A stretch of DNA of 62,361 nucleotides, the filler included, from Dugesia japonica (taxonomy: Eukaryota): NCBI GenBank assembly GCA_001938525.1. It is 5 parts of 5 records of this genome, joined end to end, with 100 filler letters (N's around TTAATTAATTAA, not from the genome) between each part and the next. Parts side by side here need not be neighbours in the genome. Positions count along the whole stretch, not along the records: positions 47,781 to 62,361 come from MQRL01641446.1; 4 more parts are not named here. One strand, given 5' to 3'. Each line of letters opens with the position of its first letter. Within the stretch, counting starts at the first letter, position 1. Position numbers and translations under genes: made by a program. Shown one piece after another: positions 1 through 62,361 of this stretch. The notes beneath the pieces were generated by a model. It saw nothing but the letters and a program-made list of their open reading frames with translations, did no database searches and was not told where the DNA came from.

Positions 1-273
1 AAAAAAACGTGTTAAAAGTAATCTTATAAACAAACTCCAAAATTAATTCCTGGAAATTCACTTAACATAAAACAAATCAATAAATTGTAATTCCAATTAT
101 TTTGCAAGACAACATGATTTTCATTTACTACACAAATATTTCCCAGGAGATCATTTTCTAATTACATCATTCATTGTAACATAAATGAAATATACTTTAT
201 TTATTTATAAAAATAATAGTAAATTTAGTAAAACATATTGTAAATGCATAAAAAATCTTTATTAACAAAATAT

Positions 274-1273
274 TCAGTCATCGTGGGTATCGTGAAATTT
301 GGTAAATCTTTTACTTCTTGAATGAATTTTCATTTCTTTTTCTTTAAACTGATTGAGTTCTGAACGTATATATTCCTAAAGAATGCGATTATGAACTCAA
401 AATATTACTTTCTGCTTTACTTTATCATATTCTGTGAGCCTGGTCCATGTTTTATTGATTGTTCTGTCATAATTATCTGTTTCTTGTACTTCAATGAAAT
501 CATTGAATTTGATGATTTTCTTTTTTTTCAGTTCAATAACAGTAGGCCGAGATGACAGCTGAAATCAACATTAAGAATCAGATATGACGTTAATTCAAAT
601 TGTATTCAGTTCATAATGTTTACTTATTTATAATTATGAATGTATTATTTAAGATTATGTAATATTTCAANNNNNNNNNNNNNNNNNNNNATATTCGATA
701 TGCAACTAATTATATTTACCTTTGTAACATATCCGATTAAATTAAATTTTGAAAATTACTGTTGTAAAGATTAAATAATAAACAAAATGACTATATAAAT
801 GTAAAGATCTTCATTTACTTGAAATATAATTTTTATTATTGAAACAATGCATTTAATAAAGAAAATTAAAAAAAAGAAATTACAAGAAATTGTTTTCATA
901 GTGTTTTATAAAATATTTCTTCGTATACCCAGCCTGGTTTTTATATTTTTAAAATGGATTTAAAAAAATTAAAAATATATTGAGAATATAAAATTTGAAT
1001 ACTTATAAAAATTTCCATATCAAATAGAAATGATTATTTGTCGAAATTACATAAAATTAATATTCATAATCGATTAAAATTTATTAATGAAAATATGTAA
1101 GTATTATAATCTATTAATAAATTTTTACTGAAAATGGAAAATTACAATCAACAATTAAAATCGATTACTTTTGTAGAATTGAAAAAATTATTTCATTCAA
1201 TAAAAACTAACCTTTTCATTCAATACGATTCTCGTTTTTTCAAAGTCATATTGTCCAGTGAATCCATTTTGAT
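274..1273 (-). CDS. PHACTR: Phosphatase and actin regulator (PHACTR/scapinin family), last three coding exons: 1273-1212, 558-421, 375-274; upstream exons not identified
   Basis: Splicing at canonical GT..AG sites (introns 559-1211 and 376-420, the latter 45 nt) gives ...QNGFTGQYDFEKTRIVLNEK|LSSRPTVIELKKKKIIKFNDFIEVQETDNYDRTINKTWTRLTEYDK|EYIRSELNQFKEKEMKIHSRSKRFTKFHDTHDD*. This matches the last RPEL motif plus the PP1-binding C-terminus of PHACTR (LSQRPTVEEL...IRFSDYVEV...YDRR..KPWTRLT..DK..IRKELNEFK..EM.VH..S...TRFH). Confidence 0.93.
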
Positions 1274-1889
1274 CTAAATTAATTGATTTAAATAAAAAAT
1301 AACTTTAAAAATTCATTAAATTTATGTAGCAAAATTGAAAAAATTAATTTTATAAAATGCATTTGATTAATTACGAAAATTTAAAAGAAAAGTTAACACG
1401 CAACATAATTTTCCTATAAATTATTGATAATCTTGATTCGAAAGTTATTTGATATCAAGAGTTACTTTTTTTAAATAATATTGTTTTATTAATATAATGA
1501 ATTGCATTACGAAATGGTATTACAAATTAATTAGCGTAAAAATAACCGTGTCATCCAAGATAAATAAATAAACTCAATTTTTGCAGATTCTTGATCTCCT
1601 ACCTTTACCTGATCACATTTCATCACACAGTGTCTGACCCACAGAATATGATATTCTTCACAAAAATCTTTGTTATATTTCATTTTTGACTGATCAGCAG
1701 TGATAATAAGGCTTAAAACATAACAAAATTGATATTTAAACGTTGTTAGTTGAGTTTGGAAGACTCAACGTATCATTAATATCAAAATTCAAATTCATTA
1801 CAACAATTTATTGAAAATCAAAACTTTATCCAACAATATTTTTTAAACAAACAAATTAAAATCCCTTTTTTTCATTGGTGATCATTTTT

Positions 1890-2277
1890 CAAAATCTAAA
1901 ACTGTAATTTATTTATTTAAAATTTAATTTAATTTATTTCCAACATTTCATTTATTTATTTAAAATTTAAGGCAATTTCTTTCACCTTGAAAATTTTATT
2001 TATTAAAAATTTACTTTATTATCCAATCATCATTTTTGAATTTTTTAAATTGAACTTAATTTATTTAAAATTAATTTCATTTATTTCAAACATTTTATTT
2101 ATTTATTAAGATTTTATTTTATTATCCAATCATCATTTTTGAATTTTTTAAATTGAAACTTAATTTATTTAACATAATTTTAATTTAATTTATTTCAAAC
2201 AGATTTATTTATTTATTTAAAATTAAAATAAATTTCCGTTTACTGAAAATTTTAATTTATCATTTAAAATAAATTTT
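1890..2277. repeat. AT-rich degenerate tandem repeat (~100-bp period) running into a gap
   Basis: ATTATCCAATCATCATTTTTGAATTTTTTAAATTGAA recurs at ~2018 and ~2121; ATTTATTT(C)AAACATTT blocks also recur. Confidence 0.6.
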
Positions 2278-3653
2278 NNNNNNNNNNNNNNNNNNNNNNN
2301 NNNNNNNNNNNNNNNNNNNNNNNNNNNNNNNNNNNNNNNNNNNNNNNNNNNNNNNNNNNNNNNNNNNNNNNNNNNNNNNNNNNNNNNNNNNNNNNNNNNN
2401 NNNNNNNNNNNNNNNNNNNNNNNNNNNNNNNNNNNNATATATTAATAGTATATTATATTAATTTTAATCATTTTATTAAGATTGAAAATTTTTACTACAT
2501 CTTTACTAAAGTAATTTAGATAATTAAATAACAACATGGTAAATAAAATAGAAATCAGTAATTTAATTCAGTAAATAAAAGTATTGGATTTTAGCTCTGT
2601 GTTATGTAACCAAAATCAGTACTTGAGAAATTCGACCCAATGCTGCTTTGGAGATTTCGTTAAAAAATTAAAATCCGAAATTTATTCAATGTGGTAATCA
2701 CCTGAATCAATTTATTAAACTGGCAGATTTTCTTTAGTAAGAAATCTGAATTACAAAGTTTTACACCTTAAATTTCTTAAGATGCTCACAGTAGCTTTAG
2801 ATACACCTCTTTGTGTTTATAATGGCTTCAGTTGCTTAAAGATTATTACCGGGGTATTTGGGATAAACACAAATAATATTTTACAATTAAAATTATTGCG
2901 AGAATAATTGTTGGACTTCACCATTGATCGTATTTCAGATTTCATTAAAATATAAGCTTCGATCAAAGTTTTGTTTTGTTTCTTTTACTATTCGAATTTT
3001 CGACTATTGCCTTCTTCGAGAATATAACGTTTTAATACTATACAAAGATAACTTGATACAGTAAAATAGTAAATTTTTATTTTATTCGGCTTTCATTTTC
3101 AGAAAATATGCTTTTAGAAAACACAAAACATCCACTAATCTATCACTTAAAAGATGACCTCATTTAAATAACTAAATTTCTTGAAATAGAAAAATACTCA
3201 TTCGCTAGGTAATAAAGTAGGATGCATAGTTTTTAATCTAAAATCTTTGTTTGTAAACTCGTAAATAGAGAATTCTGCCTCAACGTTTTTGAATTTAGTG
3301 TTTTTCCCTCGGTTCCTCAAGAAAAATGTGTATCGCTTCTTTCATGCTTCATTCAAAACTCTGATTAATTTTGGCACATTCGCCGCCAAAATCCATTTCC
3401 TTATGTATAAGACAAATCGAATATATTCTGAATATCTAGCTTAATTTAAATATATCTCTTTTCAAAGCAAGTTGAAACAGTCGATCTAATTAAGGAAATA
3501 TTTTTTTAGATTTTGCAAGTATTATGTGTGCATTAATTTAATACTTAAAAATGTTTTTTAAAAAGTTTTGAACTTTTATTATAGCCGTCTAATGTTCAGT
3601 ATAATTACTTAAATCTTTGTTTGAATAAACTGAATGATTGCATATTTTTCATT

Positions 3654-3694
3654 TTGTCTGATGATAACGATTGATTCGTAGAAATACTTCACAA
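3654..3694 (+). ncRNA. Degenerate minimal type I hammerhead ribozyme candidate
   Basis: TTGT-CTGATGA-TA-ACGA(TTGAT)TCGT-A-GAAA-TACT-TC-ACAA. Both core boxes are present, with stem II ACGA/TCGT and stem I TTGT/ACAA; the stem II closing pair is mismatched and stem III is imperfect. Confidence 0.4.
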
Positions 3695-5289
3695 TAAAGT
3701 TTTATTTTAAATTACGTTATTTTTTTTATCAAACGTTTGCTATTGTTTTTCTTAAATTAATTGTCAATATATCTTAGATATTTTCATTGATTATAAATTA
3801 ACAAAAATTCCAATTAAAATAAAATCTAAATAACTACTAAATAATAAACATTACAAATAAACATAAAAATACGAAAAATTTGCAAGTTTCATTTATCAAT
3901 TAATCCGATTTTAAAAAACAGCCAAGACCTAGTATATGACCAATCTTATATTAAAATTTATTTTAACCAATTTTTAGTGGTTAATATTTTTTTACAATTA
4001 ATACATCTTCATTAAAAATCTTTTTAAATAAATTTTTAAAAATTTTCAAAAAAAATTTTACATTTTTAATTTATCCTTATAATTGTATTTGCTTTTCGAG
4101 TTATTTCGGAAATGATTCTAAAAGAGTTAAAGAGAAATTTTTTAAATATTTATTAATAAATTCTTATTAGATTTCCTTCTTTTATAATATAATTGTAATT
4201 CAAATGGATTTTATGGTTAAATAAAATGAAGCTGTCAAAGCAATTGGATTATTTCAATTTTAAAATTGCACAAAGTGTCTGATTCATCAAAATTAGTCAT
4301 TAAAAAATTACCGAATCTTAAATATAACAGCACTTTACTTTTGCGCAATTAGTATGTCTCTTTTCGCCTGAATTTTTTCAAAATAATCAATTGATTCTTA
4401 TTTAAAATTTATTTTAGTTTTATGCCACTTGGAATTCAGGTTGATAAATTGAAATAAATCATTACTAACAAATTGGACACATTGAAAACACGAAATAGTA
4501 CGACAAAAATGCCAAACGATTAGTAATAATCCTATGATGTCAACTGCATTATTTTATCATGTAATTCATGATTATAATGAATATTTTAATAGTCTGTAAC
4601 TTTATATTAGAGAAATTTGTTGACAGGAAATACTATTATTTTCACTATATTTACCATGTGACATTTTCACTGATTTTCCTTTACGAAATGTGGTGGAGAT
4701 TAAATGAAAATATTTATTGCATTAAAATAAAATAGCATTATTTTAATATCAATATTATTTTTTTGAATTTTCACATAATAATGGATATATGAAGAATACA
4801 TTTCGGATCAGTTTAATATTTAAATTGAAGGCATAATTTTGATAAAAACATATTTATCAAATAATATAACATTTTGTGGTATAATGACAAATTTGACGCT
4901 ATGGAAATTTTTCTACTGTCAAGAAAATAAAATTAACATAATAACTAATTTGAATTAAATCAAAAACTTCAAAAACAACAAATAATTTTCATGGGTAAAA
5001 CATCAGTCCATTAAATAAATAAAGTATTTTTCATTATTTCCAATTTTTTTATTTAAGTCAACAATTGATTATAACAAAACAACATCAATGTATAATAAAA
5101 TCAAACTTGATTGAATGGAAGGTTTTAAAATTATGAGTTTTAATAAAATTAAATCAAAAATTGGTAATGAAACGATTCTTAAATTTTTCAAAGTTCAATA
5201 AATAAAATAAACGGTTTTTCGATTCAATTTCATAAGGAATAAAAAAATTTAAAAATAATTTTTTATAAATCAATTTTATAAATATTCTA

Positions 5290-5894
5290 TAATGGTTTTT
5301 ACCCCGTGGTTTGCGGACCCCCGGATATTAATAGCTTCTTTCTATGAAGTCCACTAGGATATAAATTTTTTAAATTAATTTAAGGCTTGTAAGNNNNNNN
5401 TTATGCCTTGAAAAATTTTTCAATTTAATTTTAATCATTTGTTCAAAACTTTTAAAAAAATTTTCAAAATATATTTTACTTTCAAATTTGGATAAAAAAG
5501 TATTTTAGGGCATAAATTACTTGTTTGAATATTATAAATAAATTCTCTTTTACAACTTTTGTGAAATTCAACCCAACTTGTCATAATAAATAAATTTTTG
5601 GATTGAAAATTTTAAGAGTTCATTTAATTAATATGGCCAATTAATAGTAACTATTTTTCTAATATTTTATTTAAGTTGTAAAATCCATTTTATATTATTG
5701 TTCTTTTTTATATTTCTATTAAAATATAAAATAATACACGCATCTATTTACTTTAGTGTTAATAATATTTGGTATGAAATTTACAATGAGCAGATGATAC
5801 TCATTAAGAAACTAAACATACAATATCCAGCGGTCCGTCACTTTAACAAAATATATTGAAAGAGCCCGTGGTAAATAAAATATTAAGAATAGCT
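5290..5894. mobile_element. Possible decayed hAT-type non-autonomous element
   Basis: GC-rich ends TGGTTTTTACCCCGTGGTTTGCGGACCCCC and GGTCCGTC...CCGTGGTAAATAAAATATTAAGAATAGCT resemble hAT (Charlie-like) termini; no TSD seen. Confidence 0.3.
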
Positions 5895-6249
5895 TTTGTA
5901 AATGATTATAAAACAGATTATTTACATAAAATAAATAAATCGAACTTATTGATTTATTTTTGTGAATATTTTTCTAAAAATAGCTAAGTTATTTTTTTAA
6001 AATATTTTTTAAAAAAATCGTACAATAATCTCTGGTGATACTACCAAAAAATAAATTAGTGCTAACTATAAAACGATGACAATGGAAATTTAAACGATTT
6101 TTTCAGATAAATGTGAAAACTAAAAAACTATTAATAAACAAGATTGACGGAAAGGAAAATCAATAGACTATAAACAAAATTATTATATAAATAATCGAAA
6201 AAATGGCTATTTTTTAAAATAAACTTTGAAACACCATTTAAATATATTT

Positions 6250-6294
6250 TCGTATTACATGTTTCGACAAAATATCTGTCATCTTCAGATACAA
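6250..6294 (-). ncRNA. Minimal type I hammerhead ribozyme in the terminal repeat of a Penelope-like element
   Basis: Minus strand: TTGTAT-CTGAAGA-T-GACA(GATATTT)TGTC-GAAAC-AT-GTA-ATACGA. Core intact, 4-bp stem II, palindromic stem III ACATGT, stem I TTGTAT/ATACGA; lies just 3' of the GIY-YIG coding region. Confidence 0.88.
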
Positions 6295-8547
6295 TAATTT
6301 ATTTATTTTTTAAAATTCTTTATTAAAACAATATTTATTCTCTATTTTATATCTTTTTTAAAAAATGCTTATACATAATAAGTTCTGATTATGTAAGCAT
6401 TTATGCAATCTCTCCAATAAATCAAATTAATTAAAAATATTTAACAAAGATTTAGAAAGACCAGTTTGAACATTGATTTTTGGATTAATTGATGTAATCA
6501 TCAATGCTTCATACATGATGCTTTGCCAAAAATCTTCAAAGTTTTTGCACAAAATTTTAAAATTATTTATACTGATAACTGATTTACAATTATTATTTTA
6601 TTCAGCAGTATTACTTGCACTACTAACTCGACGATGTTTTTGAATTCTTGTTTAGAAATGACGTGAAGTCTCTCCAATGTGTGGCATTACACCCATTACA
6701 TTCATATTTATAAACAAGATCAGAACACAGTTGAATTAGTGTTTTAGATTTATTACTAAACGTATTTATGATTTTATAAGCTTGCAAAACAATTTTAAAA
6801 TTCAAAGAGTCATTTCTATGTTTCAACACCCCACTCTTAAATTGTTTAAATCCTTCCGAATACCGAATAGTTAATATGTAACTAAATCTATCTATCTATC
6901 TTATCTGGGTCTTTGATAATACTTTCACAATTTAAATTATTATTACCATTATTATTGACATCTTTAATTTCATTATTATTTTTATAAACGATCTTATCAA
7001 TTGTTTCACTATTTAATTTCTCCCCAATTTATTTACAATAACCATTTTTATTTAGTAAAGAAGTTAAGCTTTGAATATTGGCACAAGACTTCAAAGGAAA
7101 GAGTCTACGATTTATACAACAGTCTTTTAACCAAATGATACTTGTAACGAGATTGGCAAAAACTAACAGGAGATATATACAAGTCTGTATTCGTTGGTTT
7201 GTGATAAATCTCAGTTTCATATTGTTTGGACTTTCTTTCCATTAATAAGTCAAGGAAAGAAAGTTTAGATTTAGATTCCATTTCTGTAGTGAATCTAATG
7301 TTACTATGCAACGAATTCATATAGTTTAGGAATGGGTCAATATCTACTTGGTTATTAAAATCCTAAATATATAATACATATAACACTAGTAGTTTATTTC
7401 CAATAAACAAATCAATCTTTTCCTCAATATTCAACAAAAACAAAGAAGCTAAAGTAGGAGCAAGGGGTGAACCCATAGCAACTTCATTAACTTGCTTGTA
7501 CCATTCATCATTAAACAAAAAATGTATATTAGACGTAGCGCAGCTCAAAAGTTCCCTAAAGGCAGTCACACTGAACAAATTATGCTCAGACGGATGTTTC
7601 TCCTATAATTCACAACAAAGATTAAAAGTTTTCTTCTAATGTAACATTTATAAATAAACTAACAGCATCAAAAGATACCATACCAGTCAGTACTACTAAA
7701 AACTTCAGAATTAGAAATAAAATTACAAAAATCAAAGTATCCTTGTATTCATATTTGAAGTAAATCAAAGGTTTAATTTTCTTATCTAAAATCTTAACAA
7801 GATTATACTGAACTGTGTGAATCATAGATAACACAAATCTCATATGAACATGACTCTTATGGACTTTAGAAAGACCATACAACTAAGCTGCCCAACCACC
7901 TTAAGAATTGTATATTATACAATTCAGAATCAAGAAGTTTGCCACTGATTAATTTTTTTAATTAATTATTCAAACTTTCTTAGTTTTTGATTGGTAGCAA
8001 TTTACCATTATTACTTATGTAATAGAAAAATAATTCAAAAGTACATTATACTTATCAAATTTAAAAATTTTAATTGGTAAGATTTTTTAAAATATTAAAA
8101 TCCCTGTTACTTTGCTTAAAGTTTTTGTTTCAATATTCATTAGAATATTTTAGTAACGCGTGTTTTAAATTTATAAAAATTACAATAAAATTTTTTACCA
8201 TCAAATTTAGGTCCAAATTTTAATAAATTTCTTTCATCATCTGATAAAACTATATCACTGAAATTCAAATTTAAAAAACACCAAAAGGCTTTCTTAAATT
8301 ACAAATACTTTTATTTTGTGCAAAAATTGTATTTTTAATTAACTTATTTGAATTATTAATCGAGACTTTAATGCATAAATGAAAACAATCAACAGAACTT
8401 ACATATAGCATTTCTCTAATCTTAGTTAATTGATTAACTATATCGCTTCTCATTCTTTTCTCTTTTTCCAGCATTCTTAGAATTTTCTTATGAATTAATC
8501 TTGTATCTTCTTTCGATAAACAATCATGTATTGATTTGGTGAAAATA
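6250..8547 (-). mobile_element. Penelope-like retroelement (RT + GIY-YIG endonuclease), decayed and truncated by the scaffold end
   Basis: RT motifs YGLSKVHK, SFDAVSLFINV, YKQVNEVAMGSPLAPTLA, IRFTTEME...LSFLDL...IYHKPTNTDLY. Endonuclease LVYKYECNGCNAT/IGETSRHF*TRIQKH and EALMITSINPKIN. Many stops and frameshifts. Confidence 0.93.
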
Positions 8548-8647
8548 NNNNNNNNNNNNNNNNNNNNNNNNNNNNNNNNNNNNNNNNNNNNTTAATTAAT
8601 TAANNNNNNNNNNNNNNNNNNNNNNNNNNNNNNNNNNNNNNNNNNNN
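8548..8647. other. Artificial scaffold-joining spacer
   Basis: 44 N + TTAATTAATTAA (stops in all six frames) + 44 N. Confidence 0.97.
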
Positions 8648-8999
8648 AAATATTTTTTAAAATTTACATCAAATAAATTTATTCATTCATGCATGCGTTG
8701 TAATTTCTTTAAAACTAATCCCATTATTGCAATTTTTTTTAGCAAATATAATAATACTTTTCCTTTTGGAAAATAGATATTTTATTTTTATTTGCTTAAT
8801 TTTTATTATTTTACTAAAAATGATAATTTTCCTAATTAAGATTTTCTCTTCCAAATTTAGATAATTATTTTAACCAATAAAAATTCATGAAAAAAATATT
8901 TTCAAAAATTTATTTTCAAACACACAATTGATATCACTGAAATTGTTCAAATATATTTTTTATTCAGATTGATGTACTTCACTGTTCACATATAAAAAC

Positions 9000-9419
9000 A
9001 TGAAAAATTATTTTTCATCTTTGAAAATGAAGCTGAAAGATAATCATATTTTCACAAATATTTCCATTTCTATTTTAACATCGATTGTGATTTGTTTACT
9101 ATTTTTATTGGTTGATCATTTTATTGTAACTCCATCTTTACATTCAACAACAATCGAATCTCAGAAATTCACAAGTACGTTATTTGGAATTTCTGAAAAT
9201 TTTCAGTCAAATCAAAAAAGAAAAAAGATTTTGAGAAATGAAATTCTTATTAATAATTTATCGAATAATGTGGAAAATTTAGAGAAACGCTTTGAAAATC
9301 TATACGATAGTATTATAATTATGAGGACAAAATACAAAATCTTATTAAAAAACAATCAATATTTTCTGGAAAAATTGGAAATTATTGAAAATTCAGTAAA
9401 GACTTTAAGTAAATTATAA
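9000..9419 (+). CDS. Hypothetical 139-aa protein with N-terminal transmembrane helix and C-terminal coiled coil
   Basis: Uninterrupted ORF in very AT-rich DNA; hydrophobic ISISILTSIVICLLFLLV; heptad-like LSNNVENLEKRFENL...LEKLEIIENSVKTL; polypyrimidine-CAG acceptor at ~8967. No family recognised. Confidence 0.45.
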   Translation: MKNYFSSLKMKLKDNHIFTNISISILTSIVICLLFLLVDHFIVTPSLHSTTIESQKFTSTLFGISENFQSNQKRKKILRNEILINNLSNNVENLEKRFENLYDSIIIMRTKYKILLKNNQYFLEKLEIIENSVKTLSKL

Positions 9420-10103
9420 ATTTGTTTTAAATGAAAATTACACATTTTCATAAATTTAGGGAAAAATATTTCGGCTGGAAAAATTAAGCTCTATTGAAAG
9501 TTTTGGGCAAAGTAATAAAATATTTTCCATTAATTATTTTATTTTAATATGTTTATTGTATTTTATTTTATTTTAATTTAATTTTATTTATCTATGTATC
9601 TATCTATGTATCTACCTATGTATCTATCTATTCATTTATAAATAGATTTTTCCCTTTATAAAAATCATTTATTTCTTTGTTTTATTTCTAAAATATTTCT
9701 TTAAACTTGAAAAATGTCAAAAANNNNNNNNNNNNNNNNNNNNNNNNNNNNNNNNNNNNNNNNNNNNNNNNNNGGAAATTATTGAAAATTCAGTAAAGAC
9801 TTTAAGTAAATTATAAATTTGTTTTAAATGAAAATTACATATTTTCAAAAATTTAGGGAAAAATATTTCGGCTGGAAAAATTAAGCTCTATTGAAAATTT
9901 TGGGCAAAGTAATAAAATATTTTCCATTAATTTTTTTTTAAATATGTTTATTGTATTTTATTTTATTTATCTATGTATCTATCTATTTATCTATTTATGT
10001 ATCTATCTATTCATTTATAAATAGATTGTTCCCTTTATAAAAATCATTTATTTCTTTGTTTTATTTCTAAAATATTTCTTTAAACTTAAAAAAATGTCAA
10101 AAA
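9377..10103. repeat. ~350-bp duplication either side of a 50-N gap (probable uncollapsed overlap/allelic haplotypes)
   Basis: 9377-9723 is nearly identical to 9774-~10103 apart from a few substitutions and microsatellite-length differences. Confidence 0.85.
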
Positions 10104-10284
10104 ATGCCCTTTCAATTGGTACTCCAACAGAATCTGAGAGTTTTCTTCAAAATTATTTTCTGTTTTATTTATCACACTAATAATCACTATTCACTCATTT
10201 ACTCTTACATGGTTTCGTCAAAAATCTGGAAAAAGTAACAATCTTATGATACAAATGAAATTACCATTAGAATAATATATAAAA

Positions 10285-10461
10285 ATATAATATAATATAA
10301 TATAATATAATATAAAACAATATAATATAATATAATATAATATAATATAATATAATANNNNNNNNNNNNNNNNNNNNNNNNNNNNNNNNNNNNNNNNNNN
10401 NNNNNNNATATAATATAATATAATATAATATAATATAATATAATATAATATAATATAATAT
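10285..10461. repeat. (TATAA)n microsatellite with internal gap
   Basis: Direct reading. Confidence 0.95.
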
Positions 10462-10531
10462 ACAAAAAGTTAAACAATAATGGCAATTTATTGATAAATT
10501 CTGAAACACGCCATTTAAACCAATATTTATT

Positions 10532-11060
10532 AATAGCTACATGTTTCGACAGTATATCTGTCATCTTCGGTCAAACTGTTTTAAACTATGAATTGAGTAT
10601 TTTATTAAAATTCTGTATTATGTAATCAATTATGTACCAGCCCCAATCAAATTCAAATTAAATAAAGATATTCAATAAATATTTCGAAAGACCAGTTTGA
10701 ACATTAATTTTTGCATTGTAAGATTTAATCATTTTTGCTTCGCACATGACTATCTCCCAATAATCTTTAAAGTTTTTGCACAAAATTTTGAAATCATTAA
10801 TATTTATAACTGATTTTCAATGAATATTATGTTCTGCAATATTACTGTGACTACCTAACCAACTATGTTATTGAATTCTTTTACAGAGATGACGGGAAGT
10901 CTCTCAGATATATGTAGCATTACACCCATTACACTCATATTTATAAATAAGATTAGAAACCAATCCATAAGGAGTCTAAGACTTATTACTGAACGTACTT
11001 ATAATTTTAAAAGACTGAGAAACAATTATAAAATTTGGGAGATTTACTGAAAATCTTAGC
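10532..11060 (-). mobile_element. Penelope-like element 3' fragment (GIY-YIG C-terminus + mutated hammerhead), related to 6250-8547
   Basis: NLIYKYECNGCNATYI*ETSRHLCKRIQ*H; collinear with ~6430-6800; at 10532-10580 the minus strand reads CCGAAGA-T-GACAG(ATATA)CTGTC-GAAAC-AT-GTA. Confidence 0.88.
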
Positions 11061-11091
11061 AAACAATTTTTAAAATACTTAAAGCCCTCAG

Positions 11092-11105
11092 AATAATAAT
11101 AATAA

Positions 11106-11164
<59 letters not shown>

Positions 11165-11241
11165 NNNNNNNNNNNNNNNNNNNNNNNNNNNNNNNNNNNN
11201 NNNNNNNNNNNNNNTAATAATAATAATAATAATAATAATAA

Positions 11242-11272
<31 letters not shown>

Positions 11273-11283
11273 AAGAAGAAGAA
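11092..11283. repeat. Compound (AAT)n-(AAG)n microsatellite with gap
   Basis: Direct reading. Confidence 0.95.
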
Positions 11284-12029
11284 AAGAATGTTTTGTGAAT
11301 CTTCAAATTAAATAAAACATAAAAGTTAATTATTTCCAATAAAGAAATATTTTTAGTTATTTTTCAAGCAAATTTTGAATAATATTTTGTTTTATTCAAA
11401 TAGTAAGAACAGCCCAGTAAAAAACAACACAATCGTATTTTTATAAATTATCCAGAACTTATAAATGAATTTCTTGTCATACATTTTTATTAATACAATT
11501 CGAATTTACTTTGACTGTATTTTTAATAATTTATTATTTATTTTTGTTTACATTTTATATCTGGTGTTTATTTGATTGATTTATTTAAACAACAGTTTTT
11601 TAATTAAAAAATTAAATTACCATTAACAAAAATTTCATATTTCCTTCATTCTCTGTATTTTATCAAGTAGTGAATTTTTTCCATTATAAATTTAAAACAA
11701 ACAATTAAATCTAACACAGTAGTAAGTTGATCCATAAATATCAGTTTTTGTTTTAAGTTTTGATATTTTCAATATAAACTAAATAGAATTTAAAAATTTT
11801 TAAAACAGAAATCAAAATTATAAAAACCAATTATTTTCACGTAAAACTATTTCAAATAAAATAAAAATTTTCAAAATTCAGACAGAAATATCGATTAATT
11901 TATTTAAAATCGATAAAACACAAAATTTTTACAATNACAATTANTGCGAGAANAATTGTCAAAAGTAATCATTGATCATTTTTCAGAATTCATTAAAATA
12001 AAGTTTTCAGTCTTAAATCAAAAAAAGCC

Positions 12030-12064
12030 AATTCCTGACGAAGACAAAGTCGAAAATTAGAATT
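12030..12064 (+). ncRNA. Ultra-short type I hammerhead ribozyme candidate (35 nt)
   Basis: AATTC-CTGACGA-A-GAC(AAA)GTC-GAAA-A-TT-A-GAATT. Perfect 5-bp stem I, both core boxes, 3-bp stem II, loop-less palindromic AATT stem III, UUA cleavage triplet. Confidence 0.6.
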
Positions 12065-12781
12065 ATTATCAAAAACAAAAAAATTTATGATCGACGCTTT
12101 TCTTTAAATAAACACAAATCTTGTTTAATTTTGTAATGTTTCAAATTGATATAATAAAAATCAAGGTTTCTTTTGTTATATTTAATCACATAACCCTTAA
12201 TTCAAATTTCCGATTTGGACATTCTATGATCAACAACATTTATAGTAGAAAAAGTCATAAATCACACACACACACACACAAGACTGTAAATTAAGTAGTG
12301 TAAAGTATTTAAGAGTATAAATGTACAATATTAAAAATTGCAAATCAAATAATTGTATAACAATATAATAATAAATACGAAAATATAATTTAACTTAATA
12401 CATTATTCTAATATTCACCATCAAATAGTTCTGAAAAAACCAATTTAAGAGTTAATAAAAACAAAAATTTTATTTTAAGTGGAAATTTTGAAAAATGCAT
12501 AGTTTTATAAGAATTTTTAATTAATATTGACTGTAATATTTTTTAATTGTTTTAATTGTAATATTGAGTTTTTTAAAAAGTTGTTTTGTCTTTTGTTTAT
12601 TTAGAATATTTTTATAAATTATTTTTGCTTAAACGATTTTTTTATATTTAATTATTTAGATTTTGGTAAAAAGTTTATTAATTATTATTTCAATTTCATA
12701 ATAATAATTTTAGTAATTATATTTCAGTCATAAAAAGTAATTTTAATATTTTTAAGTGTTAATCGCAATTAACAATTTTGT

Positions 12782-13340
12782 ATACTTGTCTTTTAATTCA
12801 TCTGAATTATTTTTAATTATTTTTTCTGAATTATCTTTGGTTCTTACTATTAATAAGTTAATATATTGATAAATATATTAATTTATAAAATGAATTTTTT
12901 GCAATTATCCACTGCGTGTTATGATAAAAGAAGTAGTCTACAGTTCCTTCAACAACATTGGATTGTGCATGAAATGTGTCGTTGTTCAAAAAATCATATA
13001 ATGACTTCATCGCTGACTAATCGCCATGGTCAATGTCAGCAAGATATGCCTGTTTGGCAAGGGACATGGTTATAAAGATCGCGATTATCATACAGGAAAA
13101 TAGTTTTATTCATTTATTGCTGGCCGAAAGAGTTCACCAGCATACGTTTCTGCGAAACTGGGCGTGAAATTTCCAAGACATTCGTCATAGACCAGAACAG
13201 CTATCTTCGAGAGGTGTGTGCCGATACGTATTGATATTGTAATTTTTTGGCCAAAAATAATTAATCAATTAATAGTAAGAACAAAAAATAATTCAGGAAA
13301 AATAATTAAAAATAATGCTGGTCAATTAAAAGAAAAGTAT
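12782..13340 (+). mobile_element. Internally deleted Merlin (IS1016/IS1595-related) DNA transposon with ~80-bp inverted repeats
   Basis: 12889-13234 reads LQFLQQH...CRC...GTWL*RSRLSYRKIVLFIYCW...VIDQNSYLREVC (Merlin transposase N-terminus; DDE domain missing). 12782-~12860 is an imperfect reverse complement of ~13260-13340. Confidence 0.8.
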
Positions 13341-13879
13341 CCGATTTTGTAACATTTTAAAAAAATCTGCTTAGGAATTTAAATAGAATAAATTTTTATT
13401 GATATAATTGTTAATCTTTTAGTTACATAATTTTTATATAAAATCTACTTTGGTCAGTACAAATCATCCGCGATCGAACTTTTCTAAAATTAAGGATAAG
13501 AGAAGTTTTTAATAAAATAATAATAAATATTGTAACTATAATCTTTTCAAGCTGTACACAATGTTTCACACAACATTTTTTATAATGTTGTACAAACGTA
13601 ATGAGTAACATAAATTCTAAGTATTTATGACCTCTGTTATTATATGGCACGGCTTCACAATTAAGTGAAATATTATGTAATTAATAATAATTAAAAAAAT
13701 TTTGAAACAAACTTAATTTCAGGGAAAAGATAAATTTCAGCATTTTTGCCAATAAAACTTTAATTAGTGTTTTTCTATTATTATACAATAAACTTCAGTT
13801 AATCCAGATAAAGCAAATATTGAAATCAAATAAATTCTTATTAAGTTGTGCAATTCACATGTTAAATTACTGTTTATCT

Positions 13880-15072
13880 GGGCAAATAGGAGTTATCAAA
13901 AATGAGTATCATTAGCCGTGTATCATTAACCATTGTTTATAATATGATTATAAATATATTTTGAAGTTGTTGAAAATTTTTCAAAGTTTATATGTTTAAT
14001 TCCATTACGAACAATAAATTGCGAACAAAATACATGTGAAGCACTTTGAATACATTGGATATCCAAGTTTTGAATACCTAGTCGAATTCACTCGGATTGT
14101 GGTAGTAATTTCGGTTCAGGTACATTTTAGAAATATTGCAATCAATTGGGAATCGTGAAAAAATTTTCATTTCCATGTTACCCTCAATAAAACGGATTAG
14201 TAGAAAGATTATTTAAAACCGCAAAATCTTTGATTAGCACAGTACTAGAAGACAGGCGAATTCAAAATTGGAGTACGGTGCAACCAATAATAGAATATGG
14301 ATTACGAACAACAACAAAAAAAACCGACTACGTACTCTTCGTATGAAATAGTATTTGAGCAGAAACCTAGAATCGATATGTGGAATCCTGGAAGGATGGA
14401 AATGAACATCACAAAGAATTCTGATCAATTTTTAGAATAATTAAAAAGAAATATTATGAATATNCATGGCCATGTAAGAAAAAATATAGAAGAACATAAT
14501 GAAGTTACAGCAGCTAAATATGTCAAATATCGATGAAGAAATGAAATTAAAATTGTTGATAAAGTTCTGATAAAAAACAATGCACATAATACTTTTAAAA
14601 GATGATATAATGGACCATTTAAAGTAATAAAGAAAATTAATGAATGAATTTACACTTTGCTTGATGAAAATCGAAACACATTAATTCAAAGAAATTACAA
14701 CCAAATCAAAATAATACTAAAGAACAAACTTTCCTACAAGTCATGGAGCACACAAATATCAGTAAGAAGTAAACAGAAAATAGCCTTACCAGTACAACCG
14801 GACCGACCATTTGAGAGAGATATCAGAAGACGTTATCCAGAAAGAATGACAAGGAATTCGAATCTTCAATATAGGTAAAGCAAAGAGAGGAATGTGATAT
14901 ATTTAAATTATAGTAATATTTAAATATATCGAAATTCAAATTATTGAATATTTAAAATTAAATATTCAAAATATTAAAATGAATTTAATTTGTTTTAATA
15001 TTGCAATTTTATTACAGATATAATTTTAACTTGTTAATGATTTTATTATTTAATATCCACTTATATATAACA
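13880..15072 (+). mobile_element. Gypsy LTR retrotransposon 3' remnant: integrase, polypurine tract and short 3' LTR
   Basis: FSKFICLIPL, IPSRIHSDCGSNF, PCYPQ*NGLVERLFKT, YNGPFKVI. PPT AAAGAGAGGAA (14882-14892) is followed by TGTGATATAT (14893); a matching inverted end ATATATAACA closes at 15072. Confidence 0.85.
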
Positions 15073-17149
15073 CTTAAATTAACCAAAGTTTATTGTATTT
15101 GATTATTTCTGGCATTACTATCATCTGTGAGTAATTAGTTTTTTATAAGGACATTTTTTCATATGCACCATGCATGCACATCTCATTTTATGGGGTCAAT
15201 TTTTGAAAATGGAAATTCAAAGGGAATATAAAACAACTATTATATTTTGTTAGCGATCGACCAAAAGTCCTTACGCTATCAACACCCTTGATTTATACTG
15301 TTCATAGTTGCTTTTTATAATTAAAATAATTTAATTATAAATATTCCGAAATAAGAAAATACTATTGATGAGATGTATGTTTCTTGCAATTTCTCCAAAT
15401 TTTCGACTATCGTATTCTTAAATAAAATGTAATTACAAATTAAACATTTAAACAAATTTTCAAACTTGATTTACAAAAATTCAAAATTGTTTTACAAATT
15501 TTCAAAATGTGGTTTCAAACACTTACAACCGATAAATCTATTTGAACATGTACTTGAGCATTGACAGAATTTTGATGAGAATCATATTTTCGATAGAAGG
15601 CACTATGATCTATGACTTGGCCACAATCACTTAAATTATCATTACCATTTTTCAGATATTCAGGGTTATTAACTAAAATGAGCTCTTTTAAAACAAGTTC
15701 TTGTTAAAATTTAAAATGAAATTGTGTAAATTTGCAAATAAATTTTACCACTATATGATTAAAAGTTATAGAGTACCTTTATACATGAACCTTCATAAAA
15801 TATTTTTATAAACATAACAAGTAATAAAAGATTTGGTTTCTTCACGAATAAATTCTTGAAAGGTTTCGTTTCACATAAGATTAGACACAATAGAAATACT
15901 AAACCTTATATCTTAAAGGTTAGTTCTTGAGTTAAATATTCATAGAAAATATAATTAACTATATTATTGCGTGAGAGTTTTCTCGTGACAATAGTGAGTG
16001 ACATTTAGGAAAATATACTACGAACAAAAATACTATGAAAAATATCTGATTTAGCAGTTGAAAGAGTTGATATTTCCAAAAAATCGGATATATTTATATT
16101 AGAAAATGTATATGTTTGACAGTAAACATAGACTTGTGTTGTTTTAAGTTTTTTTAAATTAAAATTCCTTTAAATGAGTTTCAAATGTATGAATTCGTAT
16201 TTGGCTATTTAATATTATTTGTTGGGTAAATTGTAAGTGGATGTATTAAATGAGGTATTATTGTAGTTTTAAAAAAATTTAACTGATTTAACTGACACTT
16301 CGTATATTCTTATTTTATAATACTCGATTTTTTCTAGGTTTTTAATTATTATTTGTATTTAAATTTATTATAAAATATAAATATTCTATTCAAAGATTTC
16401 ATTAAATTAAAATTTTGTTTTTTATTTATATATATTTCATTTTTTAGTTTTTAATAGTATTTTTAGAAATGAAATCTCAAATACTATCAATCGTTAAGTC
16501 CAACAATTATTCTCGCAATAATTCTTGTAATTGTAAAACTCTTTTTTAATATTAACTGCTAATAAAATTTTAAAAATTCAAGACTATAAATATTTTTTAA
16601 AACTTTAAAAACTAAAAAATCAAAAAATTTTCCTATTTTCAAATANNNNNNNNNNNNNNNNNAAATTTTAAAACCTAAAATAAAAAAAGTCACATTTTTT
16701 GAAGTTTTATTTAAGAATTAAAAACCTTTAAAATAAAAACACTTATAAAACACTTATAAAACATAAAAAAATTTAATACTAAAATGTATTTTATTAATTT
16801 AGTAGAAAGCGCTGATTGTCCATTAATACTTGTATTATGAAATCTAAACATTAAACAATACAACACTTTCTCCGAATAATTTTTAATTAATAATTATTTT
16901 TGAAAAAACTTTTAAAATTCGAATTTTATATTCGACATTTATATTTAAATTACTACCACTACCAAACCGATTGTGCTCTTGATCCCTTGTACAGAGATGA
17001 TAGGCAGTCTCTCCAAAGTTTTAATAAATAATTTTAAACATCATTTCAAAATATATTTTACTAATAATAATAATTTAAATTATGTAAACAAAAAGATTCC
17101 AAGTACAATACAATAAATAAATAAAACGTCCCAGATAATATAGATAAAT

Positions 17150-17330
17150 TCAGTTGTTTTAACAAATATGAGTGTAATGAGTGTAATGCCACATACATAG
17201 GAGAGACTTCCCATCATATATGTACAAAAATTCAGGAGCATCGTCGAGTTGATAGTGGAACAGACTAATACTTATTAATAATTTGAATGATTTCTTGCAG
17301 AAATATTTTGCAATAATTTTCAATAAAAGA
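17150..17330 (+). mobile_element. Penelope-like GIY-YIG endonuclease fragment (third copy)
   Basis: From 17161: NKYECNECNATYIGETSHHICTKIQEHRR. Confidence 0.88.
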
Positions 17331-17842
17331 AAAAAACACAAATATACAAACAATGACAATGTTATTAAATTAATTAATTAAATTTAGTTAAAAAATGTAA
17401 TTAACCTTTTCTGTTTTATATTAGTTATCCATCCGAATAATTTTATAATTTAATTCTAAGTAAATAATGGTTTTGTTTATTTTGTTTATATTTCGTACCA
17501 AAATTTATAGGGCACCGTACGTTTCTAAAAATCTTAAATTAAATAAAATTATTAAATAAATCTAAAATTCTTTAGCTTCATTGAAAAGTAAAAAATGATG
17601 TTTAAGAATAAAGAAAAAAATTATTTTCGTTAATTTTTTATAAATTATATATATTATAATATAATTTTTCTGTGTTTAAAATTGATTTTATTAATAATTT
17701 TTTTAATGAAAATATTATCAAATATTTTGTTTTAGAAATGTTCGATCTCTCAACGAAGAAAATATTTCTATTTACAACGTGGAACCGCTTTTCTAAAAGA
17801 ATGCAATTTTATTTATTAATAAATATTTTCTTAAATATCTTC

Positions 17843-17909
<67 letters not shown>

Positions 17910-18090
17910 NNNNNNNNNNNNNNNNNNNNNNNNNNNNNNNNNNNNNNNNNNNNNNNNNNNNNNNNNNNNNNNNNNNNNNNNNNNNNNNNNNNNNNNNNNN
18001 NNNNNNNNNNNNNNNNNNNNNNNNNNNNNNNNNNNNNNNNNNNNNNNNNNNNNNNNNNNNNNNNNNNNNAAGAAGAAGAAGAAGAAGAAG
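17843..18090. repeat. (AAT)n - gap - (AAG)n microsatellite
   Basis: Direct reading. Confidence 0.93.
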
Positions 18091-18179
18091 AATTATGAGG
18101 AAATAATTATTAATTATCAATCTCATCCAATAGAAATTGAGTTATCTGAATAATATTATTGAAATTCTTGTATTTCAAT

Positions 18180-20577
18180 ATTATTTATCTTATGAAACTT
18201 GTGTTGGAGTAGTAAAATAAAATAATTTCTAAAAATATTAATTGTGATTTGCAAAATGAATTAACAATTAAAGATTTACCTAACATGGTGGCAGCGGTAA
18301 ATACCGATTCCATTACAGAGAGGTTATTGCCAAAGATGTTCGTCAGACGAGATGATATAAAAACATCACCCATGTGAAACAACAGGAGAGATTNNNNNNN
18401 NNNNNNNNNNNNNNNNNNNNNNNNNNNNNNNNNNNNNNNNNNNNNNNNNNNNNNNNNNNNNNNNNNNNNNNNNNNNNNATGGAATTTGAGAAAGAAAAAG
18501 ATGTTATCAAAGATTTTCAAAATTTTATTAACAACAGGCGTGGAAAGGAAGAGATTTAAGTTTATTTTAAAAATGTAAAAGATTTAGTGGAAAGAATATT
18601 TACAAATAAAGATTTTACAAAGGCAAAAATGGTAGGAAGGAGGCTAATAACAAAAGAATTGAAGAATAAGTGACTTTGAGGAAANNNNNNNNNNNNNNNN
18701 NNNNNNNNNNNNNNNNNNNNNNNNNNNNNNNNNNNNNNNNNNNNNNNNNNNNNNNNNNNNNAGTTAGAAGTTACGCGAGAGTTACAAATCGAAATGATCA
18801 GAAACCAGTAAATCATACCGTAAATAGACATGTGGAGCAAAGAAAGGAAAAGCAAAATATTGAGTGTTGGTTATGTCATAAGATTGGTATTACTAAAGCA
18901 ACTTATCCGACCAAATAAGTGGTAGAGTTTTGGAATTGTCATAAAACCGACATATAAGTCGGGATTGTTCAAATAAAAACCAACAAAATGTTTAGGGTGT
19001 AAGAAGGTTGGCCATATTAGAAGGTTATGTCAAGAAGTGAGGTGTAAACAATGTGTTAATGTCTGACATAGACACAAACCTGAAAATGAAAAAAACAAGT
19101 GAAAAGTTTATGACTTCAGAAAGATCAAGAAACAGATATAATTGAGTACATGCGATTGAAGATGAAGATGTCAGTACAAACGATGGATATGAGGAAGTGT
19201 ATGAAAGTGATTCNGAAAAGCAATACCCAAAAGGCAGAACTTAACCAGTAAAGGAGTTGGTTGGAGCCATCCATTGTTAAATGAAGTTAGTAATTATCCT
19301 CAAAGAGTCAAAAAGTGGGATGATATCGGGAAAGTTACAGAAAAGGTATACAGGTTCTTAAAGAGGGAAAACTTTGCGGATGATAGAAAAGTAGAATGGG
19401 TTGTAACAGTTGAAGCAGAAAAGAAAACAAATATTTCGAACCATAAATTGCAAAGCAAACCAAGTGTTACGGTATCAATTCAAGGAAATAAAATAGAATG
19501 TCTATTAGATACAGGGGCTCGAATTATCGTGATGAGTTTGAGTTGTTTTAATAAATTAAGAGAAGTAAAGATAGAAATGAGTGATGAAAGATGGCGTTGT
19601 GCAAATAATTGTACACTTGAAATTGCTGGGAAAGTTAGAACCGGAGTGATAATTGATGAAGTTTGCAAAAAGATTACTTTTTTATTTGCTTAAAGAGTGA
19701 CATCAGATCTGATAGGGGGAATAGATATGCAGAAAACATTTGGATACCAGCTTATGCGAAAGGTCGATAGCAAAACGAATGAAAAAGTCAAAAAATTACA
19801 TTTGCAATATTGAAGCGAAATTTGGAAGACAAATTAAAACAGAAGAGCGATTGACAAGAATTAATCTAGAAAAGTGTCAGTTTCTTCAAAGCGAAATAAA
19901 GTTTCTTGGACACATAATTAGCAAGGATGGTGTTAGAGCTGTTCCGAATAAAATAGAAGCTATAAAAAAATTTGGTAAACCTAACTGTGTTAAGAAGTTA
20001 CGAAGTTTCTTGGTTATTTGTAATTATTACAGGAAGTTTATAGAAAACTACGCAAGAAAGTCAAAGATATTAGAGCAGTTGTGTAGCGGACCAAGCAACA
20101 AGAAATTAGAATAGACAAAAAAAATAAACGATACTTTTGAGGGTCTGAAAAAATCTCTAATGACTTCACAAATATTGTGTTTTCCGGACATAAACAAAAA
20201 ATTTATATAAGATTCAGATGCCAGTTTCGATACAATTGGAGCAGTATTCTCACAGAAAAATAAGAAAGGAAGAGAAAAAGTTGATGCCTATGGATCACAC
20301 TTAATGACGAGTCATGAAAAGAGATACGAAAGAAGTTATTGGCTGTGTTTTCTTTCTGCATGCATTACGTGTACGGTATAAGATTTACTCTTAGAACAGA
20401 TCATAAAGTTCTAACTTTCATGGTGACGAAAAAAAAACCAATTACGTCGCAATTCCAGGCATAGATTAATTATCTGAGCAGTTTAGATATGGCTTTGGAA
20501 TATAGAAAAAGAATTCAACATAATAATGCAGATATGTTATCTAGACCAAGATGTGAAGTATGTGTACAATGTCAAAT
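18180..20577 (+). mobile_element. Gypsy LTR retrotransposon 5' remnant: gag, protease, internally deleted RT, RNase H; 5' LTR start undefined
   Basis: Zn knuckles CWLCHKIG, WNCHKT/HISRDC, CLGCKKVGHIRRLC, CKQC; protease LLDTGA; RT thumb INLEKCQF...FLGHII...LRSFL..CNYYRKFI; RNase H DSDASFDTIGAV, RTDHK, NADMLSR. Confidence 0.93.
18286..18298 (+). promoter_or_regulatory. Primer-binding site complementary to the 3' end of tRNA-Leu
   Basis: LTR-like end TAACA directly followed by TGGTGGCAGCGGT, the complement of the tRNA-Leu(AAG/TAG) 3' end ...ACCGCUGCCACCA. Confidence 0.8.
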
Positions 20578-20677
20578 NNNNNNNNNNNNNNNNNNNNNNN
20601 NNNNNNNNNNNNNNNNNNNNNTTAATTAATTAANNNNNNNNNNNNNNNNNNNNNNNNNNNNNNNNNNNNNNNNNNNN
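20578..20677. other. Artificial scaffold-joining spacer
   Basis: 44 N + TTAATTAATTAA + 44 N. Confidence 0.97.
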
Positions 20678-21789
20678 TATATATATATAAATTTAGATAC
20701 ATACAGAATAACCAATCAAATTCGTTAATATTTTTGCAATGCAGGTATATAAAGCAAAACATTTTTAATTCGTTAATTATTTTTGAAAATAAGCAAAGAA
20801 TTATCTGAGAAACAAATAGAACTGTTGAAAGAAATGGAGATGTGCATTCGTAATGAATACAAGATGACGAATACAATAATACTAAATCAAATATTCCAAA
20901 AATTCTGAGTGACAAAATTAAAAAGATTTTTTAAACAAGTGTTAGGTAAACACGCCTACAACTCTGGATAGAGAGTATAATTTAAATCCGTTTAAAAATA
21001 TTGCTATATAATCATCAGTTGGAAAACACATTGGAAGTTGTTCTAATGAACTCATTGTTGAGAAGAGAAGAATGTTTAGAAAAACTCACATTTAACCTGG
21101 AAAATTTTGAAAAACTTGCAGTTTTTAATGAAAAAGATGTTAAAGTTTTTCCATCTCGTTTCTCCAACTGTCGCTAACGAAATTTATGAAAATGAAGAAA
21201 TTAAAGTACAGAACCGATTGAATCCTGACATTAGTCATGACTCAAAAAATGAGAAATGTGACTTTATTGATTATCAAGTTAAAAAGTCTAACATGTGCGT
21301 TAAGTATGGAACACAAATGTCAGATTGAAAGACGAAAGAATAGTAATATTTTTTTTGATTTTATTTTCAATATTTTTTTTTCTTTTAGATATTTAGTGTT
21401 TTACAAAGTTTTCATCACAACATTTAATTAATTTTGTTTAACCAGTTGAAATACAATGATCTTGTTATTATTAAAACACGTTATTTAATAAATCATGTAA
21501 AACAATGTGTTATTTATTATCATCTAATAAGATCATCTATATTTTTATTTTCTTCTATTAATTTTTTTTATTTCGATTATTTAAATTTTATTTAAGTTTA
21601 TAAAGAACCAATAAAATTTTTCAAAAAACATTTATTATATAACATCAAACAATAAACAGTTCTGTGCAATATGATTGCATTCAAATTTTCTGTTAAACCG
21701 AATTTCTATAAACTTGGATTTTCTGTTTAACTGGATAAAGCACAATTACTATGAAACAAACTACATGTCACTTATTGTATTGTAATAGT

Positions 21790-23950
21790 GACCATAGAGA
21801 ATACTTTTGTTTTTGCAAATCTAAACCCGTTTATCATCGTTGATAGATAATGCGAGTTTACTTGTCATAAAACTGTATAACTAATGGTTTTCTGTCCCTA
21901 TTCGAAATTGGGCAACAGAAACCTTTTCATTGTTATAGCAGTCTAGATATGATTGATGTTTTATATCCGTATTCTTAAGTGTTATGCATTTGCCTGTATG
22001 CTATCTTTTACACTAAGTAGGCTATAACACGTTGGTCTTAGAAATATTTATTCACGATATTCCTTCCGTTGAATTTACACAATTTAGCCTCAACTAGTAA
22101 AGGGAATCACTTTGGTTGTAATTTGAGGTTTCCAGCAATCCGTCTCTGACCATATTTTCCAACAAGCTCTACAATTTCAAATTTTTGACTTCCAAAAAGA
22201 AGCTGAGCGTGTCACTAGTGACTTGTGCCGTTTTCTTTTTGATATTTTTCCAGCTCGATATACTCCAGCTGATTCATTCGCAGTTTACTCAAGTCAAGTA
22301 CTGCTTGACCAATATAGCTTGTACGGTCCAAATATAAAATCTCTATGCTATTAATTCGTCATCAGTTTTTATTGTTCGCCTGAATGATGATTTTGAGGTC
22401 ATATGTTTTTTGGCAGAGTTATATAAACTCAGGTTTATCCTCTTCTTTAATTTTTCAACAGAATTTTCATACAAGCTTTTATTTGATAGCTTGTAATAGT
22501 TTTCTCCAATTCAGTTTTACTCTCGGATTTCAATATTGTGTTTACATCTAAATATTTCTAGAAAATGAAGCCCTGGGTAAATTTGATTTCTCTATATATC
22601 TTGGTTACTTGCACACCCAACATTAAATACATTTGGACTAATCTCTAAATGTATTATATAATTCTGTTTTGGGTGGTGCGTCAGCAATAAATTTTTGACT
22701 TTATTCTTTGGAACTGTTTGGTGTTTCGTATCAACAGGGAGATCGCTCAAATAGTAATGAATTTCATCCGGAATCACCATATCTACTTCCAGCGTATGGC
22801 TATACGGTAATGATTTCAAATATACTGATTCACATTCCAAAATCTGATCCAGTACTGTATGGATCCACTCAAAATCAGAGTAAGGCAATTTCTGGCTCAA
22901 TGCCCATCCGTATAAATTATTATTGTCAATGTACAACAACTCTGTATTTTCATAACTAACGAAATAATGTTTACTGACAAATATTAGAACCCCTCTGCTT
23001 CCACCTTCAAAGAAAGTGTGCATGTCGTTGTCAGTTAGCAACTCTATAGGTTCTTTTAAGATCATCAGTGCTGATGCCCAACTCAAACCTGGAATACCAA
23101 AGAAATTTAATTTTTCCAGCTTTATGTATGCTCGAAACGGTTGGAAAACGTTTGCAAGAAGAATAACATCCAATTTGAGGTAGACCATCATGTAATCCAC
23201 CAAGTTGTGACAGCTTGTGATTTCCCACATAGACACAGCATTCTCATATAATTCTTTCCTGACTTCTTCCCATATTGCTGGCAAACTCCTTGCATAATTG
23301 TATGGGAAAATCCCCCTTTGACTTTGTTATCCTACTATCTCTGAATTCATTTGTTGTCAAAGATGTGGCCTTTAACGATTTACTGCAGCGTCCAATAAAG
23401 AATTAATAAACTGATACGATGCAGTGAATCTTATTGCTGTTTTCTCACTGTGAACTATAAGTCACAAAACAATTTCACTAGTTGTTGAAATGCAGGATAT
23501 ATTCCTACTTGGAAATTTTCTGTAAATTTATTCTTCTGCTCAAATTTCTTTGGTTGCATGCTGCTCTCTTGAATTCTCCGGTAATGTGGTCATGGTCACG
23601 TACGGCGTTAACTTTCGAGTTTTTGGATAAATAACATGTTGTAGCCGCAGCACATGCAATTTCTTGAGCCCATGTAATTAAAATGTTATTTTTTCGATTA
23701 TAATTATAATATAGATACTCCACATTCTTTCCAATTTCCTCAACTGATGCCAAGAAATCAAGCACAATCATTACCAATAAACTGGCTGTATTTTGTTTAT
23801 TGGTAAAATTGTTGACTAGGAACATTTTAGCTTAAGCAGGCATAGGTTTCTGGAAATGTTTTTCATCCTTTGGTAATACTGATTAAAAATACACATATAT
23901 TACAAAGAGTGGAGTGATTGTTTTTGAATGCTCTTTGTGTCTTGGTTTTG
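21790..23950 (-). pseudogene. Protein-primed DNA polymerase B of a Polinton/Maverick, decayed
   Basis: VRDHDHITGEF..AACNQRNL (endonuclease VII-like Zn insert), KGIFPY, YLKLDVILLA, YIDNNNLYGWALSQKLP, YYKLSNKSLY, YIGQAVLDLSK, KLALSINDDKR. Confidence 0.93.
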
Positions 23951-24679
23951 AGTGCTACTATCCCTCTGCCAAAGAAATGACCAATCAGAGTCAGAAGCTG
24001 AAAATATAATCCAGGATGAAATATAGAAAAAGATTCTAGATCTTGAAGATGGTGATGATGAAGAGATCATGATCACACAAGTGGAACCAGCGACGTCAGA
24101 TTTGGAAGCACCAATTTAACCACAAAGATCGGGAAGCTTTAATACTAGCCAAGTGGTGTTGAATCCAAAGGACGATGATATATCGGTTAAATTAGACGAA
24201 ATTGCTGATGAGATAATTCCACCAACAGCAATNTTTGANGAAGTTAAAACGACGACAAACAATACAGATGATACANGAGATAATGAAATACATCAANGNG
24301 AAATGCGGGATGCCGAAACATGGATGGATAAAAAGCCAAAAGGTCGACAAAAGAAGCAACCATGAGTGCTACAACGAGGCGATAACCGACAAGAAACGAA
24401 TAGATGGCCGAATTATCATTGGAAATAATGGAAAAATGAGAACCGCAAAGTTTAGCGACAGAGAGACGAGTACAGCAAATATTACTAACATTGTTTCCAG
24501 AATTGAAAATGTGGATCGAAAGTTCAGTTTTATCAGCAGAGTGTAAACAATAAGCAAAGATATTAGAACCAATAATAGCAAAATTACCAATCACAAAACG
24601 AACAGATATTCGAGATCGAGAAGCAATGGAAGAAGCAGTACAAGGATTATTAACAAATATTACCGCCTAAAAAGCTTGA

Positions 24680-24890
24680 AAAATTTTCCCAACTAAAATG
24701 CCTGGAAAATTTAATACCAATTAATCCTTTAAAAATACAATCTCACCGATTAAATTAATCTAATGACATAATTTGTGTGCAAAAAATTTTCCCAACTAAA
24801 TACACAGGAAAAAAATATAATCAAATTAACTAATATTACCTAATATGATGCAATTTTCAAATTCCCAACTAAATGCATTAGGATTAAGTT
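24680..24890. repeat. Three degenerate direct repeats beginning (T)TTCCCAACTAAA
   Basis: Motif at ~24685, ~24788 and ~24862, each followed by related sequence. Confidence 0.55.
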
Positions 24891-24951
24891 GCATTACATC
24901 ACTAATCCGCAATATTGAATTAACCTAGTGGCCATGTAACAATCTGCCAGA

Positions 24952-26737
24952 GGGGTGCAGAAATAATTTCCCCAGTTAAAAATAGTAATAGGAATAACTA
25001 AATAATAATATTAGTTAATAAAACTTTGAAATTTGGTTTACATTTAGTGATATTGATTAATTTGGGGAATAATTGCATTTTCTACAGTAAGAATTATTTG
25101 TATTTAAATTTAAAAACAACCTAGTGTGTTGTCTACTATCTGAACAAAATCGTTCAGCTGATAAAATTTTCTAAAATTAAATATTAAAATAAAAACGGTC
25201 AAGACCAACGACTAGTGTTTTTACTACAGCTCCTTATACTTCATAAGTCTATTTGTAGGGAATTCTTAAGTTAAAATCTATTATATATTGTATTGTATCA
25301 AGTTTAATGAATGTATTTAATTGGCTTATATGTATTATTTTATTAAATTTGTTTTATTAAATTTGATTGATTTAGGTGTAATAAGTACATTGGTTTAAAA
25401 AATGTATTGATTTCAATAGATCTATTAGGTTTATTGAGTATATATGGTTGGTGTATTAAATGTATATGACTTATTAATAGTATTATATTTTTAAAAATAT
25501 TAAAAGTTATAATAGTAAAAATTAAAATTATTTCAAAAAAAATAATTTTAATGTTATTAAAGTTACAGTAAATTTGTTTTTTAAAAATTAAACAAAGCTT
25601 TGAGGAAAAAAGAAACATCCATAATTGGTTTCTAATTAATATTTTGCTTTATTTTTCTAAAATTCATACTTAGAAAAACAGAAATGGCTAATGGACCCTT
25701 ATACAGTTTAATCGAGGGACACAGGAAAGGATCAAAAGAGTCGGATTCATTTTTATATTATCAGAAAAAATCATCAATGCACTCAATTCGCTTAAGGTGT
25801 CAGCTTTATAATCCACTTCAATCAATAAATAAAGTAATTTATTAAATTTGAAAATCGATCATAATCATGGACCTGAAAAACATGAATTGTAGGTGATGAA
25901 ATTAAGAAATGAGCTGAAAACGAAGGCAGAGAAAAATTCATAAACCAACAGAAAATATTTGATGAGGTTTGTCCGTCTGCAACTCGTCAAATAGCCTAAA
26001 AGATTTCATATCCACAAGTATCAAGAGGAATCGCTTATCGGAAAGCATCAACATACCTTCTCATAGATAATTCACCTAATGAATTCATTGATTTGTTAGC
26101 AAGAAAGAAAAGATAAAAGTTCGACGAAAAACACTAAAATNNNNNNNNNNNNNNNNNNNNNNNNNNNNNNNNNNNNNNNNNNNNNNNNNNTCAATTCGCT
26201 TAAGGTGTCAGCTTTATAATCCACTTCAATCAATAAATAAAGTAATTTATTAAATTTGAAAATCAATCATAATCATGGACCTGAAAAACATGAATTGCAG
26301 GTGATGAAATTAAGAAATGAGCTCAAAACGAAGGCAGAGAAAAGTTCATAAACCAACAGAAAATATTTGATGAGGTTTGTTCGTCTGCAACTCGTCAAAT
26401 AGCCTAAAAGATTTCATATCCACAAGTATCCAGAGGAATGGCTTATCGGAAAGCATCAACATACCTTCTCATACATAATTCACCTAATGAATTCATTGAT
26501 TTGTTAGCAAGAAAGAAAAGATAAAAGTTCGACGAAAAACACTAAAATNACCAATTTAACCATTACTATTNTTANTATTAAAATTCAACGTGTAAAAATC
26601 ACTGTCACACTAAATTGACAATAAAACAAAATTTTAACCCATAATATACAACATTATTTTACAGCAGACTAAATTTGACAAGAGGAAATTATTTCCAGGG
26701 AGGATTATTTCCAAGGGGAAATTATTGCATCAACCCC
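24952..26737 (+). mobile_element. Non-autonomous Mutator-like (MULE) element with FLYWCH-type transposase N-terminus
   Basis: From 25684: MANGPLYSLIEGHRKGSK..FLYYQKK..IRLRCQ...DHNHGP....VMKLRNELKTKA...IFDEVC. Imperfect TIRs GGGGTGCAGAAATAATTTCCCC / GGGGAAATTATTGCATCAACCCC; flanks TGCCAGA / TGTCAGA. Confidence 0.65.
25783..26548. repeat. 358-bp duplication flanking a 50-N gap (probable assembly overlap)
   Basis: 25783-26140 is nearly identical to 26191-26548. Confidence 0.88.
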
Positions 26738-27032
26738 TGTCAGAAATGTCAACAGATAAAAGAATTTAAACGATGTGTTATATGTAAATGTGCACTTGAG
26801 GAGTGGCATGTGGCGTATTTATGAGATAAATTACTAATAAAATTGTAGATAAACTCAATTCATGGCACATGTCGTACAATAACAGTATTAAGGATGAACT
26901 TAATCTAATCAATTGTAAATATTGATATAAGAGGCTCAAATTTGCTTAATCAGTAATCTTTATAATCAGCTAACTCCCAGTGTTTTATTATGTAAAAATT
27001 CAATATTATTCATTACTAATTTTTCATTTCAG

Positions 27033-27900
27033 AGAGATGGCATCCCGATATTGAGTCAACACAACAACAAAGCCCTAGTCGAGTCTACCGTCGCATGTCA
27101 AAGAAGAACAGTAAAGTCCGATCCAATCAACTAAATAGAATTAATTCCCACAATGAGAGCGATGAAATGATAAGCAGCAATTATGTCAAAGAGGTAAAAA
27201 ATGGAATTACGGTTAAAAGTAACCGAGTTAGAGGAGTATGTATAGAATTTGGAGGATAAGTTAAAACGAGTCAATGGTAAAAATCAAAAGTTTAGTAATC
27301 ATTTGGTCAATCGTAATCGAGGGCGAAACCATTGGAGAAGTGCTTGTCTAATCATAGAGGAGACGATTTTGAAGCAACATGAACTAACCATCCGAAAAAG
27401 ACACGAATGGCAAATCAGAGTGAGACGGAACTAAAATAGCAGCAGAAAAATATTAAAATGCTGGAGCTGACAATCTAGAAGAACAATGAGACGAGATTCT
27501 TAACTCAGCCACTTCAACAAGAAAAGATACGTGAATTACAAGGAAATATCGAGTAATTGGAGCAGGAGCAACAAAAGTGGAAGGTAGAAAAGGGGCAAAA
27601 CCAAATCGATATTCAAAACCTAGAAAATGCTGTCAAACATCTCCATGATGAAAATATTCGATTTAAATAAACGATATGACGAATAAATAAGAAACATTCT
27701 ACACCTACAAAACCAACTGACGGCTTGTTGCGCCGCAAATCAGTTTGTTGGATCAGATGGCGTTGCAGAAACAAGCTTCCGAATCTCCAGGTTCATTCCC
27801 CAAGCCAGAGCAGTAAATCGATGGCCGTATTCAGCATCCGACGAAGATCTATTCTAGGGTCACTAACCCAGCTCGAGTCGAGCAGTTCTAGGCTACATTA
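27033..27900 (+). pseudogene. Decayed coiled-coil coding sequence of unknown origin
   Basis: GC-richer, purine-skewed segment after a TTTCAG acceptor; fragments such as ELEDKLKRVN and NQIDIQNLENAVKHLHDENIRFK interrupted by stops. Confidence 0.35.
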
Positions 27901-30900
27901 AACTTGTAAATAACAACATTATTGTGTGTGAACTATTATATTTATGGTGTCTTCTAACAATCCCAATTTATGTCTAATCGTTTACTGACAGTCCTATACT
28001 GTCCGATTTGTGCATTCCAGTCGCGCAATCCGCCATTCTATGCTGCCCGAACAAAAGCATCACGAGCCAAGTCGAATGTGCCCTCCAAAATTCGCAGAAT
28101 CAAGTGATTGAGAGAATCGATATTTTCGTTAAAGTGTGATCAAAACGTGCTAATAACATCTATTTCAACTAATCGACTATTGAACACTATTATTTATTAA
28201 AAAGTGTGTAATTCTTTCAACTTTTATTACAAGTTTTAGTTGGTGATCCACTAATGTGTTTTTATTTAATTAACATAGGTGTATGTGTGTGTATGTATGA
28301 AATAATGTAATTTTATACCTTCTTGTTTATTTCCTATTTTCCATCTTTTGCTTAATTTTATTTTGACTATCTGAGATGCTTGCTTGAGGGATCATTCTGA
28401 CTAGAGTATGAATAATGACCGAGCTTCCGCGAAAGAAGTTGAAGAATTGAGTTCCGCATGAATAAAATGATAACTATGAGATGAATGAATAATGCATAGT
28501 GCCATATAATTGAGGAAAGAAGGAATTTAATAGCGAGAAATTCCGAGGCAGAACTTTTTTAGGGGACATCAGTATTATGTTGGGCTGGAATTCCAAGTTT
28601 TGAAGAAAGAAAAATGCAAAATTAAATGAAAATAGAGCATGAGCAAGAAAAATTAAAAATAATGTAAAATAAATAATGCTAGACAAGAAATTTGATTATT
28701 CTTATTCTTATTATCATTATTATTATGTATTATTATTAATATAATTATTATGAAATTATTATATGGATTCTGTAAAATGAAAATTGGAAGTAGAGGACCC
28801 TAATAGGGAATTAAGAAATAATTTTTTGATAAAAGAGAAGAAAATGATGAGATAGATAGTAAAAGTAATATAAAATAGTATAATAATATATTACGAGTTT
28901 CTACGACCCTATTTCTTCATTATAAAAAAGATAATCGCCGTTTAATATTATTATTAATTAATTAATTCCAAGTCATCTGGTCAAGTCATCGTCTGGTTTT
29001 GAAAAATAAATTTAAAATAAGTATTAAGTTAAAAAATTAATCATGAGATAAACAAAGCTTACTTGTCTGACGACACAAATTTTGAAAACCAAATTTGATG
29101 TCAATCATCGGAGGCACACCAACGGGACGAATGCATCGGAATGGAAGTGCACACGGAACGTTAACAGGATGACGGCCAATGAAAAAGCTGGATTCCGGAA
29201 TAGTTAAGACTGATTGGCTAGCTAATGAGTAGCACCAACTTCTTCCTTCCGTAAAATGAATAAAACGGGAGTGTCCAGACAAGAAAATGAGAATTTTTGA
29301 AAAACATTTTTGAGATTATAAAACATTTCTTATCATCATAATGTTTAAGCATTTTATTGGCCAATATCGATTTGTTGTTCAATTTTGTTTATCNCTTGGA
29401 AAGATAAATTGGAGAAGTAAATTTTATTATTATTACTTAAACCCATTCTAAATTATAACTTGCATAATTAAGTGAATGATGAGAAGCGAAGATAATTTAT
29501 ATTTTGAAAGGAAAATCAAAAATCACAGAGAAGTCAAGGTAATTTATGATTGATTCAAAAGCACTATGATTTCAGAAACTAAACTGAAAAATCCACACAA
29601 ATTATATTGAGAAAGGCATTATGATTTCTAGAAACAAATGGTGATGAGCAGACAAATGATATTGAGAAATGCATTGAGTCCCTAAAAAATTAGATTAAGA
29701 ATTGCATTATTATTTCAAGAGGAAATACCAGAAAAGAAATTATATCGAAACTTGAATTATTAGCTCAAGGGAAGATTTCAGAACATCGAGAAATTATGTC
29801 GAGAACTGAATTTTTGAAACTAGGGAGCTCGGTTATATAAATATAAATATATATATCTGCTACTTTTAAAAATATTTTTTTGTAGTTTGATTTGGTAACG
29901 GCCTGTAGATACATTATTTAATAATATGGTGTTGCTTTTCGTTATATTGCAATTTTATTTCATTGGTATCAAGTTAATTCCTCAAGTTGGAAATGCCATA
30001 AAGATAAAAAACAAGAATGATGCAGGCTAACTAGCGTGGCTCATACGAAAAAACAGTATAAATACTGATGTATTGCAGTAGTTTTTTCGAGAAATATTTT
30101 TTAATTCAAGGAACCAATCTCTTTGAGCGGCTACCTTGCTTTAAATAAAATATAGCGTTATAAGTTATTAAGGTTGTACGATATTGTTATATACTAAAAA
30201 TATCATATTTTTAAAGATGTGTTATTTTCTTTAATTGACATAAGAACTTTTACACACATTACCATATTTATAATTGGTCGTAAATATATTACATCTATAT
30301 ATTATATATATATTACGTATTATATATTATTCTATATATATATATATATTACATCTATATACTACACATATTAAATACTACCCTAAAATCAATTTGTATA
30401 AATCAATCTATAGTTTCAATTTATCGAACCATAAAGAAGGAGAATAATAGAGTTACGCAACAAAATGCTCAGATTGAAAGGCGTCAACGGAAGGCAAATA
30501 TATAAAAATAGAATAGAAGGAACTCGCACTTCAACAAGCCAACAGATTAATAGCGGAGGTAATCAAGATTTAGGCGGACAGAGGTCACAATGCTCAACAT
30601 ACTTCGAACATTGTGGTTAAACTATCAGCCACCCAAAAAGGTCATATTGCCGGATACAGATGTTGATGTAAATAAGTGAAATGTTAAATATATACCGTTC
30701 AATTAAATTGCTTTCGTTATGTATGACCAGTTTCCAACAAGTAATAATTAATTAGGCGTTATGAATTAAATAATCAAAATGTGAGATTAACTAAGCAAGT
30801 AATTCAAGACGGTTCAATAACATCAGGATATAAGACGCGATACCGCAAAGTCATGCTGAACCCGAGAAGAGGGGCATGTCACAGAGGTGACACAAACGCT

Positions 30901-33900
30901 TGAGCTTTCTAGGTATGCCCCTAGACAGTGGAATTGTTAAACATCGAGAAAAGAAGTGGAGAACTAAAAGAAATTTAGTTTTAACATTAAAATCCTAGAA
31001 ACCCAACAAATTTATAATTTATTTATAATTATATTTGAGCATTATTGAAAGATATCCTCGAAATACAAGGACGATTAGATGAGGATTAACAACCAATGTT
31101 ACTTGTAAGATAGTTTTTAAAAGCAGATTTATTTTTTAGTATTTTGAGGCGGAATTTACTAAAATCAGTTTGTTAAATATTTAAATTTGTTTCATAAAAA
31201 ATAAGATATATTAAATGTATTTGTAAATTTGACATTTAATAAAATTTTGGATGAAGTAGAATAGGATAAAATATAAAATGTATTTTTAAATTTGACATAA
31301 GATAAATTATATAAATGTTTTGCAAATACTGATATTTGATGTTTTCCGTTTTTGAATATGAATTTTTAAATTTGTTTGAAAAAAGCAAATTTATATGTAA
31401 AGTTTTTGTTTGTGAATAAAGTTTTGATATTAATGATGCTATGAGTATTTCAAACTCATCTAACATTACCTAAATCTGTAATTGACCAATTCATGCAATC
31501 AGTTGTTTGCAGACCTTATTGTTTAGGATGTGCCCAATTCAATTTGGTTTTAGCGATATACAACCACATTGATGAAATGAAAAAATATAAGTTATTATTA
31601 TTGTCATTGGTGATTATTTGTATTTTTTTAATAAATGTATTATTTAGTGATATTTGTTAATTTTTTGGAATTCGAATTTGAATTTTACTGTTTAATAAAT
31701 AACAAATAGTAAAAACAAAATTAATGAAAAAATTTAAAATATTAAAATAAATTTAAATAGCTAAAATACAACTTACATAACTAAAATAACTTAACTAAGC
31801 AAAAAAATTTACTTAAATTGAGAATGTTCAAACTGGCCTTCTTTAGGGACCAAAATTGTTAATTGGCAAAGTTAAATTGTTTTTTTTATAATTTATAGAA
31901 TTTAATAAAGTTGTTTTTTTTATTAAAATTACATAAAACTTGATACATTTTTATAGAAATTTAATAAAAGCTTTTGTTTCTAATTATAATTTAATACAAC
32001 TTGTCAATATTTAATAAAAATTGTTACTTTTTATAGAAATTTTATAAAAATTACTTATAAGCTTTTATATAGAGTTTTATATAGGGCTTATTAGATATCA
32101 TACGGTTTCTATGGATGTTTATTTATTCCAAGTTTTCCATATAGTCTTATATGGATGATAATGGATTATATGGGTTTCCTATGGTTTCTATATAGATTTA
32201 TTTATTCTTATAAGGTATTTATACAGTAATTTTAAGTTATGTAGGGATTTTATGGGTTGATATAATAACCTGTTAAATTCCGCACATGATAAATTAGTGT
32301 ACATAATAGATATATTTTTAAAACGTTCCACACTTTTATGATTATTTAACACACACATCAACACCATAAACTTGACACCCAAATATACACCTACATTTTC
32401 AACACACAATACCACCCAACTCTAATACCCACAATACCACAAAAAAAGATTTTAAAATAAAAATTTAAAGAAAATTTAAAAATACCACAAAAATTGAATT
32501 TAAACAATAAAAAAAATTTCCGATTTTGATCTCATCAAAAAATGTAATCGTCAATCACATCCGAAATCAATAATCAATCAGATCGGATATCAATATATCG
32601 ATCAGCATTGGGGACCTTGGCCAATGTACTCACATTTACATACATGCTCTCAAACATCATCCAGAACTGAAGTCCTTATTGATTGGAAAGCCATGAATAA
32701 TCAATAATCTAACAGTGATTTTACAACATTTTTATGATATTTGTATCTATATACATTTTAATTCTTTCTTTTGCTCTAGCTTTGTGTTAGCATCTCTCTC
32801 TTACAATCTTATGACGCAAAATTCAGATTGTTGACCGATGCTGTGCATCTTGTAAATATTTAAATAATAAAAAATATATTTTTAAACCGCCGTTCTACTA
32901 AGTTTATTTGTCATGTTTTTTGATAAGTAAAGTATGCAAATTGTAGTCTGATAAGATATTAAAATTTTTTTAAAAAGTTGAAAAGGCAACAAATGTAAGA
33001 AAAACCGAGTAATTAAAATTTTTACAATGACCATATTTCAAAGGATCATCATTTGAATATGTGAAACTATGATTCTTATAAATTTTCTAATGGCAATATC
33101 AATGTTAATTAATTGCGCCCCGGTAGTATTTATGTTAATGTGATGACTGATAGCAGTGGCATGTAAAGTTATATTTTCAGTTTTAAGTTAATATTAAAAA
33201 GTAACAGTTAATTTAATAATAATTTAATTTAATTTATTACAAAATAAGTTTGTTTAAAATAGTTCTATAGTTTTATTCAATGTTAATAATAATAAATTTC
33301 TTATGTTAAATTACCAAAAATAGTAAAATATAAATTAATAAATTACTAAAGATATACTTTGATTTAAAATATAAATCGTAAATAATTTTGAGCATTAAAA
33401 TTAGTATCTTGTTGTTACTAAAATAGTTAGTTGTGTAAAAATAAAAATATATAGTTAAAACCTACATTCATTTTTAAAAAAAACAGTTACACTACTTATC
33501 AACACGCAATTCATTTTTTCAACTAAAAATTTTGTAACGAAAATATTTTACGAGTGAATTTATGCTAAATTGATTTTATTGGCTAGGAAAAAATTTGGAA
33601 AAGAAATCTTTATTTTATTTTTCAATTTTAGGATTTGAAAAGGATAGTAAGTATTGGCAGAATCTTTTCTTTCATAAATTTAATTAATTTCCTTTAATTA
33701 CTTTAATTTAAAAATTATAGGCTAAAGAAATTTGTTAAATAATTATAAAAATTATTTGTAAATTCTGACCTTGCTTGATTTTTAGTAGAGATACAGGTAC
33801 TTAACCTAACATCTTAATTAAAATTAGCGGTTCCCAAATTTGAATCTCTTATTCTATTTACAAAGGCGATGAGTTGCAAAACTTAGGAACCAGCGTGCGA

Positions 33901-34088
33901 ATAGCTTCCAGGTCACTCAGTATTACTGAGTATTTTTCAAAAATTTAAATAGGAGCAAGTTTCTCGGGAGAGTCCAAAAAATCAATTATATTAATTTTCG
34001 AAAAATATTTATCAACTTCTAGTTATTTTTAGATTTATCTTTCTCATTGTTTTACATAGGATTTTGAAAACTTTATCGACTTTCGTAA

Positions 34089-34188
34089 NNNNNNNNNNNN
34101 NNNNNNNNNNNNNNNNNNNNNNNNNNNNNNNNTTAATTAATTAANNNNNNNNNNNNNNNNNNNNNNNNNNNNNNNNNNNNNNNNNNNN
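34089..34188. other. Artificial scaffold-joining spacer
   Basis: 44 N + TTAATTAATTAA + 44 N. Confidence 0.97.
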
Positions 34189-34849
34189 CTTGAAATTAAA
34201 TTCTGCATCTACATAATTTTAAATTGTTTTCTTAACATTTTCCAATTTGACGCTAGGGGGGGGTACGGCAGTGCGGACACATATGTGGAGTCGAAACGAA
34301 GCATTTTTCAAGCATAGTACTTTAGACAATGTATAGGTAACTTTTAATTTTAAGACTAATGGTAATAGCTTCAAGTCCATATCTCAAAAAACATATTAAA
34401 ATTTAAATTCAAATTCAAATATTTTATTGATCCGATCATATTTTTTTAAAAATAAATTACAGAACATTGCGACGCATACTTGCGCGCATCTTTTCCACTT
34501 TTCAAAACATCGATAGCATACACAGATTGACCTAGAATTACTTTTTGAAAAATTTTGAAAAAAAATTTACTTTAAAATTTTTGTCAAAAAGTTTGTCAAA
34601 AAAAAATTTTTCAAAAAAATTTTTGTCAAAAAAATTTTGTCGCGAAAAAAATTTGACGAAAAAAATGTTTCTGGCTGAGGGGGGAGGGGGGTGCGGCAGT
34701 GCGGTTATATCTCACTACTGCATACAGATAACCTCGATTTGAATACCTGAATATTTTATGTTGGATTGAATTATTATGTTTGTTTAATAATTTCCTTGTT
34801 ATTTCTAACTGAAGTTAAGATACTTATTGAACAATTAATAAATTTTATA

Positions 34850-34916
34850 TTTTGGGGGACATTAAAATTTTTAAAACTTAGGTGGGGCATGGCACAAAAA
34901 AGATTAAGAAACACTG
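34850..34916. mobile_element. hAT (Charlie/MER-like) transposon end
   Basis: GGGGCATGGCACAAAAAGATTAAGAAACACTG followed by ATCTAGA; the reverse complement CAGTGTTTCTTAA is a typical hAT TIR start. Confidence 0.45.
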
Positions 34917-36235
34917 ATCTAGACTCTTGAAGAACAGTTTGGTTAATTATTCATAATAAATACATTCCATTCTTCTATTACCGGAGTTTTCCGTAAGTAT
35001 GACCTGGTATTATTTACAGAAAAAGGCTTCAAAAAAGAATTTCCAAGAATAAGAACTGGTCTTGCTTTACGGAAAATATATTTAATATGGTTATACTCAC
35101 AAAATATACAAAGAAATACAAAGATATAAACAGCTTGCATTTATTTTTCGTCATGTTCAAACACTACTGATCCCAATAGAAAGATTTATACTACAAATCT
35201 TTAAAAAACAAGGAATTATCTGCCGGGTCTCCCATTATTATTATTTTTAATTTTTGTTTAAGTATCTATTCCGATGGTAAGTTATTCATAGAGTCTATAA
35301 AGTAAAGCTCATTTTTTAAAGTTTCTAAATTACAAATGATCTTTTGTCATAGATGGCCCTTTAATCATAAATAAACTGAAAGCGAGCAAAATGAAAAAAA
35401 AGAAATGGAGACGGACGAAATTTTATGTATTTCACAATTCCGTTTTAAGTGTGAATTTTTTTCTATATTGTAAGAATATAATGATTTTAAAATATTGACG
35501 TATTAATATTGTGCTTATGTAAGTGAGAACTATTTAATATTCCGGAATTTGAAAAGAAAAATAATTTATCTATCATTGTATTTAAATATAATCAAACTAT
35601 TGATAAAGAAAATGAAATTTTATACCAAAATCCATAAGTCAATATCATTTTCAGAACAAAAACCCAAATGGACGCTCTGTAACTTTATTGGTTTTGAAAA
35701 ATGATCAAAAGTTTCATTGTACTGCAGTGGTAAATGTAAATCGATTGTTGAATTTACACGATCGAACACAGAAAATTTAAATTAAAATAAAATAGTTTAT
35801 TAAGTGCTCACATGGATTTTGGACACAATCAACATTCGATCGACGTGTAGCTCAATGCATATCAAATACCGAGAATACAACTGTTAGGAGAGTTTGGAAA
35901 ACTCATCGAATCATTAACATTAGAATTCACCTCCATAAATTTATTAAAATTAAAACTATGACAACACTAATTGTATTTTTAAACAAATTAAATTCATGTT
36001 TTAAATTGGTGATCGTTTCTTAAGATTTTTTTAAAATCTATTTAAAGTCATTTTATTTTTAAATAAATTTTCAACTTATTTATTAAAACTTTTTATTAAA
36101 ACATTTGATTTTTAAATAAGATTTTTAAAATAAATTTTCAACTTATTTATTAAAATTTAATTTCAGAATTTAAAACAATTAATTATTAGTCATTGGATTT
36201 TTTATTAAGATTTTTAGCAAAATGTTTCAATTCAT

Positions 36236-36745
36236 TAATCATATCCCACATCATTCTAAACTGCCTCTCGATTTGCCCATTTCTGTTATGATGATATGGA
36301 CTAGAAAACATGAGGGTAATTCCATGTTCAGCTGCGAAATCTTTCATTGATTTAGACTCAAATNNNNNNNNNNNNNNNNNNNNNNNNNNNNNNNNNNNNN
36401 NGAACTTTAATCTCCACTTCTCCAATATTGCTTTCCGTATGGTATATTCATCTTGTTTTGCCATTGCTATCAATGCTACATACTTACTGCATTGGTCCAT
36501 TATACCGAGGACACACTTTTTCCGACCTCTTTTCTCTGACAGTGGTCTTCACACATCTATAAATAACAGTTCAAATATTTCGGCCGGCTACGTCTTTTTT
36601 GTTTCTTCCTTCGTTTTTGTAGTCAACACTTTAGCTTTCTGGCATGTTATACAGCTTCGGACAACCTCTTGTACTTTGCTCCACAAATGTTTTGCGTTAT
36701 ATTTATGCTTCATATACGCTGCTACTTTTTCTGTCGTCAACAGTT
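36236..36745 (-). mobile_element. Gypsy integrase fragment
   Basis: VVRSCITCQKAK, FELLFIDV, IMDQCSKYV, FSSPYHHNRNGQIERQFR. Confidence 0.9.
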
Positions 36746-36787
36746 TCATTGCAAATTTGATATTATTGCTGGAAATATGGATAGTAT

Positions 36788-37035
36788 TTTCTTATCATAT
36801 AATTAAGTAGATAAAAATCAACTCTTGTCACAGATAAAATCAGATGATCTCTTGGATACAAGCAATTACACAAAAGATCATCAACTTTATTCTAACAATG
36901 TGGCCAGCATAATTGAATTGTTTGAAGATGAAGGAGAGAGTGAAGATTATACTTAATGGGTATTCTTAAGGCCTAAATCTTATGGTTTGAAGAAAGCAGA
37001 TACTAGTATGATAATGAAGGCAAAAGAAAACAGTT
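36788..37035 (+). pseudogene. C-terminal fragment of another Polinton pPolB
   Basis: LLDTSNYTKDHQLYSNN..IIELFEDE.....*WVFLRPKSY....MKAK matches the FDTSNY..H.LYS...G.FKDE...LRPK.Y..KAKG region. Confidence 0.75.
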
Positions 37036-37559
37036 TAAAATAAACATAACCGCCAAATGTTATAAAAGTATATAATGAATTTGAATTAAAATTCAAATCA
37101 AACTTTAAACAAAATATTGAAATTGAAGAAAACTCGCCAACCACCAGAAAAATATTGAAAGACAGAACCTTAGATTATTATTATTATAGAGAATAAATCT
37201 AAATTTTCTTAAAGCAAAGATATAAAAGAAGAACTTTAGAAAGTCAAAGGAACTCTTCTAGTAAGAACAAATCCAAGTTCAATTATCCTTTATCCAAAAA
37301 TAAAAACAATAAATCTTTATTGTTTTTCGTTAATGAAATTTGTTAAACAATTATTAATTTTGTTAAATATTTTTATATTTTTGTCAAAGGTATTTAAAAA
37401 AAACTTATAAAGCATACATTCTGGTTGTCCCAAAATTGAGACAGGAGACGCTGCCGGCCTCGACAGATTACTTTCATAATTAAAATAATAGAAACAATAA
37501 TAAACAAAACTAATTAAAATAAAATAATAACACTACAAGTTTATTAAATTAGATTACCA

Positions 37560-38410
37560 TATTGCAATAGGTTATGCTGAAGGACATTGTTGTACACATA
37601 ATGAGATTTCAACTTTTTTTGAGATGAAGTTTAAATGCGCATCAATCAAAGACAGGTTTGTGATATTTTAGCCAAAAAACAATATTTACTTGAATTCGAA
37701 GATGATGAAATTCTTTAACATTGAACTGCAAAATTTCCAGAACTTTATTCTTCTCTTTACACATGATTCTGTCAGAAATGGGAACACAATATTGTTATAA
37801 ATAAATAAATTTTAATTGCCAAAGCCAAAAAATTTGCTGAATATAGGTGATGTAAAGTTTTTTAATGGACGGTTAGATCATTTCAAAAAACGAAATAAAA
37901 TAAAGAATTTTGTTCTTGAAGGCAAGTCAGCATCTACATATATTTTGGAACTGGATGAGTGTGTAAAACGTGTAAAGATGGAAATACAGCCCGGATGACA
38001 TATTTAATATGGACGAAACTGGCTTGTTTGCTGAATATTCAGGTGAAAGATCCTTAAGCACAAGTGAATATAAAAGTGGAACTGAACCAAATAAAAAAAG
38101 ATTTACCATTTGTATTTGTACGAATTCCACGGGTACAGAAAAAAACAGTGTTTATCATTGGGAATTCAAAAAAACCTCGCGCATTTAATAATTTTCCTGT
38201 TTCTGCCTATTGTGATTATAGGGTTAATAATAAAGCTTGGATGACGGGTGAATTGTTCAAAGATTGGATCGTTAAGTTTGATGATGGAATATTTTGCAGT
38301 GGTCGAAAAATATTATTACTTGTCGATAATGTATTGCTCACATACATCTTAATGAATCACTGAAGTGCATAAAAATAACATGTTCCAACCCTAATTTAAA
38401 TAGCCACGTT
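37560..38410 (+). mobile_element. Tigger/pogo (CENP-B-like, DDE_1) transposase remnant, interrupted at 38410
   Basis: FNGRLDHFKKR, LEGKSAS, DDIFNMDETGLF, IIGNSKKPRAF, NNKAWMT, KILLLVDN; coding breaks off at PNLNSHV just before the expected QP.D motif. Confidence 0.9.
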
Positions 38411-38581
38411 AGTAGATAGATAATGCCGAGATGCATCCTTTTTTTGTTAGCGTTTTTAAATTTTTCAAAAAATTTTTTAAATGAAAATAATAAAATAAAA
38501 AGGTATTATTTTCTAAGTAAAAATTAAAAAATTCTCATTTTTTAATTTTTATAAATAGCGCATTTTCTATGAAAATATCGG

Positions 38582-38647
38582 AAAATTAGAAATCGCACAA
38601 AAAACAAGAAATGTAAAAAATTAGAAATCGCACAAAAAACAAGAAAT
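38582..38647. repeat. Direct repeat in the putative Polinton terminal region
   Basis: AAAATTAGAAATCGCACAAAAAACAAGAAAT occurs twice, 35 bp apart. Confidence 0.85.
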
Positions 38648-38926
38648 TGCAAAAAATCGAGAATGTAAATTCGACCATGAGAAATTTCAAAATCGTAAAT
38701 TTTTTGAATTTGAGAGTAGAAAAAATTTCCTCTTTAAGAGGACCCCCACATTTTTATTTTTTTTCAAAAATGTAACATTTGTAATAGAATATTTAAACGA
38801 CAATCGGGTCTTGCGACTCATAGAAAAAATTGTGGTAAAAGAGATTTTTCATATAAATGTGAAAGATGTAAGAATCGATTTAGAACACAAGCCGAGCACG
38901 ATCAACATATAAATTTAAATGTTTNT

Positions 38927-41900
38927 GTGAATTTATTTTGTCACATTTGTAAAAAAAAGTTTGCTAATCAGGAAAAAGCGAAAAGACATTATAATAAACC
39001 AATACATAAATTAATTGAAGAGGATTATGTATATAATCAACTTCCTCATGAAATATCAACTACTAAAATAGATGAGATATTTACAGGTCCTGAATATGAA
39101 GATTTTCAAATTGAAAATTTAGATGAATCTGGAATTATATTAAAAAAATTTGTTGATGATATACCAACTGATGAATTTTATTATCAAGCAGAGATTGAAA
39201 AAATTATTACAAAATATTTTTCATTTGGAAAAAGAATTACTTTTGATATTACAGTTGAGGCAAATTATAAAAAAGAAGTTTCAAACATAACGAGAAATGA
39301 AAATACTACTACACAAATAAATTTTAAATCACATTCTTCTAATAAAAGAATAACAGTAAGAGAAAAAATTCCTGAAATCACGGTAATATTAATAACAGAT
39401 TTATTAACACAAATTAATGGTGATAAAAGTGAAAGTAATTGGGATTTAAATCATATAGTTTATTATAAAATAAGACTAGGCCTTTATAAATCAAAGGCGG
39501 GGGGAACTTATGTAAAATTACCATTTACTAAAAATGGAATTATTAATATTAAAAATAATGATAAAAAATGTTTTATTTGGTCAATTCTTGCACACATCCA
39601 TGATTATGAACATCCAACAAGAGTAACCCAATATAAAAAACATTTAAATGAATTTGATTTAACTGGTATAATTTTTCCAATTACATCTGAAGGTATAAAA
39701 ATATTTGAAAAAAATAATGGTTGGCAAATTAATGTTTTTGAGATTGAAGATAAAAATAAAATTCCCGAATCAACACACATTTCTCATTTTCTTTGTAAAC
39801 CACCACGTAATGAAAAAAAATGTAATTTGTTACTTTATAAAAATCATTATACCCTATGTAAAAATTTAAATACACTTATTAGTTTTCATGGAAGTGAAAA
39901 AAGTTTATGTATAAATTGTATGAATGCATATTCCACACATGAAAAAGTTGATAGACATCAAGAAGAGTGTATTCATCAAAAACCATCAAAAACTAATTTT
40001 GAAAAAAAAGAATTTCATCAATTTTCTGATTTTGATTTTATGATAAAAAATCCATTTGCAATATATGGGGATTTTGAGGCATACATTAACAGTATTAATA
40101 ATAAACAAAAACCAATTTCACTTGGTATTTATCTTGTAAGTAATCAAGAGGATTTAATACTAACAAATTATACTGTTTTCACAGGTGAAAATGTGATAAA
40201 TGATTTGATAAAATACCTTGAGGATTTAAATGAAAAAGTGGAGGAGCTTCTTGAAAGAAATTTTATTAACCCACAANCAAGAATTTTAAATGATGAATGT
40301 TTTTACTGTAAGAAAACACTAGGTGAAAATCCAGAAGANGTTTANAACNTTTTCAGTGGAGAATTTATTNGACCCGCACATGAGTGTTGTAATAAAAAAT
40401 ATAAAAAAATTAAGAAAAATTTCTTTATACCATTTTACTTTCATAACGCATCTGGTTATGACAATCATTTATTTTTTTAGAGAACTTATAGAAAAACACA
40501 AAGATCAAATAAAAGGAATTATACCACACACTGATGAAGAATATATTTCTTTTTCNNNNNNNNNNNNNNNNNNNNNNNNNNNNNNNNNNNNNNNNNNNNN
40601 NNNNNATTTGATAAAATACCTTGAGGATTTAAATGAAAAAGTGGAGGAGCTTCTTGAAAGAAATTTTATTAACCCACAATCAAGAATTTTAAATGATGAA
40701 TGTTTTTACTGTAAGAAAACACTAGGTGAAAATCCAGAAGAAGTTTACAACCTTTTCAGTGGAGAATTTATTGGACCCGCACATGAGTGTTGTAATAAAA
40801 AATATAAAAAAATTAAGAAAAATTTCTTTATACCATTTTACTTTCATAACGCATCTGGTTATGACAATCATTTATTTTTTTAGAGAACTTATAGAAAAAC
40901 ACAAAGATCAAATAAAAGGAATTATACCACACACTGATGAAGAATATATTTCTTTTTCATTTAAAAAAATTAGGTTTTTAGATTCTTACAGAATGTGTAG
41001 CCCAGGCACATTAGTTGAAAAAATGGGCACTGTTTTAAATAAAAATGAAATATACCCACATTTAAAATCATTTAATTTAAAAGCAAATAAAATTGCATTT
41101 CCTTATGAATATTTAAAAGGAGAAAATGTGGAAGAAGTTGAGCAATTATTAAAAAGTAATAAAATACCCTCAATGGAAGATTTTTTTAATAGGTTAAGAC
41201 AGAAAAAAATATCTTTTAAAGAATATAAGGAATTTTTAAAAGAATTTTTTAAAGTAAAAAACATGTGAGAACACATGCTTCTTTATTTAAAACTTGATGT
41301 TTTAATTCTTGCAGATTTCATGGAAAATCTTCGTGAAATTTCTATGCAATATTATGGGATTGATTAATGCTTTTGTTACTCAGCTCCAGGACTTACTTGG
41401 GTAACAGGAATAAAATTTACTGGAGTTAAACTAAGATATCCTAAAAAAGAAAGTTATGAATATTGTTTAAAAAATCAAAGAGCAAGTCGTGGTGGTGTTT
41501 CTGCAGTAACTAGTGAAAGACAAGTTTTTCCATTTAATAAAAATATATCAGAAAGGAAATTTACAAAACCACAAAAAGAAGAAATTAAAAAATGTTTAGA
41601 GCGAGGAAAAGAAATTCCAGAAGAATTTTCTAAAGAAACATTTTTAAAATATTTAAATCAAAATTCTGTATATGCGGCATGTATGATGAAACCTCTTCCA
41701 ATAGGTGATTACATCGAATGTACTAATTTAACATATGAAAAATCAACAGAAGAGTATAATTTCATGTATGAGGTGGATTTGGAGTATCCTCCTGAAATTC
41801 ATAAAAAAACAAGATATTATCCTTTTGCACCAGAGAGGTTAAATATACGAAAATTATGGAAGCACCATATCAAACCAATTTTCATAAAAAAATTCCAAAA

Positions 41901-42903
41901 GATAATACAAAATTAGTACTTACTCAATTTGATAAGTTTCGTTATTATTTCCAAGGAAGTACACTAGACTTTTATTTATCACAACGAATGAAGTTGAAAA
42001 AATTTTATTACAAAGTAAAAGTTCCAAGAACTCCACGGTTAAGACCTTATATTCTTTTTAACATTCAAAAGAGAAATGAAGCAAAAAGAAATGGAGATGA
42101 TTTTCCATCTGATTTTCTCAAGCTTTTAAATAATGCCTTTTATGGAAAATGTCTTGAAGATGTTTTTAAAAGACAGAGTATAGTATTTGTTACAAATAAT
42201 GAAGAATTTCAAAGGCAATCTGCAAAATAATCATTTAAATATTTTAAAATATTTACAAGACATTTAGCAGCAATGCACATGAAAAAAAATAATATAAAAT
42301 ATAATAAATTTCCAATGATTGGTTTCGCAATTTTAGAATATGCGAAAGAGATTATGTATAACTTTATATATGTTCAAATTCAACCATTAATTGGAACAGA
42401 AAATTATAAAATTCACTACACAGATTTCCTTTTCGTAGAAATAAGCGGGCAAGAAAATTTAGACAAGTTGTCAACATTGTTTGGAAATGAACTCTTTCAA
42501 ATGAAAGACGAACAACCAAACGCAGAAATTACACATGCAAATTTTTATAAGGACAAAATGTTATGCTTTTAATTTTATACTAAATCATTTAATTGAATAT
42601 TACAATAGACACAAGGGTGCATCAAAAACTAATGATGTACAAATGATGGATTATGATAAAATTTTAGAAGATGCGCAACAAGTGATTTCTGGAGTGAATT
42701 ATAGTTTAAAATCAGATAGGCATGAAATAGAATTAATTTCTCAAAATAAAATAATAATGAGTGCTTATGATGATAAAGTTTTAATTGAATTAAATGGTAT
42801 AATAACTTGGCCACATGGAAATCAATTTTGGTGTGAAAGATGTGAAGCATGGCATTTAAGGTTAGATCTTTTATGGAATCGTTTAAGTTGTCAACTTACT
42901 TAA
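38927..42903 (+). pseudogene. Protein-primed DNA polymerase B (N-terminal C2H2 finger, OTU-like domain, exonuclease, polymerase), disrupted
   Basis: CHICKKKF..H....H; NNDKKCFIW...LLYKNHY; IYGDFEA; FHNASGYDNH; RFLDSY; FPYEY; YLKLDVLILAD; SAPGLTW; SRGG; YLNQNSVY; KLLNNAFYGK; HYTD; MKDE; SAYDDK. Frameshifts and stops at ~40880, 41266, 41366, ~41860, 42228 and ~42550; 40203-40555 is duplicated at 40606-40958 across a gap. Confidence 0.96.
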
Positions 42904-43437
42904 TTCAAATGTAGGACTTGTAACTTTAGATTTTAAAATTATTTCATGAACTTCTCTAATCATAGATTTACTAGAAGAAATTTCCTCATCTGTTAAAATA
43001 TTATCATTCAAAGCCTTTTGCTGAAATTTAAAAAGTTTATTTTTAACAGCCTCCAATTTAAAAATAAGGTTAGTATATTTCTTTTTCTTCTTTTGAATTA
43101 AAGATGAATTTAATGCAACGGTAATTGGAATTGAAGAACCTATTCCAGTTATTATGGGAAGACCAATTGTAGTAATTCCTATTCCAAGTGAAGTTGCAAA
43201 ATTACACCAACAATGGCCACACCAGTTCCAATTATAATTTGAACAACTTTTATTCCATCATCGGCGGCGGCCTATTTTGAATAAAATTTTCTGTAATGTT
43301 TTATTTATAAAGTAAAGGTCATTTTCGAAATCTTTAATTCTTAAAAATGACAATTTTGATTTTAAATCTTCAAGTGTATAATTGTTTATTTCTTGCTGAT
43401 AATTTTTTAAATCTGGGTATAATGTTTCGTCTGCCAT
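42883..43437 (-). pseudogene. Polinton membrane protein (adintovirus 'GasderminX'-like), frameshifted
   Basis: MADETLYPDL..., Gly-rich hydrophobic TSLGIGITTIGLPIITGIGSSIPITVAL, KKKRKY, KALNDNILTDEE: pattern of the conserved Polinton TM protein. Confidence 0.65.
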
Positions 43438-43440
43438 TTT

Positions 43441-44003
43441 ACATAGGAAAATTTTCATAGTTCATCGAATATTTTTTTTCTACCTTTTTCAAGACAAGTT
43501 TTAATAATAATATGATTATTAATATAAATATTAGCTGGTAAAATAAAATGAAAATTTTTTATATCTATACTTTCTACTTGATTTATTATTGTTTCTGTTT
43601 TTATTTTATTCTCATCATCGAGTTCATAACCACTTTTACCACCCCTTAATTTTAAGGTGTTTATTTCTAATTTAAATTTTCCAAGTTTTACATGAGAAAA
43701 ATCTACAATCTCATCAGAACCAGAAACATTAATAGTAATACTAATTTTAGATATTTTTGTATATCCCCCAATAAAAATACATATTGGAAAAACAAATCAT
43801 GTAGTTTTAAAATAAAGTTTTAAAGGACTAGCAAGAAAAAAATATAATGTTTTTTACTATAATATTCCCAAAACCCATTTATTATTACTTTTTCTAATAT
43901 TAAATAAATTTTTTCATAAGAATAATATGGAAATTTATTTTCATTTTTAAGTAAAAAATACATTTTAAAAAGAATATATTCTTTTAAATAAACATTTTTC
44001 CAT
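43441..44003 (-). pseudogene. Decayed hypothetical ORF within the Polinton cluster
   Basis: Open C-terminal part (IFIGGYTKISKISITINVSGSDEIVDFSHVKLGKFKLEINTLKLRGG...) preceded by several stops. Confidence 0.35.
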
Positions 44004-44061
44004 ACTAAATAATTATCAACTAATTCTTCTAATTTTTTTAGGATCTCTGGAGATCTTGTTT

Positions 44062-44490
44062 TTATATATATTTCAAAATTTTCATTAATTTTTTTACATA
44101 TTCTGGGTGAAGACGATTTTTTATCTTTTCAAATTCTTCTATTAAAGAAAATAAAGGATCATTTTCTTTTATTAAAGAAATTTGTTTTTTTAAAAGCTCA
44201 ACTTCTTTTTTTATCTCTTCTATTTCTTGTTTGGATTTAGAATCATTTTGTTTTTTTAAATTTTCAACATCATCTTTTATTTGGAAGAAAAACTTGAAAA
44301 TAAATTTTTTGAGAAATTTAAAATTTACTAAATCATCTTCATCTTTAGGATAATCAGGAATTTTTATTTTCTTAATATTTTTTAAATTTACAGCATCAAG
44401 ATTGTCTTTAGGATCATCAGTAATTTTTAAATGTTTAACAGTGTCACCACTCACATTTACAAATTTACTTTCACTAAGTAAATCAGCCAA
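44062..44490 (-). CDS. Putative fibre/spike-like protein with P.D..DAVN repeats and coiled coil
   Basis: GDTVKHLKITDDPKDNLDAVNLK and PDYPKDEDDLVNFK, followed by heptads; non-ATG start as annotated. Confidence 0.55.
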   Translation of the reverse strand: MADLLSESKFVNVSGDTVKHLKITDDPKDNLDAVNLKNIKKIKIPDYPKDEDDLVNFKFLKKFIFKFFFQIKDDVENLKKQNDSKSKQEIEEIKKEVELLKKQISLIKENDPLFSLIEEFEKIKNRLHPEYVKKLMKILKYI

Positions 44491-44505
44491 TTTTAATTTA
44501 TCAAC

Positions 44506-44748
44506 CTATTTTTTTAAACCGGTGTAAAGAATGATAATATTTTTTTGTTCATTTTTTAAAAATTTTAAATTTACTGCATCCAGGTCATCTTTAGGCGGAT
44601 TGAAAATTTTAAGAAATTTTACAGAGTCTCCAGTTTCATTTTCAAATCTTTTTTCATTGCTGGCATCTTGAATTCTTAATTTTGCATAAAGAGTATTAAT
44701 AATTCTTTTTTCATTCCTCGCCTGTGATCGGCGTCCATATGCATTCAT
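44506..44748 (-). CDS. Paralogous putative fibre-like protein
   Basis: MNAYGRR...GDSVKFLKIFNPPKDDLDAVNLKFL; clear paralogue of the adjacent ORF. Confidence 0.55.
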   Translation of the reverse strand: MNAYGRRSQARNEKRIINTLYAKLRIQDASNEKRFENETGDSVKFLKIFNPPKDDLDAVNLKFLKNEQKNIIILYTGLKK

Positions 44749-45152
44749 TTATTTCAGAAATAATTTCATCAAAAGATTTTTCTGGAAAACTATAAAGAAA
44801 ATAAATACAGAGTACACCACAAATTTTTGTTTCAAAAGGTTGAACTTGTTTTTCATTAAATTTTATTATGTTGTCCTCAGGATCTTCATGAAAAGGTTTT
44901 AAACCAAAAGAGTCAAAATAATGTTTTTTTTAATGCGACCCAGTGAGATCCTTTTTGATAAGAATTTTGATAATTAAAAATATAATTCATATCATTTTCA
45001 AAAATTTTAGGTAACTCATTTTTCATGTAAATTTCTAATGGAATTTTTAAAAAGTTTGCAATGGAATAAAGACCAAAATTTGTAGTTGTTGTAATTCCAA
45101 ATGTTTTTAAAAAATCTAAGACTTTTGGTTTGCTGTTGGAAGTATGAAGCAT
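44711..45152 (-). pseudogene. Adenain-like cysteine protease (virion maturation), one frameshift in a T run near 44925
   Basis: YIFNYQNSYQKGSHWVAL / YFDSFG...NEKQVQPFETKICGVLC: catalytic H, D, Q and C all present. Confidence 0.92.
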
Positions 45153-45808
45153 TTTCTTAAGTGAACAATTAATGTTATTGTTTCATTATTAAAATCAATA
45201 AGTTCAAAATTCTCATCAATAATTTCAAATCTAAATCCATCAATATAACTAGAAGATATTCTTGAGTAAATGAGTGGTGATGGTCTTTCTACAATTTTAT
45301 ATCCAAAGCTTACAGTGTTTGTTGGAAATGAATATAATAAATTAGATTGTTTATTATTTATATAATTCCCCTTTACTATATTACAAGTAATGTTAATTGT
45401 ATTAATATCAGAAATATTTATTTTTTCATCTGAATAATATTTTCCTGCTGGATACTCTTTTGGCTTAAAACCTAAAAGTTTATAAAAGAAAGATTTCTCA
45501 TCAAATTTTAAAATTTTATTTTCTGCAATAATAAGTAAAGATTTTCCGGTTGATGTGTCTAAAGTTATCTCTATTCCAAGGTCTTTTATTTTCTCTGTAA
45601 TTTCTTCAACCTCATAAGCACCAAGATGAATTTTTTCTTGTTTACCATTTAATGTAAAATTTACATCATCTCGTTCAACATTAAAAATTGTATTATAAAC
45701 AGAAAAACAAATTAAAGCAATTTCATAATCTTCTTTTAAATCTAATGGTCTTTTTAAATTAACTTCTAATTTCGATCCTTTACCAGTAACTAAAAATTGA
45801 TGAGACAT
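45116..45808 (-). CDS. Minor capsid protein (penton, single jelly-roll)
   Basis: RPLDLKEDYEIALI.FSVYNTIFNV, GAYEV, KLLGF, INITCNIVKGNYIN, LYSF, GYKIVERP..LIY, IIDENFELIDFNNE.ITL.VHLR. Confidence 0.9.
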   Translation of the reverse strand: MSHQFLVTGKGSKLEVNLKRPLDLKEDYEIALICFSVYNTIFNVERDDVNFTLNGKQEKIHLGAYEVEEITEKIKDLGIEITLDTSTGKSLLIIAENKILKFDEKSFFYKLLGFKPKEYPAGKYYSDEKINISDINTINITCNIVKGNYINNKQSNLLYSFPTNTVSFGYKIVERPSPLIYSRISSSYIDGFRFEIIDENFELIDFNNETITLIVHLRKCFILPTANQKS

Positions 45809-45814
45809 TTTTTA

Positions 45815-46750
45815 TTAAAAATATTTTGGATATTTTTTATATTTATCTTTTGAAATTAATTTTTTATTTTTTAATTTTTTACAAATTAATTTTATTTCTG
45901 GAGCAACATTTTCATGACCTGCTTTTCTTGCAGAAAGTAAAGCAATTAATTTTTCAAATAAATCTACTGGAGTTGTGAGGGCGTTCCCTGCAGTTAAGAA
46001 TGATGTTCTTCTTTGGGGTTGATCTAAATCTTCTAGCGATGATGATTTTACTTTTGATTTTACCATCTTTAAATATTTTGAATTAGCTCAATGTCTAATA
46101 TTTAAACCATATTGATAAATAATTGCATCTTCTTTTTCTATATTACTCATTTTCTCTGCATGATCTAAAACTATTTTCATTAAATCTTCTTTAAAAGGAA
46201 TAAGTTTATCTCTATTAAATAAAAATTGTGCAGAATCTTTTTCAACTAAATATATTTTATTATTATCAATACTAATAGTCGGAAAAGCCTTTTCTTTAAT
46301 GACTTCATAAGAAATTTTTGGTAATATTTTTTCTGAAGTAAAAAATTTTTTTTCAATTTCAACTTGATTATTTTGTATATTCATAGGAGTTAAATTTTCA
46401 AATTTTATTTCTTCTTTTTTAGGTTCTAATATTGGATCTAATATTGGTTGTATTAGTTGAATTAATGGTGGAGCTATTGGTTTTACTTCTTCTAGTTTTT
46501 GTTGTAAAGCAGAAATTATTGGAGTTTGTTGAAAAGCATGAGAAGAAAGAAGATTTTTAGATGCAAGAACTTTACTAGTTAAAAATTGATTATATATTTC
46601 TTCTTTTTCAATTATTTGTTTTAATTCTTTAATTCTAGGTTCTAATAAAATATAACTATTACTTATACTTTCCTTTGGTTGTGCTTCGCTTCGCTCGCTA
46701 GTCGCTTCGCTCGCCATTTTTATAAGGTTTGAAATAAACTCCATCTCCAT
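45815..46750 (-). pseudogene. Conserved Polinton virion-associated hypothetical protein; one gene split by a single TGA at 46088-46090
   Basis: ORFs 46088-46750 and 45815-46066 are in the same frame, linked by ANSKYLK; C-terminal LFEKLIALLSARKAGH....EI..I...L....LI motif typical of Polintons. Confidence 0.7.
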
Positions 46751-47260
46751 AAGGTCTTAAATATAATCCCCCTCCTTTTTTTAATTTTTTCGATGGATTT
46801 AAATTTTGATTTTTTAAATATTTATAAATCACAGACCCTTGTATTTCACTTATGTATTGTACTTCATCTTTATTTTGAGTTGGAGTTGGAATTGGGGTTT
46901 GAGTTGGATTTAGTCGTTGTTCTTTTCATATTCTAATTTTTCAGTTACAAGTCTCGAATTATGTGCATCTCGCGAATTTTTAACGGCGAGTGCAATCCCC
47001 CCTGCTACACCTGCGACTGCGGCTGTTGCAACTGCGACTTTGCCAATGCCAGCAAGAAAAGCAATTACTGCAGGTATAAGCGCCAATAGTGGAATAAAAT
47101 CCCCCTATTTTTCTTCTCGTTTTTTAATTTCTTCTTTTACTTTTTTACCTATCCAATAATTTTTACCATTAATTTTAACTGTTCTACTATGATTTGAATT
47201 TATTAATTTTCTTAATTCTTCTTCTGTAATATTTGCTCGTGCTTCGCTTCGTTCGCCCAT
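46698..47260 (-). pseudogene. Membrane-active core-protein precursor (cupiennin/pVI-pX-like), one stop and one frameshift
   Basis: ...KKREEK*GDFIPLLALIPAVIAFLAGIGKVAVATAAVAGVAGGIALAVKN...(shift)...KKGGGLYLRPYGDGVYFKPY. Confidence 0.75.
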
Positions 47261-47264
47261 TTTT

Positions 47265-47680
47265 CTAAGTAAAAAGATCGGTTGTAACTTCATTTGTTAA
47301 TTGGTTTAAATAAAAATATGTATATGGTTTTTTCCATTGAAAATTTAGTTCATAATCATATTCATCCTTATCGCAAAATACACAAGAAAATAAATCACTA
47401 AAAACACTATCGCGATCTCTTTTATTTAAACGGAAAAATATAAAACAGTTACTATTATTTCGTATTGAATTTTTATCGAGGTGAAAATATGTTTGGGAAA
47501 TATAAATCACATTACAATTTGAATGNCGACCTCGAGTAAAATAACTTTTTTGAATTTGTTGATTTTTTTCATTTACAACATCATCAAAAATTACAAGATT
47601 TTTTAAATTCTTTTTTAATTGGTCACAACGAAGAATGTCATCTGGTTTATTGCTTAGAATTACATCTATTGTTTGTGGTT
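47265..47680 (-). CDS. A32/FtsK-like DNA packaging ATPase, C-terminal half (truncated by spacer)
   Basis: Walker B KNLVIFDD, FTRGRHSNCNVIYISQTYF, IRNNSN. Confidence 0.92.
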
Positions 47681-47780
47681 NNNNNNNNNNNNNNNNNNNN
47701 NNNNNNNNNNNNNNNNNNNNNNNNTTAATTAATTAANNNNNNNNNNNNNNNNNNNNNNNNNNNNNNNNNNNNNNNNNNNN
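47681..47780. other. Artificial scaffold-joining spacer
   Basis: 44 N + TTAATTAATTAA + 44 N. Confidence 0.97.
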
Positions 47781-47817
47781 CATGTAATGTGAGGTCACCA
47801 CGAACAACGCTTGCTCG

Positions 47818-47866
47818 CGTCATGCACAATGCATGCTATCGTCATGCACAATGCATGCTCGTGTCA
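47818..47866. repeat. Short tandem repeat CGTCATGCACAATGCATGCT x2
   Basis: Direct reading. Confidence 0.8.
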
Positions 47867-48784
47867 TATTCATAAATATTTTAGATAACAAATCATATAA
47901 TTTAAAACAAAATTCACCCAATTATATAAATTAAAATTAATAATAACCATTCATTTCCTTTAAAACATCTAACGACCAATAAAAACTAACAAATAATGAG
48001 TATGCATGTATCGTCCCAAGTATATAAACAGTAGGTTTCGTAAAATAAGTCACTTTTACAATTCAAAGTTATTATCAAAATGAACCAAATTGAAAGAAGA
48101 ATTAAACCAATTACAGATGCAATTACCAGTAAATCCGTTGATAAAATTCAATTCATAAGCAGGATCGACAATGGTCTATTGAGAAAATATGAGTATGTTG
48201 AACTCATTGTCTAATCAATATTCATGGATAAAAAAAGGAAGAATTAAAGATCCAATAGAGAAATAAATTTATTGTTGTAACTTTATTGACATCCATTGGG
48301 ATATTTTATTTGTTTGGTCGGAAATAATGTAATTAATATTATTTTGCTGTTTAATAAATAGATTTAAATAATAATTTTGTTTCTTTTTTGCATTATTTAT
48401 ATTAAAAAAAACCTAAAAATAAATAGTTTATTTTCAATTGGTTTATGAGTGTATTATTTACATAGTTATCTTGTAATATAGGATTTATTTACATAAGAAT
48501 CATGNAATATGAGGTAGTAGTGTAAATACATGCTCGCATCATNATAAATTTATGTTCATGACATGTTCACAAAATTAAATAAATAATATGAAATAATAAC
48601 AAGTTCAATAAATAGAGTAATTTTGTTTCGTAGTATTATTTAAAAGAAAAATGAACAAGACTTTTTATCAATTAAACATATATTTTGTATAATACAAATA
48701 CATGCAAATAAATATTTCATATGTAATGTTGCTTNNNNNNNNNNNNNNNNNNNNNNNNNNNNNNNNNNNNNNNNNNNNNNNNNN

Positions 48785-48934
48785 ATTTATTGTATGAGTG
48801 TCGGTGATTAAGACATTGTGTACTGAAATATGCTGATCCAAGTAACATTGATACACTTCGTTCAATCTGAATAGAATCAATAAATTAAACAAAAACTCTT
48901 ACTTTATTACTATTATTTCAAGAATACATAGCAT
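48785..48934 (-). pseudogene. N-terminal fragment of the Polinton protease gene following the MCP
   Basis: Nucleotide similarity and identical position relative to the MCP end as 56248-56350. Confidence 0.45.
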
Positions 48935-48937
48935 TGT

Positions 48938-49695
48938 TTACACCAATACTGTTCCGTTTTCTTTAATCTGAATCTCATTTTTAAATACTCCATAAATTAC
49001 AACATATGCTGATGTTGTTAAAGCTTTGTTGTTGAGGTAATTTACTCTCATTTATATCAAAACCTGGAGCAAGAACAAATGTAAAGAAGAGATAATTATC
49101 CTTAAAATCTTGAAGTGTTATTCAACAATTTATATTCTTATTCAAATATCCCATATTTCGTACTATAGGTTGCTTATATGTTGTGGCATAATTATCGTTT
49201 GTAAGGTCCTGAGTATATATTTCTCAAAAATCAGTGTTTTTTTTAAAGAAACAGAAACAGCATCTAGATTTTGAAATGTTGAACTCGAGCTTTTATAACT
49301 ACCATTATATTGTTCACCGCTTTGAAATGCTATTAAAATAAAGCTAGGTAATCGACGATCACCAAAGATTTGTTCCTTATAAAACGATGAACTATCTTTA
49401 CTAATTGCAAATGCAACGACTTCCTTGTTTCTTATAAGATAAACAGCATTTTGTTTTTTTAGTTCTATTTGATGAGCAACTAGTATTGAGGGTTCAATGC
49501 GTACACGTCTAACCATTAGTTTTGCATCTAGTAATACATATTTAGGTGCATTGGCTGAGAATTCCAAACAAATGTTAGCATCTGTTCATTTCAATCAAAT
49601 CTGAACATTGACACCAGGAATAAAGTATTTCGATTGATCCATGAAATCAAGTTGAAATGAACCACATAGTGAAAATGGTTTTGATTTTGCAATAG
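48938..49695 (-). pseudogene. Polinton major capsid protein (double jelly-roll), C-terminal part, decayed
   Basis: LCGSFQLDFMDQSKYFIPGVNV, DAKLMVRRVRIEPSILVAH..EL...NAVY, IFGDRRLPSFILIAF, YNGSY...F, FTFVLAP, YVVIYGVFKNEIQI. Confidence 0.88.
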
Positions 49696-49805
49696 ACGTA
49701 AATTGGATTTTGAAGCTCAACAATGTAATTACTAGCAATATTATTTGGATGAAGTAACGGACTACTATTACTAGGTAAAAGTGTATAGAAATTATTCGAT
49801 TTCAT
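49696..49805 (-). pseudogene. N-terminus of a second penton gene, deleted and fused into the MCP
   Basis: MKSNNFYTLLPSNSS...HPNNIASNYIVELQNPIY; diverged duplicate of ~50835-50967. Confidence 0.75.
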
Positions 49806-49845
49806 CTAAATATTTTTCTTGTTTAACTATTTGCATTAAACAATA

Positions 49846-50940
49846 TCAAGATTTAATGTTAACTTTTCTAAAATTTAACGTTAAATGAGTTTTTGATTCT
49901 TCTGCAAAGTTGAATAGTTTTCCACTATTATCACATATATTGATTTCTATATTGTTTATAAATGATGAGGAAATTGGTAAATACATTGGATTGTCAACAT
50001 TTATTTGAACTAATTTATCATTCATTTGTTCTTCTATCCATACTGATTTCAATAAAGGAACATTAACATCACCAACAGTAATAGGTTCAACAATACTACA
50101 ATAGATGAACATTTCATTATGACACTTTAATATTCTAGATTTCTCATTACTTTCATATTGTAGTTGTTCATCATCATGATGTATTCGAGTATATTGAGAT
50201 TCATTTAATCCTAGTGATTTTATTAAGATTTTATTGAATCCAACACTTTTAGTTCTACTCGACAATGTAAATTCAAATAGCTCATCTTAATTAAATTTGA
50301 AAGTTTCAAATAACATTGAAAGGTTTTTTTAATGTATTAATTTAGTTGTTTTAAATTTCTTTTATATACAAATCGGTTTCAAATTGAAAAGAGTGTTTAG
50401 TTCAGTTGCATAATAATATTTAATTTTTATTTTTTCAACAGAATCATCGTTTTTAAAGTCATGAAAGAGAATCGAAAAAACCTTTTGATCATCGAAAGTT
50501 ATCCTACTATACTTTCTATTAACTTTCCTTCTACCATATGTAAATCTTACCAAGTTTTCAAAAGTATCAAATGATAAACTGTGGAATTTAATATCAATAC
50601 TAAAGGTTATCTTATTTTTCTTAAATTTTATATCGGTTTCTGTATTATTTTTATATTTATCTTGAGAATTAACAGTTAAAAGAACCTTTTTCTCTTTGTT
50701 GTTAACTTCAAGTATTAGTTCTTTCTCAATTGGTTTAAATAATTCATATTCAATCTTTGCTTGACTGTGAATGTATATGTCTGAATATATAAAGGTGAAA
50801 GCCATCATGGCAACTTCTCAATTACCATCCATGTAAATTGGATTTTGAAGCTCAACAATGTTATTACTAGCAGTTTTATTTGGATGAACTAACGGGCTAC
50901 TAATATTCGGTAACAGTGTATAGAAATTATTTGATGTCAT
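49846..50940 (-). pseudogene. Minor capsid protein (penton) with long central insert, disrupted
   Basis: N-terminus FYTLLPNISS...PNKTASN.IVELQNPI.MDGN*EVAM; C-terminus MFIYCSIVEPITVGDVNVPLLKSV..NPMYLP...INNIEINI.DNSG..F...HLTLNFRK. Confidence 0.88.
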
Positions 50941-51456
50941 CTGAATTTTTGTCTTGATTGACTATTTGTGATACTTATATGTTACTTTGTTTTATCCATA
51001 GCATTTTATATAGTATTGTTTATTCATTTCATTTGCTTTAAACCAGAAAATTCTTGCAAATCGTTTGAAAAAAACGACAAATATCAAAATTATACTTGTA
51101 AACTTTATTAATCTTTGAATATGGAATCATTTCCATTAGATAAATTTACTATAAATATGATTACCATTTGTTTTATATGCTCTTGTTGGAAATCTTTTCA
51201 ACAATGACTTCTTCAGGTTGTACACTAGTTGTCCAGATTACCACTTTTTCGATTTTATTTCGTTTTTTGAGATGCTTTCGATTTTTCTATGCTTCGGAAA
51301 CCTGCTGAACTTTTTGCATCCGTCTATATTGTCTTTATTTTAGTCTCCCTTACAACAATTTGGGGCAAATTTTAGATCAAAGTTAGGTAATGATTGCAAT
51401 CCATCCATTGTTCATGAGTTAATTATTAATATTGCTGTTAAAAAGTCAACCATTGT

Positions 51457-51778
51457 TTATTTGAAATGAGTTAAGCCTAATGCTCCCAATGCAATTGGTA
51501 GTAATGCTGCTATAAAGCTACCTCCTTGATTATTCATTACTCATCTCACTGATTGTCTATTTTTTGTGTTTACAAGTATTAATAAAGTTTTTTTTATGTT
51601 TTTTCAATGTTTCCGTTTTGGCTGCACTCAAATCTACATTACCACGAACAATATTTATAATAATTTCAAGTAAATCTTCTATTACATATGGTGGGAATGA
51701 TTTCAAAATTCTCGTTTCTAATAGGTTTTGATGATTTAATCAAAGCTGTAAAAACGGAATGCTTCTTTGTAATTTCAT
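51457..51778 (-). pseudogene. Small Polinton protein ending in QGG + amphipathic tail, decayed
   Basis: EIIINIVRGNVDLS...LKKHKK.L..L...NNQGGSFIAALLPIALGALG. Confidence 0.75.
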
Positions 51779-51787
51779 CTTTATTTA

Positions 51788-52051
51788 TTAAAATAATATA
51801 TACCTTTTATTTGTTAATGATAATATTGTTTTCGTTTTTATCATTCTCAGCTTCTTTCCACTTCTTTTTGCAAGTTTTTTAAACATATTCATTCGTTTCC
51901 TTTTATTTACTCGCTGCTTCCCATTTACATGATGTTTCTTATGCGTTTGTTTCTTCTTATTTTCATACATTTTCTTCTCAAAAGATACGTTTTGACGTTT
52001 TACAACACCATCAGTTACTTGATCAACTACAAATTTCTTTAATTTTGTCAT
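51788..52051 (-). CDS. Lys-rich basic hypothetical protein in the Polinton cluster
   Basis: ATG-started 87-aa ORF tightly packed between the ATPase and QGG genes. Confidence 0.5.
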   Translation of the reverse strand: MTKLKKFVVDQVTDGVVKRQNVSFEKKMYENKKKQTHKKHHVNGKQRVNKRKRMNMFKKLAKRSGKKLRMIKTKTILSLTNKRYILF

Positions 52052-52074
52052 TTTCCTTTAAATATTATGAAACA

Positions 52075-52685
52075 TTACCTATTTTGTTTAAATATTGTAA
52101 TACAATTTGGATTGAATATATCTGTTCCCACTCCATAGTCATCTGCACATTGTTGTGTAAAGTCATGAAATAGATATCCATGTGGTTTGTCTGTTGCATC
52201 TTGAAATGATTCAATAAGAAATTGTCTGTTATTTGAATATGCTTGTCTTGCTAGAAAATCAACAACAGTCTGATCTTTAGGATTTTTGAATAGAACCAAA
52301 TATTGTACGTTTAAATAAAGGGTTCTATGACCACCCCCTTGAAGAAATAGATTTTGAGTAATAAATATCACAGTCACATTATGATGTCTCGATATCTTTG
52401 TGAATAAATTATTGAAATCTTTTCTTTATTTGCCTCCTGATACAGATCATCAACAACAATAACATCATCTGTTCTTAGAATCAAGCAATTTATCACTTTC
52501 ATTTTAATATTATAAAATTCATATTTTGTCAGTCCATGTTCTTCATCGGCATCCTTATGTCAGTACATGTTTTTATATTTTGACCTGAATAACTTTGATT
52601 TCAATAACTGACATTCAAACAGAGTTTTACCACTATCACTAGGTCCAATAATTTGAAAGACTGCATCATTTCTTAATTTCTCCAT
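52075..52685 (-). pseudogene. A32/FtsK-like packaging ATPase, frameshifted
   Basis: Walker A FQIIGPSDSGKT, Walker B VIVVDDL, FTKISRHHNVTVIFITQNLF, YLVLFKNPKD, DATDKPHGYLFHD. Confidence 0.93.
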
Positions 52686-52793
52686 CTTGTTTTTCTTTAT
52701 TCATTACATTTATTACATTGTTTATATTTGTTTTAACGAATCAATTAAATTAACTCCATCAAAACCCCAATGTTCCTCATTTATTCATTAATT

Positions 52794-53212
52794 ATGATTA
52801 GCAATATTAATTACAGAGATGAAGTGTCGCTAGACGTAACACAGAAAATGAGCTTTCCTATAGGCAAACCATGTCAAGTTAAAGTCAAAATTGATAAATA
52901 TACAATTATTTTTTCAGATCTGGAAAATGTAGAATAATGGGATGTAAGAAATCATTGAAACCACATGATTTGAACCCCTATGATATCAAACATCTACAAT
53001 TGCAGTCACTGACAATAGTCGTAAATATGGGAGTTTCAATAAATTTGTATAAATTAGCAAGAATAGTCAACTGTTGGTTCGAACCAGAGTTATTTCTTGC
53101 TATAAAACTGGTAAAATATGACCCTTTATGTGTAAATGTGTTCTCAACAGGAAAAATAGTGATACTAGGGCTTAAAAATTTATATTTTCAAGAATATGTG
53201 AATCAACTTTGA
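52794..53212 (+). pseudogene. Compact TATA-binding-protein (TBP)-like gene, one 1-nt frameshift in the T run 52909-52914
   Basis: MISNINYR...KPCQVKVKIDKYTIIFF|RSGKCRIMGCK...INLYKLA...WFEPELFLAIKL..YDPLCVNVFSTGKIVILGLK: both TBP repeat signatures (IF.SGK....G.K; YEPELF...F.SGKIV..G.K). Confidence 0.85.
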
Positions 53213-53229
53213 CTTTTTTAAATTTTTTA

Positions 53230-54265
53230 ATGTATCATTGGTTATTTTTTGAGTAGAGCTGTTTGAAGAAGAACTTGCTTTGATGACAATTTCAATTGCA
53301 TGGAATAAATTGTTTGGACTTATGTTGTAACTGTCATCGATATGACCATCTTCACCACAACATCTTCAACAGTGTATTCTTTCTGACACAGTGCAATGAT
53401 TTCATCATCATCAATGACTTCTTCTGTTTGAATTATATCCTCTTCAACTATTATTTGGTCAAGCTCATTCTTGTGTGTCTTAAGAACGGGATCTGATGAC
53501 AAATTTTTTTCAGCATAAGATCCGTGAAGACCTGGAATAATCGCAACCTTTTCGAAACAATTTTTGATGGTTTCGTCCTTTACATCTTCCCAAGTTTTAT
53601 GGAGTATCAATATGGCTTTACTAAGATTAACAAAAAATGTTTTTGTTTGATCAAGCGAGTTCATGTAATCAACTACTAACATTTTTCTGTAATAATACTT
53701 GAAACCTTTTATTATACCTGCATCCATGGGGTGAAAATGAGCAGTTGAGTTCTTCTGAAGCATTATAACTTCAATATTTTGAAAACATTTCTTCAAGCTA
53801 TGACTTGGAACGTTATCAAAGAAGTAGATAAAATTTCTATTTGTATTTTCTCAGTTCCTCATTAAGATGCTGCACAAAACCATTAAACAGATCGGTGATC
53901 ATCCATGCTTTCGAATTTGCAACATTAAATCCTTTAAAATATCTTGTTATTTTGCTATGTCCAATAACAAAGGGTGTAATTTTAATTGATCTACTAGCAT
54001 TTGAACATAAAGCTATGGTTATTCTAACTTAAGATTGTTTTATGCTGTTTCTTTCACTTGATGAAATTTTCCTTGTAGGAAATTAAGTATATTAAGTATA
54101 ACTTGTGGGTCAATTCCTGCCAATTTTTCCACCATTTTTTTCTATGGTCTGAAACATCAATATCATTCATTGAATTCGCTTCTCCATGGAGAACATTCAG
54201 ATTAAATCAATTTTTGAATCTATAGAGCCATCCTTTGCTGAATTGCAAGTGTGCAAAGTTGAATT
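53230..54265 (-). mobile_element. Tigger/pogo transposase remnant (second copy)
   Basis: FSKGWLYRFK, LHGEA, RITIALCSNA, PFVIGHSK, NSKAWMI, FDNVPSH, NSTAHFHPMDAGIIKGFKYYYR, TIKNCF. Confidence 0.92.
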
Positions 54266-54669
54266 TAATGCTCGCTTCGGAGAAGTTCCAGACAGAAATT
54301 ATCCAATACAACAATTATTTTTGTTACGAGTGATTTAAAATAAATGTATTATCATTATTATTTAGTCTTTGTTTTATTTATTTAGTTTTATTTATTTTTA
54401 TTATTTATTTTATTTTATTTTTTTATTATTTTAAATGAATTCTGTAAAACGATCAATGGTTATGTCCAACAATTATTCTTGCAAAAATTGCAATTGTAAA
54501 ACAATCTAAACAAAAGTTAATAATAATATGAAAATAATAATAAATTACTTTATCTCCAATAATTCATTTATTTTTGTAATAAAAATTTAAATTGAGATAA
54601 AATAATTACCTTTTGTTAAGGTTTTAACAACTAGCCAAACAATTGCGAGAATGTATGAATGTATGTAAA

Positions 54670-55061
54670 AAGTGGCGTAACAACGGCTTGACATTTGGGC
54701 AGTTGCACAGCGCGCCGGCCCGCGCCTGTTCAAAAGGCCGTTGCTAAATATCTAATTTTTATTTAAATTGATATTTCACTTTTGGTCTTGTTTAGTATAA
54801 TGCCTACAAAGTTTTATTATTTAGTATTATTTAGTAAATAATAAACTGTAAATTAGTATTGTTAGTGTCTTTTGCATTTTTGATATCCACGTTGTATGAC
54901 TGTTACTGTCAAACTACGTAATTATTGTCATAAATAAAATAAGAGAAATCCAATTATTTTTTTCTAACAATTGTAAAAATCGCAAAGCTACAACTTGTTG
55001 ATTTGTCAAGGGCGCCGAAAATAAATTAGCCAAGGGCATCAAAAACCCAGTTACGCTCCTG
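54670..55061. mobile_element. hAT-type MITE
   Basis: TIRs AAGTGGCGTAAC / GTTACGCTCCTG; 8-bp TSD TATGTAAA / TATGCAAA (one mismatch); GC-rich subterminal GGGCGCC-type motifs. Confidence 0.75.
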
Positions 55062-55323
55062 TATGCAAATGATAATATTATATTCATTATTTTAGAATAT
55101 TACAAATTGGTTTTAAAATCCTCTAACATAATATGTCTGCAATATGTCGAATTATTTAGAAATTATTTTGAAATTCATTTCAAATGCTACAGATATTACG
55201 CTAAGGTATTTTAAATTAAATTGAAAGTTTTTTTTATATTACGTGTCAAAATAATAACAATAATGCGTACACAAACACATATTTTACGTTAAAAAGTATT
55301 TTCAAATATAATAAATTAAGATA

Positions 55324-55426
55324 TAATAAACAATATAGAAATTAATATACGCGCTGATGACGGAAAATTATTCAAGTTTGCAAAAGATTTAAAAACACAT
55401 TTAACTTTCCATTTTAAAAAACTAAA
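55324..55426 (+). pseudogene. Penton C-terminal fragment
   Basis: IINNIEINIRADDGKLFKFAKDLKTHLTFHFKK, homologous to ~49860-49960. Confidence 0.75.
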
Positions 55427-55660
55427 TGATAAATCCTGATATTGTTTCATTGTTTCATGGCACTAGTCAAGCATGGGAGAATTGCCTTACTTTCTTGGAA
55501 AACAGTATGGATCTAGTTGTTTGTGAACAATACGTAGATTTGCTTTACCAAATCTTTAACGTATTGGTTCATTTGGTATGGAAATTACACAAGATGTAAT
55601 AACTAATAATGGAAAATTACAATAAAATCCAATGTGTTAAAGGAAATTGGTGATGTAGTG
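55426..55660 (+). pseudogene. Polinton pVII-like core protein, decayed
   Basis: MINPDIVSLFHGTSQ/GELPYFLGKQYGS..L.TIRRFALP.L.RIGSFGMEITQDVI resembles the Q.G.G-containing core protein family. Confidence 0.55.
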
Positions 55661-55677
55661 TCTTCGCTACCTAATCC

Positions 55678-56236
55678 CATTTATTAGGATTAAGAAAGCA
55701 AAATGCAGTTTATCCTATAAGAACTAAGGAAATCGTTGTATTTGCAAGTACTAAAGATAGTTCATCGTTTTATAAAGAACAAATCTTTGGTAAACGAAGT
55801 TTAACTAATTTTATTCTAATCGCATTTCAAAATGGAGATCAATTTAATGGTAATTATAAAAGTTTTAGTTCAGCATTTCAACATCTCAATGCTATTTCCG
55901 TTTTCTTAACGTAAAACACTGATTATAGTGAAATATATACTCAAGACTTTGAACAAAAAAATTATAGCACATTGTATGTACAATGTATTGTTCGAAATAT
56001 GTGATATTTGGATAAGAATCTGAATTGTGGAATAACACTTGAGAAATTCAAAATTAAATGTTAATTTTGACAATTGCTCTTGCTCCAGATTTTGATATAA
56101 ATCAGAGTCAATTACCTCAAGATGGAAATTTCAGATTGAATATCGAGTTTGTTAAACCTATAACATCACGGGCATATGTTATCATTTATGGAGGAAAAGT
56201 AAATTCAAATTAATGCAAACAGAACAATATTAGTGA
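55678..56236 (+). pseudogene. Major capsid protein C-terminal half, second inverted copy
   Basis: KQNAVYPIRTKEIVVF..TKDSSSFYKEQIFG...FILIAFQNGDQFNGNYK...LAPDFD...GNFRLNIEF..P.....VIIYG; collinear with 48938-49470. Confidence 0.9.
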
Positions 56237-56247
56237 AAATCAATACC

Positions 56248-56650
56248 ATGCATACTTGATACATTTTTTATGCAGTAAGTCGTTTAATATTAAATTTTTT
56301 TAATTTACTAGATCCATTGATTGATCGGATTGGATCAAAGTTGCTTGGATCATCATGGCTAGATTTCTTTGCACTAGATAATATTTCAAATTATATTCCA
56401 GTGAATCAAGCCTTAATCTTCAATACCCATACATCAAATTTAGGTGAAGAACATTGGATAGATGTTTACAATAAATCTTCATAAATACTAGTATTTGATC
56501 CATTAGGATTGTATTATCCATCAATGTTAGTGATACACTTGTCGGAATGATCGAAACCAATGGTGTACAATAACATTTAATATCAAGATCATTTACTACA
56601 ACTTGTGAACATCACTGTATAATATTGTTTGAAAAACAACATTGTAGTTG
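56248..56650 (+). pseudogene. Adenain-like cysteine protease, decayed
   Basis: LIFNTHTSNLGEEHWI, VFDPLG, YNNI*YQD/FTTTCEHHC. Confidence 0.85.
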
Positions 56651-58317
56651 AAAAGAATTTTTGAATGTATTTGTTTTATAAAAAATATGTTTTTTATTGA
56701 AAAGTCTTGATTATTTATTTTATGTAAAGTACCTGAGAAAATATGCTTTATTTTGACTTTAGAATATTTCAAGTTATTTTACAATACCACAACGTAATGT
56801 CTGTATTTGTCGAAATTAATTAAAAATACCCAAACATAATACGTTACAGTATTTTAATTTAAAATAAAAATGATAATCACATCTGATTGGTTAGTTCATA
56901 AACCTATATAAATGAAAAATTCTAATTATTTTCTCACAATTTTCAAAATTCTTTACGAAACAGTGAACAATCAAAGCTAAAAGGAAATTTTATTATTTTT
57001 GTTTTATTTATTATTATTTATTTTTAAGATTACAATGGAAAACTGTTATAAACTGAAGATAATATACAATACAATTATGAATAAAGTAAATTTTTTATTA
57101 ATATTTATTAATTAATTAATCTGTTTATTTAGAATTTAAATGAATCTGATGACGAATTAGGAGGTNNNNNNNNNNNNNNNNNNNNNNNNNNNNNNNNNNN
57201 NNNNNNNNNNNNNNNNNNNNNNNNNNNNNNNNNNNNNNNNNNNNNNNNNNNAAAAAAAATTAACGTAATTATGAAGAAAAAATAAATATTTCATTTTATG
57301 AAATAATGTTATTATAATTAGTAAATTATTGTTATGAAAATGACTTTTATTACCTGATATTAAAATTACATAATTGTTTTAGATAACTGTAAATTATGCA
57401 AAAACTATTACTCAAGTGATACTATGGCCAAATGCTTTATGAGAAAAAGTTTTTGATATGTCCTAATTTTACAACATTATAATTAGATTAATATAAAAGT
57501 TTCTAAACGATCCATTTAGAACACCATTTGAGTTTTACTAAGAATAAGAAACATTTATTAAAATCCATTCTAGAAAGGAAGTTAAGAAAACAATTAGACG
57601 TACCGAATAAGAAAATTAAGTAGGAAGATGAAACCAAAGTTATTATTGTCAATGATGAACCAGAAGAAGATTGGAACAGTTTTGAAATCATTGATGAATT
57701 AGATGAAGAAGACNNNNNNNNNNNNNNNNNNNNNNNNNNNNNNNNNNNNNNNNNNNNNNNNNNNNNNNNNNNNNNNNNNNNNNNNNAAGATGTTGTTATT
57801 GCAAGAGATTTGTATCGTTGTCATCAAATCCTAAAAATTAATATATCATGTGGGAACGTAAATTAAACTATACTACCATAAAATTAGATTGTTCAACTGT
57901 TTAAGATTATTAAAGAATTAAAAGAAGTAAAAATTCAATTTGATATCATCCTAATAAACCCAATAAACCATTATACTCATTAAAATAATATACCCAATGA
58001 TGATATTAAAGGCTCCCGGGTATATTAACACATATTAATCCATCTATCTATTCTGGTAACTTAAGAGTTAAAATTCGCCAAACTTAAATCGTTGCTAATA
58101 AAAATATAGCAAATTAATAGTGTATACGTGTTTCTGATAAATCGTGATTAAATTATACAATATATGTGCATAATAAATGTATGTTAAGCAATAAAAATGC
58201 GGTACAGGTGCAAAAGTAAACAAAGATATTGCACTAATTTAATGAGTCATGAATATTATAACAAGAATTGACCTCATTTTTGGAAATATTTTTAAAATAA
58301 ATATATAAATTAAAAAA

Positions 58318-58381
58318 ATAATAATAATAACAATAATCATAATAATAATAATAATAATAATAATCATAATAATAATAATAA
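58318..58381. repeat. Imperfect (AAT)n microsatellite
   Basis: Direct reading. Confidence 0.9.
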
Positions 58382-61300
58382 TGTTGGGCTGAAACAGGCC
58401 AGTTAATAAAATAAATATTTAAACAAAAGCAAACTAGTGAAAAGAGAAGATAATGGTGTTCAAGCATAAATGAAGTGATAAAGGGAATAGAAAAGCGAAA
58501 AGAGATAATAAAGAATAAAATAAAATATCATCTTCAATAAATCGATAAATTAAATGAAAATTAAATTGAAAATTGAGAGAATTGAATAGAAAAACATAAT
58601 TAGAATAAAAGAAACAGATAAACATTGGTTATCGAAATAAATCAAAAGCTCGGAAATACTGTGAAAAGGTAAGATTAAATTATTATCGAGGAATTAAATA
58701 AATTCGAGACACAGTAATTATCAAATTAAAATATAATAAAAGAAGAAATTAGTAATAGAAATCAGATAGTGCTCAAGAAGATGATGAACCAAAAGGCTCA
58801 AATGATAGATTTCGAAAGGAAAAGAACAATAATTAAATAATAAATGAAGATCACGAAATGAAAAAGAATAATAATCCAATTATTAATTAATGAATACTTG
58901 ATACCAGAAATATTAAAGGAATATAATTCAATATGAAATGCTCAAAGAAATAATAATCCATAAACTAAAATCACGAATAATATAAATATGGCTCCCGAAA
59001 ATTAAAAAAATCGAATAAACCAAAATTAAATGTATGAGTTATATCAGGAAATGGTAAAGAAGAAATAATAAATGAAATAGAATTTGGAATGTGTGATATA
59101 TTATTATTTATAATTATATTTATGTTATAATAGTATAAATATGTTAAAAAGGATATTTAGAATATAATAAAATAATTAATGTAAGAAAGTAGGATTAAAA
59201 CAAAAGTATTTTAATAAAAGATTATATTAAAATTAATTGGAATTATTATAGAAAAGAAATATGAAAAAAATTGGAAAAATCATATCATTATAAAAAAAAG
59301 TGTTCAAATAATTAGCATGTAATATTATTATTATTATTATTTATAGTAAATATTATTAATTATGAAGAAGGAATCGGAATTAAGAAATCAGGATTGTATG
59401 TAATAAAAGATAATAAAAAGTTAATTTAAGATTTTGTAAAAATATTAAATTAATTACATTCATTCACGTATGTATCCCTATTTGTAATATTGAAGCAAAC
59501 TATCTAAAATTATTATTATTTTACGATAAATATTATTAAATTTATTTTTATTGAATAAATATTATTATTTATAAAGAAAGTATTTGAATTTTAAAATAAA
59601 AGTTATATATTTTAAAAGGGAATGAAAAGTTAAATTAAAATATAAAAATGATAAAAAATTATTTATATGTATTCATGTTAATATCCTTATTTATAAATGA
59701 AAAACAAGAAATCAAAAATTATTATTTTAGTGAAAAAATATTAAAATTTAAAACGATTCGTTCCGAATCGCTGATTACAATTTCTATTAGCACCAGTACA
59801 GGTCCAAACAAGATCATTGTTAGAGAAAAATTATATTCTGTGTCGGGTAAACACCGCACATCTTATGCTAAAAGAAAATTATGTGTATTGAGTGAGCACC
59901 AAACACACTCAGTGAATGTAGTATAAATGAATTATATGTATTCATGAGCACCGAGAAACACCGTGATCAATAAAATCTATGATGCCGACTGAGCACCGGT
60001 ATTCATATGAAAAAAAATAAATTACTATACAAATGAAAGAACACATCTGAAAATAAAAACATGTCTAAATTTAGACATTGTAAGCGAGGAAGAACTGAAC
60101 AATTCAATGAATTTAATAAAATTGAAGTGGGTACTTACACCACCTGTCACAAAGTGACGATAAATTTCTATATAAAAAGAATTGCAAATTTTCATAAAAT
60201 TAATCGTTTCAAAATCTCATAAATCTCTTAAAAATTGTGACTCTAGTTATCTTATTGTTATAAGTTACCAGTAGTTTTATATTACATTAAAAAGAACTCT
60301 CATGAAACGAACAGTACTTTTTATTTATTTAATTATTAAAATTATATGATCGGAAGACTGAGACAATGTTTATTGTTGACTGGCAGCGCTGGAAACGATG
60401 GACATCAGTGCTCAGAGATCCGAATGATTATGAGATTATCCATCATTATATTATATGAATCGTGAAAGATGTTATTATATTATGAGATGATATTATGATA
60501 TCAGAGGGGTTCATGAAAGATCATATGTAAAGCGAGTTAATAATGAGAGATGTTGATGGCAGAATGAACGAGACGTAGAGTACGAAAGCCAAAGTGGTGT
60601 AGTTATGAAAGTATTACTGATCGAAGATGGTGATGAGAGATGTGTTTTAAAAATGAAATAAGACGAATACGAATTGGGTTGTTGAATTCTAGAAAGAGAT
60701 ATGTCTCTATTTACTGATATGTGGTGGTTGAATTCTATCTAATGGTTATTCAGGTATTTACTTTTTGTACAATGATATTGTGGTTGTACCTGTAACGAAA
60801 TATTAATTTGAGGTTTGATTACAGATGAACTTTATTATTTATACCTATCGTTTATACCTAAAATTTTATAAAATATAATTTGATACTTTCTTATTTAGAA
60901 TTTTAATACAATAATGTAGAAGGATCATTTGTTATGATGAAGGAGATGAAGGTTTTCAAGGGGTGGCACCTAATGAATATAGATTATTACGGATTATGAC
61001 AACTACAAAACCTCAATTAATCACAGATTTATGAATTTATGTAGCTTATGTTAAATCATGAAAGTTTCACGAAGAAGATCTAACTCCTTCTACTGATGAC
61101 AAATGATCGGAGATCTGCGATAGTAACTTAGTTAATTAAATTTTTTATCAAATGATATTGTTATATAAGAAGCGGTTGAGATTGTTTAATATACTAATAT
61201 TGATTAAACGTTTATAATATTTAATACTCGAAATGTCTGTATAGTTAGATGTCACGTCATATAACCGAGACAACGGGAAAATATTCGCTAAGCAACGAGG

Positions 61301-62361
61301 GTGCTTCTTTAATGCAAACTTATGTAACCGCTTGCCTACTCTATGGGATTCTGTCGGTGAATATAGAACTGACCAGGATTCCTGGAGTATCACACAGAAA
61401 CGAATACGCTCAAAGGAGCACGAGATAAAGCTGCTACAGACAGCCTTACTGCGACAGAGAGAACAACACGCGGATCAGTTGGTTTGCATCGACTAACTAC
61501 AACACAGAGTCGACCAACAGGAACATTGAATTGCAGAACTGACCATTGAATCAGAACAACGAAAGAAGGAGTTAGTGGCACTCATAATTCGCACCACGGA
61601 ACTCTCATGTTCGAGACAGTACCTAATTTATTCGATGCAAGCAGTTCAAAGAAAGACAGACGAATATGCAAAATTGTCCGGGCGCATAACAAAGAAGATT
61701 GAAGCCTCTCTACAACGAATATTATTACCATTAGACGATAAATTTGATATCCATGTGAACGATGTCTAAAATTTTGTTAATAGTAAATATAATTTTTCTC
61801 ATGAAATGTCTTATTTCCAATTATCACTTTTTCAGTAAATCACTAACTGAAAGTGCTAGACATAGATAAAAATGATTTGTAAAGTGAAGCTGGGGTCATT
61901 AACAATAATGAATTTTCTTAATAATTTTAAATTTAATAATATGATTATTTGAAGATAATTAAAGCTATAGAATTTTACTTCTCAATAATTTCAGTGTATG
62001 AGGACAAGAAACTAACTGACACGTCATTGGCAGATATCAGAAAAAAGGGTGCTCAATACAGAAGAAGTTAAAAAATGAGATCACAGAATTGCAACATAAG
62101 AATGCAAAACTCAGAGTTAAAGTTGGCAAATTGAAGGAACGAGATCTGGCGCTATCACAGTCGTGTCTAGCAATGATATTATTGAGGCATAAGAAGATCG
62201 AGAAGGAGTCCTAATGGCAACGGTTTGCACACTTACCCAGGTGTCGAAGCCAGCCAAGGAAACCAGTAAATGGAAGAGATCATTAAAATCTACGAATAAA
62301 TAGTTGTGTTTGGAAAAAAAGCGTTTTTATAAATTGTTACAATTGGAGAGTGTATTAATAA

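What the first reader, a model, noticed from the sequence alone, without database searches (positions are those of the whole stretch)
52794..53212. Polinton-associated minimal TATA-binding protein: a mobile element that may carry its own basal transcription factor
Seen: an intronless ~140-aa reading frame with both TBP repeat signatures, restored by adding one T at 52909-52914. It starts only ~110 bp from, and divergent to, the start of the packaging ATPase. It is far too short and diverged to be the host TBP. Known: the Polinton core set is pPolB, integrase, ATPase, adenain, MCP and penton; viral TBPs are familiar from large DNA viruses (nucleocytoviruses, white spot syndrome virus). I do not know TBP as a standard Polinton gene, but cannot confirm novelty. 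Inference: this Polinton family captured a TBP that may redirect Pol II to its virion-gene promoters or act as a decoy of host TBP.
Basis: partly seen in the sequence, partly recalled or inferred. Interest (0 to 1): 0.85.

Follow-up and report, generated by a model that had tools for sequence, protein, structure and literature searches.

The report
Polinton lineage with its own TBP
This is a broken copy of a small TATA-binding-protein gene carried by a lineage of virus-like Polinton elements whose capsid, packaging and integrase genes share one TATA-like word, so the protein likely lets these elements switch on their own late genes with the host's RNA polymerase II.

Summary
Confirmed. 52794-53212 is a decayed copy of a 145-180 aa TBP-fold family (Pfam TBP 40.8 bits; an intact natural relative folds onto yeast TBP, Z 13.3). 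The family belongs to Polintons: 21 of 24 metagenome loci of 4 kb or more carry core Polinton genes, and dN/dS is about 0.17. In those loci YATAAAC precedes 62 of 80 virion/integrase genes, on the sense strand, peaking 30-39 nt before the ATG. It precedes 0 of 35 TBP genes and 0 of 39 such genes in Polinton contigs with no TBP hit (partial, mostly one lineage). Its C lies at the position the host TATA consensus excludes. The protein keeps the acidic TFIIB stirrup but has a polar DNA face and three of four phenylalanines, recalling herpesvirus vTBP. Best reading: a late-promoter factor for host Pol II (0.65); binding is untested. Corrections: the divergent layout is rare (1 of 28 relatives), and the nearby pPolB lies beyond an assembly gap and belongs to another element. 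In print I found only a figure-legend label (Starrett 2021). This scan noted the family and a shared motif before, in other genomes.

The parts
52794..53212 (+). Decayed Polinton TBP-family gene: frame break at 52909-52914, early stop at 53210-53212
   Evidence: 77% identical to intact relative P0001
52720..52726 (-). TATAAAC, candidate late-promoter word, starting 41 nt before the ATPase ATG
   Evidence: same word before 20 of 22 ATPase genes in relatives
52728..52735 (+). TTGTTTTA word in the TBP leader, role unknown
   Evidence: in 10 of 35 TBP leaders against 0.7 in shuffles
52084..52685 (-). Packaging ATPase, broken
   Evidence: tblastn 78% to the L002 ATPase
51484..51781 (-). Conserved small Polinton ORF (my cluster c5), broken; function not assigned
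   Evidence: cluster found in 19 loci
51022..51279 (-). Integrase fragment
   Evidence: rve domain in relatives
49864..50928 (-). Penton-like gene, broken (label inferred from position and weak similarity, no Pfam hit)
49954..49960 (-). Second full TATAAAC, ahead of the small ORF/capsid region; ATAAAC cores also begin at 51460 and 51023 ahead of the integrase and penton regions
48941..49693 (-). Major capsid protein fragment (double jelly roll)
   Evidence: relative's MCP matches DJR clusters at 0.97 and a DJR MCP by hhalign, probability 53%, E 1.4e-4
53320..54028 (-). DDE_1 transposase remnant just behind the TBP gene; ends the Polinton fragment
   Evidence: Pfam DDE_1 56 bits; depth falls sharply from the bin starting at 53276
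55374..56595 (+). Second, inverted fragment of the same Polinton family (small ORF, capsid, protease)

Best explanation
The locus is a dead copy of a TBP-fold gene that a lineage of Polintons carries, and the intact protein likely acts as the elements' own late-promoter factor. Shown: fold, linkage to Polinton core genes, purifying selection, a strand-specific YATAAAC word ahead of capsid, ATPase, protease, PLA2 and integrase genes, and its absence ahead of the TBP gene itself. Inferred: the TBP gene is read early by host factors (TATA plus initiator-like leader in many members); the protein then binds YATAAAC(A/G) through its remodelled, polar first repeat, which by analogy with cellular TBP faces positions 5-8 where the unusual C lies; it recruits host TFIIB and Pol II through the retained EPELF stirrup; and the short clade, lacking helix H2 of repeat 1, would escape host regulators that dock on that lobe.
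For: Fold: pLDDT 95, Foldseek E 5e-9, VIA Z 13.3, rmsd 2.6 over 149 residues, next non-TBP Z 7.2. Linkage: 40 of 80 loci, 21 of 24 loci of 4 kb or more, 29 of 44 clusters at 70% identity. Selection: dN/dS median 0.17, max 0.24, 10 disjoint pairs. Motif: ATAAAC in 108 of 181 non-redundant leaders against 13.3 in shuffles; 40 of 109 sites at 30-39 nt; ATPase 20/22, MCP 8/9, integrase 10/14, none antisense; TBP 0/35. It occurs in two coding frames, over stop codons and between genes, so it is a DNA-level signal. Control 0 of 39 against 62 of 80. Host consensus YWTAWADN leaves out C at position 7, and the second Phe pair inserts between positions 7 and 8 (PMC1935006). The family has Pro where the first Phe lies, and invariant Asn, Arg, Met, Ser and Asn on strands that face DNA in cellular TBP. 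KSHV ORF24 likewise needs extra asparagines to read its variant TATA.
Against: No binding or transcription data; no start site mapped (one search lists no place where many molecules begin). The control is weak: 10 partial contigs, 9 of them from one group of close relatives, so a TBP gene could lie outside them and lineage is confounded with TBP. Cellular TBP has been crystallised on a C(-25) TATA variant (PDB 1qn3; equating it with position 7 is recalled), so host TBP can bind such a site. Sites are spread widely: 11 of 109 lie under 20 nt from the annotated ATG and 31 at 60 nt or more, partly from uncertain starts. The early-promoter signal is modest: canonical TATA 19 of 35 against 8.7 in shuffles; the initiator-like word 31 of 35 against 20.1 over 100 nt. 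In polyA RNA run X22 reads over the ATPase lean antisense, unlike an active late promoter; only 7 of 2215 reads there are 99% alike to this copy.
Confidence: 0.65

Rival explanations
1. Host TBP or another host factor reads YATAAAC, and the Polinton protein is a decoy that ties up TFIIB or TBP regulators to dampen host transcription.
For: TFIIB stirrup invariant; one intercalating Phe lost; cellular TBP can bind a C-containing TATA variant (1qn3); ATAAACA fits a forkhead-type pattern (pattern recalled).
Against: A decoy does not need invariant new residues on the DNA face. GTAAACA is in 1 and GTAAATA in 2 of 116 leaders, at shuffle level, and TATAAAC and CATAAAC are never antisense in them. 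The word is missing in contigs with no TBP hit.
Confidence: 0.17
2. The word is read by another element-encoded protein (zinc-finger, KilA-N or an unassigned ORF) or marks a start site rather than a TATA box; TBP is only a cofactor.
For: These elements carry C2H2 and KilA-N genes and several unassigned ORFs; some sites abut the ATG.
Against: Those genes occur in subsets of loci only, while the word occurs in both the short-TBP and long-TBP clades. The word is a one-base TATA variant with its mode at TATA distance.
Confidence: 0.1
3. The elements depend on a large helper DNA virus; the word is the helper's promoter and the TBP serves the helper's polymerase.
For: Virophages and PLVs share promoter motifs with giant viruses (search listings only); many large viruses encode TBP folds.
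Against: The model's best matches are cellular and archaeal TBPs (E 5e-9) rather than viral ones (5e-8), though the gap is small; baculovirus-type TAAG is not enriched; no helper is in evidence.
Confidence: 0.06
4. A processed pseudogene of host TBP or TRF2 that happens to lie beside a Polinton.
For: This copy is intronless and broken.
Against: 70 relatives, most of them 145-175 aa, about 20% identity to cellular TBP, purifying selection and repeated Polinton context.
Confidence: 0.02

Closest known systems
Cellular and archaeal TBP (Pfam PF00352; PDB 1ytb, 1cdw, 2z8u)
   Same: Two-repeat saddle, EPELF stirrup, three of four intercalating Phe, first Asn.
   Different: About 20% identity; no N-terminal extension; first Phe replaced by Pro; polar invariant residues on the DNA face; helix H2 of repeat 1 missing in the short clade but present in the long clade.
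Beta/gammaherpesvirus vTBP (KSHV ORF24; bioRxiv 10.1101/2025.08.25.672222)
   Same: Virus-encoded TBP fold with extra asparagines, including an N-x-N pair, linked to a variant TATA word ahead of virion genes.
   Different: ORF24 is multidomain, binds Pol II directly, works in a six-protein complex and lacks the acidic TFIIB residues; this family is a stand-alone 145-180 aa protein that keeps them. The word is YATAAAC, not TATTWAA. I read the likeness as convergence (inference).
Adintoviruses / Polintons / Mavericks (Starrett et al. 2021, PMC8502044)
   Same: pPolB, rve integrase, packaging ATPase, protease, DJR capsid, PLA2 in one clade. The Fig. [quoted passage not shown]
   Different: The main text uses TBP once, in that legend; the accessory-gene section does not name it. 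I could not see the figure, so I do not know which element bears the label or whether it is this family. No promoter word is described in the parts I read.
TBP-like proteins of large DNA viruses (nucleocytoviruses, mirusviruses, nimaviruses)
   Same: Viral TBP fold.
   Different: Mostly longer (186-500 aa among the named TBP rows, one 169 aa) and 10-19% identical; a canonical-type TBP from a large-virus contig (L001) falls outside the family in the tree.

Membership tests
TBP superfamily (PF00352) | Pfam score above the curated cut-off | tested here: met
   40.8 against 22.9 bits for the window piece
TBP superfamily (PF00352) | Two-repeat saddle fold | tested here: met
   Model of natural relative P0001: Z 13.3, rmsd 2.6, 149 aligned to yeast TBP 66-240
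Canonical TBP | Four intercalating phenylalanines | tested here: not met
   Three invariant; the first aligns to an invariant Pro
Canonical TBP | Base-contacting Asn in both repeats and a hydrophobic concave face | tested here: not met
   First Asn 61 of 63; second is Ser in 63 of 63; Asn, Arg and Asn replace hydrophobic positions; which positions face DNA is recalled
Canonical TBP | Acidic C-terminal stirrup for TFIIB | tested here: met
   E-P-E invariant in 63 of 63 short-clade members; only the second Glu is invariant in the 37 long-clade rows; sequence only
Canonical TBP | Binds a TATA box and supports initiation | not testable with these tools
   needs biochemistry
Host TBP/TRF retrocopy | Nests within host TBP or TRF | tested here: inconclusive
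   54 family rows form one side of a branch with SH-aLRT 100 against 20 archaeal and other TBPs (quick tree); no animal TBP or TRF was available
Host TBP/TRF retrocopy | Neutral evolution | tested here: not met
   dN/dS median 0.17 in 10 disjoint pairs of relatives
Polinton/Maverick | Protein-primed PolB on the same element | tested here: met
   Same contig in L008, L012, L015, L052, L055, L058, L060, L062 (Pfam). Not linked in the window itself (gap)
Polinton/Maverick | rve integrase, packaging ATPase, protease, DJR capsid | tested here: met
   protease by weak Pfam hits below cut-off
Polinton/Maverick | Terminal inverted repeats and target-site duplication | tested here: inconclusive
   None in 5 near-complete but open-ended contigs or around the window fragment
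Herpesvirus vTBP (ORF24/BcRF1/UL87) | Multidomain protein with a Pol II-binding N-terminal domain, lacking the TFIIB acidic residues | tested here: not met
   145-180 aa single domain with EPELF against ORF24 as described
Herpesvirus vTBP (ORF24/BcRF1/UL87) | Polar, Asn-rich DNA face paired with a variant TATA word | tested here: met
   N-x-N in strand 1 and invariant Asn in repeat 2; YATAAAC; functional pairing inferred

The most novel reading that the evidence does not exclude
A single 150-residue TBP is a complete viral early-to-late switch: it reads a TATA variant that host promoters avoid, borrows host TFIIB and Pol II, and sheds the lobe that host regulators grip. That would give these Polintons a true virus-like transcription cascade, reached independently of herpesviruses and with one protein instead of six.
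Probability: 0.5. Interest if true: 0.85.

Novelty: new variant of a known kind. Interest (0 to 1): 0.72.

Why it matters
How Polintons time and drive their capsid genes is open, and it bears on whether they are transposons or viruses. A paired factor and promoter word makes this testable with one small protein and a 7-bp probe. It would also be a natural altered-specificity TBP, with a graded series from full-length to minimal forms that shows which parts of TBP can be lost.

Tried and rejected
No whole genome is held, so copies in this assembly could not be counted. IMG/VR gave no member of the family (one canonical-type TBP in a large-virus contig) and no relatives of the capsid alignment or of the other element's penton; two further alignments had no usable pattern. 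No RNA holder listed. The word is not enriched over the whole window (32 against 40 expected): it shows only by position. Polyadenylation signal rejected: AATAAAC 5 against 3.2 and AATAAA 23 against 21.1 of 116 leaders. Forkhead GTAAACA, baculovirus TAAG and herpes TATTWAA are not enriched. The window's other Polinton (38.7-47.7 kb) has no TBP hit and no YATAAAC in 12 leaders, but several starts were misplaced in broken frames, so I did not count it as a control. L098 and L099 (distant ATPase hits) were left out of the control count. No TIRs found. The careful tree did not finish; the quick tree is used. No complex prediction was run, as only an archaeal TFB stand-in was on offer. The paper on TATA variants in TBP crystals is not held, and a search for Hoogsteen + TBP + TATAAAC found nothing. 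Sequence search of earlier findings: nothing.

Full report
1. Observation. The sequence at 52794-53212 holds both TBP repeat signatures in two frames that change at 52909-52914. The 3' piece passes the Pfam TBP cut-off (40.8 against 22.9 bits) and matches only TBP-containing chains in the PDB (34 of 34). Read with X at the break, it keeps 18 of the 19 invariant family columns, the nineteenth being at the break; one near-invariant stirrup residue is changed and the frame stops about 11 residues early. It is a dead copy.

2. Surroundings. On the minus strand lie broken ATPase, small ORF, integrase, penton-like and capsid genes (48941-52685); behind TBP sit a DDE transposase remnant and an inverted second fragment with capsid and protease. 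The pPolB at 38.7-42.9 kb belongs to another element with its own ATPase, beyond a scaffold gap at 47681-47780. The window alone therefore does not link TBP to a polymerase. No genome is held. Contigs and reads of organism A cover ATPase and TBP deeply and drop where the transposon begins; two short contigs span the ATPase-TBP junction, so the divergent layout exists in other copies. The host is probably an animal (inference from the virion genes, which PMC8502044 calls animal-restricted).

3. The family. 70 of 71 candidates matched the 3' piece, best 77%. Alignment A1 used 63 of them; 7 of unusual length were dropped. Its profile found 509 proteins among 3482 candidates; none of the best 120 is listed from NCBI. 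It found 61 clusters at 50% identity with E up to 1e-30. The natural relative P0001 folds with pLDDT 95 onto cellular and archaeal TBP (Z 13.3, rmsd 2.6, 149 residues; next other fold Z 7.2). The short form has no helix between strand 5 and repeat 2; the 176-aa member P0259 has it, so the family runs from nearly full to minimal. A quick tree of 74 rows puts all 54 family rows on one side of a branch with support 100 against 20 archaeal and other TBPs. No animal TBP or TRF was available, so the donor is unknown.

4. Linkage and selection. Of 125 metagenome hits the best 80 were kept. 40 of 80 carry at least one of ATPase, integrase, penton, capsid, protease or pPolB; among contigs of 4 kb or more, 21 of 24, and the other three share accessory genes with them. 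After clustering TBP at 70% identity it is 29 of 44 clusters. L008, L015, L052, L060 and L062 are near-complete elements, without detectable TIRs. Labels rest on Pfam for integrase, pPolB, ATPase and PLA2, on the Atlas and hhalign for the capsid, on weak Pfam hits for the protease, and on inference for the penton. From 47 intact coding sequences of the 80 loci, 31 of 1081 pairs were within measurable distance; 10 disjoint pairs give dN/dS median 0.17, maximum 0.24.

5. The promoter word. From 281 leaders, 216 remained after removing near-duplicates. In the 181 non-TBP leaders (100 nt) ATAAAC occurs in 108 against 13.3 in dinucleotide shuffles. YATAAAC is sense-only and precedes ATPase 20/22, capsid 8/9, integrase 10/14, penton 10/17, PLA2 10/12, protease 4/6; it is rare before several accessory genes (c4 1/13, c9 0/6) and pPolB (1/4, starts uncertain). 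40 of 109 sites lie 30-39 nt before the ATG, and the next base is A or G in 96%. It is absent from all 35 TBP leaders, which hold a canonical TATA in 19 (8.7 in shuffles) and an initiator-like TCAYW in the last 40 nt in 29, against 46 of 181 other leaders; over 100 nt that last signal is modest (31 against 20.1). It is not a polyadenylation, forkhead GTAAACA, TAAG or TATT signal. In 10 IMG/VR contigs with Polinton genes and no TBP hit (best E 0.26-0.35), 0 of 39 leaders of the same gene classes have it, against 62 of 80. Those contigs are partial, redundant and mostly one lineage, so this control is suggestive only. In the window's own fragment the four minus-strand ATAAAC cores lie ahead of the ATPase, integrase, penton and capsid regions.

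6. Mechanism. The eukaryotic TATA consensus YWTAWADN leaves out C at position 7, and TBP's second Phe pair inserts between positions 7 and 8 (PMC1935006). That this pair belongs to the first repeat is recalled. The first repeat is the remodelled one here: Pro at the first Phe, invariant Asn, Arg and Met on its strands; repeat 2 keeps both Phe and EPELF but has Ser and Asn at two further positions. KSHV ORF24 also uses extra asparagines at positions that are hydrophobic in TBP, but lacks the acidic TFIIB residues. I infer an early TBP gene whose product reads YATAAAC(A/G) and brings in host TFIIB and Pol II (0.65). Binding, timing and partners are untested. Against it: host TBP has been crystallised on a C(-25) variant (1qn3); spacing is broad; and in run X22, which looks stranded by the transposase reads, RNA is sense-biased over TBP (about 4:1 in two bins, 1.6:1 in the third) but antisense-biased over the ATPase, from copies mostly under 95% alike. 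That may be read-through from decayed copies and supports neither view.

7. What is known. Searches for polinton, adintovirus or Maverick with TBP, TATA, promoter motif or ATAAAC gave one relevant item: Starrett et al. 2021 (PMC8502044; passages, sections 3.2 and 3.4, supplement list and text search seen; figures not seen) and its preprint 10.1101/697771 (two passages), whose figure legends label a TBP-like gene. The supplement search had no hit but the file is cut; preprint supplements are closed; subscription papers and Repbase are not covered. Also seen: 10.1101/2025.08.25.672222 (passages, one section), PMC1935006 (passages), 10.1101/2020.12.26.424438 (passages; one sentence on Hoogsteen pairs and TBP); all others as listings only. 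Eight earlier notes of this scan describe the family in other genomes, most with a shared TATA-like word; I saw them after and do not count them as support.

8. Verdict. A real, conserved Polinton gene family with a matching candidate promoter word; this copy is dead. It works like a viral late-promoter TBP, belongs to the TBP superfamily, and is neither a canonical TBP nor a herpesvirus vTBP. New variant of a known kind; interest 0.72.

Noticed in passing
window 38738-47680: A second, different decayed Polinton (zinc-finger pPolB on +; protease-, penton- and A32 ATPase-like genes on -), no TBP hit, ending at the scaffold gap.
   Followed up: partly
window 21785-23942 (-) and 36735-37040 (+): pPolB remnants 34-42% identical to the pPolB of TBP-carrying elements L008 and L015; possibly the polymerase type of the TBP lineage.
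   Followed up: partly
window 52728-52735 and TBP leaders of relatives: TTGTTTTA in 10 of 35 TBP leaders against 0.7 in shuffles; by eye mostly in leaders without a TATA box. Possible second early element.
   Followed up: partly
L052, L060, L062 against L002, L008, L044: The first base of the word shifts between elements (L060: 14 CATAAAC, 2 TATAAAC; L002: 1 and 9); a chance to test covariation with TBP residues.
   Followed up: no
L081:1186-2100: TBP domain in one 305-codon frame behind a region that looks PC4-like by eye (recalled, no Pfam hit); may be a fusion or two adjacent genes.
   Followed up: no
L012, L021, L029, L035, L040: A secreted-looking leucine-rich-repeat gene two places behind TBP; YATAAAC in 5 of 5 leaders.
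   Followed up: no
window 54368-54501: A very high-copy short repeat, abundant in RNA runs too; similar copies near 2879-2950 and 16468-16523.
   Followed up: no
window 19211-20114, 36186-36810, 37816-38363: LTR-retrotransposon protease and integrase-like remnants and a second DDE_1 transposase remnant.
   Followed up: no
L001: Large DNA virus contig with a canonical-type TBP beside ribonucleotide reductase and family B polymerase.
   Followed up: no
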